64,000 bases of DNA from Podarcis muralis (taxonomy: Eukaryota): positions 2,170,001-2,234,000 of the forward strand of contig NC_135664.1 of NCBI RefSeq assembly GCF_964188315.1, given 5' to 3'. Positions within the stretch are counted from its first letter, which is position 1, and the number at the start of each line of letters is the position of its first letter. Under the pieces are notes generated by a model. It saw only the letters and a list, made by a program, of their open reading frames with translations, did not search any database and was not told the origin of the DNA. The translations under genes were made by a program, and so were the position numbers. Positions 1-64,000 of the stretch are shown here, piece after piece.

Positions 1-12172: not shown

Positions 12173-12656
12173 ATTATCGTTATGGAATGGGACGTCTCTA
12201 TTTTCATCAGAGAAATGTTGGGCTGTATGCTTCTATTACTAGTACTAATAGTAACTATGTTATTTTACAGGTCTATCCCCAGTCAAGATCGGCATCTGTG
12301 TGGACTGCAGGTTGCAAAAAGGGGAAGGAAATACCTGCCACGGTTGTAGCCTTGCGTGTCCCCATTGCTCTCCTTCCTCCACCAAACGTCACAGGAAAGA
12401 CAATGTTTGAAAGCAGGACCTAGTTTCCCTGCAATAAATGAATTCTTTAAAAAGAGTGAAACTGATATTCATATGAATGGGGGGGAGGAAACATTATATG
12501 ATCCACAAAGATTAGTATTTATTTATCCTTTCACACTAATATCAAACCTGTCTAGCATAGAACAAAAATTTGGAAATCTCTGCTCCATGACCGGAGCTTT
12601 GATGCACACAGAGCTGTTGAGCAGTGGAACAGTCTCCCTCCGAAGGTGACCGTGTG

Positions 12657-12770
12657 TCATGGATGCTTCAGGTGAGATCCCTCCAGGTCCCTCCCAAGTC
12701 TTGGGTTCCCGCAGACTCCAAAGGGCATCATGAGCAGCAGAAGCAGCAACAGAAGGAGCAGGGATCTCAT
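12657..12770 (-). pseudogene. Possible V2R exon-1 remnant (signal peptide)
   Basis: [25 protein letters not shown]..., on the same strand as and upstream of V2R exon 4. Confidence 0.45.
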
Positions 12771-13264
12771 TCTGGCTCTGCCTCCTCCTCCTCTTACTTG
12801 CCAAGGAGGCGAAGCAGAAGAACCCAAAGACTCTTGCAAGACCAGACTGGGTGGGCTTTCCCAATCTGGGTGGTTTTCAACTATACCTTTGGAGCTCGGA
12901 AGCACAAGGCAGGCACACCCCTCTTTTGCCAGCTCTGCATCTTGACTCAGTCTGTCTCCAACACAGGAAATATTCTCGGCACCAACTTTTTCTTTCCCAG
13001 ACACAGCGCAATTAATATTGTCATGTTGCTTTCCGAGGCTCATGCAATCTACAGAAATATCTCCTGAGCTTTCAGAAGATGAGATGACTATAATTTTGAT
13101 TATTCCAAGTGGAATAAGTTTCACCACAATAACTTTCTGAAGTCTTGAATGGCTCAAGTGGCAGGTGCAGAGCTGGAGAAAAACATGATGGACAGGGGTG
13201 TGTTTGGAAGTTGGAAGTTTGGCCTGAACTTTGCTCCCAAGGACCAAAGAAGGAGCTGGATCCG

Positions 13265-13410
13265 ACCATGGACTCTCCTTCCTTGGAGGTTTTGAAGCAG
13301 AGGGTGGATGGCCATCTGTTGGGATTCTTTAGCTGAGATTCCTGCATTGCAGAGGGTTGGACTAGAGGACCTTGGGGTCCCTTTCCAAGTCTCCCATTCT
13401 ATGATTCATA
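13265..13410 (+). mobile_element. CR1 LINE 3' end (mirror at 34766-34911)
   Basis: GGACTCTCCTTCCTTGGAGGTTTTGAAGCAGAGG...CCTGCATTGCAGAGGGTTGGACTAGA...ATTCTATGATTC. Confidence 0.85.
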
Positions 13411-14254
13411 TGAGGTGGGAGAGTCAGGGATGGACAACAGCCAGATGTGGGAGTCCCAGCCTTGTATCCCAGGCATCCTAAGCCCTTTTAAAATGTGGGG
13501 TTTTTTGGGAGGGCAGAGGCTGTTATTGGGTTGTTGTTTTTATTTTGATTATATATATTGTGGTTTTATATTTTGATTTTGCTCTCTGAACCACCCTGAG
13601 ACCTCCAGGCATAGGGCTTTATATAGAGTCAATAAGTAAATTTAAAAAAATAAAAAAAATGGAGAATGCAGAGAAATGCCATCCTCAGTACTGTGAACGG
13701 GATACATGGCGGTGGGATTTTGTTTCCTGGCGGCTTCTAGAAACAGAGACTGGTGGAACCTGCGATGGGGAGGGTTTTCTCAAGCCCACCCTCTGGCCGC
13801 TATGGGTGGGTCTGGGCTGCTTGATTCCTGCCACTCTCTTCTGGTTCTCCCCCTGAAGGGAAGTAGCACCTTGGTGGCTTCGGAGCCACTTCAAGTGAAT
13901 TTCCACCCCATCTTTGAAAGGCTTCTCCAACAGAGGGAAGCTCTCTGGGGTTGGTGGAGGGGAGAAAGGTTGCTCTGAGCCTTAAACCTTTTGCCCTTTG
14001 ACATGTTTTGGGGAAGGTGAGCTTCTGTTGCACATGGAACCAACTTGCTCCCCGTCTTTGAGCAGAAACTTCTCTACTCATAAACAAATTGTCTGTGCAC
14101 AAGCCAGGCTAGCATTCTAGCAGCTTTATTATTCTTTATCAATATTTGTTTGTTTGTTTGTTTGATCTGTTTCATAAAATCCATGCCCCACTTGATTGGG
14201 CAAATAACTCCCATCTCTAACGATGTAACTCCATTTAAGTCTCCCATTAGTATA

Positions 14255-14435
14255 CAGTGGTACCTCTGGATGCGAACGGGATCCGTTCCGGAGCCCCCTT
14301 TGCATCCTGAAGCGAACGCAACCCACGTCTGCACGTGTGCTGGTCGCGATTCGCTGCTTCCATGCATGTGCGTGACATCATTTTGAGCGTTTGCGCGAAT
14401 GGCAAAACCCGGAAATAATGCGTTTTGTTACTTCC
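14255..14435 (+). mobile_element. Tigger-like DNA element fragment (mirror ~33741-33921; another fragment at 53921-54060)
   Basis: Starts TA-CAGTGGTACCTC, a Tigger-type terminal repeat. Confidence 0.65.
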
Positions 14436-14771
14436 TTTTTTTATATATATAAATTTTTATTAATTTTCCAACATAAATAAAAAACAATACAATAAACAAT
14501 ACATAAACACACAAACATATAAACACGTATAATTTCACAACCTCTTTTTCATAAACCTTACTTCCCCGACTTCCCCATACCTCCCCCTTCTGCATCCCTA
14601 TTTCAAAATTTCTTCAGCAACCCCTCGCTTCAATTGACTGATTACTCATTTTCTCCCCCCCCCTTTCTTCCATTACTTAATCAATTTACAGCTGTAATTC
14701 TATATTTTCTTAACCTTGACATTTTAGCACTCATCAATTTTACAACAATTCTTAAGGTAAACTTTAAATTT
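14436..14771 (-). mobile_element. 5'-truncated L1-type 3' tail with 15-bp TSD (mirror 33405-33740)
   Basis: CGTTTTGTTACTTCC is duplicated at 14421-14435 and 14772-14786. AATAAA and an A-rich tail lie on the minus strand. Confidence 0.85.
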
Positions 14772-15461
14772 CGTTTTGTTACTTCCAGGTTGCCGCGGAG
14801 CGCAACCTAAAAACTCTCAGTTTCCTTCTTATTGTAATTTCTTTGACCCCCAGAAGGTCTCACTGTCTCTTTTCTCAGTTCTTTCTTTAGCTGTCCCTTC
14901 TTGCTCGCTTGCTTTCCTCCTTTCTTTCCTCCTCCTCCTTTGGGCATGGGCAGCGTGAGCTAGCAGTTTTCCTACGCCATATTGCCCTTTCTTTTCAAGC
15001 CACCTTCCAGGATCGTTCCCCTCTCAGTCCTGCCTTCTCCTTCTCCTCCGCCACCGTAGACGCTGTCGTTCTCTCGCACTTCTCCTTCGCCGTCCACCCT
15101 TTGCCCGCTGTCTTCTCCGTTCTGCTCCGCAATCTCAAAAGGTGTCGGGCTCTAGGACTGGGGCTGGCCGTGTGGGACGCCAGCGTAGGGCCACATGGGG
15201 TTGGGTTTCTCGCCCCGCTTGCCTCCGCGCTCAGATCTTTTATTCCTCCTCTCCAGTTTGGACCACAAGGATTAAGACCTGTGCAAGGACAACAGAAAGG
15301 AAATGTCCCTTAGGGACTCGGGCGCCTCCAGGTGCTACTTCCCCTGCCACCACTGGCGGAGGAAGGTGGGGTGTGGGGGGGGGGGTATCGCCCCGAGTGT
15401 CATCCCAGGGGGGGGTGGCAAAATCCCCTGGGCGGATCGGTGCAAGCCTCCCAACTCCTCC

Positions 15462-17598
15462 TCATCTTGGTTCAGGGTGGACACAGCTGCGATGCTGCCG
15501 CATCCAGCGCCTGAGCCACGTGCAGAGTGGCCTCCTTTCCCCCTGCACCCCACTGCTGCCTCTTGTATTGGGTTGCTCTGGTGGCACTGGTGGTGCTGGC
15601 GGCAGCGCTCTTCTGAAGATCTTGCGAATCCGGGAGATGATGGAACCCAGGCAAGTGGGGGTCTTCGGAGGCCTCTCTTCCTCACAGTCCTGTGAGAAAA
15701 GTAAACAATTCACCTCCAGATTCTGGGAAAATGCCGCAATCATTAATCAATCAATCAAACAAACAAACAATTGATTGATTAAATCCGTACGCCGTCCTTC
15801 ATCTGAAGCTGTCAGGGCGGCTTACAGCATAAAAATACAAAATAAAAACACAACATATGTATTAAAAACAAAAACGAACTCATAAGCCAGCCTCCCAATC
15901 CACAAGCATGTTGAAAATGCCATGCGTTGGCCAATTAGCCCAAGGCTGGTTCTAGAGCAGAACTTTCCATGTTGGTGACACACTTTGGAGACATGCCTCA
16001 TTTCGCAACACAGGGATTCAGTTCAACTAGCCCTTTTCCAGCCCTGGGAGGAGCACACAGTTTGGAAAGCTCTGTTCTAGAGAAACGTCTTTGCTTGGCA
16101 CCTAAAGATACATAATGAAGATGCCAGATGAGCCTCCCTGGGAAGAGCATTCCGCAAGTGGGGAGCCACCACAGAAAAGGCCCCTTCTTGTGTTGCTGCC
16201 TCCAGACCGTTTGTGAAGGAGAAGGGCCTGTGTGGTGGCAGGCTGTCATAATCCCTCCTTTTCTTTTTGGGGGCAAGGCGTTATATGAAAGGGTTGTAGT
16301 CAGGAGGGAACACTCCTCTCCCAAGTTCTCATGTGGTCAGCCTTGGAGAGATCTCAACGAGACACAAAACCAAGAACAAGAGGGTGGGGGGAAGGTATAG
16401 GAGGCAGGAAAACCCCAGAGAGAACCGGCTTTGCAAAGTGCCAACATGGTTTTATTATCGCCAAACCCACTTTGCAATTAATAACTTCATTTGGCAGGAG
16501 CCACCTGGAAACGCATTCAAAAGAGATATCTTACAAAACAAACACCAAACCAAAAGCAACCCAGGAGAATTATCTCCACCCCCATCGTTCTGAGATCCAG
16601 TGCTGAGGGCCTTCTGGCGGTTCCCCACTGCGATAAGTGAAGTTACAGGGAACCAGGCAGAGGGCCTTCTCGGTAGTGGCACCCGCCCAGTGGAACGCCC
16701 TCCCGCCAGATGTCAAAGAAATAAACAACTATCTGACTTTTAGAAGACATGTGAAGACAGCCCTGTTCAGGGAAGCTTTTCATATGACATGAATGAATGT
16801 ATGTTTCGTCTGACCTCGATTACGCTTGCCTCCAGGTGTTCTCCAGGTGGGGTGCACGGCAAATAAAGGGCCTCCCCGTCCTCCTCTGGGGGGCTCTCTG
16901 GTACTTCCTGTGGCTCTTCCTCCTCGATAGCCACTTCAGAGGCTGCCTGCCAGCAGAGACAGGACCCCAGAGGTGGTGGCATTGGTGGTGGGGAGAGGGG
17001 AGAAAGAGAGGAGCCCAGAATGAGACAGGAACCCACATTGAGTCGCTAGCCAGGGAAGCCCTACAGCCCTGGCGCCATGGGGGGCTGGTCCATCAGGACA
17101 AGTGGGGCAGCAAGCCCATCTGCCCCCAGCAGCCCCCTGCCTGCGTGCCCCCTTGCTCACGACCAGTCCAGAAGGTGGCCTAACCGGCCAGCCGGCTTCC
17201 TCCTCCTCCTCCTCCTCCCCAGCCTCAGGGTTCTCCAGCTCAGCAGGGCTTCCCTCCTGCTCTGTCTGCTACGTACCTCATTGAGGGAGTCCCAAAGGGA
17301 ATCCAGGGAGGACAGGGAGGAAACACTAGAAAATGGTGACATACTTGGAACCTGCAAGGAAAAGATGCAAAAAACGAGCAATTAAAAAACGCAACCAAAC
17401 GTTAAAACTCAAGGCACCCATAACTGAAACAACAGTTCCATTCTGCGGTTGATATGCTTCCCTCCCCTTCTGCCAATCACCACTTAGGCCACGGCCACCT
17501 ACCCAGTCAGGGCTGAGGAGATCCAGCCGTTTTGCGGTCTCCTCCTCGCCTTTTCCTTCGTCCTCCTTGACATTGAGAATGTCCTCCTCGGTGGCTGA
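15462..17598 (-). CDS. Putative novel spliced gene, left-arm copy (exons 17503-17598, 17277-17351, 16815-16946, 15462-15689)
   Basis: Mirror image of 30579-32715. AG/GT boundaries, all junctions phase 0, reading frame open. Confidence 0.6.
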
Positions 17599-17989
17599 CT
17601 GCTAGCAGAGACAGGACCCCAGAGTTGACGGTGGGGAGAGAGGAGAAAGAGAGCATCCCAAAATGAGAGAGGAACCCAGAAGGGAAACTCTCTTGCCCAC
17701 ATTGAGTCGCTAGCCAGGGAAGCCCTACAGCCCTGGCGCCATGGGGGGCTGGTCCATCAGGACGAGTGGGGCAGCAAGCACAGCACATTCACTCTCAAGG
17801 CACCCATAATTCAAACAACAGAACAGGGGTATAGCCAGCTGCTTGGGTGCCCGGTTCAACGCGGGGGTCCTGTGGGCTTTCTGGAGCCTATCCTCTGCCT
17901 CCCCCCCAGCTGTAGGGCGGCTGAGGGAGAGGCAGGGGGCAGACGCAAGCCCCACGCTTCTGTTTCAGGCAGCACCCAGCCTGCAGGGG

Positions 17990-18880
17990 CCCAAGCCACC
18001 AAGTCACCCCCAGGAGAGATGCGTGGATCAGGCACTCTGCACACACACACCCCCCCGGTAAGTGCCAGCCCCCGCGATGCGGCGCCCAGTGCCAGCCGCG
18101 TTTTTTGACTCAACTAAAAGGTTTGGTGAGCCCAATTTTTATTTTTATTTTAAACTCGGCTTTATGTCCTTTTCCCACCCCCCTCAGTGATGACACCTGG
18201 GGCGGACCCCACCCCCCCACCCCCCACCCTCCTTTCTCTGCAACTGCAACAGAATAAAAGGACTCAAAACTCCCTTAGCAGTTTCCTGCTGGTCCCCTCA
18301 CCATTTCTCCAGACATCAGTCTTCAGACTTTGCTTTTTCGGTGTCCAATAAGAGTTTTTTCTGATTCACTTGCAGAGAAACCACCCAAAGGCTGTTGGCC
18401 TCAACTGTAAAGTGAGGCTGGGATTCTGAGCCGATGTCACAGCCAGGTTCCGATCAGTCCATTTCCTCCAAGGGGGGGGGGGACCTGTTTCCCCTGAGGG
18501 TGACCGCTGAACACACCACCCAAGGGAAAAAGAAGGAGAAAAGCAGAGAAATCTTTTAATTCTTTAGCAAGAAAGAATGAGTGCAAGGAGTTTTCTTTTC
18601 CCTGCACTCCTCCATTGCAACACCTTTTCATTACTATTATTATGCTAGATTTAATGAACACTCATATCAGAGTGCTCTGTAAATTGGTGGCCATAGTCTT
18701 TATATACTAACCTTTTATGCTCTTCCACATCCGTTTAATGCTCCTAAACCCTTCTTTTAGACTTTTATATATACTTTGTGTTAAATACTTTTTTTTGCTT
18801 TCCAAAACGTTTTACAGACTGAAAATGATTGTACCCCACTCTACTGATGCTGGTCTACTACTGTAATAAAGATTTGATTG
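17990..18880 (+). ncRNA. Putative spliced non-coding unit divergent from the novel gene
   Basis: Donor CCG|GTAAGT at 18057/8. Small exon 18376-18411 (TTGCAG| ... |GTGAGG). Terminal exon from 18818 (TTTTACAG|) with AATAAA. Confidence 0.35.
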
Positions 18881-19107
18881 ATTGAAATGAAAAATCCTAT
18901 AGAAATGCAATGACTGGACACTAATGTAATGTATTCCCCTCCCCCAAATTCATATTTTATTACTTATTAATATTAGTAAGAATAATAAAATGAGTTAAGC
19001 CAGAGGCTCCTCCCAGCTTAAATTTATATAGCACCCTTCATTGGAATGCTACAAGTTGAATCATAATAACAATGAAAGTTTCCACCAATTTGAAGTGATG
19101 AAAGTTT

Positions 19108-20234
19108 GGGGGGCCACTAGGGGGCGCATCGGAAGATGGCTGACAATAACATCTCTCCGACCCACACGAGGTAATTTGGAGGCTATGATGGGGGTAATTA
19201 GCCTCCCTAACCCCCCCCCCCAGGATGGTGGTGGGGCGGCCCTTGCCTGCTGTGCCTTATACCACCCCTGAATTTGTGGGGATGGGGGCACTAGGCACAA
19301 AGCCCTCCTGTGGGATTTTGGCACTCCTGGACGCCGTCCCTGATTCGCGCCACTAGCTGCAAGAACTTCAAAAGAAACAATTTGGATGAGGCGAATTGCA
19401 CATATCTCAAGGAAGAAGGGGGAGTAAAGACTGCTGACAGAAGAGATCTCTGATAAAACAAGACAAGAATAATCATGAGAAGATACGCCAAGACACGGTA
19501 CGGCAAATGACTGATGGGGGAGGGAAAAAAAACTTTCCTTTCTTTTCTTATGTGATTAAACAAGAATCCCCTCCCCTTATGAGTCAGAAATGTTGTTTTA
19601 AGGACTTAAGCTGTGGATTTAAGGCTGTGTGGAGATAAACTTTCGAACCAAAGCATGTTTTAAGAAGAGCGTGGAATGTATAAGAGCTTTGGAATGACGC
19701 AGTTAAAAATGCCATCGCCATATTGGGAAGCTCTGTCGGAGGTCTTGAGTCTGGGAGGAGAAAGAGAGAAACAAAGCTGTTTATATATTGTGGATTAAAC
19801 TCCTCAGTGGGACTTAAGAGCGACAGTTTTGCAAGATTATGATGGAAAGAGCGATGTTATCTATGAAGGAGATGATATATGGAAACCATCTTGATTTGAG
19901 GATTGGAAGAACGGAAAATTCACACAGGGTTATTATTACTATTGGTGTTTATTGGCTTAAGGAGACTATCAGAAGAGATCATAAAGAAAAAAGAGAAAAT
20001 ATATGAACAAGATGTGATGTGGAAACAGCAAGATAAGATGGGATAGAATTATGAACTCTGTCTGGACTGATTTGGACTGATTTGGACATTAACGCAGCAG
20101 CAAGAAGAAGATCAGAATTCCCCTTCGGATCTTGAAATATGGGTCCCCCCCAACAAAATTCAAAATTTGGCTTTGTAATTCGGAATTTATGTGATGTGAT
20201 TAAATTTGATGTGATTGGCCAGTTAATAAAAATT
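19108..20234 (+). mobile_element. 1.13-kb non-autonomous L1-like retroposon with 20-bp TSD
   Basis: ATTTGAAGTGATGAAAGTTT at 19088-19107 and 20235-20254. 5' end GGGGGG...GAAGATGGC, 3' AATAAAAA. An empty paralogous site is present at 42023-42042. Confidence 0.88.
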
Positions 20235-21209
20235 ATTTGAAGTGATGAAAGTTTAAGTACGATGCAATCTTGACTAATTAATATAAATGCTTCATCAGTG
20301 GCTGTTCTGTCAATTATTTTCACTTCCCATCTGATCTTGGTTTTGCTCTATAAATGGGGACCTGAATGGGAGGAACCTGAGTTGGAGGAGGAGGCCTCTT
20401 GCTTTTCCTTCCTGACTGAGCATAAGATGCCTCCTCTTAAAAGGTTTGGCAGGCAGGGAATCCAACTATCTGGCTTCGTCTCATTGCTTTCCTCCAATGC
20501 TAAACTTGTTGCTTGCTCACTCGTAATCTGGTGATCCACTCAACATCAGTGCACAACATGTCACATCCAGGCCAGTGTAATAAAACCCATTGGACTCCAG
20601 TCAAGGCTTGGCTAAGGTCAGTTGCTACTTTTTGGAACAGAGAGCAGAGCTTACACAATACAGAAATTAAACCAACAGACTACGGAAGATGTCTTAAATG
20701 AATTTCTCAGTTTATTGATATACAAAGCTTAGGAGAACAAAATGATGTGAAGTGTACTTATGAATGATACAGCATACATGTAGAAAATGGAGAAAATTCA
20801 ATAAATAGAAATGACATAACTAGAAACTATTGTTGAATATCAGAATTGATATGGTTAATAGGTAGTTAGGACAAAGGAATCACACTCAAAGACCTAACTC
20901 CTCTCTCCCTCCAGCCTATCTGGTTGTGAGATAAATATAACTTCTCAAAGCAAAAAATGATTAAATGATAAAACTTTACAAACTAAGGGCAGTAGACCAG
21001 GACTCATTGTAGTCCTTGGCAAAGCAAGGTAGCAAAACATTTCCTCCCATCTTACGGTTCATGTCAACAGGACTACACAAAACCTGGGCTAAGAAGGAAC
21101 ACAATCTCTTTCACAGATGAAGAATGAGCAACATGGATGAGCAAGTGTCTTTCCTTTATGCACTTCTGGGCATCGGGAACATGGACTATTTTAAGAATCA
21201 GATGTCCCC

Positions 21210-22922
21210 TTAATTTCTGGTTGTCAGGTGCTCCTTTGTGTTCAGATCAGGCCTCAGCACAATCATGTAGCACTTGGGAAGGAAGATGCAGCCCAGAAGC
21301 CCAGCACTGGAGGCCAACATAGAGAAGATCTGCACGGCCACCATGTACTTGCCCTTGGTGCTCAGGTAGGTGGGCACAAAAGACACCCAAACACTGCAGA
21401 AGACCAGCATGCTGAAGGTGATCAGCTTGGCTTCGTTGAAGGAGCCGGGCAGCTTCCTGGCTAGGAAAGCCACCGTGAAGCAGGTGGCAGCCAAGAAGCC
21501 CATGTAGCCGAGGGCAACGTAAAACATGGTCACAGACCCTTCGTTGCATTGCAGGATGATCTCTTCCACCTGGGAGAGCATGTCGGGCTCTGGGAATGGG
21601 GGAGAAGAGCCCAGCCAGATGGTGCAGATGAGAACTTGCCCCCCAGAACAGGAGATGACAATGGAGTTGGCCAGACTCTTGCCCAGCCATCTCCTCACCC
21701 TGTTCCCGGGCTTTGTGGCCAGGAAGGCCAGCACCACCGTGATGGTCTTTGCCAAGACAGAAGAAACAGCAACTGAGAAGATGATGCTGAAGGCCGTTTG
21801 TCGGAGAAGGCAGGTCTCTTTCCTTGGGCGCCCGATGAAGAGGAAGGAGGACAAAAAGGAAAGCAGGAGGGAGACGAGCAGGATGTAGGAGAGGTCTCGG
21901 TTGTTGGCTTTGACTATGGGAGTGTCCTTGTATTTAATGAAGATTCCCAACACAATGCCTGCAGTTATAGATAAGAAGAGGGTAACGGAAGCTAAAAACA
22001 TTCCTAAATATTCTCCATAAGTCAGGAAGGTAATAATCTTGGGGACACATTGATCTCTGTCCTTGTTTGGATACTGATCTTCTGAGCATTTGGTGCAATG
22101 TTCTGCATCTGAGGAAGTGGAAAAAGAGTGGCTGCAGCATCAGTTACATCCCTAATGATCTGTGCTCTTTTACGTTTTGAAAAACTCTGTGGTGGACTTC
22201 AGTAAACAAGAATGTTAAAATAGGTAAAGCAAAATTGTGATGTAGGATAAACTGAGTAGCAATGAGCACTCCGCTTCTGTTAACTGCATTTTTTTGGATC
22301 CTGCCTAATCCTGAAGAAACAGCTCTTTAACTTGACATTTGAAATGCAGTTTTCTGTTGCTTCCATGCAATGTTCCTAGTAGTGAGATCAAAACAGTCCA
22401 TTGATTATATTGTAATAATTTTCATATGAAGTATTGTTCATTTTTTATTGTGCTTTTGCTATTAAAAATTTGCTGGTTTGCATCACCTGTCCATTACTCT
22501 TTATAAATGTCAACATGATTTCCTTTTTGGTGTGACTTGGTATAAAAAATAAAGAAAGAATGCTTTATGGGCATTCCTCTCACAGCTGCCCACTTTCAAC
22601 CCCAGAGATTTCTTCCTTATGACCACTCCTTTCAACTCCCTTCCTGGATGTAATAAAGTTGATTAATCCTATGGATGTCGAGGAAGAATCCACATTCCCC
22701 AATGTCTGCAGAAATCTCACAAAAAGTGGGTGAGACTGGATTACTGCCCTGTGTTTACTCTCTCCAGAAATACCTTTCTCCTTGGAGTCACCCACCTTCC
22801 TGGGCGGAGAAGGTCCCTTCCGCACACCGAGCACAAGCATAGCAGCAAACGGGCTTTTCTTCTAGAACCACCTTGGCATATCCAGGTCGACATCTCTCTG
22901 TACACCTGGAACGAGGTACGGC
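21210..22922 (-). pseudogene. Vmn2r: V2R fragment, exons 5-6 only (22796-22922, 21210-22108), reading frame open
   Basis: Exon 5 [19 protein letters not shown]...QE, then the full 7TM exon. The upstream part is cut by the palindrome centre. Confidence 0.92.
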
Positions 22923-23185
22923 CTAACCAGAAAGACAAGAAGGTGCAACAAAGAGGAACAGTTAGGAGTATTTGTGGGTATGTCATTCACTCATAGGGTG
23001 AATTGAAACAGATATATGGTCTGCAGCCTTTGACGCCCTCATCAGGGTCCCTTCAACCCCCACTGACCATTGGGGTGACCAGAATATCTTGTTCTTCATA
23101 ATTCGTTCAGGACAACTGAGGTTTGCGCCACAGGCCTCTGATTCCTCTTCTCCGTTTACCTGCTTCCCTGCTTAATAAATCTTCA

Positions 23186-23435
23186 TTTTTTTTATTATAA
23201 TAAATTTTTATTGATTTTCCAAACACATAATAAAAACAAACAATACACAAAACAAAAACATACAAACATATAAACATGTATAATTTCATAATCTTATTTT
23301 CATACACCTTACTTCCCGGACTTCCCCATACCTCCCCTTTTCTGCATCCTTGTTTTACATTTCTTCAGCAACTCCTCCAATTAATTAATTATTTAAATCA
23401 CTTTCATTAGATTCTTTTTTCTTTAACTTACTTAT
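23186..23435 (-). mobile_element. L1-type 3' tail at the palindrome junction, no TSD
   Basis: A T-run starts exactly at 23186. The sequence is homologous to 14436-14771 and to ~61320-61499. Confidence 0.85.
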
Positions 23436-23659
23436 GGACTACATAGATAAGAAGAAAAGGGAAAGCCCCTAGTAAAAGGGAACTATTGGGTTTTCATACA
23501 TGCAGAAGGATGGAAAGCGATTTATTTTTGAAATGATAATTACTGATTTATTGTGGATTTTTTAAATTTGTGGAGTAAGCTCACTTGTAGATGTTGCAAT
23601 AGTTAAACTATTGTATGTGCAGGAATAGAGAAGTGCACAGTTGTTGGTGAAAGATGATA

Positions 23660-24886
23660 CCGTATTTTTCGCTCTATAACACGCACCAGACCATAACACG
23701 CACATAGTTTTTAGAGGAGGAAAACAAGGAAAAAATATTCTAAACGAAACAGTGGATGTATGATTTTTATGGTTCATGCTGTGGCCACAGACATGTGATC
23801 TGACAGTGAGTTTGGGGTAGCCCAATGCAAAAATCCTGAGGATCCATGTGGATCCATGCTTTGTAACCACGTTTTTGCGCCATTGCGCCCCCATGAAACA
23901 GTGGGTGCGTGTGTGTTTTTTGGTGCAGGCTATAGCCATGGAAATGCTATGTGATCTGATGGTGAATTTGGGGTGACCCAGTGCAAAAATCCTGAGGATC
24001 CATGTGGATCCGTGCTTTGTAACCACGTTTTAAGTGGGGAGGGAAGGAAAAGAACTCAAGGGACAAGGAGCACGTGTGGGGGGTGTAGAGAAGGAGCTTT
24101 CCTGCGAGCTGAGCGGGGAGGAGGGAGGGAAAGAGCACTGTTGCTTTAAAGGTATACTTAAGGTATTTGCCCTGTGCCTGGGTTTTTTCCATTTAACAGT
24201 TTGCAGCCTTTTCCGTCCGCTCCTTGTTTTGAGGCAGAATAGATTTGAGCAAGTGAGGAGGGCTTGGATTGCAGGGGATTCGCCATTAGCTGTGTAAAAG
24301 CGCTCCTCCTTGCAGCCTGAATGATAAGCAGCCACCAGCAGCAATAGAATGGAGCACAAAAAAGAGATAGGGGCACTAGGACCCAGACAATGCTCAAATC
24401 TATCCTGCCTGAAAACAAGCTGCTCCGTCCCAGCTGAGACGCGGGGATTTGCGAAGTTTTCCCCTCTCCCTCATCCCTCCCCAGCCTTTTTTTTTACTTC
24501 CTGGTTTTCACTGCGCTGGCTCAGAGCTCGAGGTTGGTTTTATTTTGCTGCTGGTTACTTAAATTTTATCTTTCCTGCCCTCCCTCTGCAGCCTCATTGC
24601 TCTGTTTAGAGAGCGCACAGACTTTTGCTAGCGTCTGTCCCTCCTCCCTTGTAAGCGGCTGCTGCCGGCTTTGCTGCCATGGCTCTCCTTCCCTCCCTCC
24701 TCCCCGGCTCCAGGTCGCTTTAAAGCAAGCAAAGTCAGAGCCTCGTAGAGCCTGTAAGTGGCTCCCGCTTTGCTTGACTGACGGCAGCCATGGCTCCGAT
24801 CCGTGCATTCGCTCCATAACACGCACAGGCATTTTCCCTTACTTTCTAGGAGCAAAAAAGTGCGTGTTTTGGAGCGAAAATTACGG
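23660..24886. mobile_element. Non-autonomous Tc2/pogo-like DNA transposon, 1227 bp
   Basis: TIRs CCGTATTTTTCGCTCTATAACACGCAC / GTGCGTGTTTTGGAGCGAAAATTACGG with TA on both sides. Internal ~65-bp direct repeat. Absent from the paralogous intron near 39280. Confidence 0.9.
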
Positions 24887-25253
24887 TAATTAAAAAAAAC
24901 CTATCGTAATATAAGATTAACATTAAGAAATGGCATGTAAACTAGAAATAACTAGGGAAATCACATTTCAGATTCCATTGCCATTTTCTTTGAAGATTTA
25001 TTAAGCAGGGAAGCAGGTAAACGGAGAAGAGGAATCAGAGTCCTGTGGCACAAACCTCAGTTGTCCTGAACGAATTATGAAGAACAAGATATTCTGGTCA
25101 CCCCAATGGTCAGTGGGGGTTGAAGGGACCCTGATGAGGGCGTCAAAGGCTGCAGACCATATATCTGTTTCAATTCACCCTATGAGTGAATGACATACCC
25201 ACAAATACTCCTAACTGTTCCTCTTTGTTGCACCTTCTTGTCTTTCTGGTTAG

Positions 25254-26965
25254 GCCGTACCTCGTTCCAGGTGTACAGAGAGATGTCGACCTGGATATGC
25301 CAAGGTGGTTCTAGAAGAAAAGCCCGTTTGCTGCTATGCTTGTGCTCGGTGTGCGGAAGGGACCTTCTCCGCCCAGGAAGGTGGGTGACTCCAAGGAGAA
25401 AGGTATTTCTGGAGAGAGTAAACACAGGGCAGTAATCCAGTCTCACCCACTTTTTGTGAGATTTCTGCAGACATTGGGGAATGTGGATTCTTCCTCGACA
25501 TCCATAGGATTAATCAACTTTATTACATCCAGGAAGGGAGTTGAAAGGAGTGGTCATAAGGAAGAAATCTCTGGGGTTGAAAGTGGGCAGCTGTGAGAGG
25601 AATGCCCATAAAGCATTCTTTCTTTATTTTTTATACCAAGTCACACCAAAAAGGAAATCATGTTGACATTTATAAAGAGTAATGGACAGGTGATGCAAAC
25701 CAGCAAATTTTTAATAGCAAAAGCACAATAAAAAATGAACAATACTTCATATGAAAATTATTACAATATAATCAATGGACTGTTTTGATCTCACTACTAG
25801 GAACATTGCATGGAAGCAACAGAAAACTGCATTTCAAATGTCAAGTTAAAGAGCTGTTTCTTCAGGATTAGGCAGGATCCAAAAAAATGCAGTTAACAGA
25901 AGCGGAGTGCTCATTGCTACTCAGTTTATCCTACATCACAATTTTGCTTTACCTATTTTAACATTCTTATTTCCTGAGGTCCACCGCAGAGTTTTTCAAA
26001 ACGTAAAAGAGCACAGATCATCAGGGATGTAAGTGATGTTGCAGCCACTCTTTTTCTCTTCCCCAGATGCAGAACATTGCACCAAATGCTCAGAAGATCA
26101 CCATTCAAACAAGGACAGAGATCAATGTGTCCCCAAGATTATTACCTTCCTGACTTATGAAGAATATTTGGGAATGGTTTTAGCTTCCGTTACCCTCTTC
26201 TTATCTATAACTGCAGGCACTGTGTTGGGAATCTTCATTAAATACAAGGAAACTCCCATAGTCAAAGCCAACAACCGGGACCTTTCCTACATCCTCCTCG
26301 TCTCCCTCCTGCTTTCCTTTTTGTCCTCCTTCCTCTTCATCGGGCGCCCAAGGAAAGAGACCTGCCTTCTCCGACAAACGGCCTTCAGCATCATCTTCTC
26401 AGTTGCTGTTTCTTCTGTCTTGGCAAAGACCATCACGGTGGTGCTGGCCTTCCTGGCCACAAAGCCCGGGAACAGGGTGAGGAGATGGCTGGGCAAGAGT
26501 CTGGCCAACTCCATTGTCATCTCCTGTTCTGGGGGGCAAGTTCTCATCTGCACCATCTGGCTGGGCTCTTCTCCCCCATTCCCAGAGCCCGACATGCGCT
26601 CCCAGGTGGAAGAGATCATCCTGCAATGCAACGAAGGGTCTGTGGCCATGTTTTACGTTGCCCTCGGCTACCTGGGCTTCTTGGCTGCCACCTGCTTCAC
26701 GGTGGCTTTCCTAGCCAGGAAGTTGCCCGGCTCCTTCAACGAAGCCAAGCTGATCACCTTCAGCATGCTGGTCTTCTGCAGTGTTTGGGTGTCTTTTGTG
26801 CCCACCTACCTGAGCACCAAGGGCAAGTACATGGTGGCCGTGCAGATCTTCTCTATGTTGGCCTCCAGTGCTGGGCTTCTGGGCTGCATCTTCCTTCCCA
26901 AGTGCTACATGATTGTGCTGAGGCCTGATCTGAACACAAAGGAGCACCTGACAACCAGAAATTAA
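25254..26965 (+). pseudogene. Vmn2r: V2R fragment, exons 5-6 (25254-25380, 26067-26965), reading frame open
   Basis: 127-nt exon TTAG|GCC...GAAG|GT and 899-nt 7TM exon. The gene begins mid-intron 4 at 23436. Confidence 0.92.
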
Positions 26966-27940
26966 GGGGACATATGATTCTTAAAATAGTCCATGTTCCC
27001 GATGCCCAGAAGTGCATAAAGGAAAGACACTTGCTCATCCATGTTGCTCATTCTTCATCTGTGAAAGAGATTGTGTTCATTCTTAGCCCAGGTTTTGTGT
27101 AGTCCTGTTGACATGAACCGTAAGATGGGAGGAAATGTTTTGCTACCTTGCTTTGCCAAGGACTACAATGAGTCCTGGTCTACTGCCCTTAGTTTGTAAA
27201 GTTTTATCATTTAATCATTTTTTGCTTTGAGAAGTTATATTTATCTCACAACAAGATAGGCTGGAGGGAGAGAGGAGTTAGGTCTTTGAGTGTGATTCCT
27301 TTGTCCTAACTACCTATTAACCATATCAATTCTGATATTCAACAATAGTTTCTAGTTATGTCATTTCTATTTATTGAATTTTCTCCATTTTCTACATGTA
27401 TGCTGTATCATTCATAAGTACACTTCACGTCATTTTGTTCTCCTAAGCTTTGTATATCAATAAACTGAGAAATTCATTTAAGACATCTTCCGTAGTCTGT
27501 TGGTTTAATTTCTGTATTGTGTAAGCTCTGCTCTCTGTTCCAAAAAGTAGCAACTGACCTTAGCCAAGCCTTGACTGGAGTCCAATGGGTTTTATTACAC
27601 TGGCCTGGATGTGACATGTTGTGCACTGATGTTGAGTGGATCACCAGATTACGAGTGAGCCAGCAAGAAGTTTAGCATTGGAGGAAAGCAATGAGACGAT
27701 GCCAGATAGTTGGATTCCCTGCCTGCCAAACCTTTTAAGAGGAGGCATCTTATGCTCAGTCAGGAAGGAAAAGCAAGAGGCCTCCTCCTCCAACTCAGGT
27801 TCCTCCCATTCAGGTCCCCATTTATAGAGCAAAACCAAGATCAGATGGGAAGTGAAAATAATTGACAGAACAGCCACTGATGAAGCATTTATATTAATTA
27901 GTCAAGATTGCATCGTACTTAAACTTTCATCACTTCAAAT

Positions 27941-29070
27941 AATTTTTATTAACTGGCCAATCACATCAAATTTAATCACATCACATAAATTCCGAATTAC
28001 AAAGCCAAATTTTGAATTTTGTTGGGGGGGACCCATATTTCAAGATCCGAAGGGGAATTCTGATCTTCTTCTTGCTGCTGCGTTAATGTCCAAATCAGTC
28101 CAAATCAGTCCAGACAGAGTTCATAATTCTATCCCATCTTATCTTGCTGTTTCCACATCACATCTTGTTCATATATTTTCTCTTTTTTCTTTATGATCTC
28201 TTCTGATAGTCTCCTTAAGCCAATAAACACCAATAGTAATAATAACCCTGTGTGAATTTTCCGTTCTTCCAATCCTCAAATCAAGATGGTTTCCATATAT
28301 CATCTCCTTCATAGATAACATCGCTCTTTCCATCATAATCTTGCAAAACTGTCGCTCTTAAGTCCCACTGAGGAGTTTAATCCACAATATATAAACAGCT
28401 TTGTTTCTCTCTTTCTCCTCCCAGACTCAAGACCTCCGACAGAGCTTCCCAATATGGCGATGGCATTTTTAACTGCGTCATTCCAAAGCTCTTATACATT
28501 CCACGCTCTTCTTAAAACATGCTTTGGTTCGAAAGTTTATCTCCACACAGCCTTAAATCCACAGCTTAAGTCCTTAAAACAACATTTCTGACTCATAAGG
28601 GGAGGGGATTCTTGTTTAATCACATAAGAAAAGAAAGGAAAGTTTTTTTTCCCTCCCCCATCAGTCATTTGCCGTACCGTGTCTTGGCGTATCTTCTCAT
28701 GATTATTCTTGTCTTGTTTTATCAGAGATCTCTTCTGTCAGCAGTCTTTACTCCCCCTTCTTCCTTGAGATATGTGCAATTCGCCTCATCCAAATTGTTT
28801 CTTTTGAAGTTCTTGCAGCTAGTGGCGCGAATCAGGGACGGCGTCCAGGAGTGCCAAAATCCCACAGGAGGGCTTTGTGCCTAGTGCCCCCATCCCCACA
28901 AATTCAGGGGTGGTATAAGGCACAGCAGGCAAGGGCCGCCCCACCACCATCCTGGGGGGGGGGGGGGTTAGGGAGGCTAATTACCCCCATCATAGCCTCC
29001 AAATTACCTCGTGTGGGTCGGAGAGATGTTATTGTCAGCCATCTTCCGATGCGCCCCCTAGTGGCCCCCC
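27941..29070 (-). mobile_element. Mirror copy of the 1.13-kb retroposon
   Basis: TSD AAACTTTCATCACTTCAAAT at 27921-27940 and 29071-29090. Confidence 0.88.
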
Positions 29071-30578
29071 AAACTTTCATCACTTCAAATTGGTGGAAAC
29101 TTTCATTGTTATTATGATTCAACTTGTAGCATTCCAATGAAGGGTGCTATATAAATTTAAGCTGGGAGGAGCCTCTGGCTTAACTCATTTTATTATTCTT
29201 ACTAATATTAATAAGTAATAAAATATGAATTTGGGGGAGGGGAATACATTACATTAGTGTCCAGTCATTGCATTTCTATAGGATTTTTCATTTCAATCAA
29301 TCAAATCTTTATTACAGTAGTAGACCAGCATCAGTAGAGTGGGGTACAATCATTTTCAGTCTGTAAAACGTTTTGGAAAGCAAAAAAAAGTATTTAACAC
29401 AAAGTATATATAAAAGTCTAAAAGAAGGGTTTAGGAGCATTAAACGGATGTGGAAGAGCATAAAAGGTTAGTATATAAAGACTATGGCCACCAATTTACA
29501 GAGCACTCTGATATGAGTGTTCATTAAATCTAGCATAATAATAGTAATGAAAAGGTGTTGCAATGGAGGAGTGCAGGGAAAAGAAAACTCCTTGCACTCA
29601 TTCTTTCTTGCTAAAGAATTAAAAGATTTCTCTGCTTTTCTCCTTCTTTTTCCCTTGGGTGGTGTGTTCAGCGGTCACCCTCAGGGGAAACAGGTCCCCC
29701 CCCCCTTGGAGGAAATGGACTGATCGGAACCTGGCTGTGACATCGGCTCAGAATCCCAGCCTCACTTTACAGTTGAGGCCAACAGCCTTTTGGTGGTTTC
29801 TCTGCAAGTGAATCAGAAAAAACTCTTATTGGACACCGAAAAAGCAAAGTCTGAAGACTGATGTCTGGAGAAATGGTGAGGGGACCAGCAGGAAACTGCT
29901 AAGGGAGTTTTGAGTCCTTTTATTCTGTTGCAGTTGCAGAGAAAGGAGGGTGGGGGGTGGGGGGGTGGGGTCCGCCCCAGGTGTCATCACTGAGGGGGGT
30001 GGGAAAAGGACATAAAGCCGAGTTTAAAATAAAAATAAAAATTGGGCTCACCAAACCTTTTAGTTGAGTCAAAAAACGCGGCTGGCACTGGGCGCCGCAT
30101 CGCGGGGGCTGGCACTTACCGGGGGGGGGTGTGTGTGCAGAGTGCCTGATCCACGCATCTCTCCTGGGGGTGACTTGGTGGCTTGGGCCCCTGCAGGCTG
30201 GGTGCTGCCTGAAACAGAAGCGTGGGGCTTGCGTCTGCCCCCTGCCTCTCCCTCAGCCGCCCTACAGCTGGGGGGGAGGCAGAGGATAGGCTCCAGAAAG
30301 CCCACAGGACCCCCGCGTTGAACCGGGCACCCAAGCAGCTGGCTATACCCCTGTTCTGTTGTTTGAATTATGGGTGCCTTGAGAGTGAATGTGCTGTGCT
30401 TGCTGCCCCACTCGTCCTGATGGACCAGCCCCCCATGGCGCCAGGGCTGTAGGGCTTCCCTGGCTAGCGACTCAATGTGGGCAAGAGAGTTTCCCTTCTG
30501 GGTTCCTCTCTCATTTTGGGATGCTCTCTTTCTCCTCTCTCCCCACCGTCAACTCTGGGGTCCTGTCTCTGCTAGCAG

Positions 30579-32715
30579 TCAGCCACCGAGGAGGACATTC
30601 TCAATGTCAAGGAGGACGAAGGAAAAGGCGAGGAGGAGACCGCAAAACGGCTGGATCTCCTCAGCCCTGACTGGGTAGGTGGCCGTGGCCTAAGTGGTGA
30701 TTGGCAGAAGGGGAGGGAAGCATATCAACCGCAGAATGGAACTGTTGTTTCAGTTATGGGTGCCTTGAGTTTTAACGTTTGGTTGCGTTTTTTAATTGCT
30801 CGTTTTTTGCATCTTTTCCTTGCAGGTTCCAAGTATGTCACCATTTTCTAGTGTTTCCTCCCTGTCCTCCCTGGATTCCCTTTGGGACTCCCTCAATGAG
30901 GTACGTAGCAGACAGAGCAGGAGGGAAGCCCTGCTGAGCTGGAGAACCCTGAGGCTGGGGAGGAGGAGGAGGAGGAGGAAGCCGGCTGGCCGGTTAGGCC
31001 ACCTTCTGGACTGGTCGTGAGCAAGGGGGCACGCAGGCAGGGGGCTGCTGGGGGCAGATGGGCTTGCTGCCCCACTTGTCCTGATGGACCAGCCCCCCAT
31101 GGCGCCAGGGCTGTAGGGCTTCCCTGGCTAGCGACTCAATGTGGGTTCCTGTCTCATTCTGGGCTCCTCTCTTTCTCCCCTCTCCCCACCACCAATGCCA
31201 CCACCTCTGGGGTCCTGTCTCTGCTGGCAGGCAGCCTCTGAAGTGGCTATCGAGGAGGAAGAGCCACAGGAAGTACCAGAGAGCCCCCCAGAGGAGGACG
31301 GGGAGGCCCTTTATTTGCCGTGCACCCCACCTGGAGAACACCTGGAGGCAAGCGTAATCGAGGTCAGACGAAACATACATTCATTCATGTCATATGAAAA
31401 GCTTCCCTGAACAGGGCTGTCTTCACATGTCTTCTAAAAGTCAGATAGTTGTTTATTTCTTTGACATCTGGCGGGAGGGCGTTCCACTGGGCGGGTGCCA
31501 CTACCGAGAAGGCCCTCTGCCTGGTTCCCTGTAACTTCACTTATCGCAGTGGGGAACCGCCAGAAGGCCCTCAGCACTGGATCTCAGAACGATGGGGGTG
31601 GAGATAATTCTCCTGGGTTGCTTTTGGTTTGGTGTTTGTTTTGTAAGATATCTCTTTTGAATGCGTTTCCAGGTGGCTCCTGCCAAATGAAGTTATTAAT
31701 TGCAAAGTGGGTTTGGCGATAATAAAACCATGTTGGCACTTTGCAAAGCCGGTTCTCTCTGGGGTTTTCCTGCCTCCTATACCTTCCCCCCACCCTCTTG
31801 TTCTTGGTTTTGTGTCTCGTTGAGATCTCTCCAAGGCTGACCACATGAGAACTTGGGAGAGGAGTGTTCCCTCCTGACTACAACCCTTTCATATAACGCC
31901 TTGCCCCCAAAAAGAAAAGGAGGGATTATGACAGCCTGCCACCACACAGGCCCTTCTCCTTCACAAACGGTCTGGAGGCAGCAACACAAGAAGGGGCCTT
32001 TTCTGTGGTGGCTCCCCACTTGCGGAATGCTCTTCCCAGGGAGGCTCATCTGGCATCTTCATTATGTATCTTTAGGTGCCAAGCAAAGACGTTTCTCTAG
32101 AACAGAGCTTTCCAAACTGTGTGCTCCTCCCAGGGCTGGAAAAGGGCTAGTTGAACTGAATCCCTGTGTTGCGAAATGAGGCATGTCTCCAAAGTGTGTC
32201 ACCAACATGGAAAGTTCTGCTCTAGAACCAGCCTTGGGCTAATTGGCCAACGCATGGCATTTTCAACATGCTTGTGGATTGGGAGGCTGGCTTATGAGTT
32301 CGTTTTTGTTTTTAATACATATGTTGTGTTTTTATTTTGTATTTTTATGCTGTAAGCCGCCCTGACAGCTTCAGATGAAGGACGGCGTACGGATTTAATC
32401 AATCAATTGTTTGTTTGTTTGATTGATTGATTAATGATTGCGGCATTTTCCCAGAATCTGGAGGTGAATTGTTTACTTTTCTCACAGGACTGTGAGGAAG
32501 AGAGGCCTCCGAAGACCCCCACTTGCCTGGGTTCCATCATCTCCCGGATTCGCAAGATCTTCAGAAGAGCGCTGCCGCCAGCACCACCAGTGCCACCAGA
32601 GCAACCCAATACAAGAGGCAGCAGTGGGGTGCAGGGGGAAAGGAGGCCACTCTGCACGTGGCTCAGGCGCTGGATGCGGCAGCATCGCAGCTGTGTCCAC
32701 CCTGAACCAAGATGA
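30579..32715 (+). CDS. Putative novel spliced gene (exons 30579-30674, 30826-30900, 31231-31362, 32488-32715); 141 aa from ATG 30835
   Basis: Exons of 96, 75, 132 and 228 nt, each preceded by a pyrimidine tract and AG; the first three end in GT and the last ends in the stop codon. All junctions phase 0. AATAAA at 32932. Confidence 0.62.
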
Positions 32716-35405
32716 GGAGGAGTTGGGAGGCTTGCACCGATCCGCCCAGGGGATTTTGCCACCCCCCCCTGGGATGACACTCGGGGCGATACCCCCCCCC
32801 CACACCCCACCTTCCTCCGCCAGTGGTGGCAGGGGAAGTAGCACCTGGAGGCGCCCGAGTCCCTAAGGGACATTTCCTTTCTGTTGTCCTTGCACAGGTC
32901 TTAATCCTTGTGGTCCAAACTGGAGAGGAGGAATAAAAGATCTGAGCGCGGAGGCAAGCGGGGCGAGAAACCCAACCCCATGTGGCCCTACGCTGGCGTC
33001 CCACACGGCCAGCCCCAGTCCTAGAGCCCGACACCTTTTGAGATTGCGGAGCAGAACGGAGAAGACAGCGGGCAAAGGGTGGACGGCGAAGGAGAAGTGC
33101 GAGAGAACGACAGCGTCTACGGTGGCGGAGGAGAAGGAGAAGGCAGGACTGAGAGGGGAACGATCCTGGAAGGTGGCTTGAAAAGAAAGGGCAATATGGC
33201 GTAGGAAAACTGCTAGCTCACGCTGCCCATGCCCAAAGGAGGAGGAGGAAAGAAAGGAGGAAAGCAAGCGAGCAAGAAGGGACAGCTAAAGAAAGAACTG
33301 AGAAAAGAGACAGTGAGACCTTCTGGGGGTCAAAGAAATTACAATAAGAAGGAAACTGAGAGTTTTTAGGTTGCGCTCCGCGGCAACCTGGAAGTAACAA
33401 AACGAAATTTAAAGTTTACCTTAAGAATTGTTGTAAAATTGATGAGTGCTAAAATGTCAAGGTTAAGAAAATATAGAATTACAGCTGTAAATTGATTAAG
33501 TAATGGAAGAAAGGGGGGGGGAGAAAATGAGTAATCAGTCAATTGAAGCGAGGGGTTGCTGAAGAAATTTTGAAATAGGGATGCAGAAGGGGGAGGTATG
33601 GGGAAGTCGGGGAAGTAAGGTTTATGAAAAAGAGGTTGTGAAATTATACGTGTTTATATGTTTGTGTGTTTATGTATTGTTTATTGTATTGTTTTTTATT
33701 TATGTTGGAAAATTAATAAAAATTTATATATATAAAAAAAGGAAGTAACAAAACGCATTATTTCCGGGTTTTGCCATTCGCGCAAACGCTCAAAATGATG
33801 TCACGCACATGCATGGAAGCAGCGAATCGCGACCAGCACACGTGCAGACGTGGGTTGCGTTCGCTTCAGGATGCAAAGGGGGCTCCGGAACGGATCCCGT
33901 TCGCATCCAGAGGTACCACTGTATACTAATGGGAGACTTAAATGGAGTTACATCGTTAGAGATGGGAGTTATTTGCCCAATCAAGTGGGGCATGGATTTT
34001 ATGAAACAGATCAAACAAACAAACAAACAAATATTGATAAAGAATAATAAAGCTGCTAGAATGCTAGCCTGGCTTGTGCACAGACAATTTGTTTATGAGT
34101 AGAGAAGTTTCTGCTCAAAGACGGGGAGCAAGTTGGTTCCATGTGCAACAGAAGCTCACCTTCCCCAAAACATGTCAAAGGGCAAAAGGTTTAAGGCTCA
34201 GAGCAACCTTTCTCCCCTCCACCAACCCCAGAGAGCTTCCCTCTGTTGGAGAAGCCTTTCAAAGATGGGGTGGAAATTCACTTGAAGTGGCTCCGAAGCC
34301 ACCAAGGTGCTACTTCCCTTCAGGGGGAGAACCAGAAGAGAGTGGCAGGAATCAAGCAGCCCAGACCCACCCATAGCGGCCAGAGGGTGGGCTTGAGAAA
34401 ACCCTCCCCATCGCAGGTTCCACCAGTCTCTGTTTCTAGAAGCCGCCAGGAAACAAAATCCCACCGCCATGTATCCCGTTCACAGTACTGAGGATGGCAT
34501 TTCTCTGCATTCTCCATTTTTTTTATTTTTTTAAATTTACTTATTGACTCTATATAAAGCCCTATGCCTGGAGGTCTCAGGGTGGTTCAGAGAGCAAAAT
34601 CAAAATATAAAACCACAATATATATAATCAAAATAAAAACAACAACCCAATAACAGCCTCTGCCCTCCCAAAAAACCCCACATTTTAAAAGGGCTTAGGA
34701 TGCCTGGGATACAAGGCTGGGACTCCCACATCTGGCTGTTGTCCATCCCTGACTCTCCCACCTCATATGAATCATAGAATGGGAGACTTGGAAAGGGACC
34801 CCAAGGTCCTCTAGTCCAACCCTCTGCAATGCAGGAATCTCAGCTAAAGAATCCCAACAGATGGCCATCCACCCTCTGCTTCAAAACCTCCAAGGAAGGA
34901 GAGTCCATGGTCGGATCCAGCTCCTTCTTTGGTCCTTGGGAGCAAAGTTCAGGCCAAACTTCCAACTTCCAAACACACCCCTGTCCATCATGTTTTTCTC
35001 CAGCTCTGCACCTGCCACTTGAGCCATTCAAGACTTCAGAAAGTTATTGTGGTGAAACTTATTCCACTTGGAATAATCAAAATTATAGTCATCTCATCTT
35101 CTGAAAGCTCAGGAGATATTTCTGTAGATTGCATGAGCCTCGGAAAGCAACATGACAATATTAATTGCGCTGTGTCTGGGAAAGAAAAAGTTGGTGCCGA
35201 GAATATTTCCTGTGTTGGAGACAGACTGAGTCAAGATGCAGAGCTGGCAAAAGAGGGGTGTGCCTGCCTTGTGCTTCCGAGCTCCAAAGGTATAGTTGAA
35301 AACCACCCAGATTGGGAAAGCCCACCCAGTCTGGTCTTGCAAGAGTCTTTGGGTTCTTCTGCTTCGCCTCCTTGGCAAGTAAGAGGAGGAGGAGGCAGAG
35401 CCAGA

Positions 35406-35519
35406 ATGAGATCCCTGCTCCTTCTGTTGCTGCTTCTGCTGCTCATGATGCCCTTTGGAGTCTGCGGGAACCCAAGACTTGGGAGGGACCTGGAGGGATC
35501 TCACCTGAAGCATCCATGA
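35406..35519 (+). pseudogene. Possible V2R exon-1 remnant (signal peptide)
   Basis: ATG at 35406 gives [21 protein letters not shown]. It then runs into CR1-like antisense sequence and stops. Confidence 0.45.
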
Positions 35520-36003
35520 CACACGGTCACCTTCGGAGGGAGACTGTTCCACTGCTCAACAGCTCTGTGTGCATCAAAGCTCCGGTCATGGAGCAGAGAT
35601 TTCCAAATTTTTGTTCTATGCTAGACAGGTTTGATATTAGTGTGAAAGGATAAATAAATACTAATCTTTGTGGATCATATAATGTTTCCTCCCCCCCATT
35701 CATATGAATATCAGTTTCACTCTTTTTAAAGAATTCATTTATTGCAGGGAAACTAGGTCCTGCTTTCAAACATTGTCTTTCCTGTGACGTTTGGTGGAGG
35801 AAGGAGAGCAATGGGGACACGCAAGGCTACAACCGTGGCAGGTATTTCCTTCCCCTTTTTGCAACCTGCAGTCCACACAGATGCCGATCTTGACTGGGGA
35901 TAGACCTGTAAAATAACATAGTTACTATTAGTACTAGTAATAGAAGCATACAGCCCAACATTTCTCTGATGAAAATAGAGACGTCCCATTCCATAACGAT
36001 AAT

Positions 36004-38090
36004 CACTGGGCAACAATTTTTTACTTTTTGAATGTTGTCTAGATTTCTACAACTGCTTTAGGGTATTTTTGCACTGCTGAATCAGGAAATGGCATACGTT
36101 TATCTCCATCAGGTCAGGGTTTTGTGCTATGTTGATTTGAAAAAAATCAGATCTTGTGACAAAATCAATTACATTTTTGTGGCATTATCGGCTGATTTTT
36201 GTCAACACATATCATCCTAAATATGTTTTTAAGAGAATAAAAATGTTTTTCCAACAACATATATTGATTACCTGATAGAAACATCGATTACTGTAAACTG
36301 AATGGTGGGCATTGATAAAGGTAAGTACACGTAAATTGCATGTTGCTTCACCATTTTTCAAACTTCAGGGCTTGAACTTCTTGGAACTCCTGGAATGCTC
36401 AGCGGCAGGGAGGTCTCTCTTCAGAGTCCAACAGTAGTCAGCCATTATGACTGCGTCCCAGCGACCCTGATACCTGGTCTCCATCTCTTTCATGTCCTGA
36501 TGGAATCTCTCCCCCTGCTCGTCACTCATTGAACCCAGGTTCTCAGGAAACCGGTCCATATGTGAAAATAGGTAGTCCATCTTGACGCTCATGTTGCAGC
36601 CCAGGTTTCTGAAAGCAGTCAGCATGTTGTTGACAAATTCTGCGTAGTTTCTGGCCTTATTGTTGCCAAGAAAGTTATTCACTACCAGAACAAATGCCTT
36701 CCACGCTTCCAGTTCCACTTTGTTCATTGAGTTTCCGAACTCTGGATCTCTGATGAGCTGACGGATCTGAGGACTGTCAAAGATGCCAGCTTTCAACTTC
36801 TCCATGGTCAATCCTGGAAAAGCCTGGCACAAGTAAGTGAATCAGTCACCATCCTTGTCCAGAGCCTTGGTGAACTGCTTGATTAAGCCGAGCTTGATGT
36901 GCAGCGGTGGGAAGAGTATTCTGTCTCTGTCCACCAGAGGGTCGTTGAAGACGTTCCTTTCTTTGCAAGGCACTAATTCCTCCCGCACAGGCCAGTCCTT
37001 CTTCGTGTAATGCTGAGCACGGTCCCTACTATCCCACATGCACAGAAAACATCGGTACTGGTTGCCGTTCTTTAGCAGAACACATTTCAGTGATCACTTG
37101 CTGCTGTTAATGAACAGTCTCCAATCTTTGGGTTCGTACTGTGGCACTCCAAGCTTGAGCAGAAGCTGCGCAATATCTGCACAGTACACCAAGTCCTTCT
37201 CTTCCGAGAAAAAACGGAGGTACTCTTGATGCCTGTTGCAGAAGAAGCTGATGCAAGCACTGTCAGAGAGGTTTTTTTCCTTCAGTCTGGATGCCAACAG
37301 TTCGGCAGAGTCCTTTGACAAGCTGAGGTCGCGAACTAGATCATTCAACTCCTTTTGGGAAAATGGATGTGGAGCATCATCTTCAAGAACCACTTCTTCT
37401 TCATGTCCTTCAACACTGGAGGCATCTTCGTCACTAATGTCAGGAAGTTCTCCAAAGATAGGCACTGGAATTTCATCACAATGAGCTACAGGACGATGTG
37501 CTGATTGAAGATCAGGATACTTGAGGCTGCTCCAGTTCTTTCTGTTGATCCCAGTCACATCAACAGCACAGAAGTAGCAGTCAGTGACATGGTTTGTCGG
37601 CTCCCTCCAGACCATGGGAATTCCAAAGTTCAGACTCCTCTTGCCATTGGTCCACCCACGAAGAGTCTCTGTGCATGCCTTGCACACCATGTGTGGCGCC
37701 CAAGCTTTATCCTGGTCACCAAGTTTAATACCAAAATAACTTTATGCTTTGCCGCACCAATTTATGGAAGATTTCAAGGTTTTATGACTTCAAACTGATC
37801 CCTTTTCGACATAATCACCCAGAACTATTGGACCTGAATACTTCTTGTCATTAAAATAATCATTTCCAATCAAAACAATTATTTGACATGGCATTTTACC
37901 CCCACCAACTTCTTCTAAAATGCTCCACACAAGCGTACATGTGAACAAAAACGTAAAAAAATGACATGTGGCCATAGCTCAAAAACTTGACCTGATTGAA
38001 CAAAACCAATGTGATTTTTGGATTCAGTGCATCAGATTCGTTCTAAATCAACTGAAAAAACGCAGACAACAAATTTGTTGTTGACCAGTG
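36004..38090 (-). mobile_element. Chapaev3-like transposon, mirror copy
   Basis: Same TIRs and ORF pieces as 10086-12172. Confidence 0.88.
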
Positions 38091-38591
38091 TTTACTGTTG
38101 ATATCCAGAGCTTTTTAAAGGCGGAACTCATTGAAACTCAGTTTTGGCACCTCTCAGGGGGGTGCCATAGAAAAATAGCACTCTTTATACCCCACACGTC
38201 TTTTTGGGTTGCCTCAGCACTCTGGGCAGCTCCCAACATAAAGAAATTCATACTAAAATATTAAACATAATAAAAATTCCCGATATAGGATTGGACGCCT
38301 TGTGGGTCGGATAACTCCACATCTGCCAACATTTCTCCAATGAAAATAGGGACATTCTAAGCAAAGTTGGGAAATTCCAGGATCAAATGAAAAACTGTCT
38401 CTAATTCAGGGACATCCCGGGAAAATTGGGGCACTTGCAGGGTCTTTAGTAATAAAAATGGCTGAATAGGAATTCCAGTCTACATGAGATACACGCAGCC
38501 CCAAATCATAAGAGGTTGAAGTGAGTAGGACTGAGATATCCATCTTGGCTTCCCGTTTTCTTAATGCTGGTGTTTTCCCCTGCCATTCCAG

Positions 38592-41077
38592 CTTCACCCT
38601 TTCTTAAGAGAAATCCAGTGCCTGAATACTTCCAGAGGCAGACTGTGCTTGGATGAGAACTGGGAGCTACCAGCGGACTTTGATATTGTGAACTGGGTGA
38701 TGTTTCCCAATATCTCTTATGACATTGTGAAAATTGGGAATATAAGGAGAGAGACGTCTGCTGGAATAAAGTTCACCATTAACCCAGAAGCCATTGAGTG
38801 GCCCAAGAAATTCAATAAGGTAGGGTAAATCACAAAGGGAGAAGGCTAGGAGATGATTATTATGTTTTTCCTTAAACAACCGCTGAAAAATGACCATATC
38901 AGGATATCAGGTTGACCAATGGTGTCTTGACCGTCAATAACAGCTGCAACCACCACTCTTTCTTTTCACAGCAGCTGAGATAGGAGGTAAATTTGGGGTG
39001 CTCAAAGAAAGGATAGAGCACAGAGGTCCTCAGAGAAGACACCAGAATCTTCGACAGAAAGGACTACGTAGATAAGAAGAAAAGGGAAAGCCCCTAGTAA
39101 AAGTGAACTATTGGGTTTTCATACATGCAGAAGGATGGAAAGTAATTTATTTTAGAAATGATAATTACTGATTTATTGTGGATATTTTAAATTTATGGAG
39201 TAAGCTCACTTGTAGATGTTGCAAATGTTAAACTATTGTATGTGCAGAAATTGAGAAGTGCACGGCTGTTGGTGAAGGATGAGAAGTTAAAAAAAAAACC
39301 CTATTGTAATATAAGGTTAATGTTAAGGAATGGCATATGAACTAGAAATAACTAGGACATTCATCAGCAATAAGAGGAAACCTTGCATGCCTCAAAAACA
39401 GAGTGAGGGAAACCAATATTTGGAAAAGTTATATTAAATTTGTCTTAATTAGTGATTGAGAGATTATCCGAATCCTGAACTTTGGGGAAATCACATTTTA
39501 GACTCTATTGCCATTTTCTTTGAAGATTTATTAAGCAGGGAAGCAGGTAAACGGAGAAGAGGAATCAGAGGCCTGTGGCGCAAACCTCAGTTGTCCTGAA
39601 CGAATTATGAAGAACAAGATATTCTGGTCACCCCAATGGTCAGTGGGGGGTTGAAAGGACCCTGATGAGGGGTCAAAGGCTGCAGCCCAAAGATCCGTTT
39701 GAATTCACTCTATGAGGGAGTAACATACAAACAAATACTCCTAACTGTTCCCCTTTCTTGCACCTTCTTGTCTTTCAGGTTAGGCCGTGCCTCGTTCCAG
39801 GTGTAATGAAAAATGTCGACCTGGATATGCCAAGGTGGTTCTAGAAGGAAAGCCCATTTGCTGCTATGCTTGTGCTCGGTGTGCGGAAGGGACCTTCTCC
39901 GCCCAGGAAGGTGGGTGACGCCAAGGGGGAAGGTATTTCTGGAGAGAGTAAACACAGGGCAGTAATCCAGTCTCGCCCACTTTTTGTGAGATTTCTGCAG
40001 ACATTGGGGAATGTGGCTCCTTCCTCAACGTCTTTACAATCACCTTCATTACATCCTGGAAGAGAGTTGAAAGGAATGACCATAAGGAAGAAATCTCTAG
40101 GATTTCTTCAAAATGTAATCGAGTTCAGATCATCAGGGATGTAAGTGATGTTGCAGCCACTCTTTTTCTCTTCCCCAGATGCAGAACATTGCACCAAATG
40201 CTCAGAAGATCACCATTCAAACAAGGACAGAGATCAATGTGTCCCCAAGATTACCACCTTCCTGGCTTATGAAGAAAATTTGGGAATGGTTTTAGCTTCC
40301 GTTGCCCTCTTCTTATCTATAACAGCAGGCACTGTGTTGGGAATCTTCATTAAATACAAGGAAACTCCCATAGTCAAAGCCAACAACCGGGACCTTTCCT
40401 ACATCCTCCTCGTCTCCCTCCTGCTTTCCTTTTTGTCCTCCTTCCTCTTCATCGGGCGCCCAAGGAAAGAGACCTGCCTTCTCCGACAAACGGCCTTCAG
40501 CATCATCTTCTCAGCTGCTGTTTCTTCTGTCTTGGCAAAGACCATCACGGTGGTGCTGGCCTTCCTGGCCACAAAGCCCGGGAACAGGGTGAGGAGATGG
40601 CTGGGCAAGAGTCTGGCCAACTCCATTGTCATCTCCTGTTCTGGGGGGCAAGTTCTCATCTGCACCATCTGGCTGGGCTCTTCTCCCCCATTCCCAGAGC
40701 CCGACATGCGCTCCCAGGTGGAAGAGATCATCCTGCAATGCAACGAAGGGTCTGTGGCCATGTTTTACGTTGCCCTCGGCTCCCTGGGCTTCTTGGCTGC
40801 CACCTGCTTCACGGTGGCTTTCCTAGCCAGGAAGTTGCCCGGCTCCTTCAACGAAGCCAAGCTGATCACCTTCAGCATGCTGGTCTTCTGCAGTGTTTGG
40901 GTCTCTTTTGTGCCCACCTCCCTGAGCACCAAGGGCAAGTACATGGTGGCCGTGCAGATCTTCTCTATGTTGGCCTCCAGTGCTGGGCTTCTGGGCTGCA
41001 TCTTCCTTCCCAAGTGCTACATGATTGTGCTGAGGCCTGATCTGAACACAAAGGAGCACCTGACAACCAGAAATTAA
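38592..41077 (+). CDS. Vmn2r: V2R exons 4-6 (38592-38819, 39784-39910, 40179-41077), frame open but 5' exons missing
   Basis: 228-nt exon LHPFLREIQ...[12 protein letters not shown]...WPKKFNK, 127-nt CRD exon, 899-nt 7TM exon. Splice phases 0/0/1 are consistent. Confidence 0.93.
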
Positions 41078-43554
41078 GGGGACAGTTGATTCTTAAAATA
41101 TTCCATGTTCCCGATGCCCAGAAGTGCATAAAGGAAAGACACTTGCTCATCCATGTTGCTCATTCTTCATCTGTGAAAGAGATTGTGTTCCTTCTTAGCC
41201 CAGGTTTTGTGTAGTCCTGTTGACATGAACCGTAAGATGGGAGGAAATGTTTTGCTACCTTGCTTTGCCAAGGACTACAATGAGTCCTGGTCTACTGCCC
41301 TTAGTTTGTAAAGTTTTATCATTTAATCATTTTTTGCTTTGAGAAGTTATATTTATCTCACAACCAGATAGGCTGGAGGGAGAGAGGAGTTAGGTCTTTG
41401 AGTGTGATTCCTTTGTCCTAACTACCTATTAACCATATCAATTCTGATATTCAACAATAGTTTCTAGTTATGTCATTTCTATTTATTGAATTTTCTCCAT
41501 TTTCTACATGTATGCTGTATCATTCATAAGTACACTTCATGTCATTTCGTTCTCCTAAGCTTTGTATATCAATAAACTGAGAAATTCATTTAAGACATCT
41601 TCCGTAGTCTGTTGGTTTAATTTCTGTATTGTGTAAGCTCTGCTCTCTGTTCCAAAAAGTAGCAACTGACCTTAGCCAAGCCTTGACTGGAGTCCAATGG
41701 GTTTTATTACACTGGCCTGGATGTGACATGTTGTGCACTGATGTTGAGTGGATCACCAGATTACGAGTGAGCCAGCAAGAAGTTTAGCATTGGAGGAAAG
41801 CAATGAGACGATGCCAGATAAGTTGTATTCCCTGCCTGCCAAACCTTTTAAGAGGAGGCATCTTATGCTCAGTCAGGAAGGAAAAGCAAGAGGCCTCCTC
41901 CTCCAACTCAGGTTCCTCCCATTCAGGTCCCCATTATAGAGCAAAGCCAAGATCAAAAGGGCAAGTAAAAATAATTTACTGACAAAGCATTTATATTAAT
42001 TAGTCAAGATTGCATCCTACTTAAACTTTCATCACTTCAAATTGGTGGAAACTCTCATTCTTATTACGATTCAACTTGTAGCATTCCAATGAAGGGTGCT
42101 ATATAAATTTAAGCTGGGAGCAGCCTCTGGCTTGACTTATTTCATTATTCTTACTAATATTAATAAGTAATAAAGTATGAATTTGGGGGGAGGGGAATAC
42201 ATTACATTAGTGTCCAGTCATTGCATTTCTATAGGATACTTCATTTCAATCAATCAATCAATCAATCAATCAAATCTTTATTACAGTAGTAGACCAGCAT
42301 CAGTAGAGTGGGGTACAATCATTTTCAGTCTGTAAAACATTTCGGAAAGCGAAAAAGTATTTAACACAAAGTATATATAAAAGTCTAAAAGACGCTAAAA
42401 GAAGGGTTTGGGAGCATTAAACAGATGTGGAAGAGCATAAAAGGTTAGTATATAAAGACTATGGCCACCAATTTACAGAGCACTCTGATATGAGTGTTCA
42501 TTAAATCTAGCATAATAATAGTAATGAAAAGGTGTTGCAATGGAGGAGTGCAGGGAAAAGAAAACTCCTTGCACTCATTCTTTCTTGCTAAAGAATTAAA
42601 AGATTTCTCTGCTTTTCTCCTTCTTTTTCCCTTGGGTGGTGTGTTCAGCGGTCACCCTCAGGGGAAACAGGTCCCCCCCCCCCTTGGAGGAAATGGACTG
42701 ATCGGAACCTGGCTGTGACATCGGCTCAGAATCCCAGCCTCACTTTACAGTTGAGGCCAACAGCCTTTGGGTGGTTTCTCTGCAAGTGAATCAGAAAAAA
42801 CTCTTATTGGACACCGAAAAAGCAAAGTCTGAAGACTGATGTCTGGAGAAATGGTGAGGGGACCAGCAGGAAACTGCTAAGGGAGTTTTGAGTCCTTTTA
42901 TTCTGTTGCAGTTGCAGAGAAAGGAGGGTGGGGGGTGGGGGGGTGGGGTCCGCCCCAGGTGTCATCACTGAGGGGGGTGGGAAAAGGACATAAAGCCGAG
43001 TTTAAAATAAAAATAAAAATTGGGCTCACCAAACCTTTTAGTTGAGTCAAAAAACGCGGCTGGCACTGGGCGCCGCATCGCGGGGGCTGGCACTTACCGG
43101 GGGGGGGTGTGTGCAGAGTGCCTGATCCACGCATCTCTCCTGGGGGTGACTTGGTGGCTTGGGCCCCTGCAGGCTGGGTGCTGCCTGAAACAGAAGCGTG
43201 GGGCTTGCGTCTGCCCCCTGCCTCTCCCTCAGCCGCCCTACAGCTGGGGGGGAGGCAGAGGATGGGCTCCAGAAAGCCCACAGGACCCCCGCGTTGAACC
43301 GGGCACCCAAGCAGCTGGCTATACCCCTGTTCTGTTGTTTGAATTATGGGTGCCTTGAGAGTGAATGTGCTGTGCTTGCTGCCCCACTCGTCCTGATGGA
43401 CCAGCCCCCCATGGCGCCAGGGCTGTAGGGCTTCCCTGGCTAGCGACTCAATGTGGGCAGGAGAGTTTGCCTTCTGGGTTCCTCTCTCATTTTGGGATGC
43501 TCTCTTTCTCCTCTCTCCCCACCGTCAACTCTGGGGTCCTGTCTCTGCTAGCAG

Positions 43555-45548
43555 TCAGCCATTGAGGAGGACATTCTCAATGACAAGGAGGACGAAGGAA
43601 AAGGCGAGGAGGAGACCGCAAAACGGCTGGATCTCCTCAGCCCTGACTGGGTAGGTGGCCGTGGCCTAAGTGGTGATTGGCAGAAGGGGAGGGGGGCATA
43701 TCAATCGTAGGATGAGACTGTTGTTTCAGTTATGGGTGCCTTGAGTTTTAACGTTTGGTTGCGTTTTTTAATTGCTCGTTTTTTGCATCTTTTCCTTGCA
43801 GGTTCCAAGTATGTCACCATTTTCTAGTGTTTCCTCCCTGTCCTCCCTGGATTCCCTTTGGGACTCCCTCAATGAGGTAAGTAGCAGACAGAGCAGGAGG
43901 GAAGCCCTGCTGAGCTGCACATGGGCAACCCTGAGGCTGGGGAGGAGGAGGAAGAGGAGGAAGAGGAGGATGCTGGCTGGCTGACCGGCCAGGCCACCTT
44001 CTGGACGGTTGAGAGCAAGGGGGCAAACAGGCAGGGGGCTGCTAAGGGCAGACCATGCTTGCTGCCCCACTCCTCCTGATGGACCAGCCCCCCATGGCGC
44101 CAGGGCTGTAGGGCTTCCCTGGCTAGCGACTCAATGTAGGCAAGAGAGTTTCCCTTCTGGGTTCCTCTCTCATTTTGGGATGCTCTCTTTCTCCTCTCTC
44201 CCCACCGTCAACTCTGGGGTCCTGTCTCTGCTAGCAGTCAGCCACCGAGGAGGACATTCTCAATGTCAAGGAGGACGAAGGAAAAGGCGAGGAGGAGACC
44301 GCAAAACGGCTGGATCTCCTCAGCCCTGACTGGGTAGGTGGCCGTGGCCTAAGTGGTGATTGGCAGAAGGGGAGGGAAGCATATCAACCGCAGAATGGAA
44401 CTGTTGTTTCAGTTATGGGTGCCTTGAGTTTTAACGTTTGGTTGCGTTTTTTAATTGCTCGTTTTTTGCATCTTTTCCTTGCAGGTTCCAAGTATGTCAC
44501 CATTTTCCAGTGTTTCCTCCCTGTCCTCCCTGGATTCCCTTTGGGACTCCCTCAATGAGGTACGTAGCAGACAGAGCAGGAGGGAAGCCCTGCTGAGCTG
44601 GAGAACCCTGAGGCTGGGGAGGAGGAGGAGGAGGAGGAAGCCGGCTGGCCGGTCAGGCCACCTTCTGGACTGGTCGTGAGCAAGGGGGCAGGCAGGCAGG
44701 CAGGCAGGGGGCTGCTAAGGGTATGCTTGCTGCCCTACTTGTCCTGATGGACCAGCCCCCCATGGCGCCAGGGCTGTAGGGCTTCCCTGGCTAGCGACTC
44801 AATGTGGGTTCCTGTCTCATTCTGGGCTGCTCTCTTTCTCCCCTCTCCCCACCACCAATGCCACCACCTCTGGGGTCCTGTCTCTGCTGGCAGGCAGCCT
44901 CTGAAGTGGCTATCGAGGAGGAAGAGCCACAGGAAGTACCAGAGAGCCCCCCAGAGGAGGACGGGGAGGCCCTTTATTTGCCGTGCACCCCACCTGGAGA
45001 ACACCTGGAGGCAAGCGTAATCGAGGTCAGACGAAACATACATTCATTCATGACATATGAAAAGCTTCCCTGAACAGGGCTGCCTTCAGATGTCTTCTAA
45101 AAGTCAGATATCGACTCAATGCGGGCAGGAGAGTTTGGCTTCTGGGTTCCTGCCTGTCTCATTTTGGGCTGCTCTCTTTCTCCCCTCTCCCCCCCCCCCC
45201 CACCACTGCCACCACTTCTGGGCTGGTTCCTCCATCCTGTCCAGGCCAACAGTCATCCTCTGAGGATGAAATATCCCATGACAAAGTGACAGAGGAGGAG
45301 GGAAGCCAGAGTGGCCAGAGAGACCCTTGTAGTGTCAGGCCGGGTTGCAGAGGGTTCTGGGATGTCTGTCCCCTCTTCCCAGCGCTGCTGACAGCCCTAT
45401 TCCTCCGCAGTTCCCCGAAATGGATATCGGTCCAGACAGCTCCCTGAGCTTAGACCACGAAGCCGAAGAGAGCGACACCTTCTGGGACTCTGTAGACCTC
45501 AAGGAGGGATGTGGCAGACAGAGGAGGCAACCTGTAAAGAGCTGTTAA
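43555..45548 (+). CDS. Third copy of the novel gene with extra exon modules (43555-43650, 43802-43876, 44238-44333, 44485-44559, 44894-45025, 45253-45333, 45411-)
   Basis: Each module keeps AG/GT, a length divisible by 3 and an open frame. The copy is cut off by an L1 fragment near 45550. Confidence 0.55.
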
Positions 45549-45549
45549 C

Positions 45550-46330
45550 AGAAGCAGAAGATCAGTTAAAGTTGAAAAAGTTTGAGTATATCAGAGATTT
45601 ACTAACAGATTGGTTACAGTATTATCAATTAAATGATGTTTTCAAACTTGATTAAGAAATATGTCTTAAAACGGAGATATCAAAATTCGAAAGAGATCTG
45701 TTGGGAAATACGGTAATGTGAAATTGCTATCTAAAATGTATAAATTGATTTTAGAATGGTATACTAACGATGAAGAAGTTATATCTGTAATGATACACTG
45801 GGCAAGAGATTTTGGTTATAGTTTTCACAATGGGAATAGTTATGGAAGAAATTTACAGCTTGCTGTACGTTGAAGGAAAGTTACATGAAAATGATGAATT
45901 GTTGGTACCCGGCAGCCAGTAAACTAGCAAAAATGTACAGAACAGGTTGAAACATGTGTTGGAAATGTAAGAAGAAGGAAGGTACATTTTATTACATGTG
46001 GTGGACATGTGGGGTGGTAAAAGAATTCTGGGAAATGATATATAATGAAATGGGGGGGGGAAATGTTTGAGATAACTTTTGTTAAAAAAACCAGAAGCTT
46101 TATTATTAGGGATGACAGGTGCTGAACTACCAAGAGATAAGAAAAGACTGTTTATGGATGTGGCGACAGCAGCATGGATGCTCCTAGCCCAGAGGTGGAA
46201 AGAAGACAAAGGACTGACCAGAGAAGAAGGGCAGACCAAATGGATGGAGTACGCGGAAATGGTAAAGCTGAAATGGTAAAGCAATCAGGAAGATCATATT
46301 TTTACAAGGGACTGGAATGATTTTTTAAAA
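45550..46330 (+). mobile_element. L1 ORF2 C-terminal fragment, decayed
   Basis: CWKCKKKEGTFYYMWWTC-like zinc knuckle, followed by KKPEALLLG...AAWMLLAQRWKE...MEYAEM. Confidence 0.85.
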
Positions 46331-46586
46331 ATATATATATATTTTTAATTATTTTTTTTAACATATCATTTTCAACGGTAATTAAACATACTTTTACATC
46401 TTATTCAAATTTTTGACTTCCATCAATCCTGTCTGAACTGGAATGATTTTGTAACCTTTTTGGGAGACCACAGTAAGCAGTTGAAAAAAGCAGCAGCTTT
46501 ATAACCAACACTTGCAAAGCAATGTGAACTTTGGAAATTGTGGATATATACTAGATAGATTACAATGAAAGATGCAGGAACGCTGC

Positions 46587-46628
<42 letters not shown>

Positions 46629-46768
46629 GTCTGTCAGAACCCAGGGAGGGAGGTCCGAAGGTTTGGGTAACCTTTTATCTTGTTTTTAATTGAATGGAAT
46701 AATTGTTATGTATATATATTGTGTAAAACCAAATATATACTGTTAAGAGTGCATAACATATACATATG

Positions 46769-46813
<45 letters not shown>
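46587..46813. repeat. (CTAT)n and (CA)n microsatellites
   Basis: Direct reading at ~46587-46628 and ~46771-46813. Confidence 0.95.
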
Positions 46814-46816
<3 letters not shown>

Positions 46817-46855
46817 TGGGAAGAAATCCCTCACCCCCCCAGCTTAGACTACAAA

Positions 46856-48549
46856 GCCTCTGAGGGCGTGCAGAGTGCAAATCCCCCCAGGGGCCCCTCT
46901 CTCTCCCGGGCTCACCTGGGGGCCCTGCCCCTGCCAGCCTCTCCGGCCTCTGAGGGCGTGCAGAGTGCAAATCCCCCCAGGGGCCCCTCTCTCTCCCGGG
47001 CTCACCTGGGGGCCCTGCCCCTGCCAGCCTCTCCGGCCTCTGAGGGCGTGCAGAGTGCAAATCCCCCCAGGGGCCCCTCTCTCTCCCTGGCTCACCTGGG
47101 GGTCCTGCCCCTGCCAGCCTCTCCGGCCTCTGAGGGCGTGCAGAGTGCAAATCCCCCCAGGGGCCCCTCTCTGTCCCGGGCTCACCTGGGGGCCTTCCCC
47201 CTGCCAGCCTGTGCGGCCTCTGAGGGCGTGCAGAGTGCGAATCCCCCCAGGGGCCCCTCTCTCTCCTGGGGGCCCTGCCCCTGCCAGCCTCTCCGGCCTC
47301 TGAGGGCGTGCAGAGTGCAGATCCCCCCAGGGGCCCCTCTCTCTCCTGGGGGCCCTGCCCCTGCCAGCCTGTGCGGCCTCTGAGGGCGTGCAGAGTGCAG
47401 ATCCCCCCAGGGGCCCCTCTCTCTCCTGGGGGCCCTGCCCCTTCCAGCCTCTCCGGCCTCTGAGGGCGTGCAGAGTGCAAATCCCCCCAGGGGCCCCTCT
47501 CTGTCCCGGGCTCACCTGGGGGTCCTGCCCCTGCCAGCCTCCCCGGCCTCTGAGGGCGTGCAGAGTGCAGATCCCCCCAGGGGCCCCTCTCTGTCCTGGG
47601 CTCACCTGGGGGCCCTGCCCCTGCCAGCCTCTCCGGCCTCTGAGGGCGTGCAGAGTGCAAATCCCCCCAGGGGCCCCTCTCTGTCCCGGGCTCACCTGGG
47701 GGCCCTGCCCCTGCCAGCCTCCCCGGCCTCTGAGGGCGTGCAGAGTGCAGATCCCCCCAGGGGCCCCTCTCTGTCCTGGGCTCACCTGGGGGCCCTGCCC
47801 CTTCCAGCCTCTCTGGCCTCTGAGGGCGTGCAGAGTGCAAATCCCCCCAGGGGCCCCTCTCTCTCCCTGGCTCACCTGGGGGTCCTGCCCCTGCCAGCCT
47901 CTCTGGCCTCTGAGGGCGTGCAGAGTGCAGATCCCCCCAGGGGCCCCTCTCTCTCCCTGGCTCACCTGGGGACCCATGCCCTGCCAGCCTCTCCGGCATC
48001 TGAGGGCGTGCAGAGTGCAGATCCCCCCAGGGGCCCCTCTCTCTCCCTGGCTCACCTGGGGACCCATGCCCTGCCAGCCTCTCCGGCCTCTGAGGGCGTG
48101 CAGAGTGCAGATCCCCCCAGGGGCCCCTCTCTCTCCCTGGCTCACCTGGGGACCCATGCCCTGCCAGCCTCTCTGGCCTCTGAGGGCGTGCAGAGTGCAG
48201 ATCCCCCCAGGGGCCCCTCTCTCTCCTGGGGGCCTTCCCCCTGCCAGCCTCTCCGGCCTCTGAGGGCGTGCAGAGTGCAGATCCCCCAGGGGCCCCTCTC
48301 TCTCCCGGGCTCACCTGGGGGCCCTGCCCCTGCCAGCCTCTCCGGCCTCTGAGGGCGTGCAGAGTGCAAATCCCCCCAGGGGCCCCTCTCTGTCCCGGGC
48401 TCACCTGGGGGTCCTGCCCCTGCCAGCCTCCCCGGCCTCTGAGGGCGTGCAGAGTGCAGATCCCCCCAGGGGCCCCTCTCTCTCCCAGGCTCACCTGGGG
48501 GCCTTCCCCCTGCCAGCCTGTGCGGCCTCTGAGGGCGTGCAGAGTGCAG
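46856..48549 (-). repeat. Inverted second array of the 80/90-bp minisatellite, ~20 units, mostly 90 bp
   Basis: Reverse complement of the units at 1-4178, including the terminal flank GTAGTCTAAGCT...TTCTTCCCATT. Confidence 0.97.
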
Positions 48550-49102
48550 CTGGACGGGCTGCAGGCGCTGGTGTCCCTGGCGGAGGCAGAGGCAGGAGGG
48601 CCATGGGGCCGGGCCTTTCTCTGTCCTCGGAGGGGAAGGGGCCACCTTCCAAAGGCCCTGCGACTCCCGCCAGCCTCCGCCGTGGTCCAGGCTGCGGAGC
48701 GGCGGCAGTTGCAGTCTAGTTCCCAGCATGCACTGCCAGCTCCCTCAGGCCAACGGTCGATTCCCAGCATGCCCTGCTGTGGGGTTTTGTATTAATTTGA
48801 AATTTAACCGTTTTTTCCAGTGTATAACCAAATGAATAAATCCCAAGTGGTATTCTCTTAGGTTTCACATTAGCTTTCTTGATAAATTAGGTTTCATTTC
48901 CCTCACGTCCTTCTTCCCAGCATGCTTTGCTGCCTCTTCTCACAAACAAGGATCCTGTTTCCTGTAATTGAAATTTACCCATTTCCCAATGTATAACTGA
49001 ATGAATAAATCTGAAGGTTTCACTTATTAGCTTTATTGATAAATTATGCTTTATTAGGGTTGATTTCATTTCCTTCACATCCTTCTTCCCAGCATGCTTT
49101 GC
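48550..49102 (-). promoter_or_regulatory. CpG-rich promoter-like region with four ZNF143/Staf-type sites
   Basis: TTCCCAGCATGC at 48720, 48761, 48914 and 49086. The last two sit in a degenerate ~170-bp tandem duplication. Confidence 0.55.
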
Positions 49103-49496
49103 TACCCCACCTTCTCACAAGTATCCCGTTTCCTATTTTATTTTTCACTAGACATATTTGGATTCTTCCATTTAGACTTGCAGGAGGGGCAGCGTTTGGG
49201 AATCCCTGTGAATGATTATAACAACAAGAGATTCAGATTATGTTTATATGTCAAATGCTTCATAGGGGTGGCAGGTCCCAGTGAAACATAGCTTCATTTG
49301 GTGGTATTCACAACCTTTTTTTTGTATTCTCTTTGTATCAGGTCAGTTCTGTTCCAATTCATTGTGCAGTCTCTTGAGAATGTATTTTATGCTATGAACC
49401 CCTTAAACTAGACGACTTGGTGCATTTTTTTCCTTTTTGGTTATTTTATATTTCTTACTGGAATGTTATTTTAACTTTACAATTTATATATATAAA

Positions 49497-50180
49497 GCTC
49501 AACATCAAATAAAACAAAGATCATGGCCACTGGTCCCATCACCTCCTGGCAAATAGAAGGGGAAGAAATGGAGGCAGTGAGAGATTTTACTTTCTTGGGC
49601 TCCATGATCACTGCAGATGGTGACAGCAGCCGCGAAATTAAAAGACGTCTCCTTCTTGGGAGAAAAGCAATGACAAACCTGGACAGCATCTTAAAAAGCA
49701 GAGATATCACCTTGCCAACAAAGGTCCATATAGTTAAAGCTATGGTTTTCCCAGTAGTGATGTATGGAAGTGAGAGCTGGACCATAAAGAAGGCTGATCG
49801 CCGAAGAATTGATGCTTTTGAATTATGGTGCTGGAGGAGACTCTTGAGAGTCCCATGGACTGCAAGAAGATCAAATGTATCCATTCTTAAGGAAATTAGC
49901 CCTGAGTGCTCACTGGAAGGACAGATCGTGAAGCTGAGGCTCCAGTACTTTGGCCACCTCATGAGAAGAGAAGACTCCCTGGAAAAGACCCTGATGTTGG
50001 GAAAGATGGAGGGCACAAGGACAAGGGGACGACAGAGGATGAGATGGTGGGACAGTGTTCTGGAAGCTACCAGCATGAGTTTGACCAAACTGCGGGAGGC
50101 AGTGGAAGACAGGAGTGCCTGGCGTGCTCTGGTCCATGGGGTCACGAAGAATCGGACACGACTAAACGACTAAACAACAA
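49497..50180 (+). mobile_element. RTE-BovB LINE, 5'-truncated 3' fragment
   Basis: ORF 49523-50173 (EIKRRLLLGRKAM, RRRIDAFELWCWRRLLRVPW, RLQYFGHLMRR). Tail CTAAACGACTAAACAAC. Confidence 0.95.
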
Positions 50181-51344
50181 AACCAATAGCAAGTGATTCA
50201 GATGACGTTAGGGATTGAGTTTAATCAGTCAGGTACCAATCAGAACAATGTGAATGTTCAGAAATAATGTCCACACACAAAAATATTTCCACAGAGCTTT
50301 GCACCATTGCCTGCTCTCCTCCCCATCTGCCTGGCAGCTCACAAATAGGGCTCATCTTTTGAAAGTTCCCATTTCCGTGGCGCAGGGCCAGGTTTCACTG
50401 GCTTTCTCTCCATTGGTGCAATAGAAGATTCTGAGCTGAAGGGGAAGAGAAACAGGAGATGGTTACATTTCCAAATCCTCAAAGAATACAAGAATGTAGG
50501 GGGGGACCCCTGAAAAATAACTGAAAAATAAAACTATTTTTAAATTGATTTCATATTAGTTTTGAATACAGAATGTTAAATTTAATCAATAAGGCTGCCA
50601 GCTTTGGTGGAAAGAATAATAATAATAATAATAACAATAACAACAATAAATTTTATTTATACCCCACCCTCCCTGATCAGAGCTGGGCTCAGGGCGGCTA
50701 ACACCAGTAAAAATACAATAAAAACATAATAGGGGGAAAAAACCGCATTTAAAATACAGGTTAAAATGCAATTTAAGCAGAGCAAACATTAGCACTGCTG
50801 GATCAAAGCAATACTGAGGCATTTGAGCCAAGTCCACTCAGAGGGCAGATACTGTATGGAGGATCTGAATTAAAATATTAAAGGTTAGAGCTCTTTCCAT
50901 TTGGAGTTTTCCAGTTTGGGAGAGAGCAGGAAAACAAAGGGATGAGGATGACTAGAGATTCACAAAGTTATACATGAAGTGGAAAAAGACACATTTCTCT
51001 CTCTGTCATACTTACAGATTCAGGGTATTAGTATTAATTTAAAAGGCTCGGAATAATTTGGGTCCAAGCTCCCTCAAGGAGCAAATCCCTTATACCCCCT
51101 GCCTGGTCACAGGCTGTCAGAGGAGTCACTCTGAATGGTTCCCCATGGCTCAGATCCACTAGGAGCTGTATGTTTAGTATTGTGGGTACAGTTGTATGGA
51201 ACTTCCTTCCAGTTGACAGGGCCTCCTAAATATCTGGTGCTTGCTACACACCTTTTCTTTATTACCGCAGGCATTTTAGTTGATATTTTATTGTATAGTT
51301 TTAACTGCTTGTGTTTTTTTTTTGTTTGTTTTTGTATTAGAACC

Positions 51345-51480
51345 ATACAGTACAATCACAGATTTGTACGGTTGGAAGGAGCCCCAAAGGTCATCCAATC
51401 TAACCCCTGCAATGCAGGAATCGCACGTAAACAATTCCAAACCTCTGCTTAAAAAACTCCAAGGAAGGAGAGTCCCAAAA
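51345..51480 (-). mobile_element. CR1 3' end
   Basis: GTTGGAAGGAGCCCC...CCCCTGCAATGCAGGAAT...CTCCAAGGAAGGAGAGTCC. Confidence 0.8.
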
Positions 51481-51522
51481 TTAGTAACGCCCATTAATTT
51501 AAATGTTTCTACTCTGTTACTA

Positions 51523-51873
51523 GGGATGCGGGTGGCGCTGTGGGTTAAACCACAGAGCCTAGGATTTGCCGATCAGAAGGTCGGCGGTTCAAATGCTCAC
51601 AACGGGGTGAGCTCCCGTTGCTCGGTCCCTGCTCCTGCCAACCTAGCAGTTCGAAAGCACGTCAAAGTGCAAGTAGATAAATAGGTACCGCTCTGGCGGG
51701 AAGGTAAACGGCATTTCCGTGCGCTGTTCTGGTTCGCCAGAAGCGGCTTAGTCATGCTGGCCACCTGACCCGGAAGCTGTACGCCGGCTCCCTCGGCCAA
51801 TAAAGCGAGATGAGAGCCGCAACCCCAGAGTTGGCCACAACTGGACCTAATGGGCAGGGGTCCCTTTACCTTT
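51523..51873 (+). mobile_element. Sauria-type SINE
   Basis: GGGATGCGGGTGGCGCTGTGGG start, CCTTTACCTTT end. Confidence 0.92.
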
Positions 51874-52946
51874 GTTACTGAATGTGGGAAATTTAAAACG
51901 TGGTCAAAAACCAACAATTCATGTCTTGCCAGACAGGCACATGATAGGATCTGAAGTCTGCAGAGTTTTCCACCAAAATACTTCATTAAATTGGATACAT
52001 CCCAGGCTGACCAAAGAGTTTTAATCCATTGACAGCTCAAAATAAAACTAAAGGAGCCATTGGGATGAAGCTGTGCCAGCTGTCTGTCTACAGTTTTACC
52101 TTGTCTGCCCCAGTCCAGTAGGTGAGTGTTTTCTGCAGGCTCTTAAATCAAATAACAGCCAGACCTGGCTCAATTTAGTTTCCAAGATTGCTAGGCTGAA
52201 GTGGGTGTAGACCAAAAGGAACACAAAACCTACCTGGCATGCTGCTGCCCTGGAGCCAACCTTTTCTGAGCTGATACAAGGACAATGGGAGGGAAAGTCT
52301 CCCGGCGTCCGTCACGGGTGCAGTAGTAATTGTTTGCAAATTTATGGCTGGGGCCGACAGGGAGGCGTGGAGGTGGCTGAGTCCTAAAGAACAAGACGTT
52401 TAAGAAGGTCAAACAATGGAAGGGGGAAATCTAAGAGGTTTGGTTCAGTTATCTGACCAGTCATTAGCGAACAACAGGATTGATCTCCCATAAATTGAAA
52501 GTATCTAAAGGGCTGAGCTCAAATGACATTTCCCCCATAATATGGCATGATTTTATTTCTTACACAGATATTGAGGCACATGACCACTCAAGCACCATCG
52601 GCATATGCAAATGTCTGGCTTGTTTTAAGACAATAGAGCCTTTATTCACAATAATAATGGAACTCACAGGTGGAGGGTGTGAATCCTCCCACCCAGCCTG
52701 GAAGCTCATTGGGTTGTTCACTCACTCTCTGCCTGGCCTACTTCACAGGGTTGCTGTGAGGATAGAATGAGGAGGAAAACTACCTTCATGACCTTGAGCT
52801 CTTGCAGGAAAGGTGGGATATAATGTACTAAATAAATATTTTTTATCAATAAATTTACTCAGTACTCTAAATTTCTTCTCCATTATTTGATTTATATCCC
52901 ACCCTTCCACATGAAGGAGCCCCAGACAGCAGTAATAAAACATGTT

Positions 52947-53301
52947 AAAGGTAAAGGTAAAGGGACCCCGGACTATTAGGTCCAGTCGTGGCCGACTCTG
53001 GGTTGCAGCGCTCATCTTGCTTTATTGGCCAAGGGAGCCGGCGTACAGCTTTCGGGTCATGTGGCCAGAATGACTAAGCCGCTTCTGGCGAACCAGAGCA
53101 GCGCACGGAAATGCCATTTACCTTCCCGCCAGAGCGGTACCTATTTATCTACTTGCACGTTTTGTGCTTTTGAACTGTTAGGTTGGCAGGAGCTGGGACC
53201 GAGCAACGGGAGCTCAACCCATCACAGGGATTCGAACCGCCGACCTTCTGATCGGCAAGTCCTAGGCTCTGTGGTTTAACCCACAGTGCCACCCGTGTCC
53301 C
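52947..53301 (-). mobile_element. Sauria-type SINE with TSD
   Basis: TAATAAAACATGTTA flanks both ends. Confidence 0.92.
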
Positions 53302-53407
53302 TCTAATAAAACATGTTAGGTTTTTTTTTTTAAAAAAAACATTATCTCAGGGTTATTGGGAACAGTGGCTTTCAAATGTCTGGGCAAACAGAAACGTTTT
53401 AGCATTT

Positions 53408-53551
53408 CATAGAATTGTAGAGTTGGAAGGGACCACAAAGGTCATTTTGTAGTCCAACCCTCTGCAACGGAGGAATCTTTTTGCCCGCCGTTGGGCTCGA
53501 ACCCATGACTTTGAGATGGAAAGTCTCGTGCTCTGCTGACTGAGCTGTCCC
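53408..53551 (-). mobile_element. Short SINE: tRNA-Lys-derived head plus CR1 3' tail (Squam3-like)
   Basis: Minus strand GGGACAGCTCAGTCAGCAGAGC...GGTTCGAGCCC, then GATTCCTCCGTTGCAGAGGGTTGGACTA...ATTCTATGA. Confidence 0.75.
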
Positions 53552-54079
53552 AGCTCTGACTTTCTCCTGAAAGTCCATGATGTGTGCAGTTCAAAACTTG
53601 TTTCATTGGGGGGGAGAGGCCTGCGGCTGAGATCTGAACCCAGGGCTTTGGTTCCCTTCCAGGGGGAAGGCAGCGAAGGAACCCCTCCCACACTTGACAC
53701 CCCCCCTTACCTCTTGGCAATCTCTGTGTAACGAAGCTGAAGTTTCGCTTGGAGATCTCGCTGTTAAAAAAAGAGAGAGAAAGACAAAAGAGGGGCAAGG
53801 CTCAAGTCAAGTGTGCCACCTAGAGGGCAGGAAGCCTGTGTTTTCTTAAAAGCTAAACTGCAACAAGAACTGGCGAGAAGAATACCTGTCGCTTAGCATC
53901 AATCTGAAACCAGGTTAATACAGTGGTACCTCAATTTTCGAACGTAATCCGTTCCGGAGGACCGTCTGACTGCCGAAAAGTGTTCAAAAATGGGAGCAAT
54001 TACTTCTGGGTATCTGACTTTCGAAAACCGAAACATTTGGTTTCTGAGATGCTCACTGCAATGAGCAGAAATTATATTA

Positions 54080-54341
54080 AAAAGGTAAAGGTACCCCTGC
54101 CCGTACAGGCCAGTCTTGCCAGACTCTAGGGCAGCGCAGCACACGGAACGCCGTTTACCTTCCCACTGGTAAGCGGTCCCTATTTATCTACTTGCACTTA
54201 GGGGTGCTTTCGAACTGCTAGGTTGGCAGGCGCTGCGACCGAACGACGGGAGCGCACCCCGCCGCGGGGATTCGAACCGCCGACCATGCGATCGGCAAGT
54301 CCTAGGCGCTGAGGTTTTACCCACAGCGCCACCCGCGTCCC
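54080..54341 (-). mobile_element. Sauria-type SINE, second subfamily, internally deleted
   Basis: TSD CAGAAATTATATTA. Diagnostic segment GTACCCCTGCCCGTAC. Confidence 0.88.
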
Positions 54342-54354
54342 CCAGAAATTATAT

Positions 54355-54770
54355 TACTTGCCCCCCAAATGGAAAGAAGCATAAGTCCCAGCAAAGGAAG
54401 AATGGATATAAAAATTTACGAAATATGCAGAACTTGCGAAACTTACCGCAAGTATAAGATATCAAGATAACAAGTTTTTTAAATAAAAGAATGGAAATGG
54501 TTTATTGAATATTTACAGATGAATTATAAATACAGTATATAAAAACGCTGTCAGGATTATTGTAATAACCTGAAGAAAAGAAAGAAGAAGAGTATATATT
54601 TAAAGAAGATGAATAAATGAGCAAATTAAGTTAATTTGGATATGCAGGAGATATTAAAAACAAATTTAAGGAACGTCAGAAAGAGGGGGAAGGAAGTCAA
54701 GTTTTGAAATGTCAAAATGATTGTAAAATTAGTGAAATATATAAAATTAGTGAAATGTATAAACTTGAAA
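54355..54770 (+). mobile_element. L1 3' end fragment
   Basis: APKWKE..VPAKEEWI.KFTKYAELAKLT matches the L1 ORF2 C-terminus. An A-rich 3'UTR follows. Confidence 0.75.
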
Positions 54771-55082
54771 AGAATGAATGAATGAATGAATGAATGAATA
54801 AATAAATAAATGTATTTCAATGGGCCTGCTTTAGGTTTCATTGCAAGCAAGGCGATGAATGAAAAGTCACAGCCACAACATGCATCTAAATTCTAAAGCA
54901 TATTTAGAGTATGTGGCTTTGAATTGCAGTTAAAACAACTAAACTTAGTCCCATTTAAAGCACATGATTCTCCCCCCCCCCCCACTCCTGGGAACTGTAG
55001 TTTTAAGGGTGTTGGGAATTCTAGTTTTGTGGGGGATCCTATTGTTTTGCAGAAGAAGCCATATGCTTTAAATGGAACTAGT

Positions 55083-55438
55083 AAAGGTAAAGGTACCCCT
55101 GCCCGTACGGGCCAGTCTTGCCAGACTCTAGGGTTGTGCGCCCATCTCACTTAAGAGGCCGGGGGCCAGCGCTGTCCGGAGACACTTCTGGGTCATGTGG
55201 CCAGCGTGACAAACTGCATCTGGCGAGCCAGCGCAGCACACAGAACGCCGTTTACCTTCCCGCTAGTAAGCGGTCCCTATTTATCTACTTGCACCTGGAG
55301 GTGCTTTCGAACTGCTAGGTTGGCAGGTGCTGGGACCGAGCAACGGGAGCACACCCCGCCGCGGGGATTCGAACCACCGACCTGACGATCGGCAAGTCCT
55401 AGGCGCTGAGGTTTTACCCACAGCGCCACCCGCGTCCC
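55083..55438 (-). mobile_element. Sauria-type SINE, second subfamily
   Basis: Full-length, homologous to 58489-58850. Confidence 0.92.
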
Positions 55439-55683
55439 TTAAAATGGAATGGAACTTAAATCAAACTTAAATGGAACTAAGTTTGATTAATTGATTACAT
55501 TGCCATTTAACTGCCTTCTAAAAAAAATGTAGGGGGGTCTCTTCATTTTAATCCAGGAGCAGGACTACAACGCCCATGAAAGAGGACGGGGCTCGGCTAT
55601 CGGATAGGAATACGTGCAGTGGGGGAAACCTAAATCCACCTGGCAGAATTTCCTGCCACTGTTGCCACGGGGATCCTTGAAAG

Positions 55684-55912
55684 CAGCAGTTGTCAACTTG
55701 TGGGTCCCCAGATGTTGTTGGACTACAACTCCCATCATCCCTGAGCTCTGGCCTTGCTAGCTAAGGGTGATGGGAGTTGTAGTTCAAGAACATCTGGGGA
55801 CCCACAGGTTGAGAAAGGCTGCTTTAGAGCAGGCATAGGCAAACCTGGCCCTCCAGCTGTTTTGGGACTACAACTCCCATGATCCCTAGCTAACAGGACC
55901 AGTGGTCAGGGA
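55684..55912. mobile_element. Palindromic hAT-like MITE plus an adjacent partial copy
   Basis: GTGGGTCCCCAGATGTT..GACTACAACTCCCATCA / TGATGGGAGTTGTAGT..ACATCTGGGGACCCAC. Confidence 0.65.
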
Positions 55913-58488
55913 AAACATACAAATGACCTCAGATATGAGGATATGAGGATATGAATCACGATATGAATAGTAACTTACAACTCTCAAGTGTGATTTAGAA
56001 GGGTGCAAGCCTGTTCTCCAGAAACCCCAAATTGGATAGGGCTGTTTCAAGGCCCCTCACCATAAGGAGCAACCTGACCACTGACACAGAGGGTGGGGTC
56101 ATTTGAGCTGGAAGGGACAGTGGCACAGACTGGACATGCTCTGGACATTGACTCTGACGCCAAATCCAGATGCTATAACCTCCCAAGACTGCAACCCCGC
56201 CAAAGTCTCACAATGATCAGGGTTCATACATGAGTGCAGATCACATACCCAGTGAGAACTAGCCGATGTCTAATGGAATCCTGTTTTAAGTTCTACTCGT
56301 CAGAAAAGGGGTGGAGTTTATGACATAGGTAAGAACTCAGATGAAACTACCGTAGTTGTTGGAACAGGTTGTCTGCTCTGTGAGATCTGTCCAGGGTTCT
56401 GAAAGACCTGTCTCCTGATTGCCCTTGTTTCCTGATTTCTTGACCCACAACTGAACGTTGCTGGTCAGTAGCCTCCCCAGATAACTTGTGAAATTGTGTT
56501 CTTCCAACAACTCTGTGGGCTCAGCTTCTTCAGGATTTGGCACAAGTGTCATACAGCACAGTCAGCACAAAATAAGGGCTTTGATGCTGTCAGCGCAAAG
56601 GTTCTGGGCTACACAATTGTGCTGGCTGTAAAACCCAAAGCCTTACTCAGCACAGAAGTGGGTGAGGAAAGGGGAAGAGGAGTCGTGAAGTGAGCTGCAG
56701 TCCTAACCACTCTCATATGGCCAGCCCTCTCCCCCTTGCATTGATGTAGCATTCAGCACAGAGAACACAAGTGCAAATCATGCTGGAGTTACCAAAGGAA
56801 ACCCTGCCCACCATATTATGTGTCTTGAGACAATGAAGGTTGGAGGATATAAAATCAGACAGGTCTTAATTTTTGCCTTTGGCAAAGTGTCCATGTCTAA
56901 GACCTTTTGCCACCTAGCAAGCAATATTATTTATTTCACAGTACTTTAGGAACAGGGAGCACTGTCAACTTTTTGCCTGCCATGTTATGAGTTTGGCTGT
57001 CTTGATGATTGTGAATGGGCCTATCACAATGGTTTTGCCTGGCTAATTTGATGGGAGATATTTAAAAAGGTCAGTGAGCCTAGCAAAATAAACTTAATGG
57101 TCTGAGATCTCTTTCCACTTCTTGGGATATCATACCCATCAGAGTTTGCAGGAGTGACGGAGAATCAGCTGGAGGGACTTTGCACTCTCAGTTTGGTCAG
57201 AATTTTAGCTCAAAGTTGCCTAAAATTGGAGTGCCCTCAGAGGTCAGTTCTTTAGGAATGTGATTCAGGATTGCTAGTTGTGCTACTTGCTGTAGAGCCT
57301 GCTTCTTGACAAGTATGCAAGCAGAGGAAGACATCATGAGTCTCCAGGGCTGGCTTTAATCCAAAAGAAACAAAGTTCCCCAGAACTTCTTGCCATTCAA
57401 AAAAGTTGGGAATGCACGGTAACTGTACTAATGAAACAACTGTTGTGTTAATAGAAGCAAAGTGATAAATACTTACCTTGTGGTGTTGTTCATCATCCAC
57501 AGGAAGCTAAATCTAATTAATTTCCCTTTGATAACCTCTGCAGTGAAATATGTGTTCCTTTGCCAAGGAGCCACAGGGCAGCAACCCCAACCCCAGGGAG
57601 ATAAGTAGAGCATTCTATACGTGCAACTTTCTAACATCCTGTTTTTCTTGGCAGAAGCATAACAAACTTGATTTTTTAACATTCCCAAATATGTGTAAAC
57701 TAGCAATTCTGAACTTGTGAATTCATAGACTTAAGGTCTTTATTGAAACAGAATGTAGTTCCATCTGAATGTTCCCTGTTCTGTGGTAGTGCAATTGACA
57801 CCAGGATAGGTGTGCCATCTATGTGACGAGCCAGTTATCTCCTTGTGCATTTTGGCAGGGAATTGTTAAACACTGCAAAGAAGTGTTGATTAAAGGCAGT
57901 TTTGGCAGAACTTGCACTCTGTATGACTGAACTAGAAATGTGCTCAGGTTTCACAACCAGATCCTCGTTTGATTCTCTTTTATGTCTCTTTACACTTGTC
58001 TGGCTCCCTGCTGAAACTACAATTACCAGTCCTCCCAACATGCTTATGGCATTACTGCACCTTTCAGTGAACAAAAAAAGTATGTTCACTTGTCTCACTT
58101 CAGGATTATGTTTACAGCCAACACCTTGCTTCTTCAGCTCTACCAAATAACCCTTCAAAGCACCATGTAGAAAAGGACTGCCCAGCTTGTGACCCACTAG
58201 ACTGAACAGACTCCACCAGTCATGTATGGAAGCTCACCATCGCCTGCTACAGGTGCCCATCTGGAATGGATGTGACATCAAGCACTGGACAAGCCACAGC
58301 ACAGGAGTGGTGGACTGTGCTCAGGTTGGTGGGTTGCAAGTAGGGATGTCAGAGAATTCTGGCAAAAACAGAAACAGGAGTGGAAATTGTCAATGCTCAC
58401 TTCTTTGGCCCATGTCTAGAAAATCCAGCCACCAAATCTTGCATTATAGTTTAATGTATGCCAACTCAGTCACATGATCTGTCTTATT

Positions 58489-58850
58489 GGGACGCGGGTG
58501 GCACTGTGGGTAAAAGCCTCAGCGCCTAGGGCTTGCCGATCTAAAGGTCGGCGGTTCGAATCCCCGCGGCAGGGTGCGCTCCCGTCGCTCGGTCCCAGCG
58601 CCTGCCAACCTAGCAGTTCGAAAGCACCCTCGGGTGCAAGTAGATAAATAGGGACCGCTTACCAGTGGAAAGGTAAACGGCGTTCTGTGTGCTGCGCTGG
58701 CTCGCCAGATGCAGCTTGTCACGCTGGCCACGTGACCCGGAAGTGTCTCCGGACAGCGCTGGCCCCTGGCCTCTTGAGTGAGATGGGCGCACAACCCCAG
58801 AGTCTGTCAAGGCTGGCCCGTACGGGCAGGGGTACCTTTACCTTTACCTT
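58489..58850 (+). mobile_element. Sauria-type SINE with 31-32-bp TSD
   Basis: ATGCCAACTCAGTCACATGATCTGTCTTATT at 58458-58488 and 58851-58881. Confidence 0.93.
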
Positions 58851-59086
58851 ATGCCAACTCAGTCACATGATCTGTCTTATTACAGAGAATGAGAATCCAC
58901 AGTGGGTGAAAATGGATAATTTTGACCTAAGCAACAGTCCTTTAAGTGCCCTTTCCTTTTCCTTTTGTAAATATAAATTCTACCCTCTGTGCTGCTTGGG
59001 AAATTGTTTTTCATTACTTTCAATATTTTGTTGGAAGCTGCCCAGAGTGGCTGGGGAAGCCCCGTCAGATGAGTGGGGTATAAATT

Positions 59087-59119
<33 letters not shown>

Positions 59120-59643
59120 CAAAATCTGGATTAAATGGGTGGCAATCCTGGCACCTGGGATGTTCTTGTTTTCAAAACAAGAATATGTCATGCAAAGTTG
59201 AGCATAATCTGTTTTGCCTACTTGATTTTTATAAAAATAGTGTCCTCTGGCTATTGAGGCCACAAACTCCTTGGTGCCAGGGTCCGCAATGCCCCTTGAC
59301 CAACAAAGTGTCAGTCTCTGAAGGCAGATTTTGTTGCCAAGTCTGTCCCTCAGAAGATGCCATTGTATATGTATGACAGCAGCCCAAGAGACTTGGATCT
59401 TTTAGGTCTGTGGTAATGAGAACATGAATAATGAGAAATAAATGTCTGGTTCCCCCACCCCTTCTTTCTACACTGAGGTAACTGAAAATCTTAAGAAAAA
59501 CTTCAGAGACTTGGGAAAGATTGTAAGCCAGTGAATTTGGAAAACAGTGAAAAAAAGGTTCACTTTTTCTTTTTACTCTACAAGACCACCCTACTGTCGA
59601 AAGGAGGTATGTTGTATAACAAGAGGAGAGTTTATTATATACC

Positions 59644-61499
59644 GGGACTTCCGGGTTGACGCGATCGGCTAATGGCGGATTCCCTCCGAGCTCCGGAGGG
59701 AATCGGCTCTGCTGAAGACGGGTCTTACCGTGCCGGCGACACGGGGGCCCATAGAAACCACAGGTGCGGATGCCTGTGGACTTGGTGACTCAGCGGGCAC
59801 CTTAAGCGCCCTCTCTGACCCACGAAGAGCCTTTTTAAAGGCTACGGAGAGGGTACGGAGAGTGGCGCGGTGCTGGGAGTAGACCGCTACTTCAGTGGAG
59901 CGAAGCCGCGAGCCATGGCCGGAGAGCGTTAACTTTTTCCCCGAAATTTGGACTGGAAACAAATACCCGTGAGTACAAGGAATTCGGACTTTAAAAATTT
60001 CTACCTTTAATTTGGTACGACCGGGGGGATGTGCTAAAGGGAAGTCCGCACCCCCCTATCTACAAACGATCTAAAGCAAGGATCGGAGAACTAAGGTTGA
60101 GAGAACAGTGTGTTTTTGGTGTATGATAAAAGATATTCCACGAATTTGACAAAAGAAGTTTTCTGTGCTGGAGAGAAGAGAGGAGCGTTAGAAAAATTTG
60201 TGTAACCCCCCCCCTCCCGAACCCGGGAGCGTCCTGTGTGTGAGTCCTACAAAAAAGAATAAGGAGTTTGACAGCTGTCAAAGGAGCTGTCAAACGGGTG
60301 GATAAAATTAAGAATTGGATTACTTAATATCTCTCTGGACTGAAGGTGTTACATTTTACTAGAAGTGGTTGGAAACAAAGTAATAATAAAAAACAAAGTA
60401 ACGGACTGTTGGAAAGGAAAGGAACCACTGAGTAACTGGAATCCCCCTAGGGGGAACTAGTGACATTACAATGGCTGCAGAGGGAAAATTACTGGCAGAA
60501 ATTGAAAGAGCTTTTTTTCTCGTGGGAATTTTGCAAGAGCAGAGTATGGCTATGAACAAAGAACTCACGACCTTGATTTCTAAAACAAACAACCCTGCTG
60601 ATGGAACAAAGGACTTGACTGGGAAAAAATCTGCAGCTGAATCAGAAGCGACATCTGTGGAATTGGTGGAAAAGGAAGAAGGAGGGGAGAAAGTATTGGC
60701 AGAAAATACCAAGCAGAAGCCTATGTTGTCAGAAAATGAAGCAGAAGATTTTTGGATTACAAATTTGGGAAAGATGAGAAGGATGAGAAAAGTAAAGGAG
60801 GAAGTCTCTGGATTTTTTGGAAAAAGAGCAAAGAAATATGACTGGGACTTCCTTTTCTTTTCTGAGTTTGAGTACGGGAGATCTATGGTAGATCTTTGGC
60901 AGCAAGTTCTTTCAACCATCTTGGGCGCAAGAGAAGGAGATGTGGCTGTGACAGATTACCCTCGAGACCTGAGGTCCAACAAAAAGGACTACCAACAAAC
61001 CGACAGAGAGAGACTGACAGAGATTTAAAGGCCTCGGATGTGAGGAATCCGGGCTAGGAACTGTATGGGTGGATAATTATTTGGGAAGGGACGGAAACCG
61101 GGGTAGGGAGGGAGGGGGAGAGCAGAAGTTGGAAAATTTATGACTTTTGTGTTTGGTTATTTTGATTCATATTTTAATATAAAAAGGGGGAAATTTGTGG
61201 ATGAGAAATTAGGTTGACCTTAGAAAAAAGGATTTGATGTTAATAAGAGAATGGGATAAGTAAAATTTGACTTAGTAAAAAGAATCAAGTTTAAAAACAA
61301 CAGATTAGGTTAAAGGAAGGGACAAAAACTTGCTGAACTAACTTTGGAAATTGGGATGTATGAGGGGGGGTGGGGGGAAGTCAGGGAAAGAGGGATAAGA
61401 AAGTAAGGGTATGAAATTATACGTGTTTTGTCTTTGTCTTTTATGTGTGTGTTGTCTGTATAAAATTTGAAAACCCAATAATTATTTTATTTTTTTAAA
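59644..61499 (+). mobile_element. 1.86-kb full-length non-autonomous L1-like retroposon with 18-bp TSD
   Basis: GAGAGTTTATTATATACC at 59626-59643 and 61500-61517. CpG-rich 5' end GGGACTTCCGG...TAATGGCGG. The 3'UTR is shared with the L1-type tails in this window. Confidence 0.87.
60471..61028 (+). CDS. Intact 185-aa ORF inside the 1.86-kb retroposon (coiled-coil-like N-terminus, K/E-rich)
   Basis: True ATG in a strong Kozak context (ACAATGG). No RT, endonuclease or RRM motifs recognised. Confidence 0.55.
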   Translation: MAAEGKLLAEIERAFFLVGILQEQSMAMNKELTTLISKTNNPADGTKDLTGKKSAAESEATSVELVEKEEGGEKVLAENTKQKPMLSENEAEDFWITNLGKMRRMRKVKEEVSGFFGKRAKKYDWDFLFFSEFEYGRSMVDLWQQVLSTILGAREGDVAVTDYPRDLRSNKKDYQQTDRERLTEI

Positions 61500-61784
61500 G
61501 AGAGTTTATTATATACCACTCTAACAGACAAGGAAGAGCTATGGAGCAGAGGCAGAGGACACCTTTGCAGAAAGAGGCCCTGGTTCCAGCCTTCACAAGA
61601 CTAGTGTTCTTCAGCCATTCAAAGATCTGATGGTCAAAGCAGACAGGATGTTAAGCACATATTTGCATTTTACATGTAGAGGTTTCTTAAATAGAGTGGA
61701 GTGGAGTGATGATTACTGGAATTGCAATGTACTTTTCTCTGTCTTTTAACTGCATGTTACATGCAAATACATATTTAATGGCAC

Positions 61785-62345
61785 ATCAAATCAAAATGTT
61801 TATTCGGCTTTACGTACAAGCCACAAGTAGTATAACACAGTTCTCAACTCACAAGGACAGATATTAGCCATTCATAAGAAAAGTTTAAGATTAAGATTAA
61901 AAAAATTTTAGGCACTACACTAAAATCAATATCTGATGTCATTATAGAAAATTCTTATAACTATCAATAATCAGTTAACATTCCATTCCGTCTCTTGTAC
62001 GAGAGGACGGCTGTTAGGAATTTAGCAACCTGTAGGGTAATATAAGGATCCTCATCTTGAAGAACCCAGGCCAGCTGTAGGTCTACTGATTTGTCAGCCA
62101 TAGGCTGGATTATGGAGTTTAGTATACTAGCACGGGCTGAACTGTACAAAGGGCAGATAAACATAACATGATGTAGAGATTCAGATGTTTTCATTTCACA
62201 CGCACACATTGAAGGGACTTGGCCCTTAGTGAATCTATGTCTCAGCACGTTTGTTGGAAAGACATTAAACCTAGCTCTAATGAAGGCATATCGGTGAGAC
62301 GCAGCCATAAGCGATGTTAAGTAGGACGGAGATGGCACATCTCAT
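61785..62345 (-). mobile_element. Non-LTR retrotransposon 3' end (RTE-X/Rex-like C-terminal zinc motif)
   Basis: RARFNVFP...CACEMKTSESLHHVMFICPLYSSAR...VAKFL, followed by AATAAAA near 61800. Confidence 0.65.
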
Positions 62346-64000
62346 TTACCTCATTTAGGTAAACTTTCCCCCTTAATTTAAATAGTCACTTGAAGCCTGA
62401 GCCCATGGGCATCAAAATCTTGGATAGATTATTTGAAAAAGTATAAAATAAAATGTAAATGCCCCATCCAAGCTGCCCTCTTGCCCTTTTGAACTTGTAG
62501 GATGTTCAGACGGCCATTTTCCAAACTGAGGAATGTTTTACAGTGAGAGCTTCTATGACTCAGAAATGGAAGAACTGACTGGACTTGATACTCTTGTACA
62601 AGAATATATGGTCTCTGGCTATTGCAGAGAAAATAACTCACAGCTTACACATTTCTAAGGGTAGGAGAAACCAGAAACATTTCTGCACTGTTTGGTTTGG
62701 TGGGATTTCATTTCTTATGTGTCAAATTCAGATATACAAAACTCTTTCCCCACCAAATCATGAAGTTTGGTTTTCATGATGTGTTTTGCTGCTTTTCTTC
62801 TTCTATATTACCTGCTCTGCATTTATTTGTAAAATACCACCTCTGTACTGCTCCTGTGTTTTGTATCTCTTGGAGAAAAGTTGCTAATAAAAATGGACAG
62901 CCCTCGTTTGATGTAGCTTTTGTGGCATGCCTGCTATATTGTCAGTTATTTATCACAAGTTCCATCTAGAAAAAGTGTTTTCTTCTCTCTCTCCCAGTGA
63001 TGATGCTGTGGGCAAAGGCCACACCAAGAAATGTTTTCACTAGTTGATCTTGATCCCTGAACAGTCAGTCTGGTCTTCTGAATCCCACTCACTGTTTCTC
63101 TTCTCAGAGCAAAGTGTTGTATCTTGTAGGAGAAAACAGTGAAATTAACATACCCCACACGCTCTTTTGCCTTTGAGATACTAAATGTGGGGTGGGAAGC
63201 ATTTGATAAAAGTGCTGCCCAAGGTCACATAGTCCTCACCACAACTCTGTATAAATGTGTCATTTTGATTCCCCAATAGCTACAAGAAACCTGAAAAATA
63301 GCATACTTGGGCAATTGCAAGTGCACTCTCCCCCCCCCCCCCGCCCCCTTTTCAAAATCTGTTCAGCCTGGGTACATGGCCACTTTGGGCTTCATTAATC
63401 CTGCCATGTCAGAGGCAAGCTTTGGTTAATACACGGCAGAAGCAACATCATCACAGAGCAAATTGTACATAGGGTGTGTTTTAAAACTTTCCTGGCAGCC
63501 TTTCTAAGGGCACATCAACACCATAGGCTCTGACTGACTTAATAGTTCTCTGCTCTCTCTCAGGAATCCTGGAAACCATAGCTTGGTCAGAGAAGGTAAG
63601 GGTATCTAACAGAGAGTCCTTAGAATCCTTATTAAATGACAATTCCCGGAAATCTTTAGGGGAATAATTCATGGCTGTTGAACCTATATAAAGTGGATAC
63701 AAAATGCAGCTATGCCATGAATATAAAAGCATCCATGGGTGGCTGTTGTTTTTTTGAAAAAGGAGGCTCAGTGGTATTTTTCTGTCTTATCAGGCATTGC
63801 TACGTCCTTTGCTGGAACAGGTTGTTGCGTCAATGCACCGGCACCAAATCTGCACAAAAAATTCACTGAAGGTGCCCGCCTCTGCCCACCCGCTGCCTTA
63901 CCTCTGGCTCTCTGGCCCTGTGGTGGCCACTGGGCTGGGGCCTCCACCTCTACCACAGGGCCTCTGTTGGGGCCAGCTGCGGCCACGGACGTGCACCCCT

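Follow-up and report, generated by a model that had tools for sequence, protein, structure and literature searches.

The inverted repeat in the V2R cluster of Podarcis muralis carries a short piece of retroposon at its centre, and the question that it raises is whether this piece closed the fold-back that joined the two arms or entered a palindrome that was already there. We analyzed this locus in a stretch of 64,000 nucleotides (contig NC_135664.1, positions 2,170,001 to 2,234,000 of the forward strand, hereafter the window). Whether the tail bridged the fold-back or landed later and deleted the centre cannot be told from sequence alone. Our favored reading, to which we give a probability of about 0.4, is a single rearrangement in which the cDNA of a poly(A) retroposon would have closed the fold-back and joined the palindrome arms.

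The inverted repeat and its native arm

The arms of the inverted repeat are 16,343 nt long and 99.58% complementary (69 differences). The left arm spans 6843-23185 and the right arm 24991-41333, with a structured spacer of ~1.8 kb in between (23186-24990), and no N runs or gaps were found in the window. V2R exons were placed using Pfam and tblastn. On the + strand of the right arm, the exon encoding the 7tm_3 domain (exon 6) was located at 26033-26965 and 40145-41077, with mirrors at 21210-22124 and 7099-8031. The Cys-rich exon 5 was located at 25254-25385 and 39784-39915 (mirrors 22791-22922 and 8261-8392), and exon 4 only at 38565-38825 (mirror 9351-9611), so that the left arm holds mirrored exons 4, 5 and 6. 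The right arm comprises two tandem partial V2R units that are 92-98% alike, unit 1 with exons 5-6 and unit 2 with exons 4-6.

To orient the arms, we used V2R copy 2 as paralog reference (exon 4 and intron 4, 38565-39520, + strand), in which 39061 is the equivalent of 23436 and 39521 that of 24991. The paralog B' from unit 2 (39061-40098) aligns to 23436-25572 and crosses the end of the right arm at 24991 without a break, its segment 39485-39630 running through this point, while the paralogy between units 1 and 2 (25992-27940 and 40103-42042) crosses 41333. Because paralogy runs through both of its ends, the right arm together with the spacer is native and the left arm is the inverted copy. The exon positions place both 23436 and 24991 inside V2R intron 4.

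Within the spacer, the retroposon tail described below is followed by native intron-4 DNA of copy 1 (23436-23658, + strand, homologous to 39061-39282), by a non-autonomous DNA transposon with terminal inverted repeats (TIRs) of 1229 bp (23659-24887) that is missing from paralog B', and by native intron-4 DNA contiguous with the right arm (24888-24990, + strand). Segment 23436-23657 matches 39061-39282 with 93.7% identity in direct orientation, which confirms, with the exon map, the preliminary description of this DNA in its claim that intron 4 resumes at 23436. Given this make-up, native DNA separates the two fold-back breakpoints by 326 bp, a distance that grows to 1555 bp when the transposon is counted. 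Searching the spacer for a decayed continuation of the left arm yielded nothing beyond two matches of 29-51 nt.

The DNA transposon has TIRs of ~28 bp (ACCGTATTTTTCGCTCTATAACACGCAC...) that match at ~25/28 positions and an empty site at the paralogous positions 39282-39292, and many read contigs have joints that skip the element. In all runs, word depth was highest over 23588-24109, which includes parts of this transposon, indicating that its family is extremely abundant.

Exon 4 is kept in unit 2, 235 bp upstream of the point homologous to 23436, and unit 1 lacks it. Since copy 2 runs on upstream to exon 4, position 23436 is a real truncation of intron 4 in unit 1. For the same reason, we discarded the reading of 23436/39061 as the mere edge of an older duplication between the two units, copy 2 reaching exon 4 at 38565-38825. 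Upstream of exons 4-6 of copy 2 (31448-38565, + strand), no ANF_receptor ORF of the size of exon 3 was seen; this copy may itself be a partial gene. The same segment holds acidic, Ser-rich ORFs.

The outer boundary (6506-7612) is graded. Arm identity drops outward in steps (99.93%, about 98.8%, about 92%), with 1.2% divergence at 7092-7612, ~8% at 6848-7091, a 45-bp indel, and a match of 77-97% at 6506-6805. Past the arms, inverted homology goes on in colinear patches (4179-6842 against 41334-45461), and a satellite array at 1-4178 is mirrored by 46856-48549. As this graded homology continues beyond 6843 to the mirrored satellites, an inverted V2R unit predates the event, and position 6843 was rejected as a novel breakpoint because homology runs on in register. 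The new arm joins the older unit in register, which argues for homology-driven outer joining, for instance by break-induced replication, template switching or gene conversion.

The 69 arm differences are unevenly distributed. Twenty-seven lie at the graded outer end (6848-7612) and 33 in a ~2% patch in the region of the unit-1 7TM exon (20475-22207, against 25969-27700), with 9 over the 12.9 kb between the two, of which 5 are homopolymer indels. The final 978 bp before 23185 contain 2 differences. In the patch, the right copy agrees with unit 2 and it is the left copy that deviates, a pattern that looks like paralog-to-paralog conversion in one arm after the arms had become identical. The ORF at this place is shorter in the left copy (263 aa, against 310 aa). 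The arms are thus distinct, patterned copies, either very young or recently homogenized.

The retroposon tail at the inner junction

At its inner end, the left arm reads ...AATAAATCTTCA followed by TTTTTTTTATT, the last arm bases being TCTTCA, whereas the mirrored right arm and paralog B continue from ...AATAAATCTTCA into AAGAAAATGGC (the sequence directly past AATAAATCTTCA in the left arm is also given as TTTTTTTT). This comparison bears out the arm end at 23185 and the target TCTTCA/AAGAAAA that had been proposed for it. With an offset of 0 bp, the arm end adjoins a T8 run (23186-23193), which is the A8 tail of a retroposon on the minus strand. The T-run and reverse-oriented tail starting at 23186 are thus as the preliminary description had them, with homology to the 3' tail of the retroposon secure over 23186-23405 and AATAAA-type signals within ~25 nt, upstream of the A-tail. 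The following segment (23406-23435) is ambiguous: it aligns both to the retroposon, with 14 of its last 20 bases matching, and to the native intron of a paralog present in the reads, whose contigs have loose ends at 23434; paralog B' looks similar here. It is likely a microhomology join, and the tail measures ~220-250 bp, its 5' limit being secure only to about 23405.

In the window, 23181-23405 matches 14431-14653 and the mirror of that segment with 81.5% identity (E 1e-49), and a weaker match lies at 61330-61499. The first of these belongs to a sister retroposon copy (14437-14775, minus strand, 340 bp, ending in A7, with its mirror at about 33401-33739) that is longer than the junction copy and flanked by a perfect 15-bp target site duplication (TSD), CGTTTTGTTACTTCC. 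Two tail motifs of 21-30 nt are confined to these copies, with 0 expected by chance. In public runs, contigs sharing at least 95% identity with 23240-23413 reached a depth 30-100 times that of the arms, so the tail represents a real and abundant family. We conclude that this family is a recently active poly(A) retroposon. The local sister copy was considered as DNA donor of the tail and ruled out, its identity being only 81.5%. No reverse transcriptase (RT) or endonuclease (EN) domain was found in 20 ORFs of the window, in which Pfam hits were to 7tm_3 only, and we call the tail L1-type as an inference from its poly(A) tail and the TSD only.

No TSD was found around the junction tail, in agreement with the preliminary description, which had further argued for an endonuclease-independent insertion from a target that is not TTTT/AA. 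The target does differ from TTTT/AA, and it consists of a pyrimidine run followed by a purine run. It also resembles the priming site of the TSD-flanked sister copy (ACTTCC/AGG, against TCTTCA/AAG here), the two sharing a 4-mer in register and two further bases; with one comparator, this likeness is a hint only. An intact A8 tail and the similar priming site of the sister copy make endonuclease independence doubtful, and the argument is not supported in the form in which it was made.

How the junction may have formed

Read along the + strand, the locus presents the 3' end of the arm, the T8 run and then the antisense tail. This order makes the polarity of the tail that of a first-strand cDNA primed from the 3'-OH of the arm, and the 0-bp abutment with A8 (A7 in the sister copy) fits what target-primed reverse transcription gives. 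Under the favored reading, the RNA of a poly(A) retroposon of L1 type would have been reverse-transcribed from the free 3'-OH of the strand ending in ...TCTTCA, this strand being the inverted copy of 41333->24991. Some 220-250 nt of cDNA would have been made, and its 3' end would have joined intron-4 DNA on the complementary strand at ~23406-23436, probably via microhomology of a few bases, at a point that lies 326 bp further upstream when native DNA alone is counted and 1555 bp with the DNA transposon; this join would have closed the fold-back. The far end of the 16.3-kb inverted copy would have been anchored by homology in the older inverted V2R unit, at ~6500-7600.

One route consistent with this starts from a break near 23436 that was resected on its 5' strand as far as 24991. 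A strand that came from the older inverted unit and was copying the right arm would run off where the resection ended, RT would extend it, and the 3' overhang would capture the product. We regard it as rather doubtful that a heritable germline palindrome of 16 kb arose in this one step, with a run-off strand, endonuclease-free extension by RT and capture on the opposite 3' overhang, in a geometry that is the reverse of that in tumors.

Several observations speak for bridging beyond the exact arm end with its T8 and antisense tail. The tail belongs to a family that is bona fide retroposed, with TSDs elsewhere, and intron 4 of V2R copy 1 is cut at 23436 where copy 2 continues to exon 4. The outer boundary is in register with older homology, and polyadenylated L1 inserts in fold-back junctions have precedent. 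Contigs from runs X1 and X17 that are at least 95% like the sequence from 23436 onward have, before 23434, a native-looking intron (...GGACAGAATCTTTAACCAA) in place of the retroposon tail, and they would represent either a close paralog or an unrearranged allele. One junction and one event suffice. As the arms are very young outside the conversion patches, with only the 9 differences noted above, a second independent hit at the centre had little time to occur. Gene conversion between the arms could give old arms a young appearance, and against fast conversion of this kind speaks the patch that was not homogenized.

Other observations count against it. The primer end ...TTCA has no complementarity to poly(A) and cannot pair with it, the poly(A) adjoins the side opposite to that in tumor fold-backs, where it lies next to the longer, spacer-bearing side, the L1 identity of the tail is itself an assignment by likeness, and the junction words came from one run only. 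The end product is moreover the same as that of an insertion with deletion in an existing palindrome. The central claim of the preliminary description, that the tail joined broken ends and created a germline palindrome, is therefore kept in part: polarity and 0-bp abutment agree with it, and the identical sequence expected from insertion with deletion, together with an outer boundary that is based on homology, does not single it out.

An insertion-mediated deletion would be a no less ordinary route to this product, albeit one that we consider unlikely. A palindrome with longer arms would have come first, its left arm once mirroring 23436-24990 and the centre. Target-primed integration at TCTTCA/AAGAAAA in the left arm, with the 5' end of the element joined downstream at 23436, would then have removed at least 0.3-1.6 kb and the centre, leaving no TSD and an asymmetric spacer. 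The missing TSD, intact A-tail, 5' truncation and possible microhomology join are hallmarks of L1-mediated deletions, and the site CTTCA/AAG is like the CTTCC/AGG of the TSD-flanked sister copy, a weak hint given the single comparator. Large palindromes are unstable at their centre, and the older inverted paralogy means that the locus was already inverted-repeat-like. L1-mediated deletions are also far commoner than L1 fold-backs, with 90 events in PMC7058536 and sizes mostly <10 kb (bioRxiv 10.1101/2024.12.14.628481). Against this history, an extra fold-back junction, now erased, is needed, and a second rare central event has to be accommodated although the arms differ so little, unless they are still converting each other, a condition against which the unhomogenized 2% patch at 20475-22207 argues.

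It is improbable that the inverted copy or the 23185/23186 join was mis-assembled among near-identical V2R paralogs. We searched public runs with an 851-bp query from the flanks, yielding 20 runs from 7 studies; all of these runs carry the label organism A, and the share of query words found in them was 0.33-0.69. For a 60-mer with every 31-mer across 23185/23186, two words were sampled and both were present in one run, X25 (organism B); junction words were not reported among the 20 organism-A runs in which the flanks occur, as a mis-assembly would predict. The region 21500-26700 is multi-copy in the reads, with a depth several-fold above expectation and many variant bases, which points in the same direction. 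On the other side stand the lack of N gaps, a junction that carries a 1.8-kb structured spacer and is not a bare fold-back, arm differences in a pattern explained by paralog conversion, and the two sampled junction-spanning words of X25. Among the records listed for this multi-copy region in four runs there was no contig or read bridging 23185/23186, nor a fold-back joint or loose end at that place, a result that speaks neither for the junction nor against it. In run X24, nearly all reads differ from the window in both arms at several mirrored sites (for example 22777/22779 and 25399/25397), so the animals that were sampled are not like the assembled one. We take the read data as weak support for a real junction, which may be lineage-specific or polymorphic, and junction words confined to a single run may mean that the palindrome variant is still polymorphic, although two sampled words are too weak a basis for calling polymorphism.

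We give equally little credence to a DNA-templated filler, in which a template switch of the MMBIR/FoSTeS type would have copied ~230 bp from another retroposon copy with neither RNA nor RT. Templated insertions are frequent in replicative inverted duplications, homology drove the joining at the outer boundary, and the retroposon family is abundant. Such copying leaves unexplained why the filler starts at the exact first base of the A-tail with no microhomology to TCTTCA; the usual source of templated inserts is DNA close by, where the copy at hand has only 81.5% identity.

Least credible is a passive role, in which the tail was an earlier ordinary insertion in intron 4 of V2R copy 1, the fold-back break fell by chance in its T-tract and end joining sealed it: homopolymer or AT-rich tracts can be fragile, and at its 5' end the tail looks truncated in the normal way, with a microhomology join, but tail polarity and 0-bp abutment make a pre-existing element unlikely, the break would need to fall within ~1 bp of the tail end (T8, against T7 in the sister copy) and to remove the whole left TSD, and the contigs of the close paralog or allele show the native intron without the tail.

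Comparison with known systems

Large palindromes of primate sex chromosomes have near-identical arms that are kept so by arm-to-arm gene conversion. The lizard repeat is similar in that its arms are ~99.9% alike and its outer boundary fades into diverged inverted homology. It differs in the 2% patch that persists without being homogenized, and in the two tandem V2R units of its arms, the old outer unit looking single.

Palindromes of the hairpin type were reportedly described by Tanaka in 2002. In fold-backs from breakage-replication/fusion, junctions are direct or use microhomology (PMC12807874). The lizard locus shares with both an asymmetric spacer that is contiguous with one arm and a breakpoint spacing in the range of 5' resection, and it differs from them by its filler, which resembles retroposon cDNA.

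Insertion of L1 at double-strand breaks independently of its endonuclease is said to have been found by Morrish in 2002. Typical of such non-classical insertions (NCLI) are a truncated 3' end or a missing A-tail, and microhomology on either side (Sen et al. 2007, PMC1920257). The missing TSD, a target that may be non-consensus and the rearranged target site are shared with the lizard locus. In the lizard, by contrast, the A8 tail is complete and complementarity is lacking at the 3' junction, only the 5' end being ambiguous.

For L1 insertion-mediated deletions, which Gilbert in 2002 and Han in 2005 are said to have described, and of which the 90 events cited above are examples, the likeness extends to the missing TSD, the intact A-tail, a pyrimidine/purine nick site, the 5' truncation and the loss of target DNA in the kb range. 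The DNA presumed to be deleted in the lizard would differ from these cases in being the centre of a palindrome, and its loss is itself presumed.

The closest class is that of L1-mediated fold-back inversions, described in human tumors and in L1-expressing cell clones (Rodriguez-Martin et al. 2020, PMC7058536; bioRxiv 10.1101/2024.12.14.628481), where the ability of L1 cDNA to bridge rearrangements, on which the preliminary description had relied, is documented. In these cases as in the lizard, a short, polyadenylated and 5'-truncated piece lies in a head-to-head junction with no TSD, and the breakpoints are 0.3-5.5 kb apart. The published cases are somatic and megabase-scale, forming dicentric or iso-chromosomes, whereas the lizard case is germline, measures 16.3 kb and has its far end closed by homology. 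The host is a lizard, and its element would be L1-type by its features. The model of a primary RT end places the poly(A) next to the side that keeps the spacer, whereas in the lizard it adjoins the shorter arm, which has no spacer; this geometry would need RT extension of a run-off end or of an independent 3' end. By strand logic, the second breakpoint at 23436 lies beyond the primed end and not inside it, where the model of L1 fold-backs has it.

The L1-bridged fold-backs of cancer genomes and cell models start amplification cycles there. True bridging at this locus would mean that such an accident can end, in the germline, in a palindrome that is viable and inherited, and that chemoreceptor genes of a rapidly evolving V2R array can be duplicated and truncated by it. 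Insertion with deletion would mean that a retroposon can reshape, and perhaps stabilize, the centre of a large palindrome. With either history, the locus adds a reptilian case from the germline to a known class of L1-associated rearrangements and calls for no new mechanism.

What the first reader, a model, noticed from the sequence alone, without database searches (positions are those of the whole stretch)
30579..32715. Hidden multi-exon gene: acidic Ser-rich modules plus a basic amphipathic C-terminus
Seen, and invisible in the ORF track: four exons with canonical boundaries join in phase 0. SATEEDILNVKEDEGKGEEETAKRLDLLSPDW | VPSMSPFSSVSSLSSLDSLWDSLNE | AASEVAIEEEEPQEVPESPPEEDGEALYLPCTPPGEHLEASVIE | DCEEERPPKTPTCLGSIISRIRKIFRRALPPAPP...LCTWLRRWMRQHRSCVHPEPR*. 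That is 141 aa from ATG 30835, longer if an upstream start exon exists. AATAAA at 32932; CpG region upstream. I recognise no family. Inference: a lineage-specific, largely disordered protein with two Arg/Trp-rich amphipathic helices and a VxPx-like motif near the C-terminus, amplified in a palindrome as germline genes often are.
Basis: partly seen in the sequence, partly recalled or inferred. Interest (0 to 1): 0.85.

Follow-up and report, generated by a model that had tools for sequence, protein, structure and literature searches.

The report
Annotated fast-evolving lizard gene, amplified copies
The exons are a real, spliced and transcribed wall-lizard gene, but it is already in RefSeq as an uncharacterised protein; it is a shortened, exon-duplicated copy of an old reptile-only gene of unknown function.

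Summary
All four exons translate as stated, and RNA contigs or reads show every predicted GT..AG junction: 30674>30826, 30900>31231 and 31362>32488.

The gene is not hidden. It lies about 2.2 Mb into a 78-Mb chromosome, among V2R receptor fragments.

It does have a family. Promoter, exon 1, the acidic exons and the basic last exon are DNA-level homologous to LOC114588499-type genes. That family is uncharacterised, has no Pfam domain, and was found in squamates and turtles. The window gene lacks the parent's central conserved blocks and has duplicated phase-0 exons.

P. raffonei has a frame-preserving 184-aa counterpart. Against it, module B shows only synonymous changes (p=0.003), module A has omega near 2, and exons diverge twice as fast as introns.

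AlphaFold gives three isolated helices and no fold. The window holds three copies: two in 16.3-kb palindrome arms and one with an extra A-B module. The germline role, the CpG island and the poly(A) site are not supported or not tested. Function is unknown.

The parts
29861..29875 (+). Coding part of exon 1 (MSGEM), donor gtgagg. The exon extends upstream to at least 29670.
   Evidence: Joint 29875>30579 in X1 and contig 29670-29874. In-frame TGA at 29852. Homologous to parent exon 1, MAGKL|gtgagg. RefSeq paralog models start MSGEM.
30579..30674 (+). Exon A: 32 codons, acidic, phase 0-0, with a tagcag (NAGNAG) acceptor. Derived from parent exon 3.
30826..30900 (+). Exon B: 25 codons, Ser-rich, with a LWDSL motif. 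Derived from parent exon 2. It holds the ATG (30835) that RefSeq uses.
   Evidence: It is 25/25 aa identical in P. raffonei with 4 synonymous changes.
31231..31362 (+). Exon C: 44 codons, very acidic (net -14). A second derivative of parent exon 3.
31437..31633 (.). SINE-like repeat inside intron 3, not part of the mRNA. Homology to copy 3 and to locus L005 ends here.
   Evidence: Word depth 3,900-46,000 in RNA contigs. Homology breaks at 31447.
32488..32715 (+). Last coding exon: 75 codons plus stop. It carries the basic two-helix module (SIISRIRKIFRRAL and RPLCTWLRRWMRQH) and a VHPE motif.
32716..33194 (+). 3' UTR, at least this long. It contains AATAAA at 32932, which transcripts read through, and an acceptor at 32897|32898 that paralogs use for a long isoform.
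   Evidence: Contigs 32486-33194 and 33018-33198. The alternative frame is open to 33182. Paralog proteins P0049 and P0055.
15462..18316 (-). Mirror copy of the whole gene in the left palindrome arm. Exons lie at 18302-18316, 17503-17598, 17277-17351, 16815-16946 and 15462-15689.
   Evidence: All exons are 100% identical. The arms differ at 4 positions in 5 kb.
42839..45548 (+). Third copy, RefSeq LOC144329085. Layout: exon 1 (42839-42853), A (43555-43650), B (43802-43876), A' (44238-44333), B' (44485-44559), C (44894-45025), then a terminal FPEMDIG exon (45411-45548). There is no basic last exon.
   Evidence: P0051 matches this exon chain. The region is collinear at 93% with microchromosome locus L005.
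6843..41333 (.). Palindrome: arms 6843-23185 and 24991-41333, with a spacer of about 1.8 kb. Each arm carries V2R 7TM-exon fragments and one gene copy.
   Evidence: 7tm_3/NCD3G genes are called next to the gene.

Best explanation
This is LOC144329118 of Podarcis muralis, a transcribed and correctly spliced five-exon gene. Its most likely product is 181 aa; RefSeq lists 141 aa from an internal ATG.

Shown: it arose by DNA-level partial duplication of an old reptile gene (LOC114588499 type, beside ARMC6 on the smallest chromosome). It kept the promoter, the 15-nt exon 1, exon 2 (now module B), exon 3 (duplicated as modules A and C) and the last exon. It lacks the parent's central conserved blocks. 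All module exons are phase 0-0, so copy number can change without breaking the frame: copy 3 and other paralogs carry extra A-B units of 683 bp. The unit of a V2R fragment plus the gene is also present on the microchromosome (93% identical there). Here it is amplified as a tandem repeat and a 16.3-kb palindrome near one chromosome end.

Inferred mechanism, low confidence: the protein has a long acidic, Ser-rich disordered region (net -28) and a conserved basic C-terminal module (net +11) of two amphipathic helices. That module most likely docks onto the same partner or surface as in the parent protein. The strictly conserved module B (Ser cluster plus WDSL) is a second, probably phospho-regulated, short linear binding motif. 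Modules A and C are fast-evolving spacers. A truncated copy that keeps only the docking ends could compete with or redirect the parent protein.
For: Splicing and strand come (three studies of organism A, one of organism B, and raw stranded reads). Identity with RefSeq XP_077791798.1, and the organism and locus, come.

Homology of the last exon to P0003 (E 2.4e-8) and P0004 (E 5.5e-4) is. The family spans squamates and turtles, with conserved blocks. DNA homology of the promoter, exon 1, introns and exons to the parent locus L004 is.

The frame-preserving P. raffonei counterpart is P0054 (184 aa), at the collinear locus L006. Selection pattern: module B has 0 nonsynonymous against 4 synonymous changes (p=0.003); the last exon has omega 0.56 with 1 change in helix 1 and 2 in helix 2; exon indels total 21 nt, a multiple of three, by protein-guided alignment; exons diverge 9.1% against introns 4.7% (p=2e-4). 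The C-terminal-domain tree puts the window gene and the P. raffonei gene on a long stem, apart from the slow parent clade.

Charge split and amphipathicity are.
Against: There is no protein-level evidence. Overall omega is 0.69, and modules A and C are at or above 1, which fits relaxed constraint as well as positive selection. Against closer paralogs, exon and intron divergence do not differ.

Expression looks modest: a few reads in 1.9 Gb of X22. The laid contigs differ from this copy at several sites (a 9-nt in-frame deletion at 32584 and UTR differences), so part or all of the RNA signal may come from near-identical paralogs elsewhere.

The exon 1 junction rests on one contig plus homology. 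The mechanism has no direct test. No characterised homolog exists (Pfam, PDB, Atlas and papers all empty).
Confidence: 0.72

Rival explanations
1. The copies in this window are young, functionally redundant or decaying duplicates. They are transcribed because they carry the parent-type promoter. Only the microchromosome members of the family matter biologically.
For: The arms are 99.9-100% identical, and copy 3 differs from copy 1 by 0.8% in exons against 1.65% outside them, which is not a significant difference. The same holds against L005 (4.5% vs 6.7%, p=0.2). Copy 3 lacks the basic exon, and the site of its last donor reads GG. The RNA contigs carry variants not present in this copy.
Against: No frameshift or stop occurs in any exon of the three copies. 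RefSeq builds intact models on both loci. This copy lacks the alternative GT donor inside the last exon but keeps the short, two-helix ORF, as in P. raffonei isoform X3.
Confidence: 0.2
2. It is a non-coding or circular RNA locus. The ORF would be incidental in GC-rich DNA that is open in several frames, and the back-joint 30900>30579 would be a back-splice.
For: A 'goes back 322' joint appears in X1, X2 and 3 reads of X22. Several overlapping ORFs on both strands cover the last exon.
Against: The back-joint is exactly the forward B>A' junction of copy 3 and of L005-type paralogs with repeated A-B units. The annotated frame is the one conserved out to turtles. Module B shows only synonymous change.
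Confidence: 0.04
3. The palindrome, and so the count of two identical copies, is an assembly fold-back artefact. Only one arm plus copy 3 would exist.
For: Near-perfect arm identity over 16 kb with a short spacer.
Against: The arms are not identical. There are two substitutions and two homopolymer indels within 5 kb, and the inner arm blocks are 99%. RefSeq lists two protein accessions and the look-up reports a second similar place.
Confidence: 0.12

Closest known systems
RefSeq LOC144329118 (XP_077791798.1 / XP_077791799.1), Podarcis muralis, 'uncharacterized protein'
   Same: It is the same locus.
   Different: The RefSeq product starts in exon B. RNA joint 29875>30579 and homology to the parent and to paralog models (MSGEM...) support a 181-aa ORF with 40 more N-terminal residues.
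LOC128405524 isoform X3 of Podarcis raffonei (P0054, 184 aa)
   Same: Same exon chain A-B-C-last at a collinear locus (88.7%). Module B is identical. Helix 1 differs at 1 residue and helix 2 at 2. The protein ends VHPEPR(S).
   Different: It lies on the 13.3-Mb microchromosome, not on a 78-Mb chromosome. It has a GT donor inside the last exon that gives longer isoforms X1 and X2; the window copy has AAT there. Module A differs at 10 of 32 residues, and module C has 7 extra residues.
Parent family: LOC114588499 (P. muralis), LOC128405676 (P. raffonei) and orthologs in snakes, skinks, iguanians, Rhineura and turtles. All are uncharacterised, with no Pfam domain.
   Same: Homologous promoter, 15-nt exon 1, exons 2 and 3, introns and last exon. 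Shared C-terminal motif: TPSxLS..S(W/R)xRKIFRK, a Pro-rich linker, RPL..LRxW, then (I/V)HP at the end.
   Different: The window gene lacks the central blocks (LWPPPGDNTEE, YFPCYRTYxEFPRYQPP, DAxVQC, RKSPQKRKHR). It has a 27-codon in-frame deletion in the last exon, a Trp-to-Arg change in helix 1, and duplicated exon-3 modules. Its C-terminal domain sits on a long branch.
Primate VCX/VCY 'variable charge' genes (an analogy recalled from memory, not tested)
   Same: Small proteins with one basic and one acidic half, acidic repeat number varying between paralogs, and ampliconic or palindromic genomic setting.
   Different: No sequence similarity was found in any search. Here the variable units are whole phase-0 exons, not in-exon 30-bp repeats. 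The chromosome is probably an autosome, and the tissue of expression is unknown.

Membership tests
Reptile LOC114588499-type family (uncharacterised) | C-terminal basic two-helix domain ending in (I/V)HP | tested here: met
   phmmer hits P0003 (E 2.4e-8) and P0004 (E 5.5e-4). Alignments A3 and A4 give nearly invariant S78, L80, S85, F91 and P138.
Reptile LOC114588499-type family (uncharacterised) | Shared 5' end: promoter region and 15-nt exon 1 with a gtgagg donor | tested here: met
   Window 29546-29777 and 29843-29930 match L004 9661-9890 and 9983-10086 (84% and 71%). MSGEM| aligns with MAGKL|.
Reptile LOC114588499-type family (uncharacterised) | Central conserved blocks (LWPPPGDNTEE; YFPCYRTYxEFPRYQPP; RKSPQKRKHR) | tested here: not met
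   These blocks are absent from the 181-aa ORF, and tblastn with the spliced protein found no further coding blocks in the window. The gene is therefore a truncated derivative, not a full member.
Reptile LOC114588499-type family (uncharacterised) | Presence outside squamates and turtles (birds, crocodilians, mammals) | tested here: inconclusive
   Sequence and profile searches returned only squamates and turtles. The searches are word-seeded and length-limited, so absence is not shown.
Ampliconic 'variable charge' genes (VCX/VCY-like) | Sequence homology to VCX/VCY | tested here: not met
   No hits outside reptiles. No Pfam family.
Ampliconic 'variable charge' genes (VCX/VCY-like) | Bipartite charge and acidic-module copy number varying between paralogs | tested here: met
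   Net charge -28 and +11. Layouts are A-B-C in copy 1, A-B-A'-B'-C in copy 3, and three A and three B units in L005.
Ampliconic 'variable charge' genes (VCX/VCY-like) | Testis-restricted expression | not testable with these tools
   Run and sample names are coded, and the single read-laying run is used.
LIR-type (Atg8/LC3-binding) short linear motif | [W/F/Y]xx[L/I/V] core preceded by acidic or Ser residues, and binding to Atg8-family proteins | tested here: inconclusive
   The pattern SLDSLWDSL is present and unchanged in P. raffonei. The pattern is common and binding cannot be tested here.
VxPx ciliary-targeting signal | VxPx near the C-terminus that directs ciliary transport | tested here: inconclusive
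   VHPE lies at residues 176-179, and (I/V)HP is nearly invariant across the family. There are no localisation data.

The most novel reading that the evidence does not exclude
The A-B-C / two-helix genes are a lacertid-specific, rapidly diversifying 'variable-charge' family under positive selection. Exons evolve twice as fast as introns and module A has omega near 2. Copy number of whole phase-0 exons and of whole genes is being amplified, together with V2R fragments, in a palindrome near one chromosome end. The conserved C-terminal two-helix/(I/V)HP module would be a previously undescribed reptile-specific targeting or docking domain.
Probability: 0.2. Interest if true: 0.6.

Novelty: already known. 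Interest (0 to 1): 0.33.

Why it matters
The gene is already in RefSeq, so its existence is not a discovery. What this check adds is as follows.
- A likely longer ORF of 181 aa.
- The origin of the gene: an exon-by-exon derivation from an unstudied gene family found in squamates and turtles.
- A clean example of phase-0 exon modules changing copy number between paralogs.
- A mixed selection pattern: one invariant short motif and a conserved C-terminal module, flanked by acidic spacers that change faster than the introns.

If the family proves functional, the C-terminal module would be an uncharacterised domain conserved across squamates and turtles. The amplified copies would give a non-mammalian, probably autosomal case of ampliconic gene evolution beside vomeronasal receptor genes.

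Tried and rejected
- Pfam on the four exons and on four family members gave nothing. One sub-threshold NrdR zinc-ribbon hit in a turtle protein was ignored.
- The ESM Atlas, by features, gave only low-score unrelated or generic disordered clusters.
- A PDB sequence search with the family profile gave nothing.
- A literature search for six LOC identifiers returned 0 papers. A search for P. muralis testis RNA-seq found nothing that could be mapped to the coded runs.
- No fold search was run, because the model has pTM 0.26 and no tertiary fold.
- The alternative upstream exon of paralog isoform X1 (MAGESTSIKK...) was sought in the window. It was found only at 9590-9643 (+) and 38533-38586 (-). 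Both are on the strand opposite the nearest gene copy and are not upstream of it, so they are not part of this gene.
- The circRNA reading of the back-joint was rejected in favour of paralogs with repeated A-B units.
- A CpG island upstream was rejected.
- dN/dS of the last exon against distant relatives gave dS near 1 (saturated), so only the P. raffonei comparison is relied on.
- Exact look-ups of P0004 and P0050 found no contig on record.
- Word searches of earlier scan notes added nothing.

Full report
**Observation**

I laid RNA data on 27300-33200. The data were contigs from two studies of organism A (X1, X2), contigs from a second species (X6), and raw stranded reads (X22).

Every predicted junction appeared as a GT..AG joint:
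- 30674>30826 in X1 and X2, plus one X22 read
- 30900>31231 in X1, X2, X6 and X22
- 31362>32488 in X1 and X2

In X22 the first mates over the exons lie on the minus strand, as expected for an RNA of the plus strand.

One more joint, 29875>30579 (X1), reveals an upstream exon. Its last 15 nt read ATG TCT GGA GAA ATG, followed by gtgagg. An in-frame TGA lies three codons before the ATG at 29861. The spliced ORF is therefore 5+32+25+44+75 = 181 aa.

**Not hidden**

A full HMMER scan with the last exon found a 141-aa protein that is 100% identical (P0001). This is RefSeq XP_077791798.1/XP_077791799.1, "uncharacterized protein LOC144329118 [Podarcis muralis]".

The locus lies at about 2.19-2.21 Mb of OZ076963.1, a 78.07-Mb record of assembly GCA_964188315.1. 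It is flanked by genes with 7tm_3 and NCD3G domains, that is, V2R fragments. By accession order this is probably autosome 8, but that is my inference.

RefSeq models of the paralog LOC114588357 start MSGEM(Q)SAIEED. This independently supports exon 1. It also shows a tagcag tandem acceptor at exon A.

**Family and origin**

The last exon is homologous to two C-termini. One is P. muralis LOC114588499 (356 aa, on the 14-Mb chromosome). The other is a Zootoca protein.

LOC114588499 has relatives in Lacerta, Rhineura, snakes, a skink, Hemicordylus, iguanians and several turtles. All are unnamed and lack any Pfam domain. No solved structure and no paper was found.

The family shares several conserved blocks. 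Its C-terminal module is TPSxLS..SWxRKIFRK, then a Pro-rich linker, then RPL..LRxW, then (I/V)HP.

At the DNA level, the window gene matches the P. raffonei parent locus L004, which lies next to ARMC6:
- The promoter region matches at 84%.
- Exon 1 matches: MAGKL|gtgagg against MSGEM|gtgagg.
- Intron segments match at 79-83%.
- Exon B sits where parent exon 2 (FPETDIGDSED...IKE) lies.
- Exons A and C both sit behind copies of the intron that precedes parent exon 3 (SAPEGQ...LLDFRW). They are duplicates of that exon.
- The last exon aligns with the parent's last exon, apart from a 27-codon in-frame deletion.

All module exons are multiples of three and phase 0-0. The parent's central blocks are absent. 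The gene is therefore a truncated, exon-duplicated DNA-level paralog, not a de novo gene and not a retrocopy.

**Copies**

The window holds three copies.
- Copies 1 and 2 are mirror images in palindrome arms 6843-23185 and 24991-41333. Across the gene they differ at four positions in 5 kb.
- Copy 3 (42839-45548) has an extra 683-bp A-B unit and no basic exon. It ends in an exon-2-like exon, FPEMDIG..., whose donor position reads GG.

Copy 3 is RefSeq LOC144329085 (P0051). Its whole segment, 39043-49959, is collinear at about 93% with a microchromosome locus. That locus carries a V2R fragment, LOC144326097 and NDUFA7.

The 'goes back' joint 30900>30579 in the RNA data is the normal B>A' junction of such multi-unit paralogs, laid on copy 1. 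It is not evidence of a circular RNA.

**Constraint**

P. raffonei LOC128405524 isoform X3 (P0054, 184 aa) has the same exon chain as the window gene. Its locus is collinear with 29159-33300.

| Region | Nonsynonymous | Synonymous | Omega |
|---|---|---|---|
| Module A | 11.5 | 1.5 | about 2.1 |
| Module B | 0 | 4 | 0 |
| Module C | 11 | 3 | about 1.05 |
| Last exon | 9 | 5 | 0.56 |
| All exons | 31.5 | 13.5 | 0.69 |

- Exons differ by 9.1% and introns by 4.7% (Fisher p=2e-4).
- For module B, the contrast of 0 of 56 nonsynonymous sites against 4 of 19 synonymous sites gives p=0.003.
- Module C carries in-frame indels. Helix 1 has one change and helix 2 has two.
- Against closer paralogs, exon and intron divergence do not differ.
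- In a tree of the C-terminal domain, the window gene and its P. raffonei counterpart sit on a long stem. They join a Lacerta agilis copy (support 95/87, with a long-branch caveat). The slowly evolving parent orthologs form a separate clade.

**Protein**

Residues 1-112 (exons 1, A, B, C and the first six residues of the last exon) have net charge -28. The rest of the last exon has +11.

AlphaFold2 with the family alignment gives mean pLDDT 61.5 and pTM 0.26. It shows only three isolated helices, at P0001 residues 11-27, 79-94 and 120-133. The two basic helices have a hydrophobic moment of up to 0.82, reached by 3 of 1000 shuffles. The LIR-like WDSL and the VHPE motif are present, but their function cannot be tested here.

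**Claims that fail or stay open**

- There is no CpG island upstream (o/e 0.17-0.61).
- Transcripts run through the AATAAA at 32932, to at least 33194.
- Paralogs splice from a GT inside the last exon (CCCA|GTACAA) to the acceptor at 32897|32898, giving a longer isoform. The window copy has AAT at that site. No such joint was seen, although the alternative frame is still open to 33182.
- Tissue specificity could not be tested, so the germline idea remains open.
- The RNA contigs carry variants absent from this copy, for example a 9-nt in-frame deletion at 32584. Part of the expression signal therefore comes from paralogs elsewhere in the genome.

**Verdict**

This is a real, already annotated, uncharacterised gene. 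Its interest lies in its origin, its modular exon amplification and its mixed selection pattern, not in its existence. The proposed mechanism is docking through the conserved basic two-helix module, with a conserved Ser/Trp linear motif in a fast-evolving acidic scaffold. That mechanism is inference only.

Noticed in passing
window 31437-31633: A SINE-like repeat in intron 3 has enormous RNA word depth, about 19,000-46,000 in organism A and 3,900 in organism B. It marks the point where homology between copy 1 and copy 3/L005 ends.
   Followed up: partly
window 46766-48644 and 1-4000; L005 14127-14421: The 80-90-bp GC-rich minisatellites are expansions of a roughly 295-bp stretch that is present only a few times at the collinear microchromosome locus. 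The two window arrays are inverted relative to each other.
   Followed up: partly
window 39043-49959 vs L005 650-16002: A segment of at least 11 kb (V2R 7TM fragment, gene copy 3, inserted repeat, minisatellite) is collinear at about 93% with a locus next to NDUFA7 on the 14-Mb chromosome. This shows an inter-chromosomal segmental duplication before the local amplification.
   Followed up: partly
window 32608-32610 and 32897-32898: Paralogs and P. raffonei have AGT here, with a donor A|GTACAA used for a 240-aa isoform. This copy has AAT, so that donor is missing, yet the downstream alternative frame stays open for 94 codons.
   Followed up: partly
window 32709-32896: Organism B contigs skip 186 nt just before the stop codon. 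P. raffonei has AG|GTGAGG at this site, and RefSeq isoform X3 ends ...EPRS. This copy reads AGATGAGG, with no GT.
   Followed up: partly
window 30573-30578: There is a tandem tagcag acceptor at exon A. The RNA joints seen here use the downstream AG, while several RefSeq paralog models use the upstream one, which adds one Gln.
   Followed up: no
L003 5558-5749 and 13585-13776 (Zootoca vivipara): Two copies of the homologous last exon lie 8 kb apart in Zootoca. One has an in-frame stop upstream in its exon, so the family is also duplicated locally in that genus.
   Followed up: no
L006 (P. raffonei CM049767.1, 3.65 Mb): The P. raffonei counterpart lies inside the span of a same-strand V2R gene model (NCD3G, 7tm_3). 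The association of this gene with V2R exons therefore predates the copies in the window.
   Followed up: no

What the first reader, a model, noticed from the sequence alone, without database searches (positions are those of the whole stretch)
43555..45548. Exon-module copy-number variation between paralogs of the novel gene
Seen: the palindromic copies read S-A-B-C, while this copy reads S-A-S-A-B, then a diverged S-like exon (45253-45333, SSSEDEISHDKVTEEEG...) and an A-like exon (45411, FPEMDIGPDSSLSL...DTFWDSVDLKE). Each S/B-type exon is preceded by the same intronic block (GCGACTCAATG...TGGGGTCCTGTCTCTGCT). Substitutions keep the frame (ACC>ATT, GTC>GAC, TCT>TCC) and donors stay consensus (GTAAGT, GTACGT). 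Inference: a protein that grows by tandem duplication of symmetric phase-0 exon pairs, allowing variable length by copy number or exon skipping.
Basis: partly seen in the sequence, partly recalled or inferred. Interest (0 to 1): 0.75.

Follow-up and report, generated by a model that had tools for sequence, protein, structure and literature searches.

The report
Duplicated exon pair in lizard gene
One copy of a small, already annotated but unstudied wall-lizard gene carries a two-exon cassette twice where its neighbouring copies carry it once, an ordinary case of exon duplication by unequal recombination in a fast-evolving lizard-only gene family.

Summary
Copy 3 (43.1-45.55 kb) has a tandem repeat of 683 and 668 bp, so it reads S-A-S-A-B where the palindromic copies read S-A-B-C. 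All exons are multiples of 3 and in phase 0.

The gene is not novel. RefSeq protein LOC144329085 (Podarcis muralis, 169 aa) is exactly Met-in-A(u1), Q+S(u2), A(u2), B and A'. The palindromic copies are LOC144329118 (A-B-C). This scan had already found that gene on the neighbouring palindromic DNA (s1-152554).

The repeat units begin in an intronic block that precedes every S-type exon, so unequal recombination there explains gain and loss of the pair. Unit 1 is about 4% from the palindromic unit and unit 2 about 1%. The second unit is therefore not a recent in-place gain: the palindromic copies lost a unit, or unit 2 was converted.

Three paralogs on a 14-Mb chromosome also carry two units, and those arose separately.

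RefSeq isoforms show no exon skipping. They differ only by alternative first exons and a ±Q tandem acceptor. S' is in no model. A' has lost its donor (GT>GG) and is the terminal exon.

Exon A is invariant across paralogs and species, while the S-type exons evolve faster than their introns. Function is unknown. RNA reads could not be obtained.

The parts
42839..42853 (+). ATGTCTGGAGAAATG followed by GT: a possible first coding exon (MSGEM). It is identical at 29861 (+) and 18316 (-). RefSeq isoforms X2/X3 of paralog LOC114588357 use it, but the annotated coding sequence of this copy does not.
   Evidence: pattern search; P0016 and P0034 start MSGEM+S
43373..44055 (+). Tandem unit 1: intronic block, S_u1, intron, A_u1, intron. 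About 4% from the palindromic unit.
43555..43650 (+). Exon S_u1 (SAIEEDILNDKEDEGKGEEETAKRLDLLSPDW). Tandem acceptor TAG|CAG|, donor GTAGGT. It lies outside the RefSeq coding sequence.
43802..43876 (+). Exon A_u1 (VPSMSPFSSVSSLSSLDSLWDSLNE), donor GTAAGT. The RefSeq coding sequence of LOC144329085 starts at ATG 43811-43813.
44056..44738 (+). Tandem unit 2, about 1% from the palindromic unit. Its 5' edge is the duplication junction, where the intron downstream of A joins the S-type block.
44235..44333 (+). Exon S_u2 with the upstream acceptor (adds Q), equal to residues 23-55 of P0018.
44485..44559 (+). Exon A_u2, donor GTACGT, equal to residues 56-80 of P0018.
44725..44893 (+). Intronic block before B. 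Its 5' 80 nt is 99% identical to the block before S, and its 3' part is 90% identical.
44894..45025 (+). Exon B (S-type, 44 aa), donor GTCAGA, equal to residues 81-124 of P0018.
45112..45333 (+). Diverged block plus S' (45253-45333, SSSEDEISHDKVTEEEGSQSGQRDPCS). It is homologous to S-type modules but absent from every annotated protein, so it is probably a decayed or skipped pseudo-exon.
45411..45548 (+). Exon A' (A-type). The donor is lost (GT>GG), so reading runs 13 codons into the former intron to TAA. It is the terminal coding exon, equal to residues 125-169 of P0018, and paralog LOC144326097 has the same tail.
45550..46830 (+). LINE-like 3' fragment directly after the stop codon. It has a zinc-knuckle-like CWKC...H...C frame, a (CTAT)n/(AC)n tail, and ATTAAA at 45628. 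The class is assigned by eye only.
30579..32715 (+). Right palindrome arm copy, S-A-B-C, equal to RefSeq LOC144329118 (the coding sequence is A from its Met, then B, then C). A D-type exon lies at 32918-33178.
15462..17598 (-). Left palindrome arm copy, the mirror image of the right one (100% identical arms).

Best explanation
The stretch is RefSeq gene LOC144329085 of the common wall lizard. It is a young paralog in a lacertid-only family of small, very acidic, serine-rich proteins that are predicted to be disordered.

Its S-A exon pair (99/96 + 75 nt, both phase 0) is present twice in tandem. Each repeat unit starts in an intronic block of about 180 nt that precedes every S-type exon (S, B and S'). 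Misaligned homologous recombination between two such blocks adds or removes one S-A pair without breaking the frame.

In this lineage the two-unit state is older than the split between copy 3 and the palindromic copies. Either the palindromic copies lost one unit, with a likely crossover between 43455 and 43460, or unit 2 was later overwritten by gene conversion.

The same gain happened separately in paralogs on another chromosome.

The annotated product reads A-S-A-B-A'. It therefore carries the conserved A motif (SLSSLDSLWDSLNE, the only predicted helix) twice, with a diverged third copy in A', separated by fast-evolving acidic spacers.

Shown: the anatomy, the frame, the match to RefSeq proteins, the unit counts in paralogs and the relative divergences.

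Inferred: the recombination mechanism, the order of events, and any functional effect of doubling the motif.
For: Anatomy and annotation.
- Tandem units of 683 and 668 bp, with the junction at the 5' edge of the shared block.
- The block is found only upstream of S-type exons: 7 scan hits against 0 expected, plus the diverged S' copy seen by alignment.
- P0018 (XP_077791719.1, 169 aa) equals the exact exon peptides of copy 3. P0001 (LOC144329118) equals A-B-C of the palindromic copies.

Order of events.
- Unit 1 differs from unit 2 plus the palindromic unit at about 24 substitutions and 3 indels.
- Unit 2 and the palindromic unit each have only 3-4 private changes.
- The upstream flank is 0.5% diverged.

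Recurrence in paralogs.
- LOC144326050, LOC114590114 and LOC144326096 read S-A-S-A-B-C.
- LOC144326097 reads S-A-B-A'. P. raffonei LOC128405524 reads S-A-B-C-D.
- The S units of copy 3 cluster with one-unit genes (ILN[VD]K), not with the two-unit genes (I[FS]HEK).

Conservation and structure.
- Between P. muralis and P. raffonei, A is 25/25 identical, S 22/32 and B 31/49.
- All indels between the copies are intronic.
- The AlphaFold model has mean pLDDT 55, and its only helices lie on the A motif.
Against: - No RNA evidence was obtained here. Use of S_u1, S' and the MSGEM exon in real transcripts is therefore unknown, and XP_ records are predicted models.
- The junction offers only about 17 nt of unambiguous shared sequence 5' of the one diagnostic site. 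A replication-based, microhomology-mediated duplication cannot be excluded.
- Within-window evidence for coding constraint is thin: 4 exonic changes, 2 of them non-synonymous. Exon against intron gives p=0.01 only if the repeat-rich intron after A is counted, and p=0.78 without it.
- DNA of the paralogs on the other chromosome could not be fetched. Independent origin and concerted evolution therefore cannot be told apart.
Confidence: 0.72

Rival explanations
1. Recent in-place gain. Copy 3 duplicated its own S-A pair after it split from the palindromic copies, as the reader implied with 'a protein that grows'.
For: Copy 3 is the only copy in the window with two units. The unit boundaries lie in the shared block.
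Against: The two units would then be equally distant from the palindromic unit. In fact unit 1 is about 4% away and unit 2 about 1%. Unit 1 also keeps the residues I and D that other paralogs share.
Confidence: 0.12
2. Non-functional young duplicate. Copy 3 is a decaying, truncated gene copy with no C exon, a lost donor and an adjacent LINE. Its open frame simply reflects its youth, and the RefSeq model is a prediction without biological meaning.
For: - There is no C exon downstream.
- The donor of A' is lost.
- S' is decayed.
- Only 4 exonic changes are available to test constraint.
- S_u1 lies outside the annotated coding sequence.
Against: The same S-A-B-A' tail, with the identical read-through ending ...GCGRQRRQPVKSC, is kept in a diverged paralog on another chromosome (LOC144326097, 87% identical). 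This argues that the A'-terminated form is an established isoform type. No frameshift or stop occurs in any of the five exons of the model.
Confidence: 0.2
3. The duplicated exons serve as alternative (mutually exclusive or skipped) exons. Copy number would then change the isoform repertoire and not the protein length.
For: Tandem exon duplicates are often alternatively spliced (general knowledge). S' is left out of the models.
Against: All 8 RefSeq isoforms of the two-unit paralog LOC114590114 keep both units. The copy 3 model also includes both A exons and S_u2.
Confidence: 0.08

Closest known systems
RefSeq LOC144326097 and LOC114588357/LOC144329118 (Podarcis muralis), paralogs derived from LOC114588499
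   Same: They have the same S, A and B exons, with A 25/25 identical. LOC144326097 has the same A' read-through terminal exon. LOC144329118 is the palindromic neighbour, 99% identical in DNA outside unit 1.
   Different: Those genes carry one S-A unit and copy 3 carries two. Copy 3 lacks the basic C exon (and the D exon) of the palindromic type.
Two-unit paralogs LOC144326050, LOC114590114 and LOC144326096 (14-Mb chromosome)
   Same: They have the same S-A-S-A-B architecture, read in frame, with the same ±Q tandem acceptors.
   Different: Their units form a separate sequence group (I[FS]HEK, and LESLW in unit 2). They end in exon C, not A'. The doubling is therefore independent or has been homogenised.
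Tandem exon duplication in animal genes in general, and the exon-doublet amplification of Olduvai/DUF1220 domains in primate NBPF genes (from my own knowledge, not tested here)
   Same: A two-exon, frame-neutral cassette is multiplied in tandem inside a gene that itself sits in segmental duplications, which gives paralogs different repeat counts.
   Different: The scale differs (1-2 units here against dozens). There is no sequence or Pfam relation. The protein here is predicted to be disordered.
Accelerated-evolution genes whose introns are more conserved than their exons, such as snake venom PLA2 and cone-snail toxins (from my own knowledge)
   Same: The intron block before S-type exons is 82-99% identical between modules, while the exons are 35-49% identical. 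S and B also change fast between species.
   Different: These proteins show no signal peptide and no toxin relation. Conversion or recombination among the blocks could produce the same pattern without positive selection.

Membership tests
Lacertid LOC114588499-derived acidic protein family (unnamed) | A-type exon with the SLSSLDS[LF]WDSLNE core | tested here: met
   A_u1 and A_u2 are identical to the A exon of P0016, P0017, P0020 and P0021. The core recurs in Zootoca P0022 and P. lilfordi P0023.
Lacertid LOC114588499-derived acidic protein family (unnamed) | S-type acidic exon ending ...LLSPDW, with a tandem TAG|CAG acceptor | tested here: met
   ±Q isoforms exist in the parent (P0004/P0008) and in the paralogs.
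Lacertid LOC114588499-derived acidic protein family (unnamed) | Basic C-terminal exon (…SIISRIRKIFRR…), shared with the parent gene | tested here: not met
   No C exon lies downstream of copy 3 in the window. Copy 3 ends in A', like LOC144326097. The palindromic copies do have it.
Tandem exon duplication by unequal homologous recombination | Head-to-tail repeat of exons plus introns, with the unit boundary inside sequence shared by the two recombining sites | tested here: met
   The 80-nt 5' part of the block is 99% identical before S and before B.
Tandem exon duplication by unequal homologous recombination | Reading frame preserved and both copies present in the mRNA | tested here: inconclusive
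   The frame is preserved, and the RefSeq model contains A-S-A. No RNA reads could be examined.
Alternatively spliced (mutually exclusive or skipped) duplicated exons | Isoforms that include one or the other duplicate | tested here: not met
   The 8 isoforms of LOC114590114 and the 2 of LOC144326050 all keep both units.
Olduvai/DUF1220 (NBPF) or any Pfam family | Match to a curated domain model | tested here: not met
   No Pfam match for any exon or for P0018, P0016, P0008 or P0003 above noise. No PDB relative.

The most novel reading that the evidence does not exclude
The S-A pair is a valency cassette. Each A exon supplies one conserved amphipathic acidic helix (a W-x-x-L type short linear motif). 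The intronic blocks, kept nearly identical, act as built-in recombination sites that let the lineage repeatedly change the number of motifs. The family is co-amplified with V2R pheromone-receptor genes for a related reason.
Probability: 0.1. Interest if true: 0.5.

Novelty: new member of a known kind. Interest (0 to 1): 0.3.

Why it matters
It gives a clean, small example of how a frame-neutral exon pair is gained and lost through homology in its introns. The example sits in a lineage-specific gene family that is still being copied between chromosomes and into a 100%-identical palindrome.

It also picks out exon A as the constrained, probably functional piece of an otherwise fast-evolving protein of unknown function.

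It does not open a new kind of mechanism, and the gene models are already in RefSeq.

Tried and rejected
- Word search with exon C alone found nothing, because of the length filter.
- Pfam on all exons and on family proteins gave nothing above noise.
- Rfam on 42.3-46.9 kb gave only sub-threshold microsatellite look-alikes of mir-297/466. The conserved intron block is therefore not a known RNA.
- PDB sequence search gave nothing.
- The protein atlas search on the parent gave best scores of 0.76-0.79 (INKA1/FAM212, AMER and others). These are below the level that counts as a lead, and Pfam does not support them.
- A literature search for the locus returned nothing relevant.
- The idea that the block is a dispersed transposon is not supported inside this window. 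The rest of the genome could not be searched.
Exons were searched one at a time by reference, and database proteins were used for full-length queries.

Full report
**Setting**

The window is vertebrate DNA. It contains BovB-type and LINE-like reverse-transcriptase fragments and several copies of a class-C (V2R-type) seven-helix receptor exon.

The scan's own index identifies it as common wall lizard. The protein matches below confirm Podarcis muralis.

A palindrome with 100%-identical arms spans about 6.8-23.2 kb and 25.0-41.3 kb. A third, direct copy of part of the arm lies at 42.0-45.1 kb.

**Check of the observation**

The repeat finder gives a 683-bp direct repeat, 43373-44055 and 44056-44738. 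Both units match the single unit at 30397 in the right arm at 98-99% (family D4; alignment).

Translation and tblastn fix the exons.

| Copy | Exon | Coordinates |
|---|---|---|
| Copy 3 | S_u1 | 43555-43650 |
| Copy 3 | A_u1 | 43802-43876 |
| Copy 3 | S_u2 | 44238-44333 |
| Copy 3 | A_u2 | 44485-44559 |
| Copy 3 | B | 44894-45025 |
| Copy 3 | S' | 45253-45333 |
| Copy 3 | A' | 45411-45548 |
| Right arm | S | 30579-30674 |
| Right arm | A | 30826-30900 |
| Right arm | B | 31231-31362 |
| Right arm | C | 32488-32715 |

The left arm mirrors the right arm on the minus strand. Every exon length is a multiple of 3.

The core of the intronic block occurs seven times in the window, always just upstream of an S or B exon, with none expected by chance. 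An eighth, diverged copy precedes S'.

- The acceptor of every S-type exon is a tandem TAG|CAG|.
- A' has lost the donor of A: GAG|GGATGT against GAG|GTAAGT. Reading therefore continues for 13 codons to a TAA at 45546.

**What it is**

Pfam finds nothing in any exon, and a word search with exon C alone was blank. I therefore ran the exhaustive search with exon C. It found four proteins.
- The best hit, P0001, is XP_077791798/9, 'uncharacterized protein LOC144329118 [Podarcis muralis]', 141 aa. It equals exon A from its internal Met, then B, then C.
- Two weaker full-length hits are LOC114588499 (356-357 aa, P. muralis, with counterparts in P. raffonei and P. lilfordi) and a Zootoca protein. 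Their N-termini hold an A-type then an S-type segment, and their C-termini hold a C-type segment. This is the parent gene.
- The fourth hit, P0002 (1236 aa, 16 matched stretches over query residues 25-52), was not examined further.

Searching with P0001 and then with P0018 recovered the rest of the family.

The key result is P0018, XP_077791719.1, 'uncharacterized protein LOC144329085', 169 aa, on the same 78-Mb chromosome. An exact substring check breaks it down as follows.

| P0018 residues | Window exon |
|---|---|
| 1-22 | A_u1 from ATG 43811 |
| 23-55 | Q+S_u2 (acceptor at 44235) |
| 56-80 | A_u2 |
| 81-124 | B |
| 125-169 | A' |

Copy 3 is therefore an annotated gene, and the extra pair is read in frame in its model. 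S_u1 lies outside the annotated coding sequence, and S' is in no database protein.

I never joined exons into a spliced query. Full-length queries were database proteins.

**Unit counts in the family**

A module scan on the sequences gives these architectures.

| Gene | Location | Architecture |
|---|---|---|
| LOC144329118 | this window (palindrome) | (S)-A-B-C |
| LOC144329085 | this window (copy 3) | (S)-A-S-A-B-A' |
| LOC144326097 | 14-Mb chromosome | S-A-B-A' |
| LOC144326050 | 14-Mb chromosome | S-A-S-A-B-C |
| LOC114590114 | 14-Mb chromosome | S-A-S-A-B-C |
| LOC144326096 | 14-Mb chromosome | S-A-S-A-B-C, two identical units |
| LOC114588357 | older annotation, place unknown | S-A-B-C-D |
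| P. raffonei LOC128405524 | 13.3-Mb chromosome | S-A-B-C-D |

A D-type exon is also present in the palindromic copies at 32918-33178.

A predicted Zootoca protein (P0022) has two A-like segments. By eye it reads as two diverged S-A-like units.

No protein with more than two units was found within the length range searched.

The eight isoforms of LOC114590114 and the two of LOC144326050 differ only in the first exon and in ±Q at the tandem acceptors. None skips a unit.

**How the pair is gained and lost**

Each unit runs from one block to the next, in the order block, S, intron, A, intron, block. The middle block of copy 3 joins the intron that normally leads to B onto an S-type block.

The 5' 80 nt of the block is 99% identical before S and before B, and the 3' part is 90% identical. 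Misaligned recombination between these blocks would duplicate or delete exactly one S-A pair.

Only about 17 nt lie 5' of the single diagnostic site. A microhomology-based replication error is therefore not excluded.

**Order of events**

In the three-way comparison, unit 1 differs from both unit 2 and the palindromic unit at about 24 substitutions and 3 indels. Unit 2 and the palindromic unit each have only 3-4 private changes. The upstream flank of copy 3 is 0.5% from the palindromic copy.

The first 87 nt of unit 1 match the palindromic unit, and from 43460 onward the palindromic unit matches unit 2.

The simplest reading is that the common ancestor already had two units and the palindromic lineage lost one by a crossover between 43455 and 43460. 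Conversion of unit 2 by the palindromic copies gives the same pattern. A recent in-place gain does not.

At the protein level, both S units of copy 3 group with the one-unit genes (ILN[VD]K). The two-unit genes on the 14-Mb chromosome form their own group (I[FS]HEK). The doubling therefore arose at least twice, or the units are being homogenised within genes.

**Exon against intron conservation**

For the young copies, counting each change once gives 4/303 in exons and 34/740 in introns (p=0.01), and all indels are intronic.

The difference comes from the GGA-rich intron after A. Without that intron it is 4/171 against 11/333 (p=0.78).

Two of the four exonic changes are non-synonymous.

For the old modules the pattern is reversed. 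The blocks are 82-99% identical, while the S, B and S' exons are 35-49% identical.

Between P. muralis and P. raffonei, identities differ sharply by exon.

| Exon | Identical residues |
|---|---|
| A | 25/25 |
| C | 43/47 |
| D | 74/87 |
| S | 22/32 |
| B | 31/49 |

So A is constrained and the S-type exons are the fast part. Either they evolve under positive or relaxed selection, or the blocks are kept alike by recombination and conversion.

**The protein**

P0018 has 42 acidic residues, 9 basic residues and 30 serines in 169 residues.

AlphaFold gives mean pLDDT 55 and pTM 0.13. Its only helices lie at residues 10-22 and 71-81, which are the LSSLDSLWDSLNE motif of each A exon.

There is no Pfam, PDB or Rfam match, and no atlas lead above noise.

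My working guess is that A is a short binding motif and that doubling the pair doubles its number. This is inference only.

**Limits**

XP_ records are predicted models. An earlier agent of this scan reported the palindromic gene as spliced and transcribed (s1-152554), but I could not test that.

**Verdict**

The gene is already annotated, and the mechanism is a known kind. Interest is modest.

Noticed in passing
window 4176-4228 (-) and 46834-46860 (+): Both GC-rich minisatellite arrays (1-4178 and 46856-48549, units of 80-90 nt) begin inside a fragment of an A-type exon of this same family (…[14 protein letters not shown]|SEGVQSA…). The fragment is 81% identical in DNA to the start of A' and resembles the Zootoca parent-type protein. 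The arrays therefore seem to have grown out of a family exon.
   Followed up: partly
window 4630-5000 (-): Remnants of a fourth, heavily deleted copy of the segment lie beside the left minisatellite. They comprise the start of the 29409-type flank and the intron and repeat that follow exon B in the palindromic copies.
   Followed up: no
window 31438/45110: Homology between the palindromic copies and copy 3 ends 85 nt after exon B. Copy 3 continues with the S'/A' modules, and the palindromic copies continue with an interspersed-repeat-like stretch, then exon C. The palindromic type may have lost S'/A' by deletion.
   Followed up: partly
window 32918-33178 (+) and 15258-14998 (-): A D-type exon, 98% identical to the tail of LOC114588357 isoforms, lies downstream of exon C in both palindrome arms. 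It is not in the 141-aa RefSeq product of these copies.
   Followed up: partly
window 25989-31447 and 40101-45110: The V2R seven-helix exon and the 5' part of the acidic gene are duplicated together as a direct repeat with a period of about 13-14 kb, nested in the palindrome. The two gene families are thus co-amplified.
   Followed up: no
window 43694-43716: Seven of the unit 1 against unit 2 differences fall within 23 nt of the S-A intron. This looks like one complex event or a micro-conversion and not like independent substitutions.
   Followed up: no
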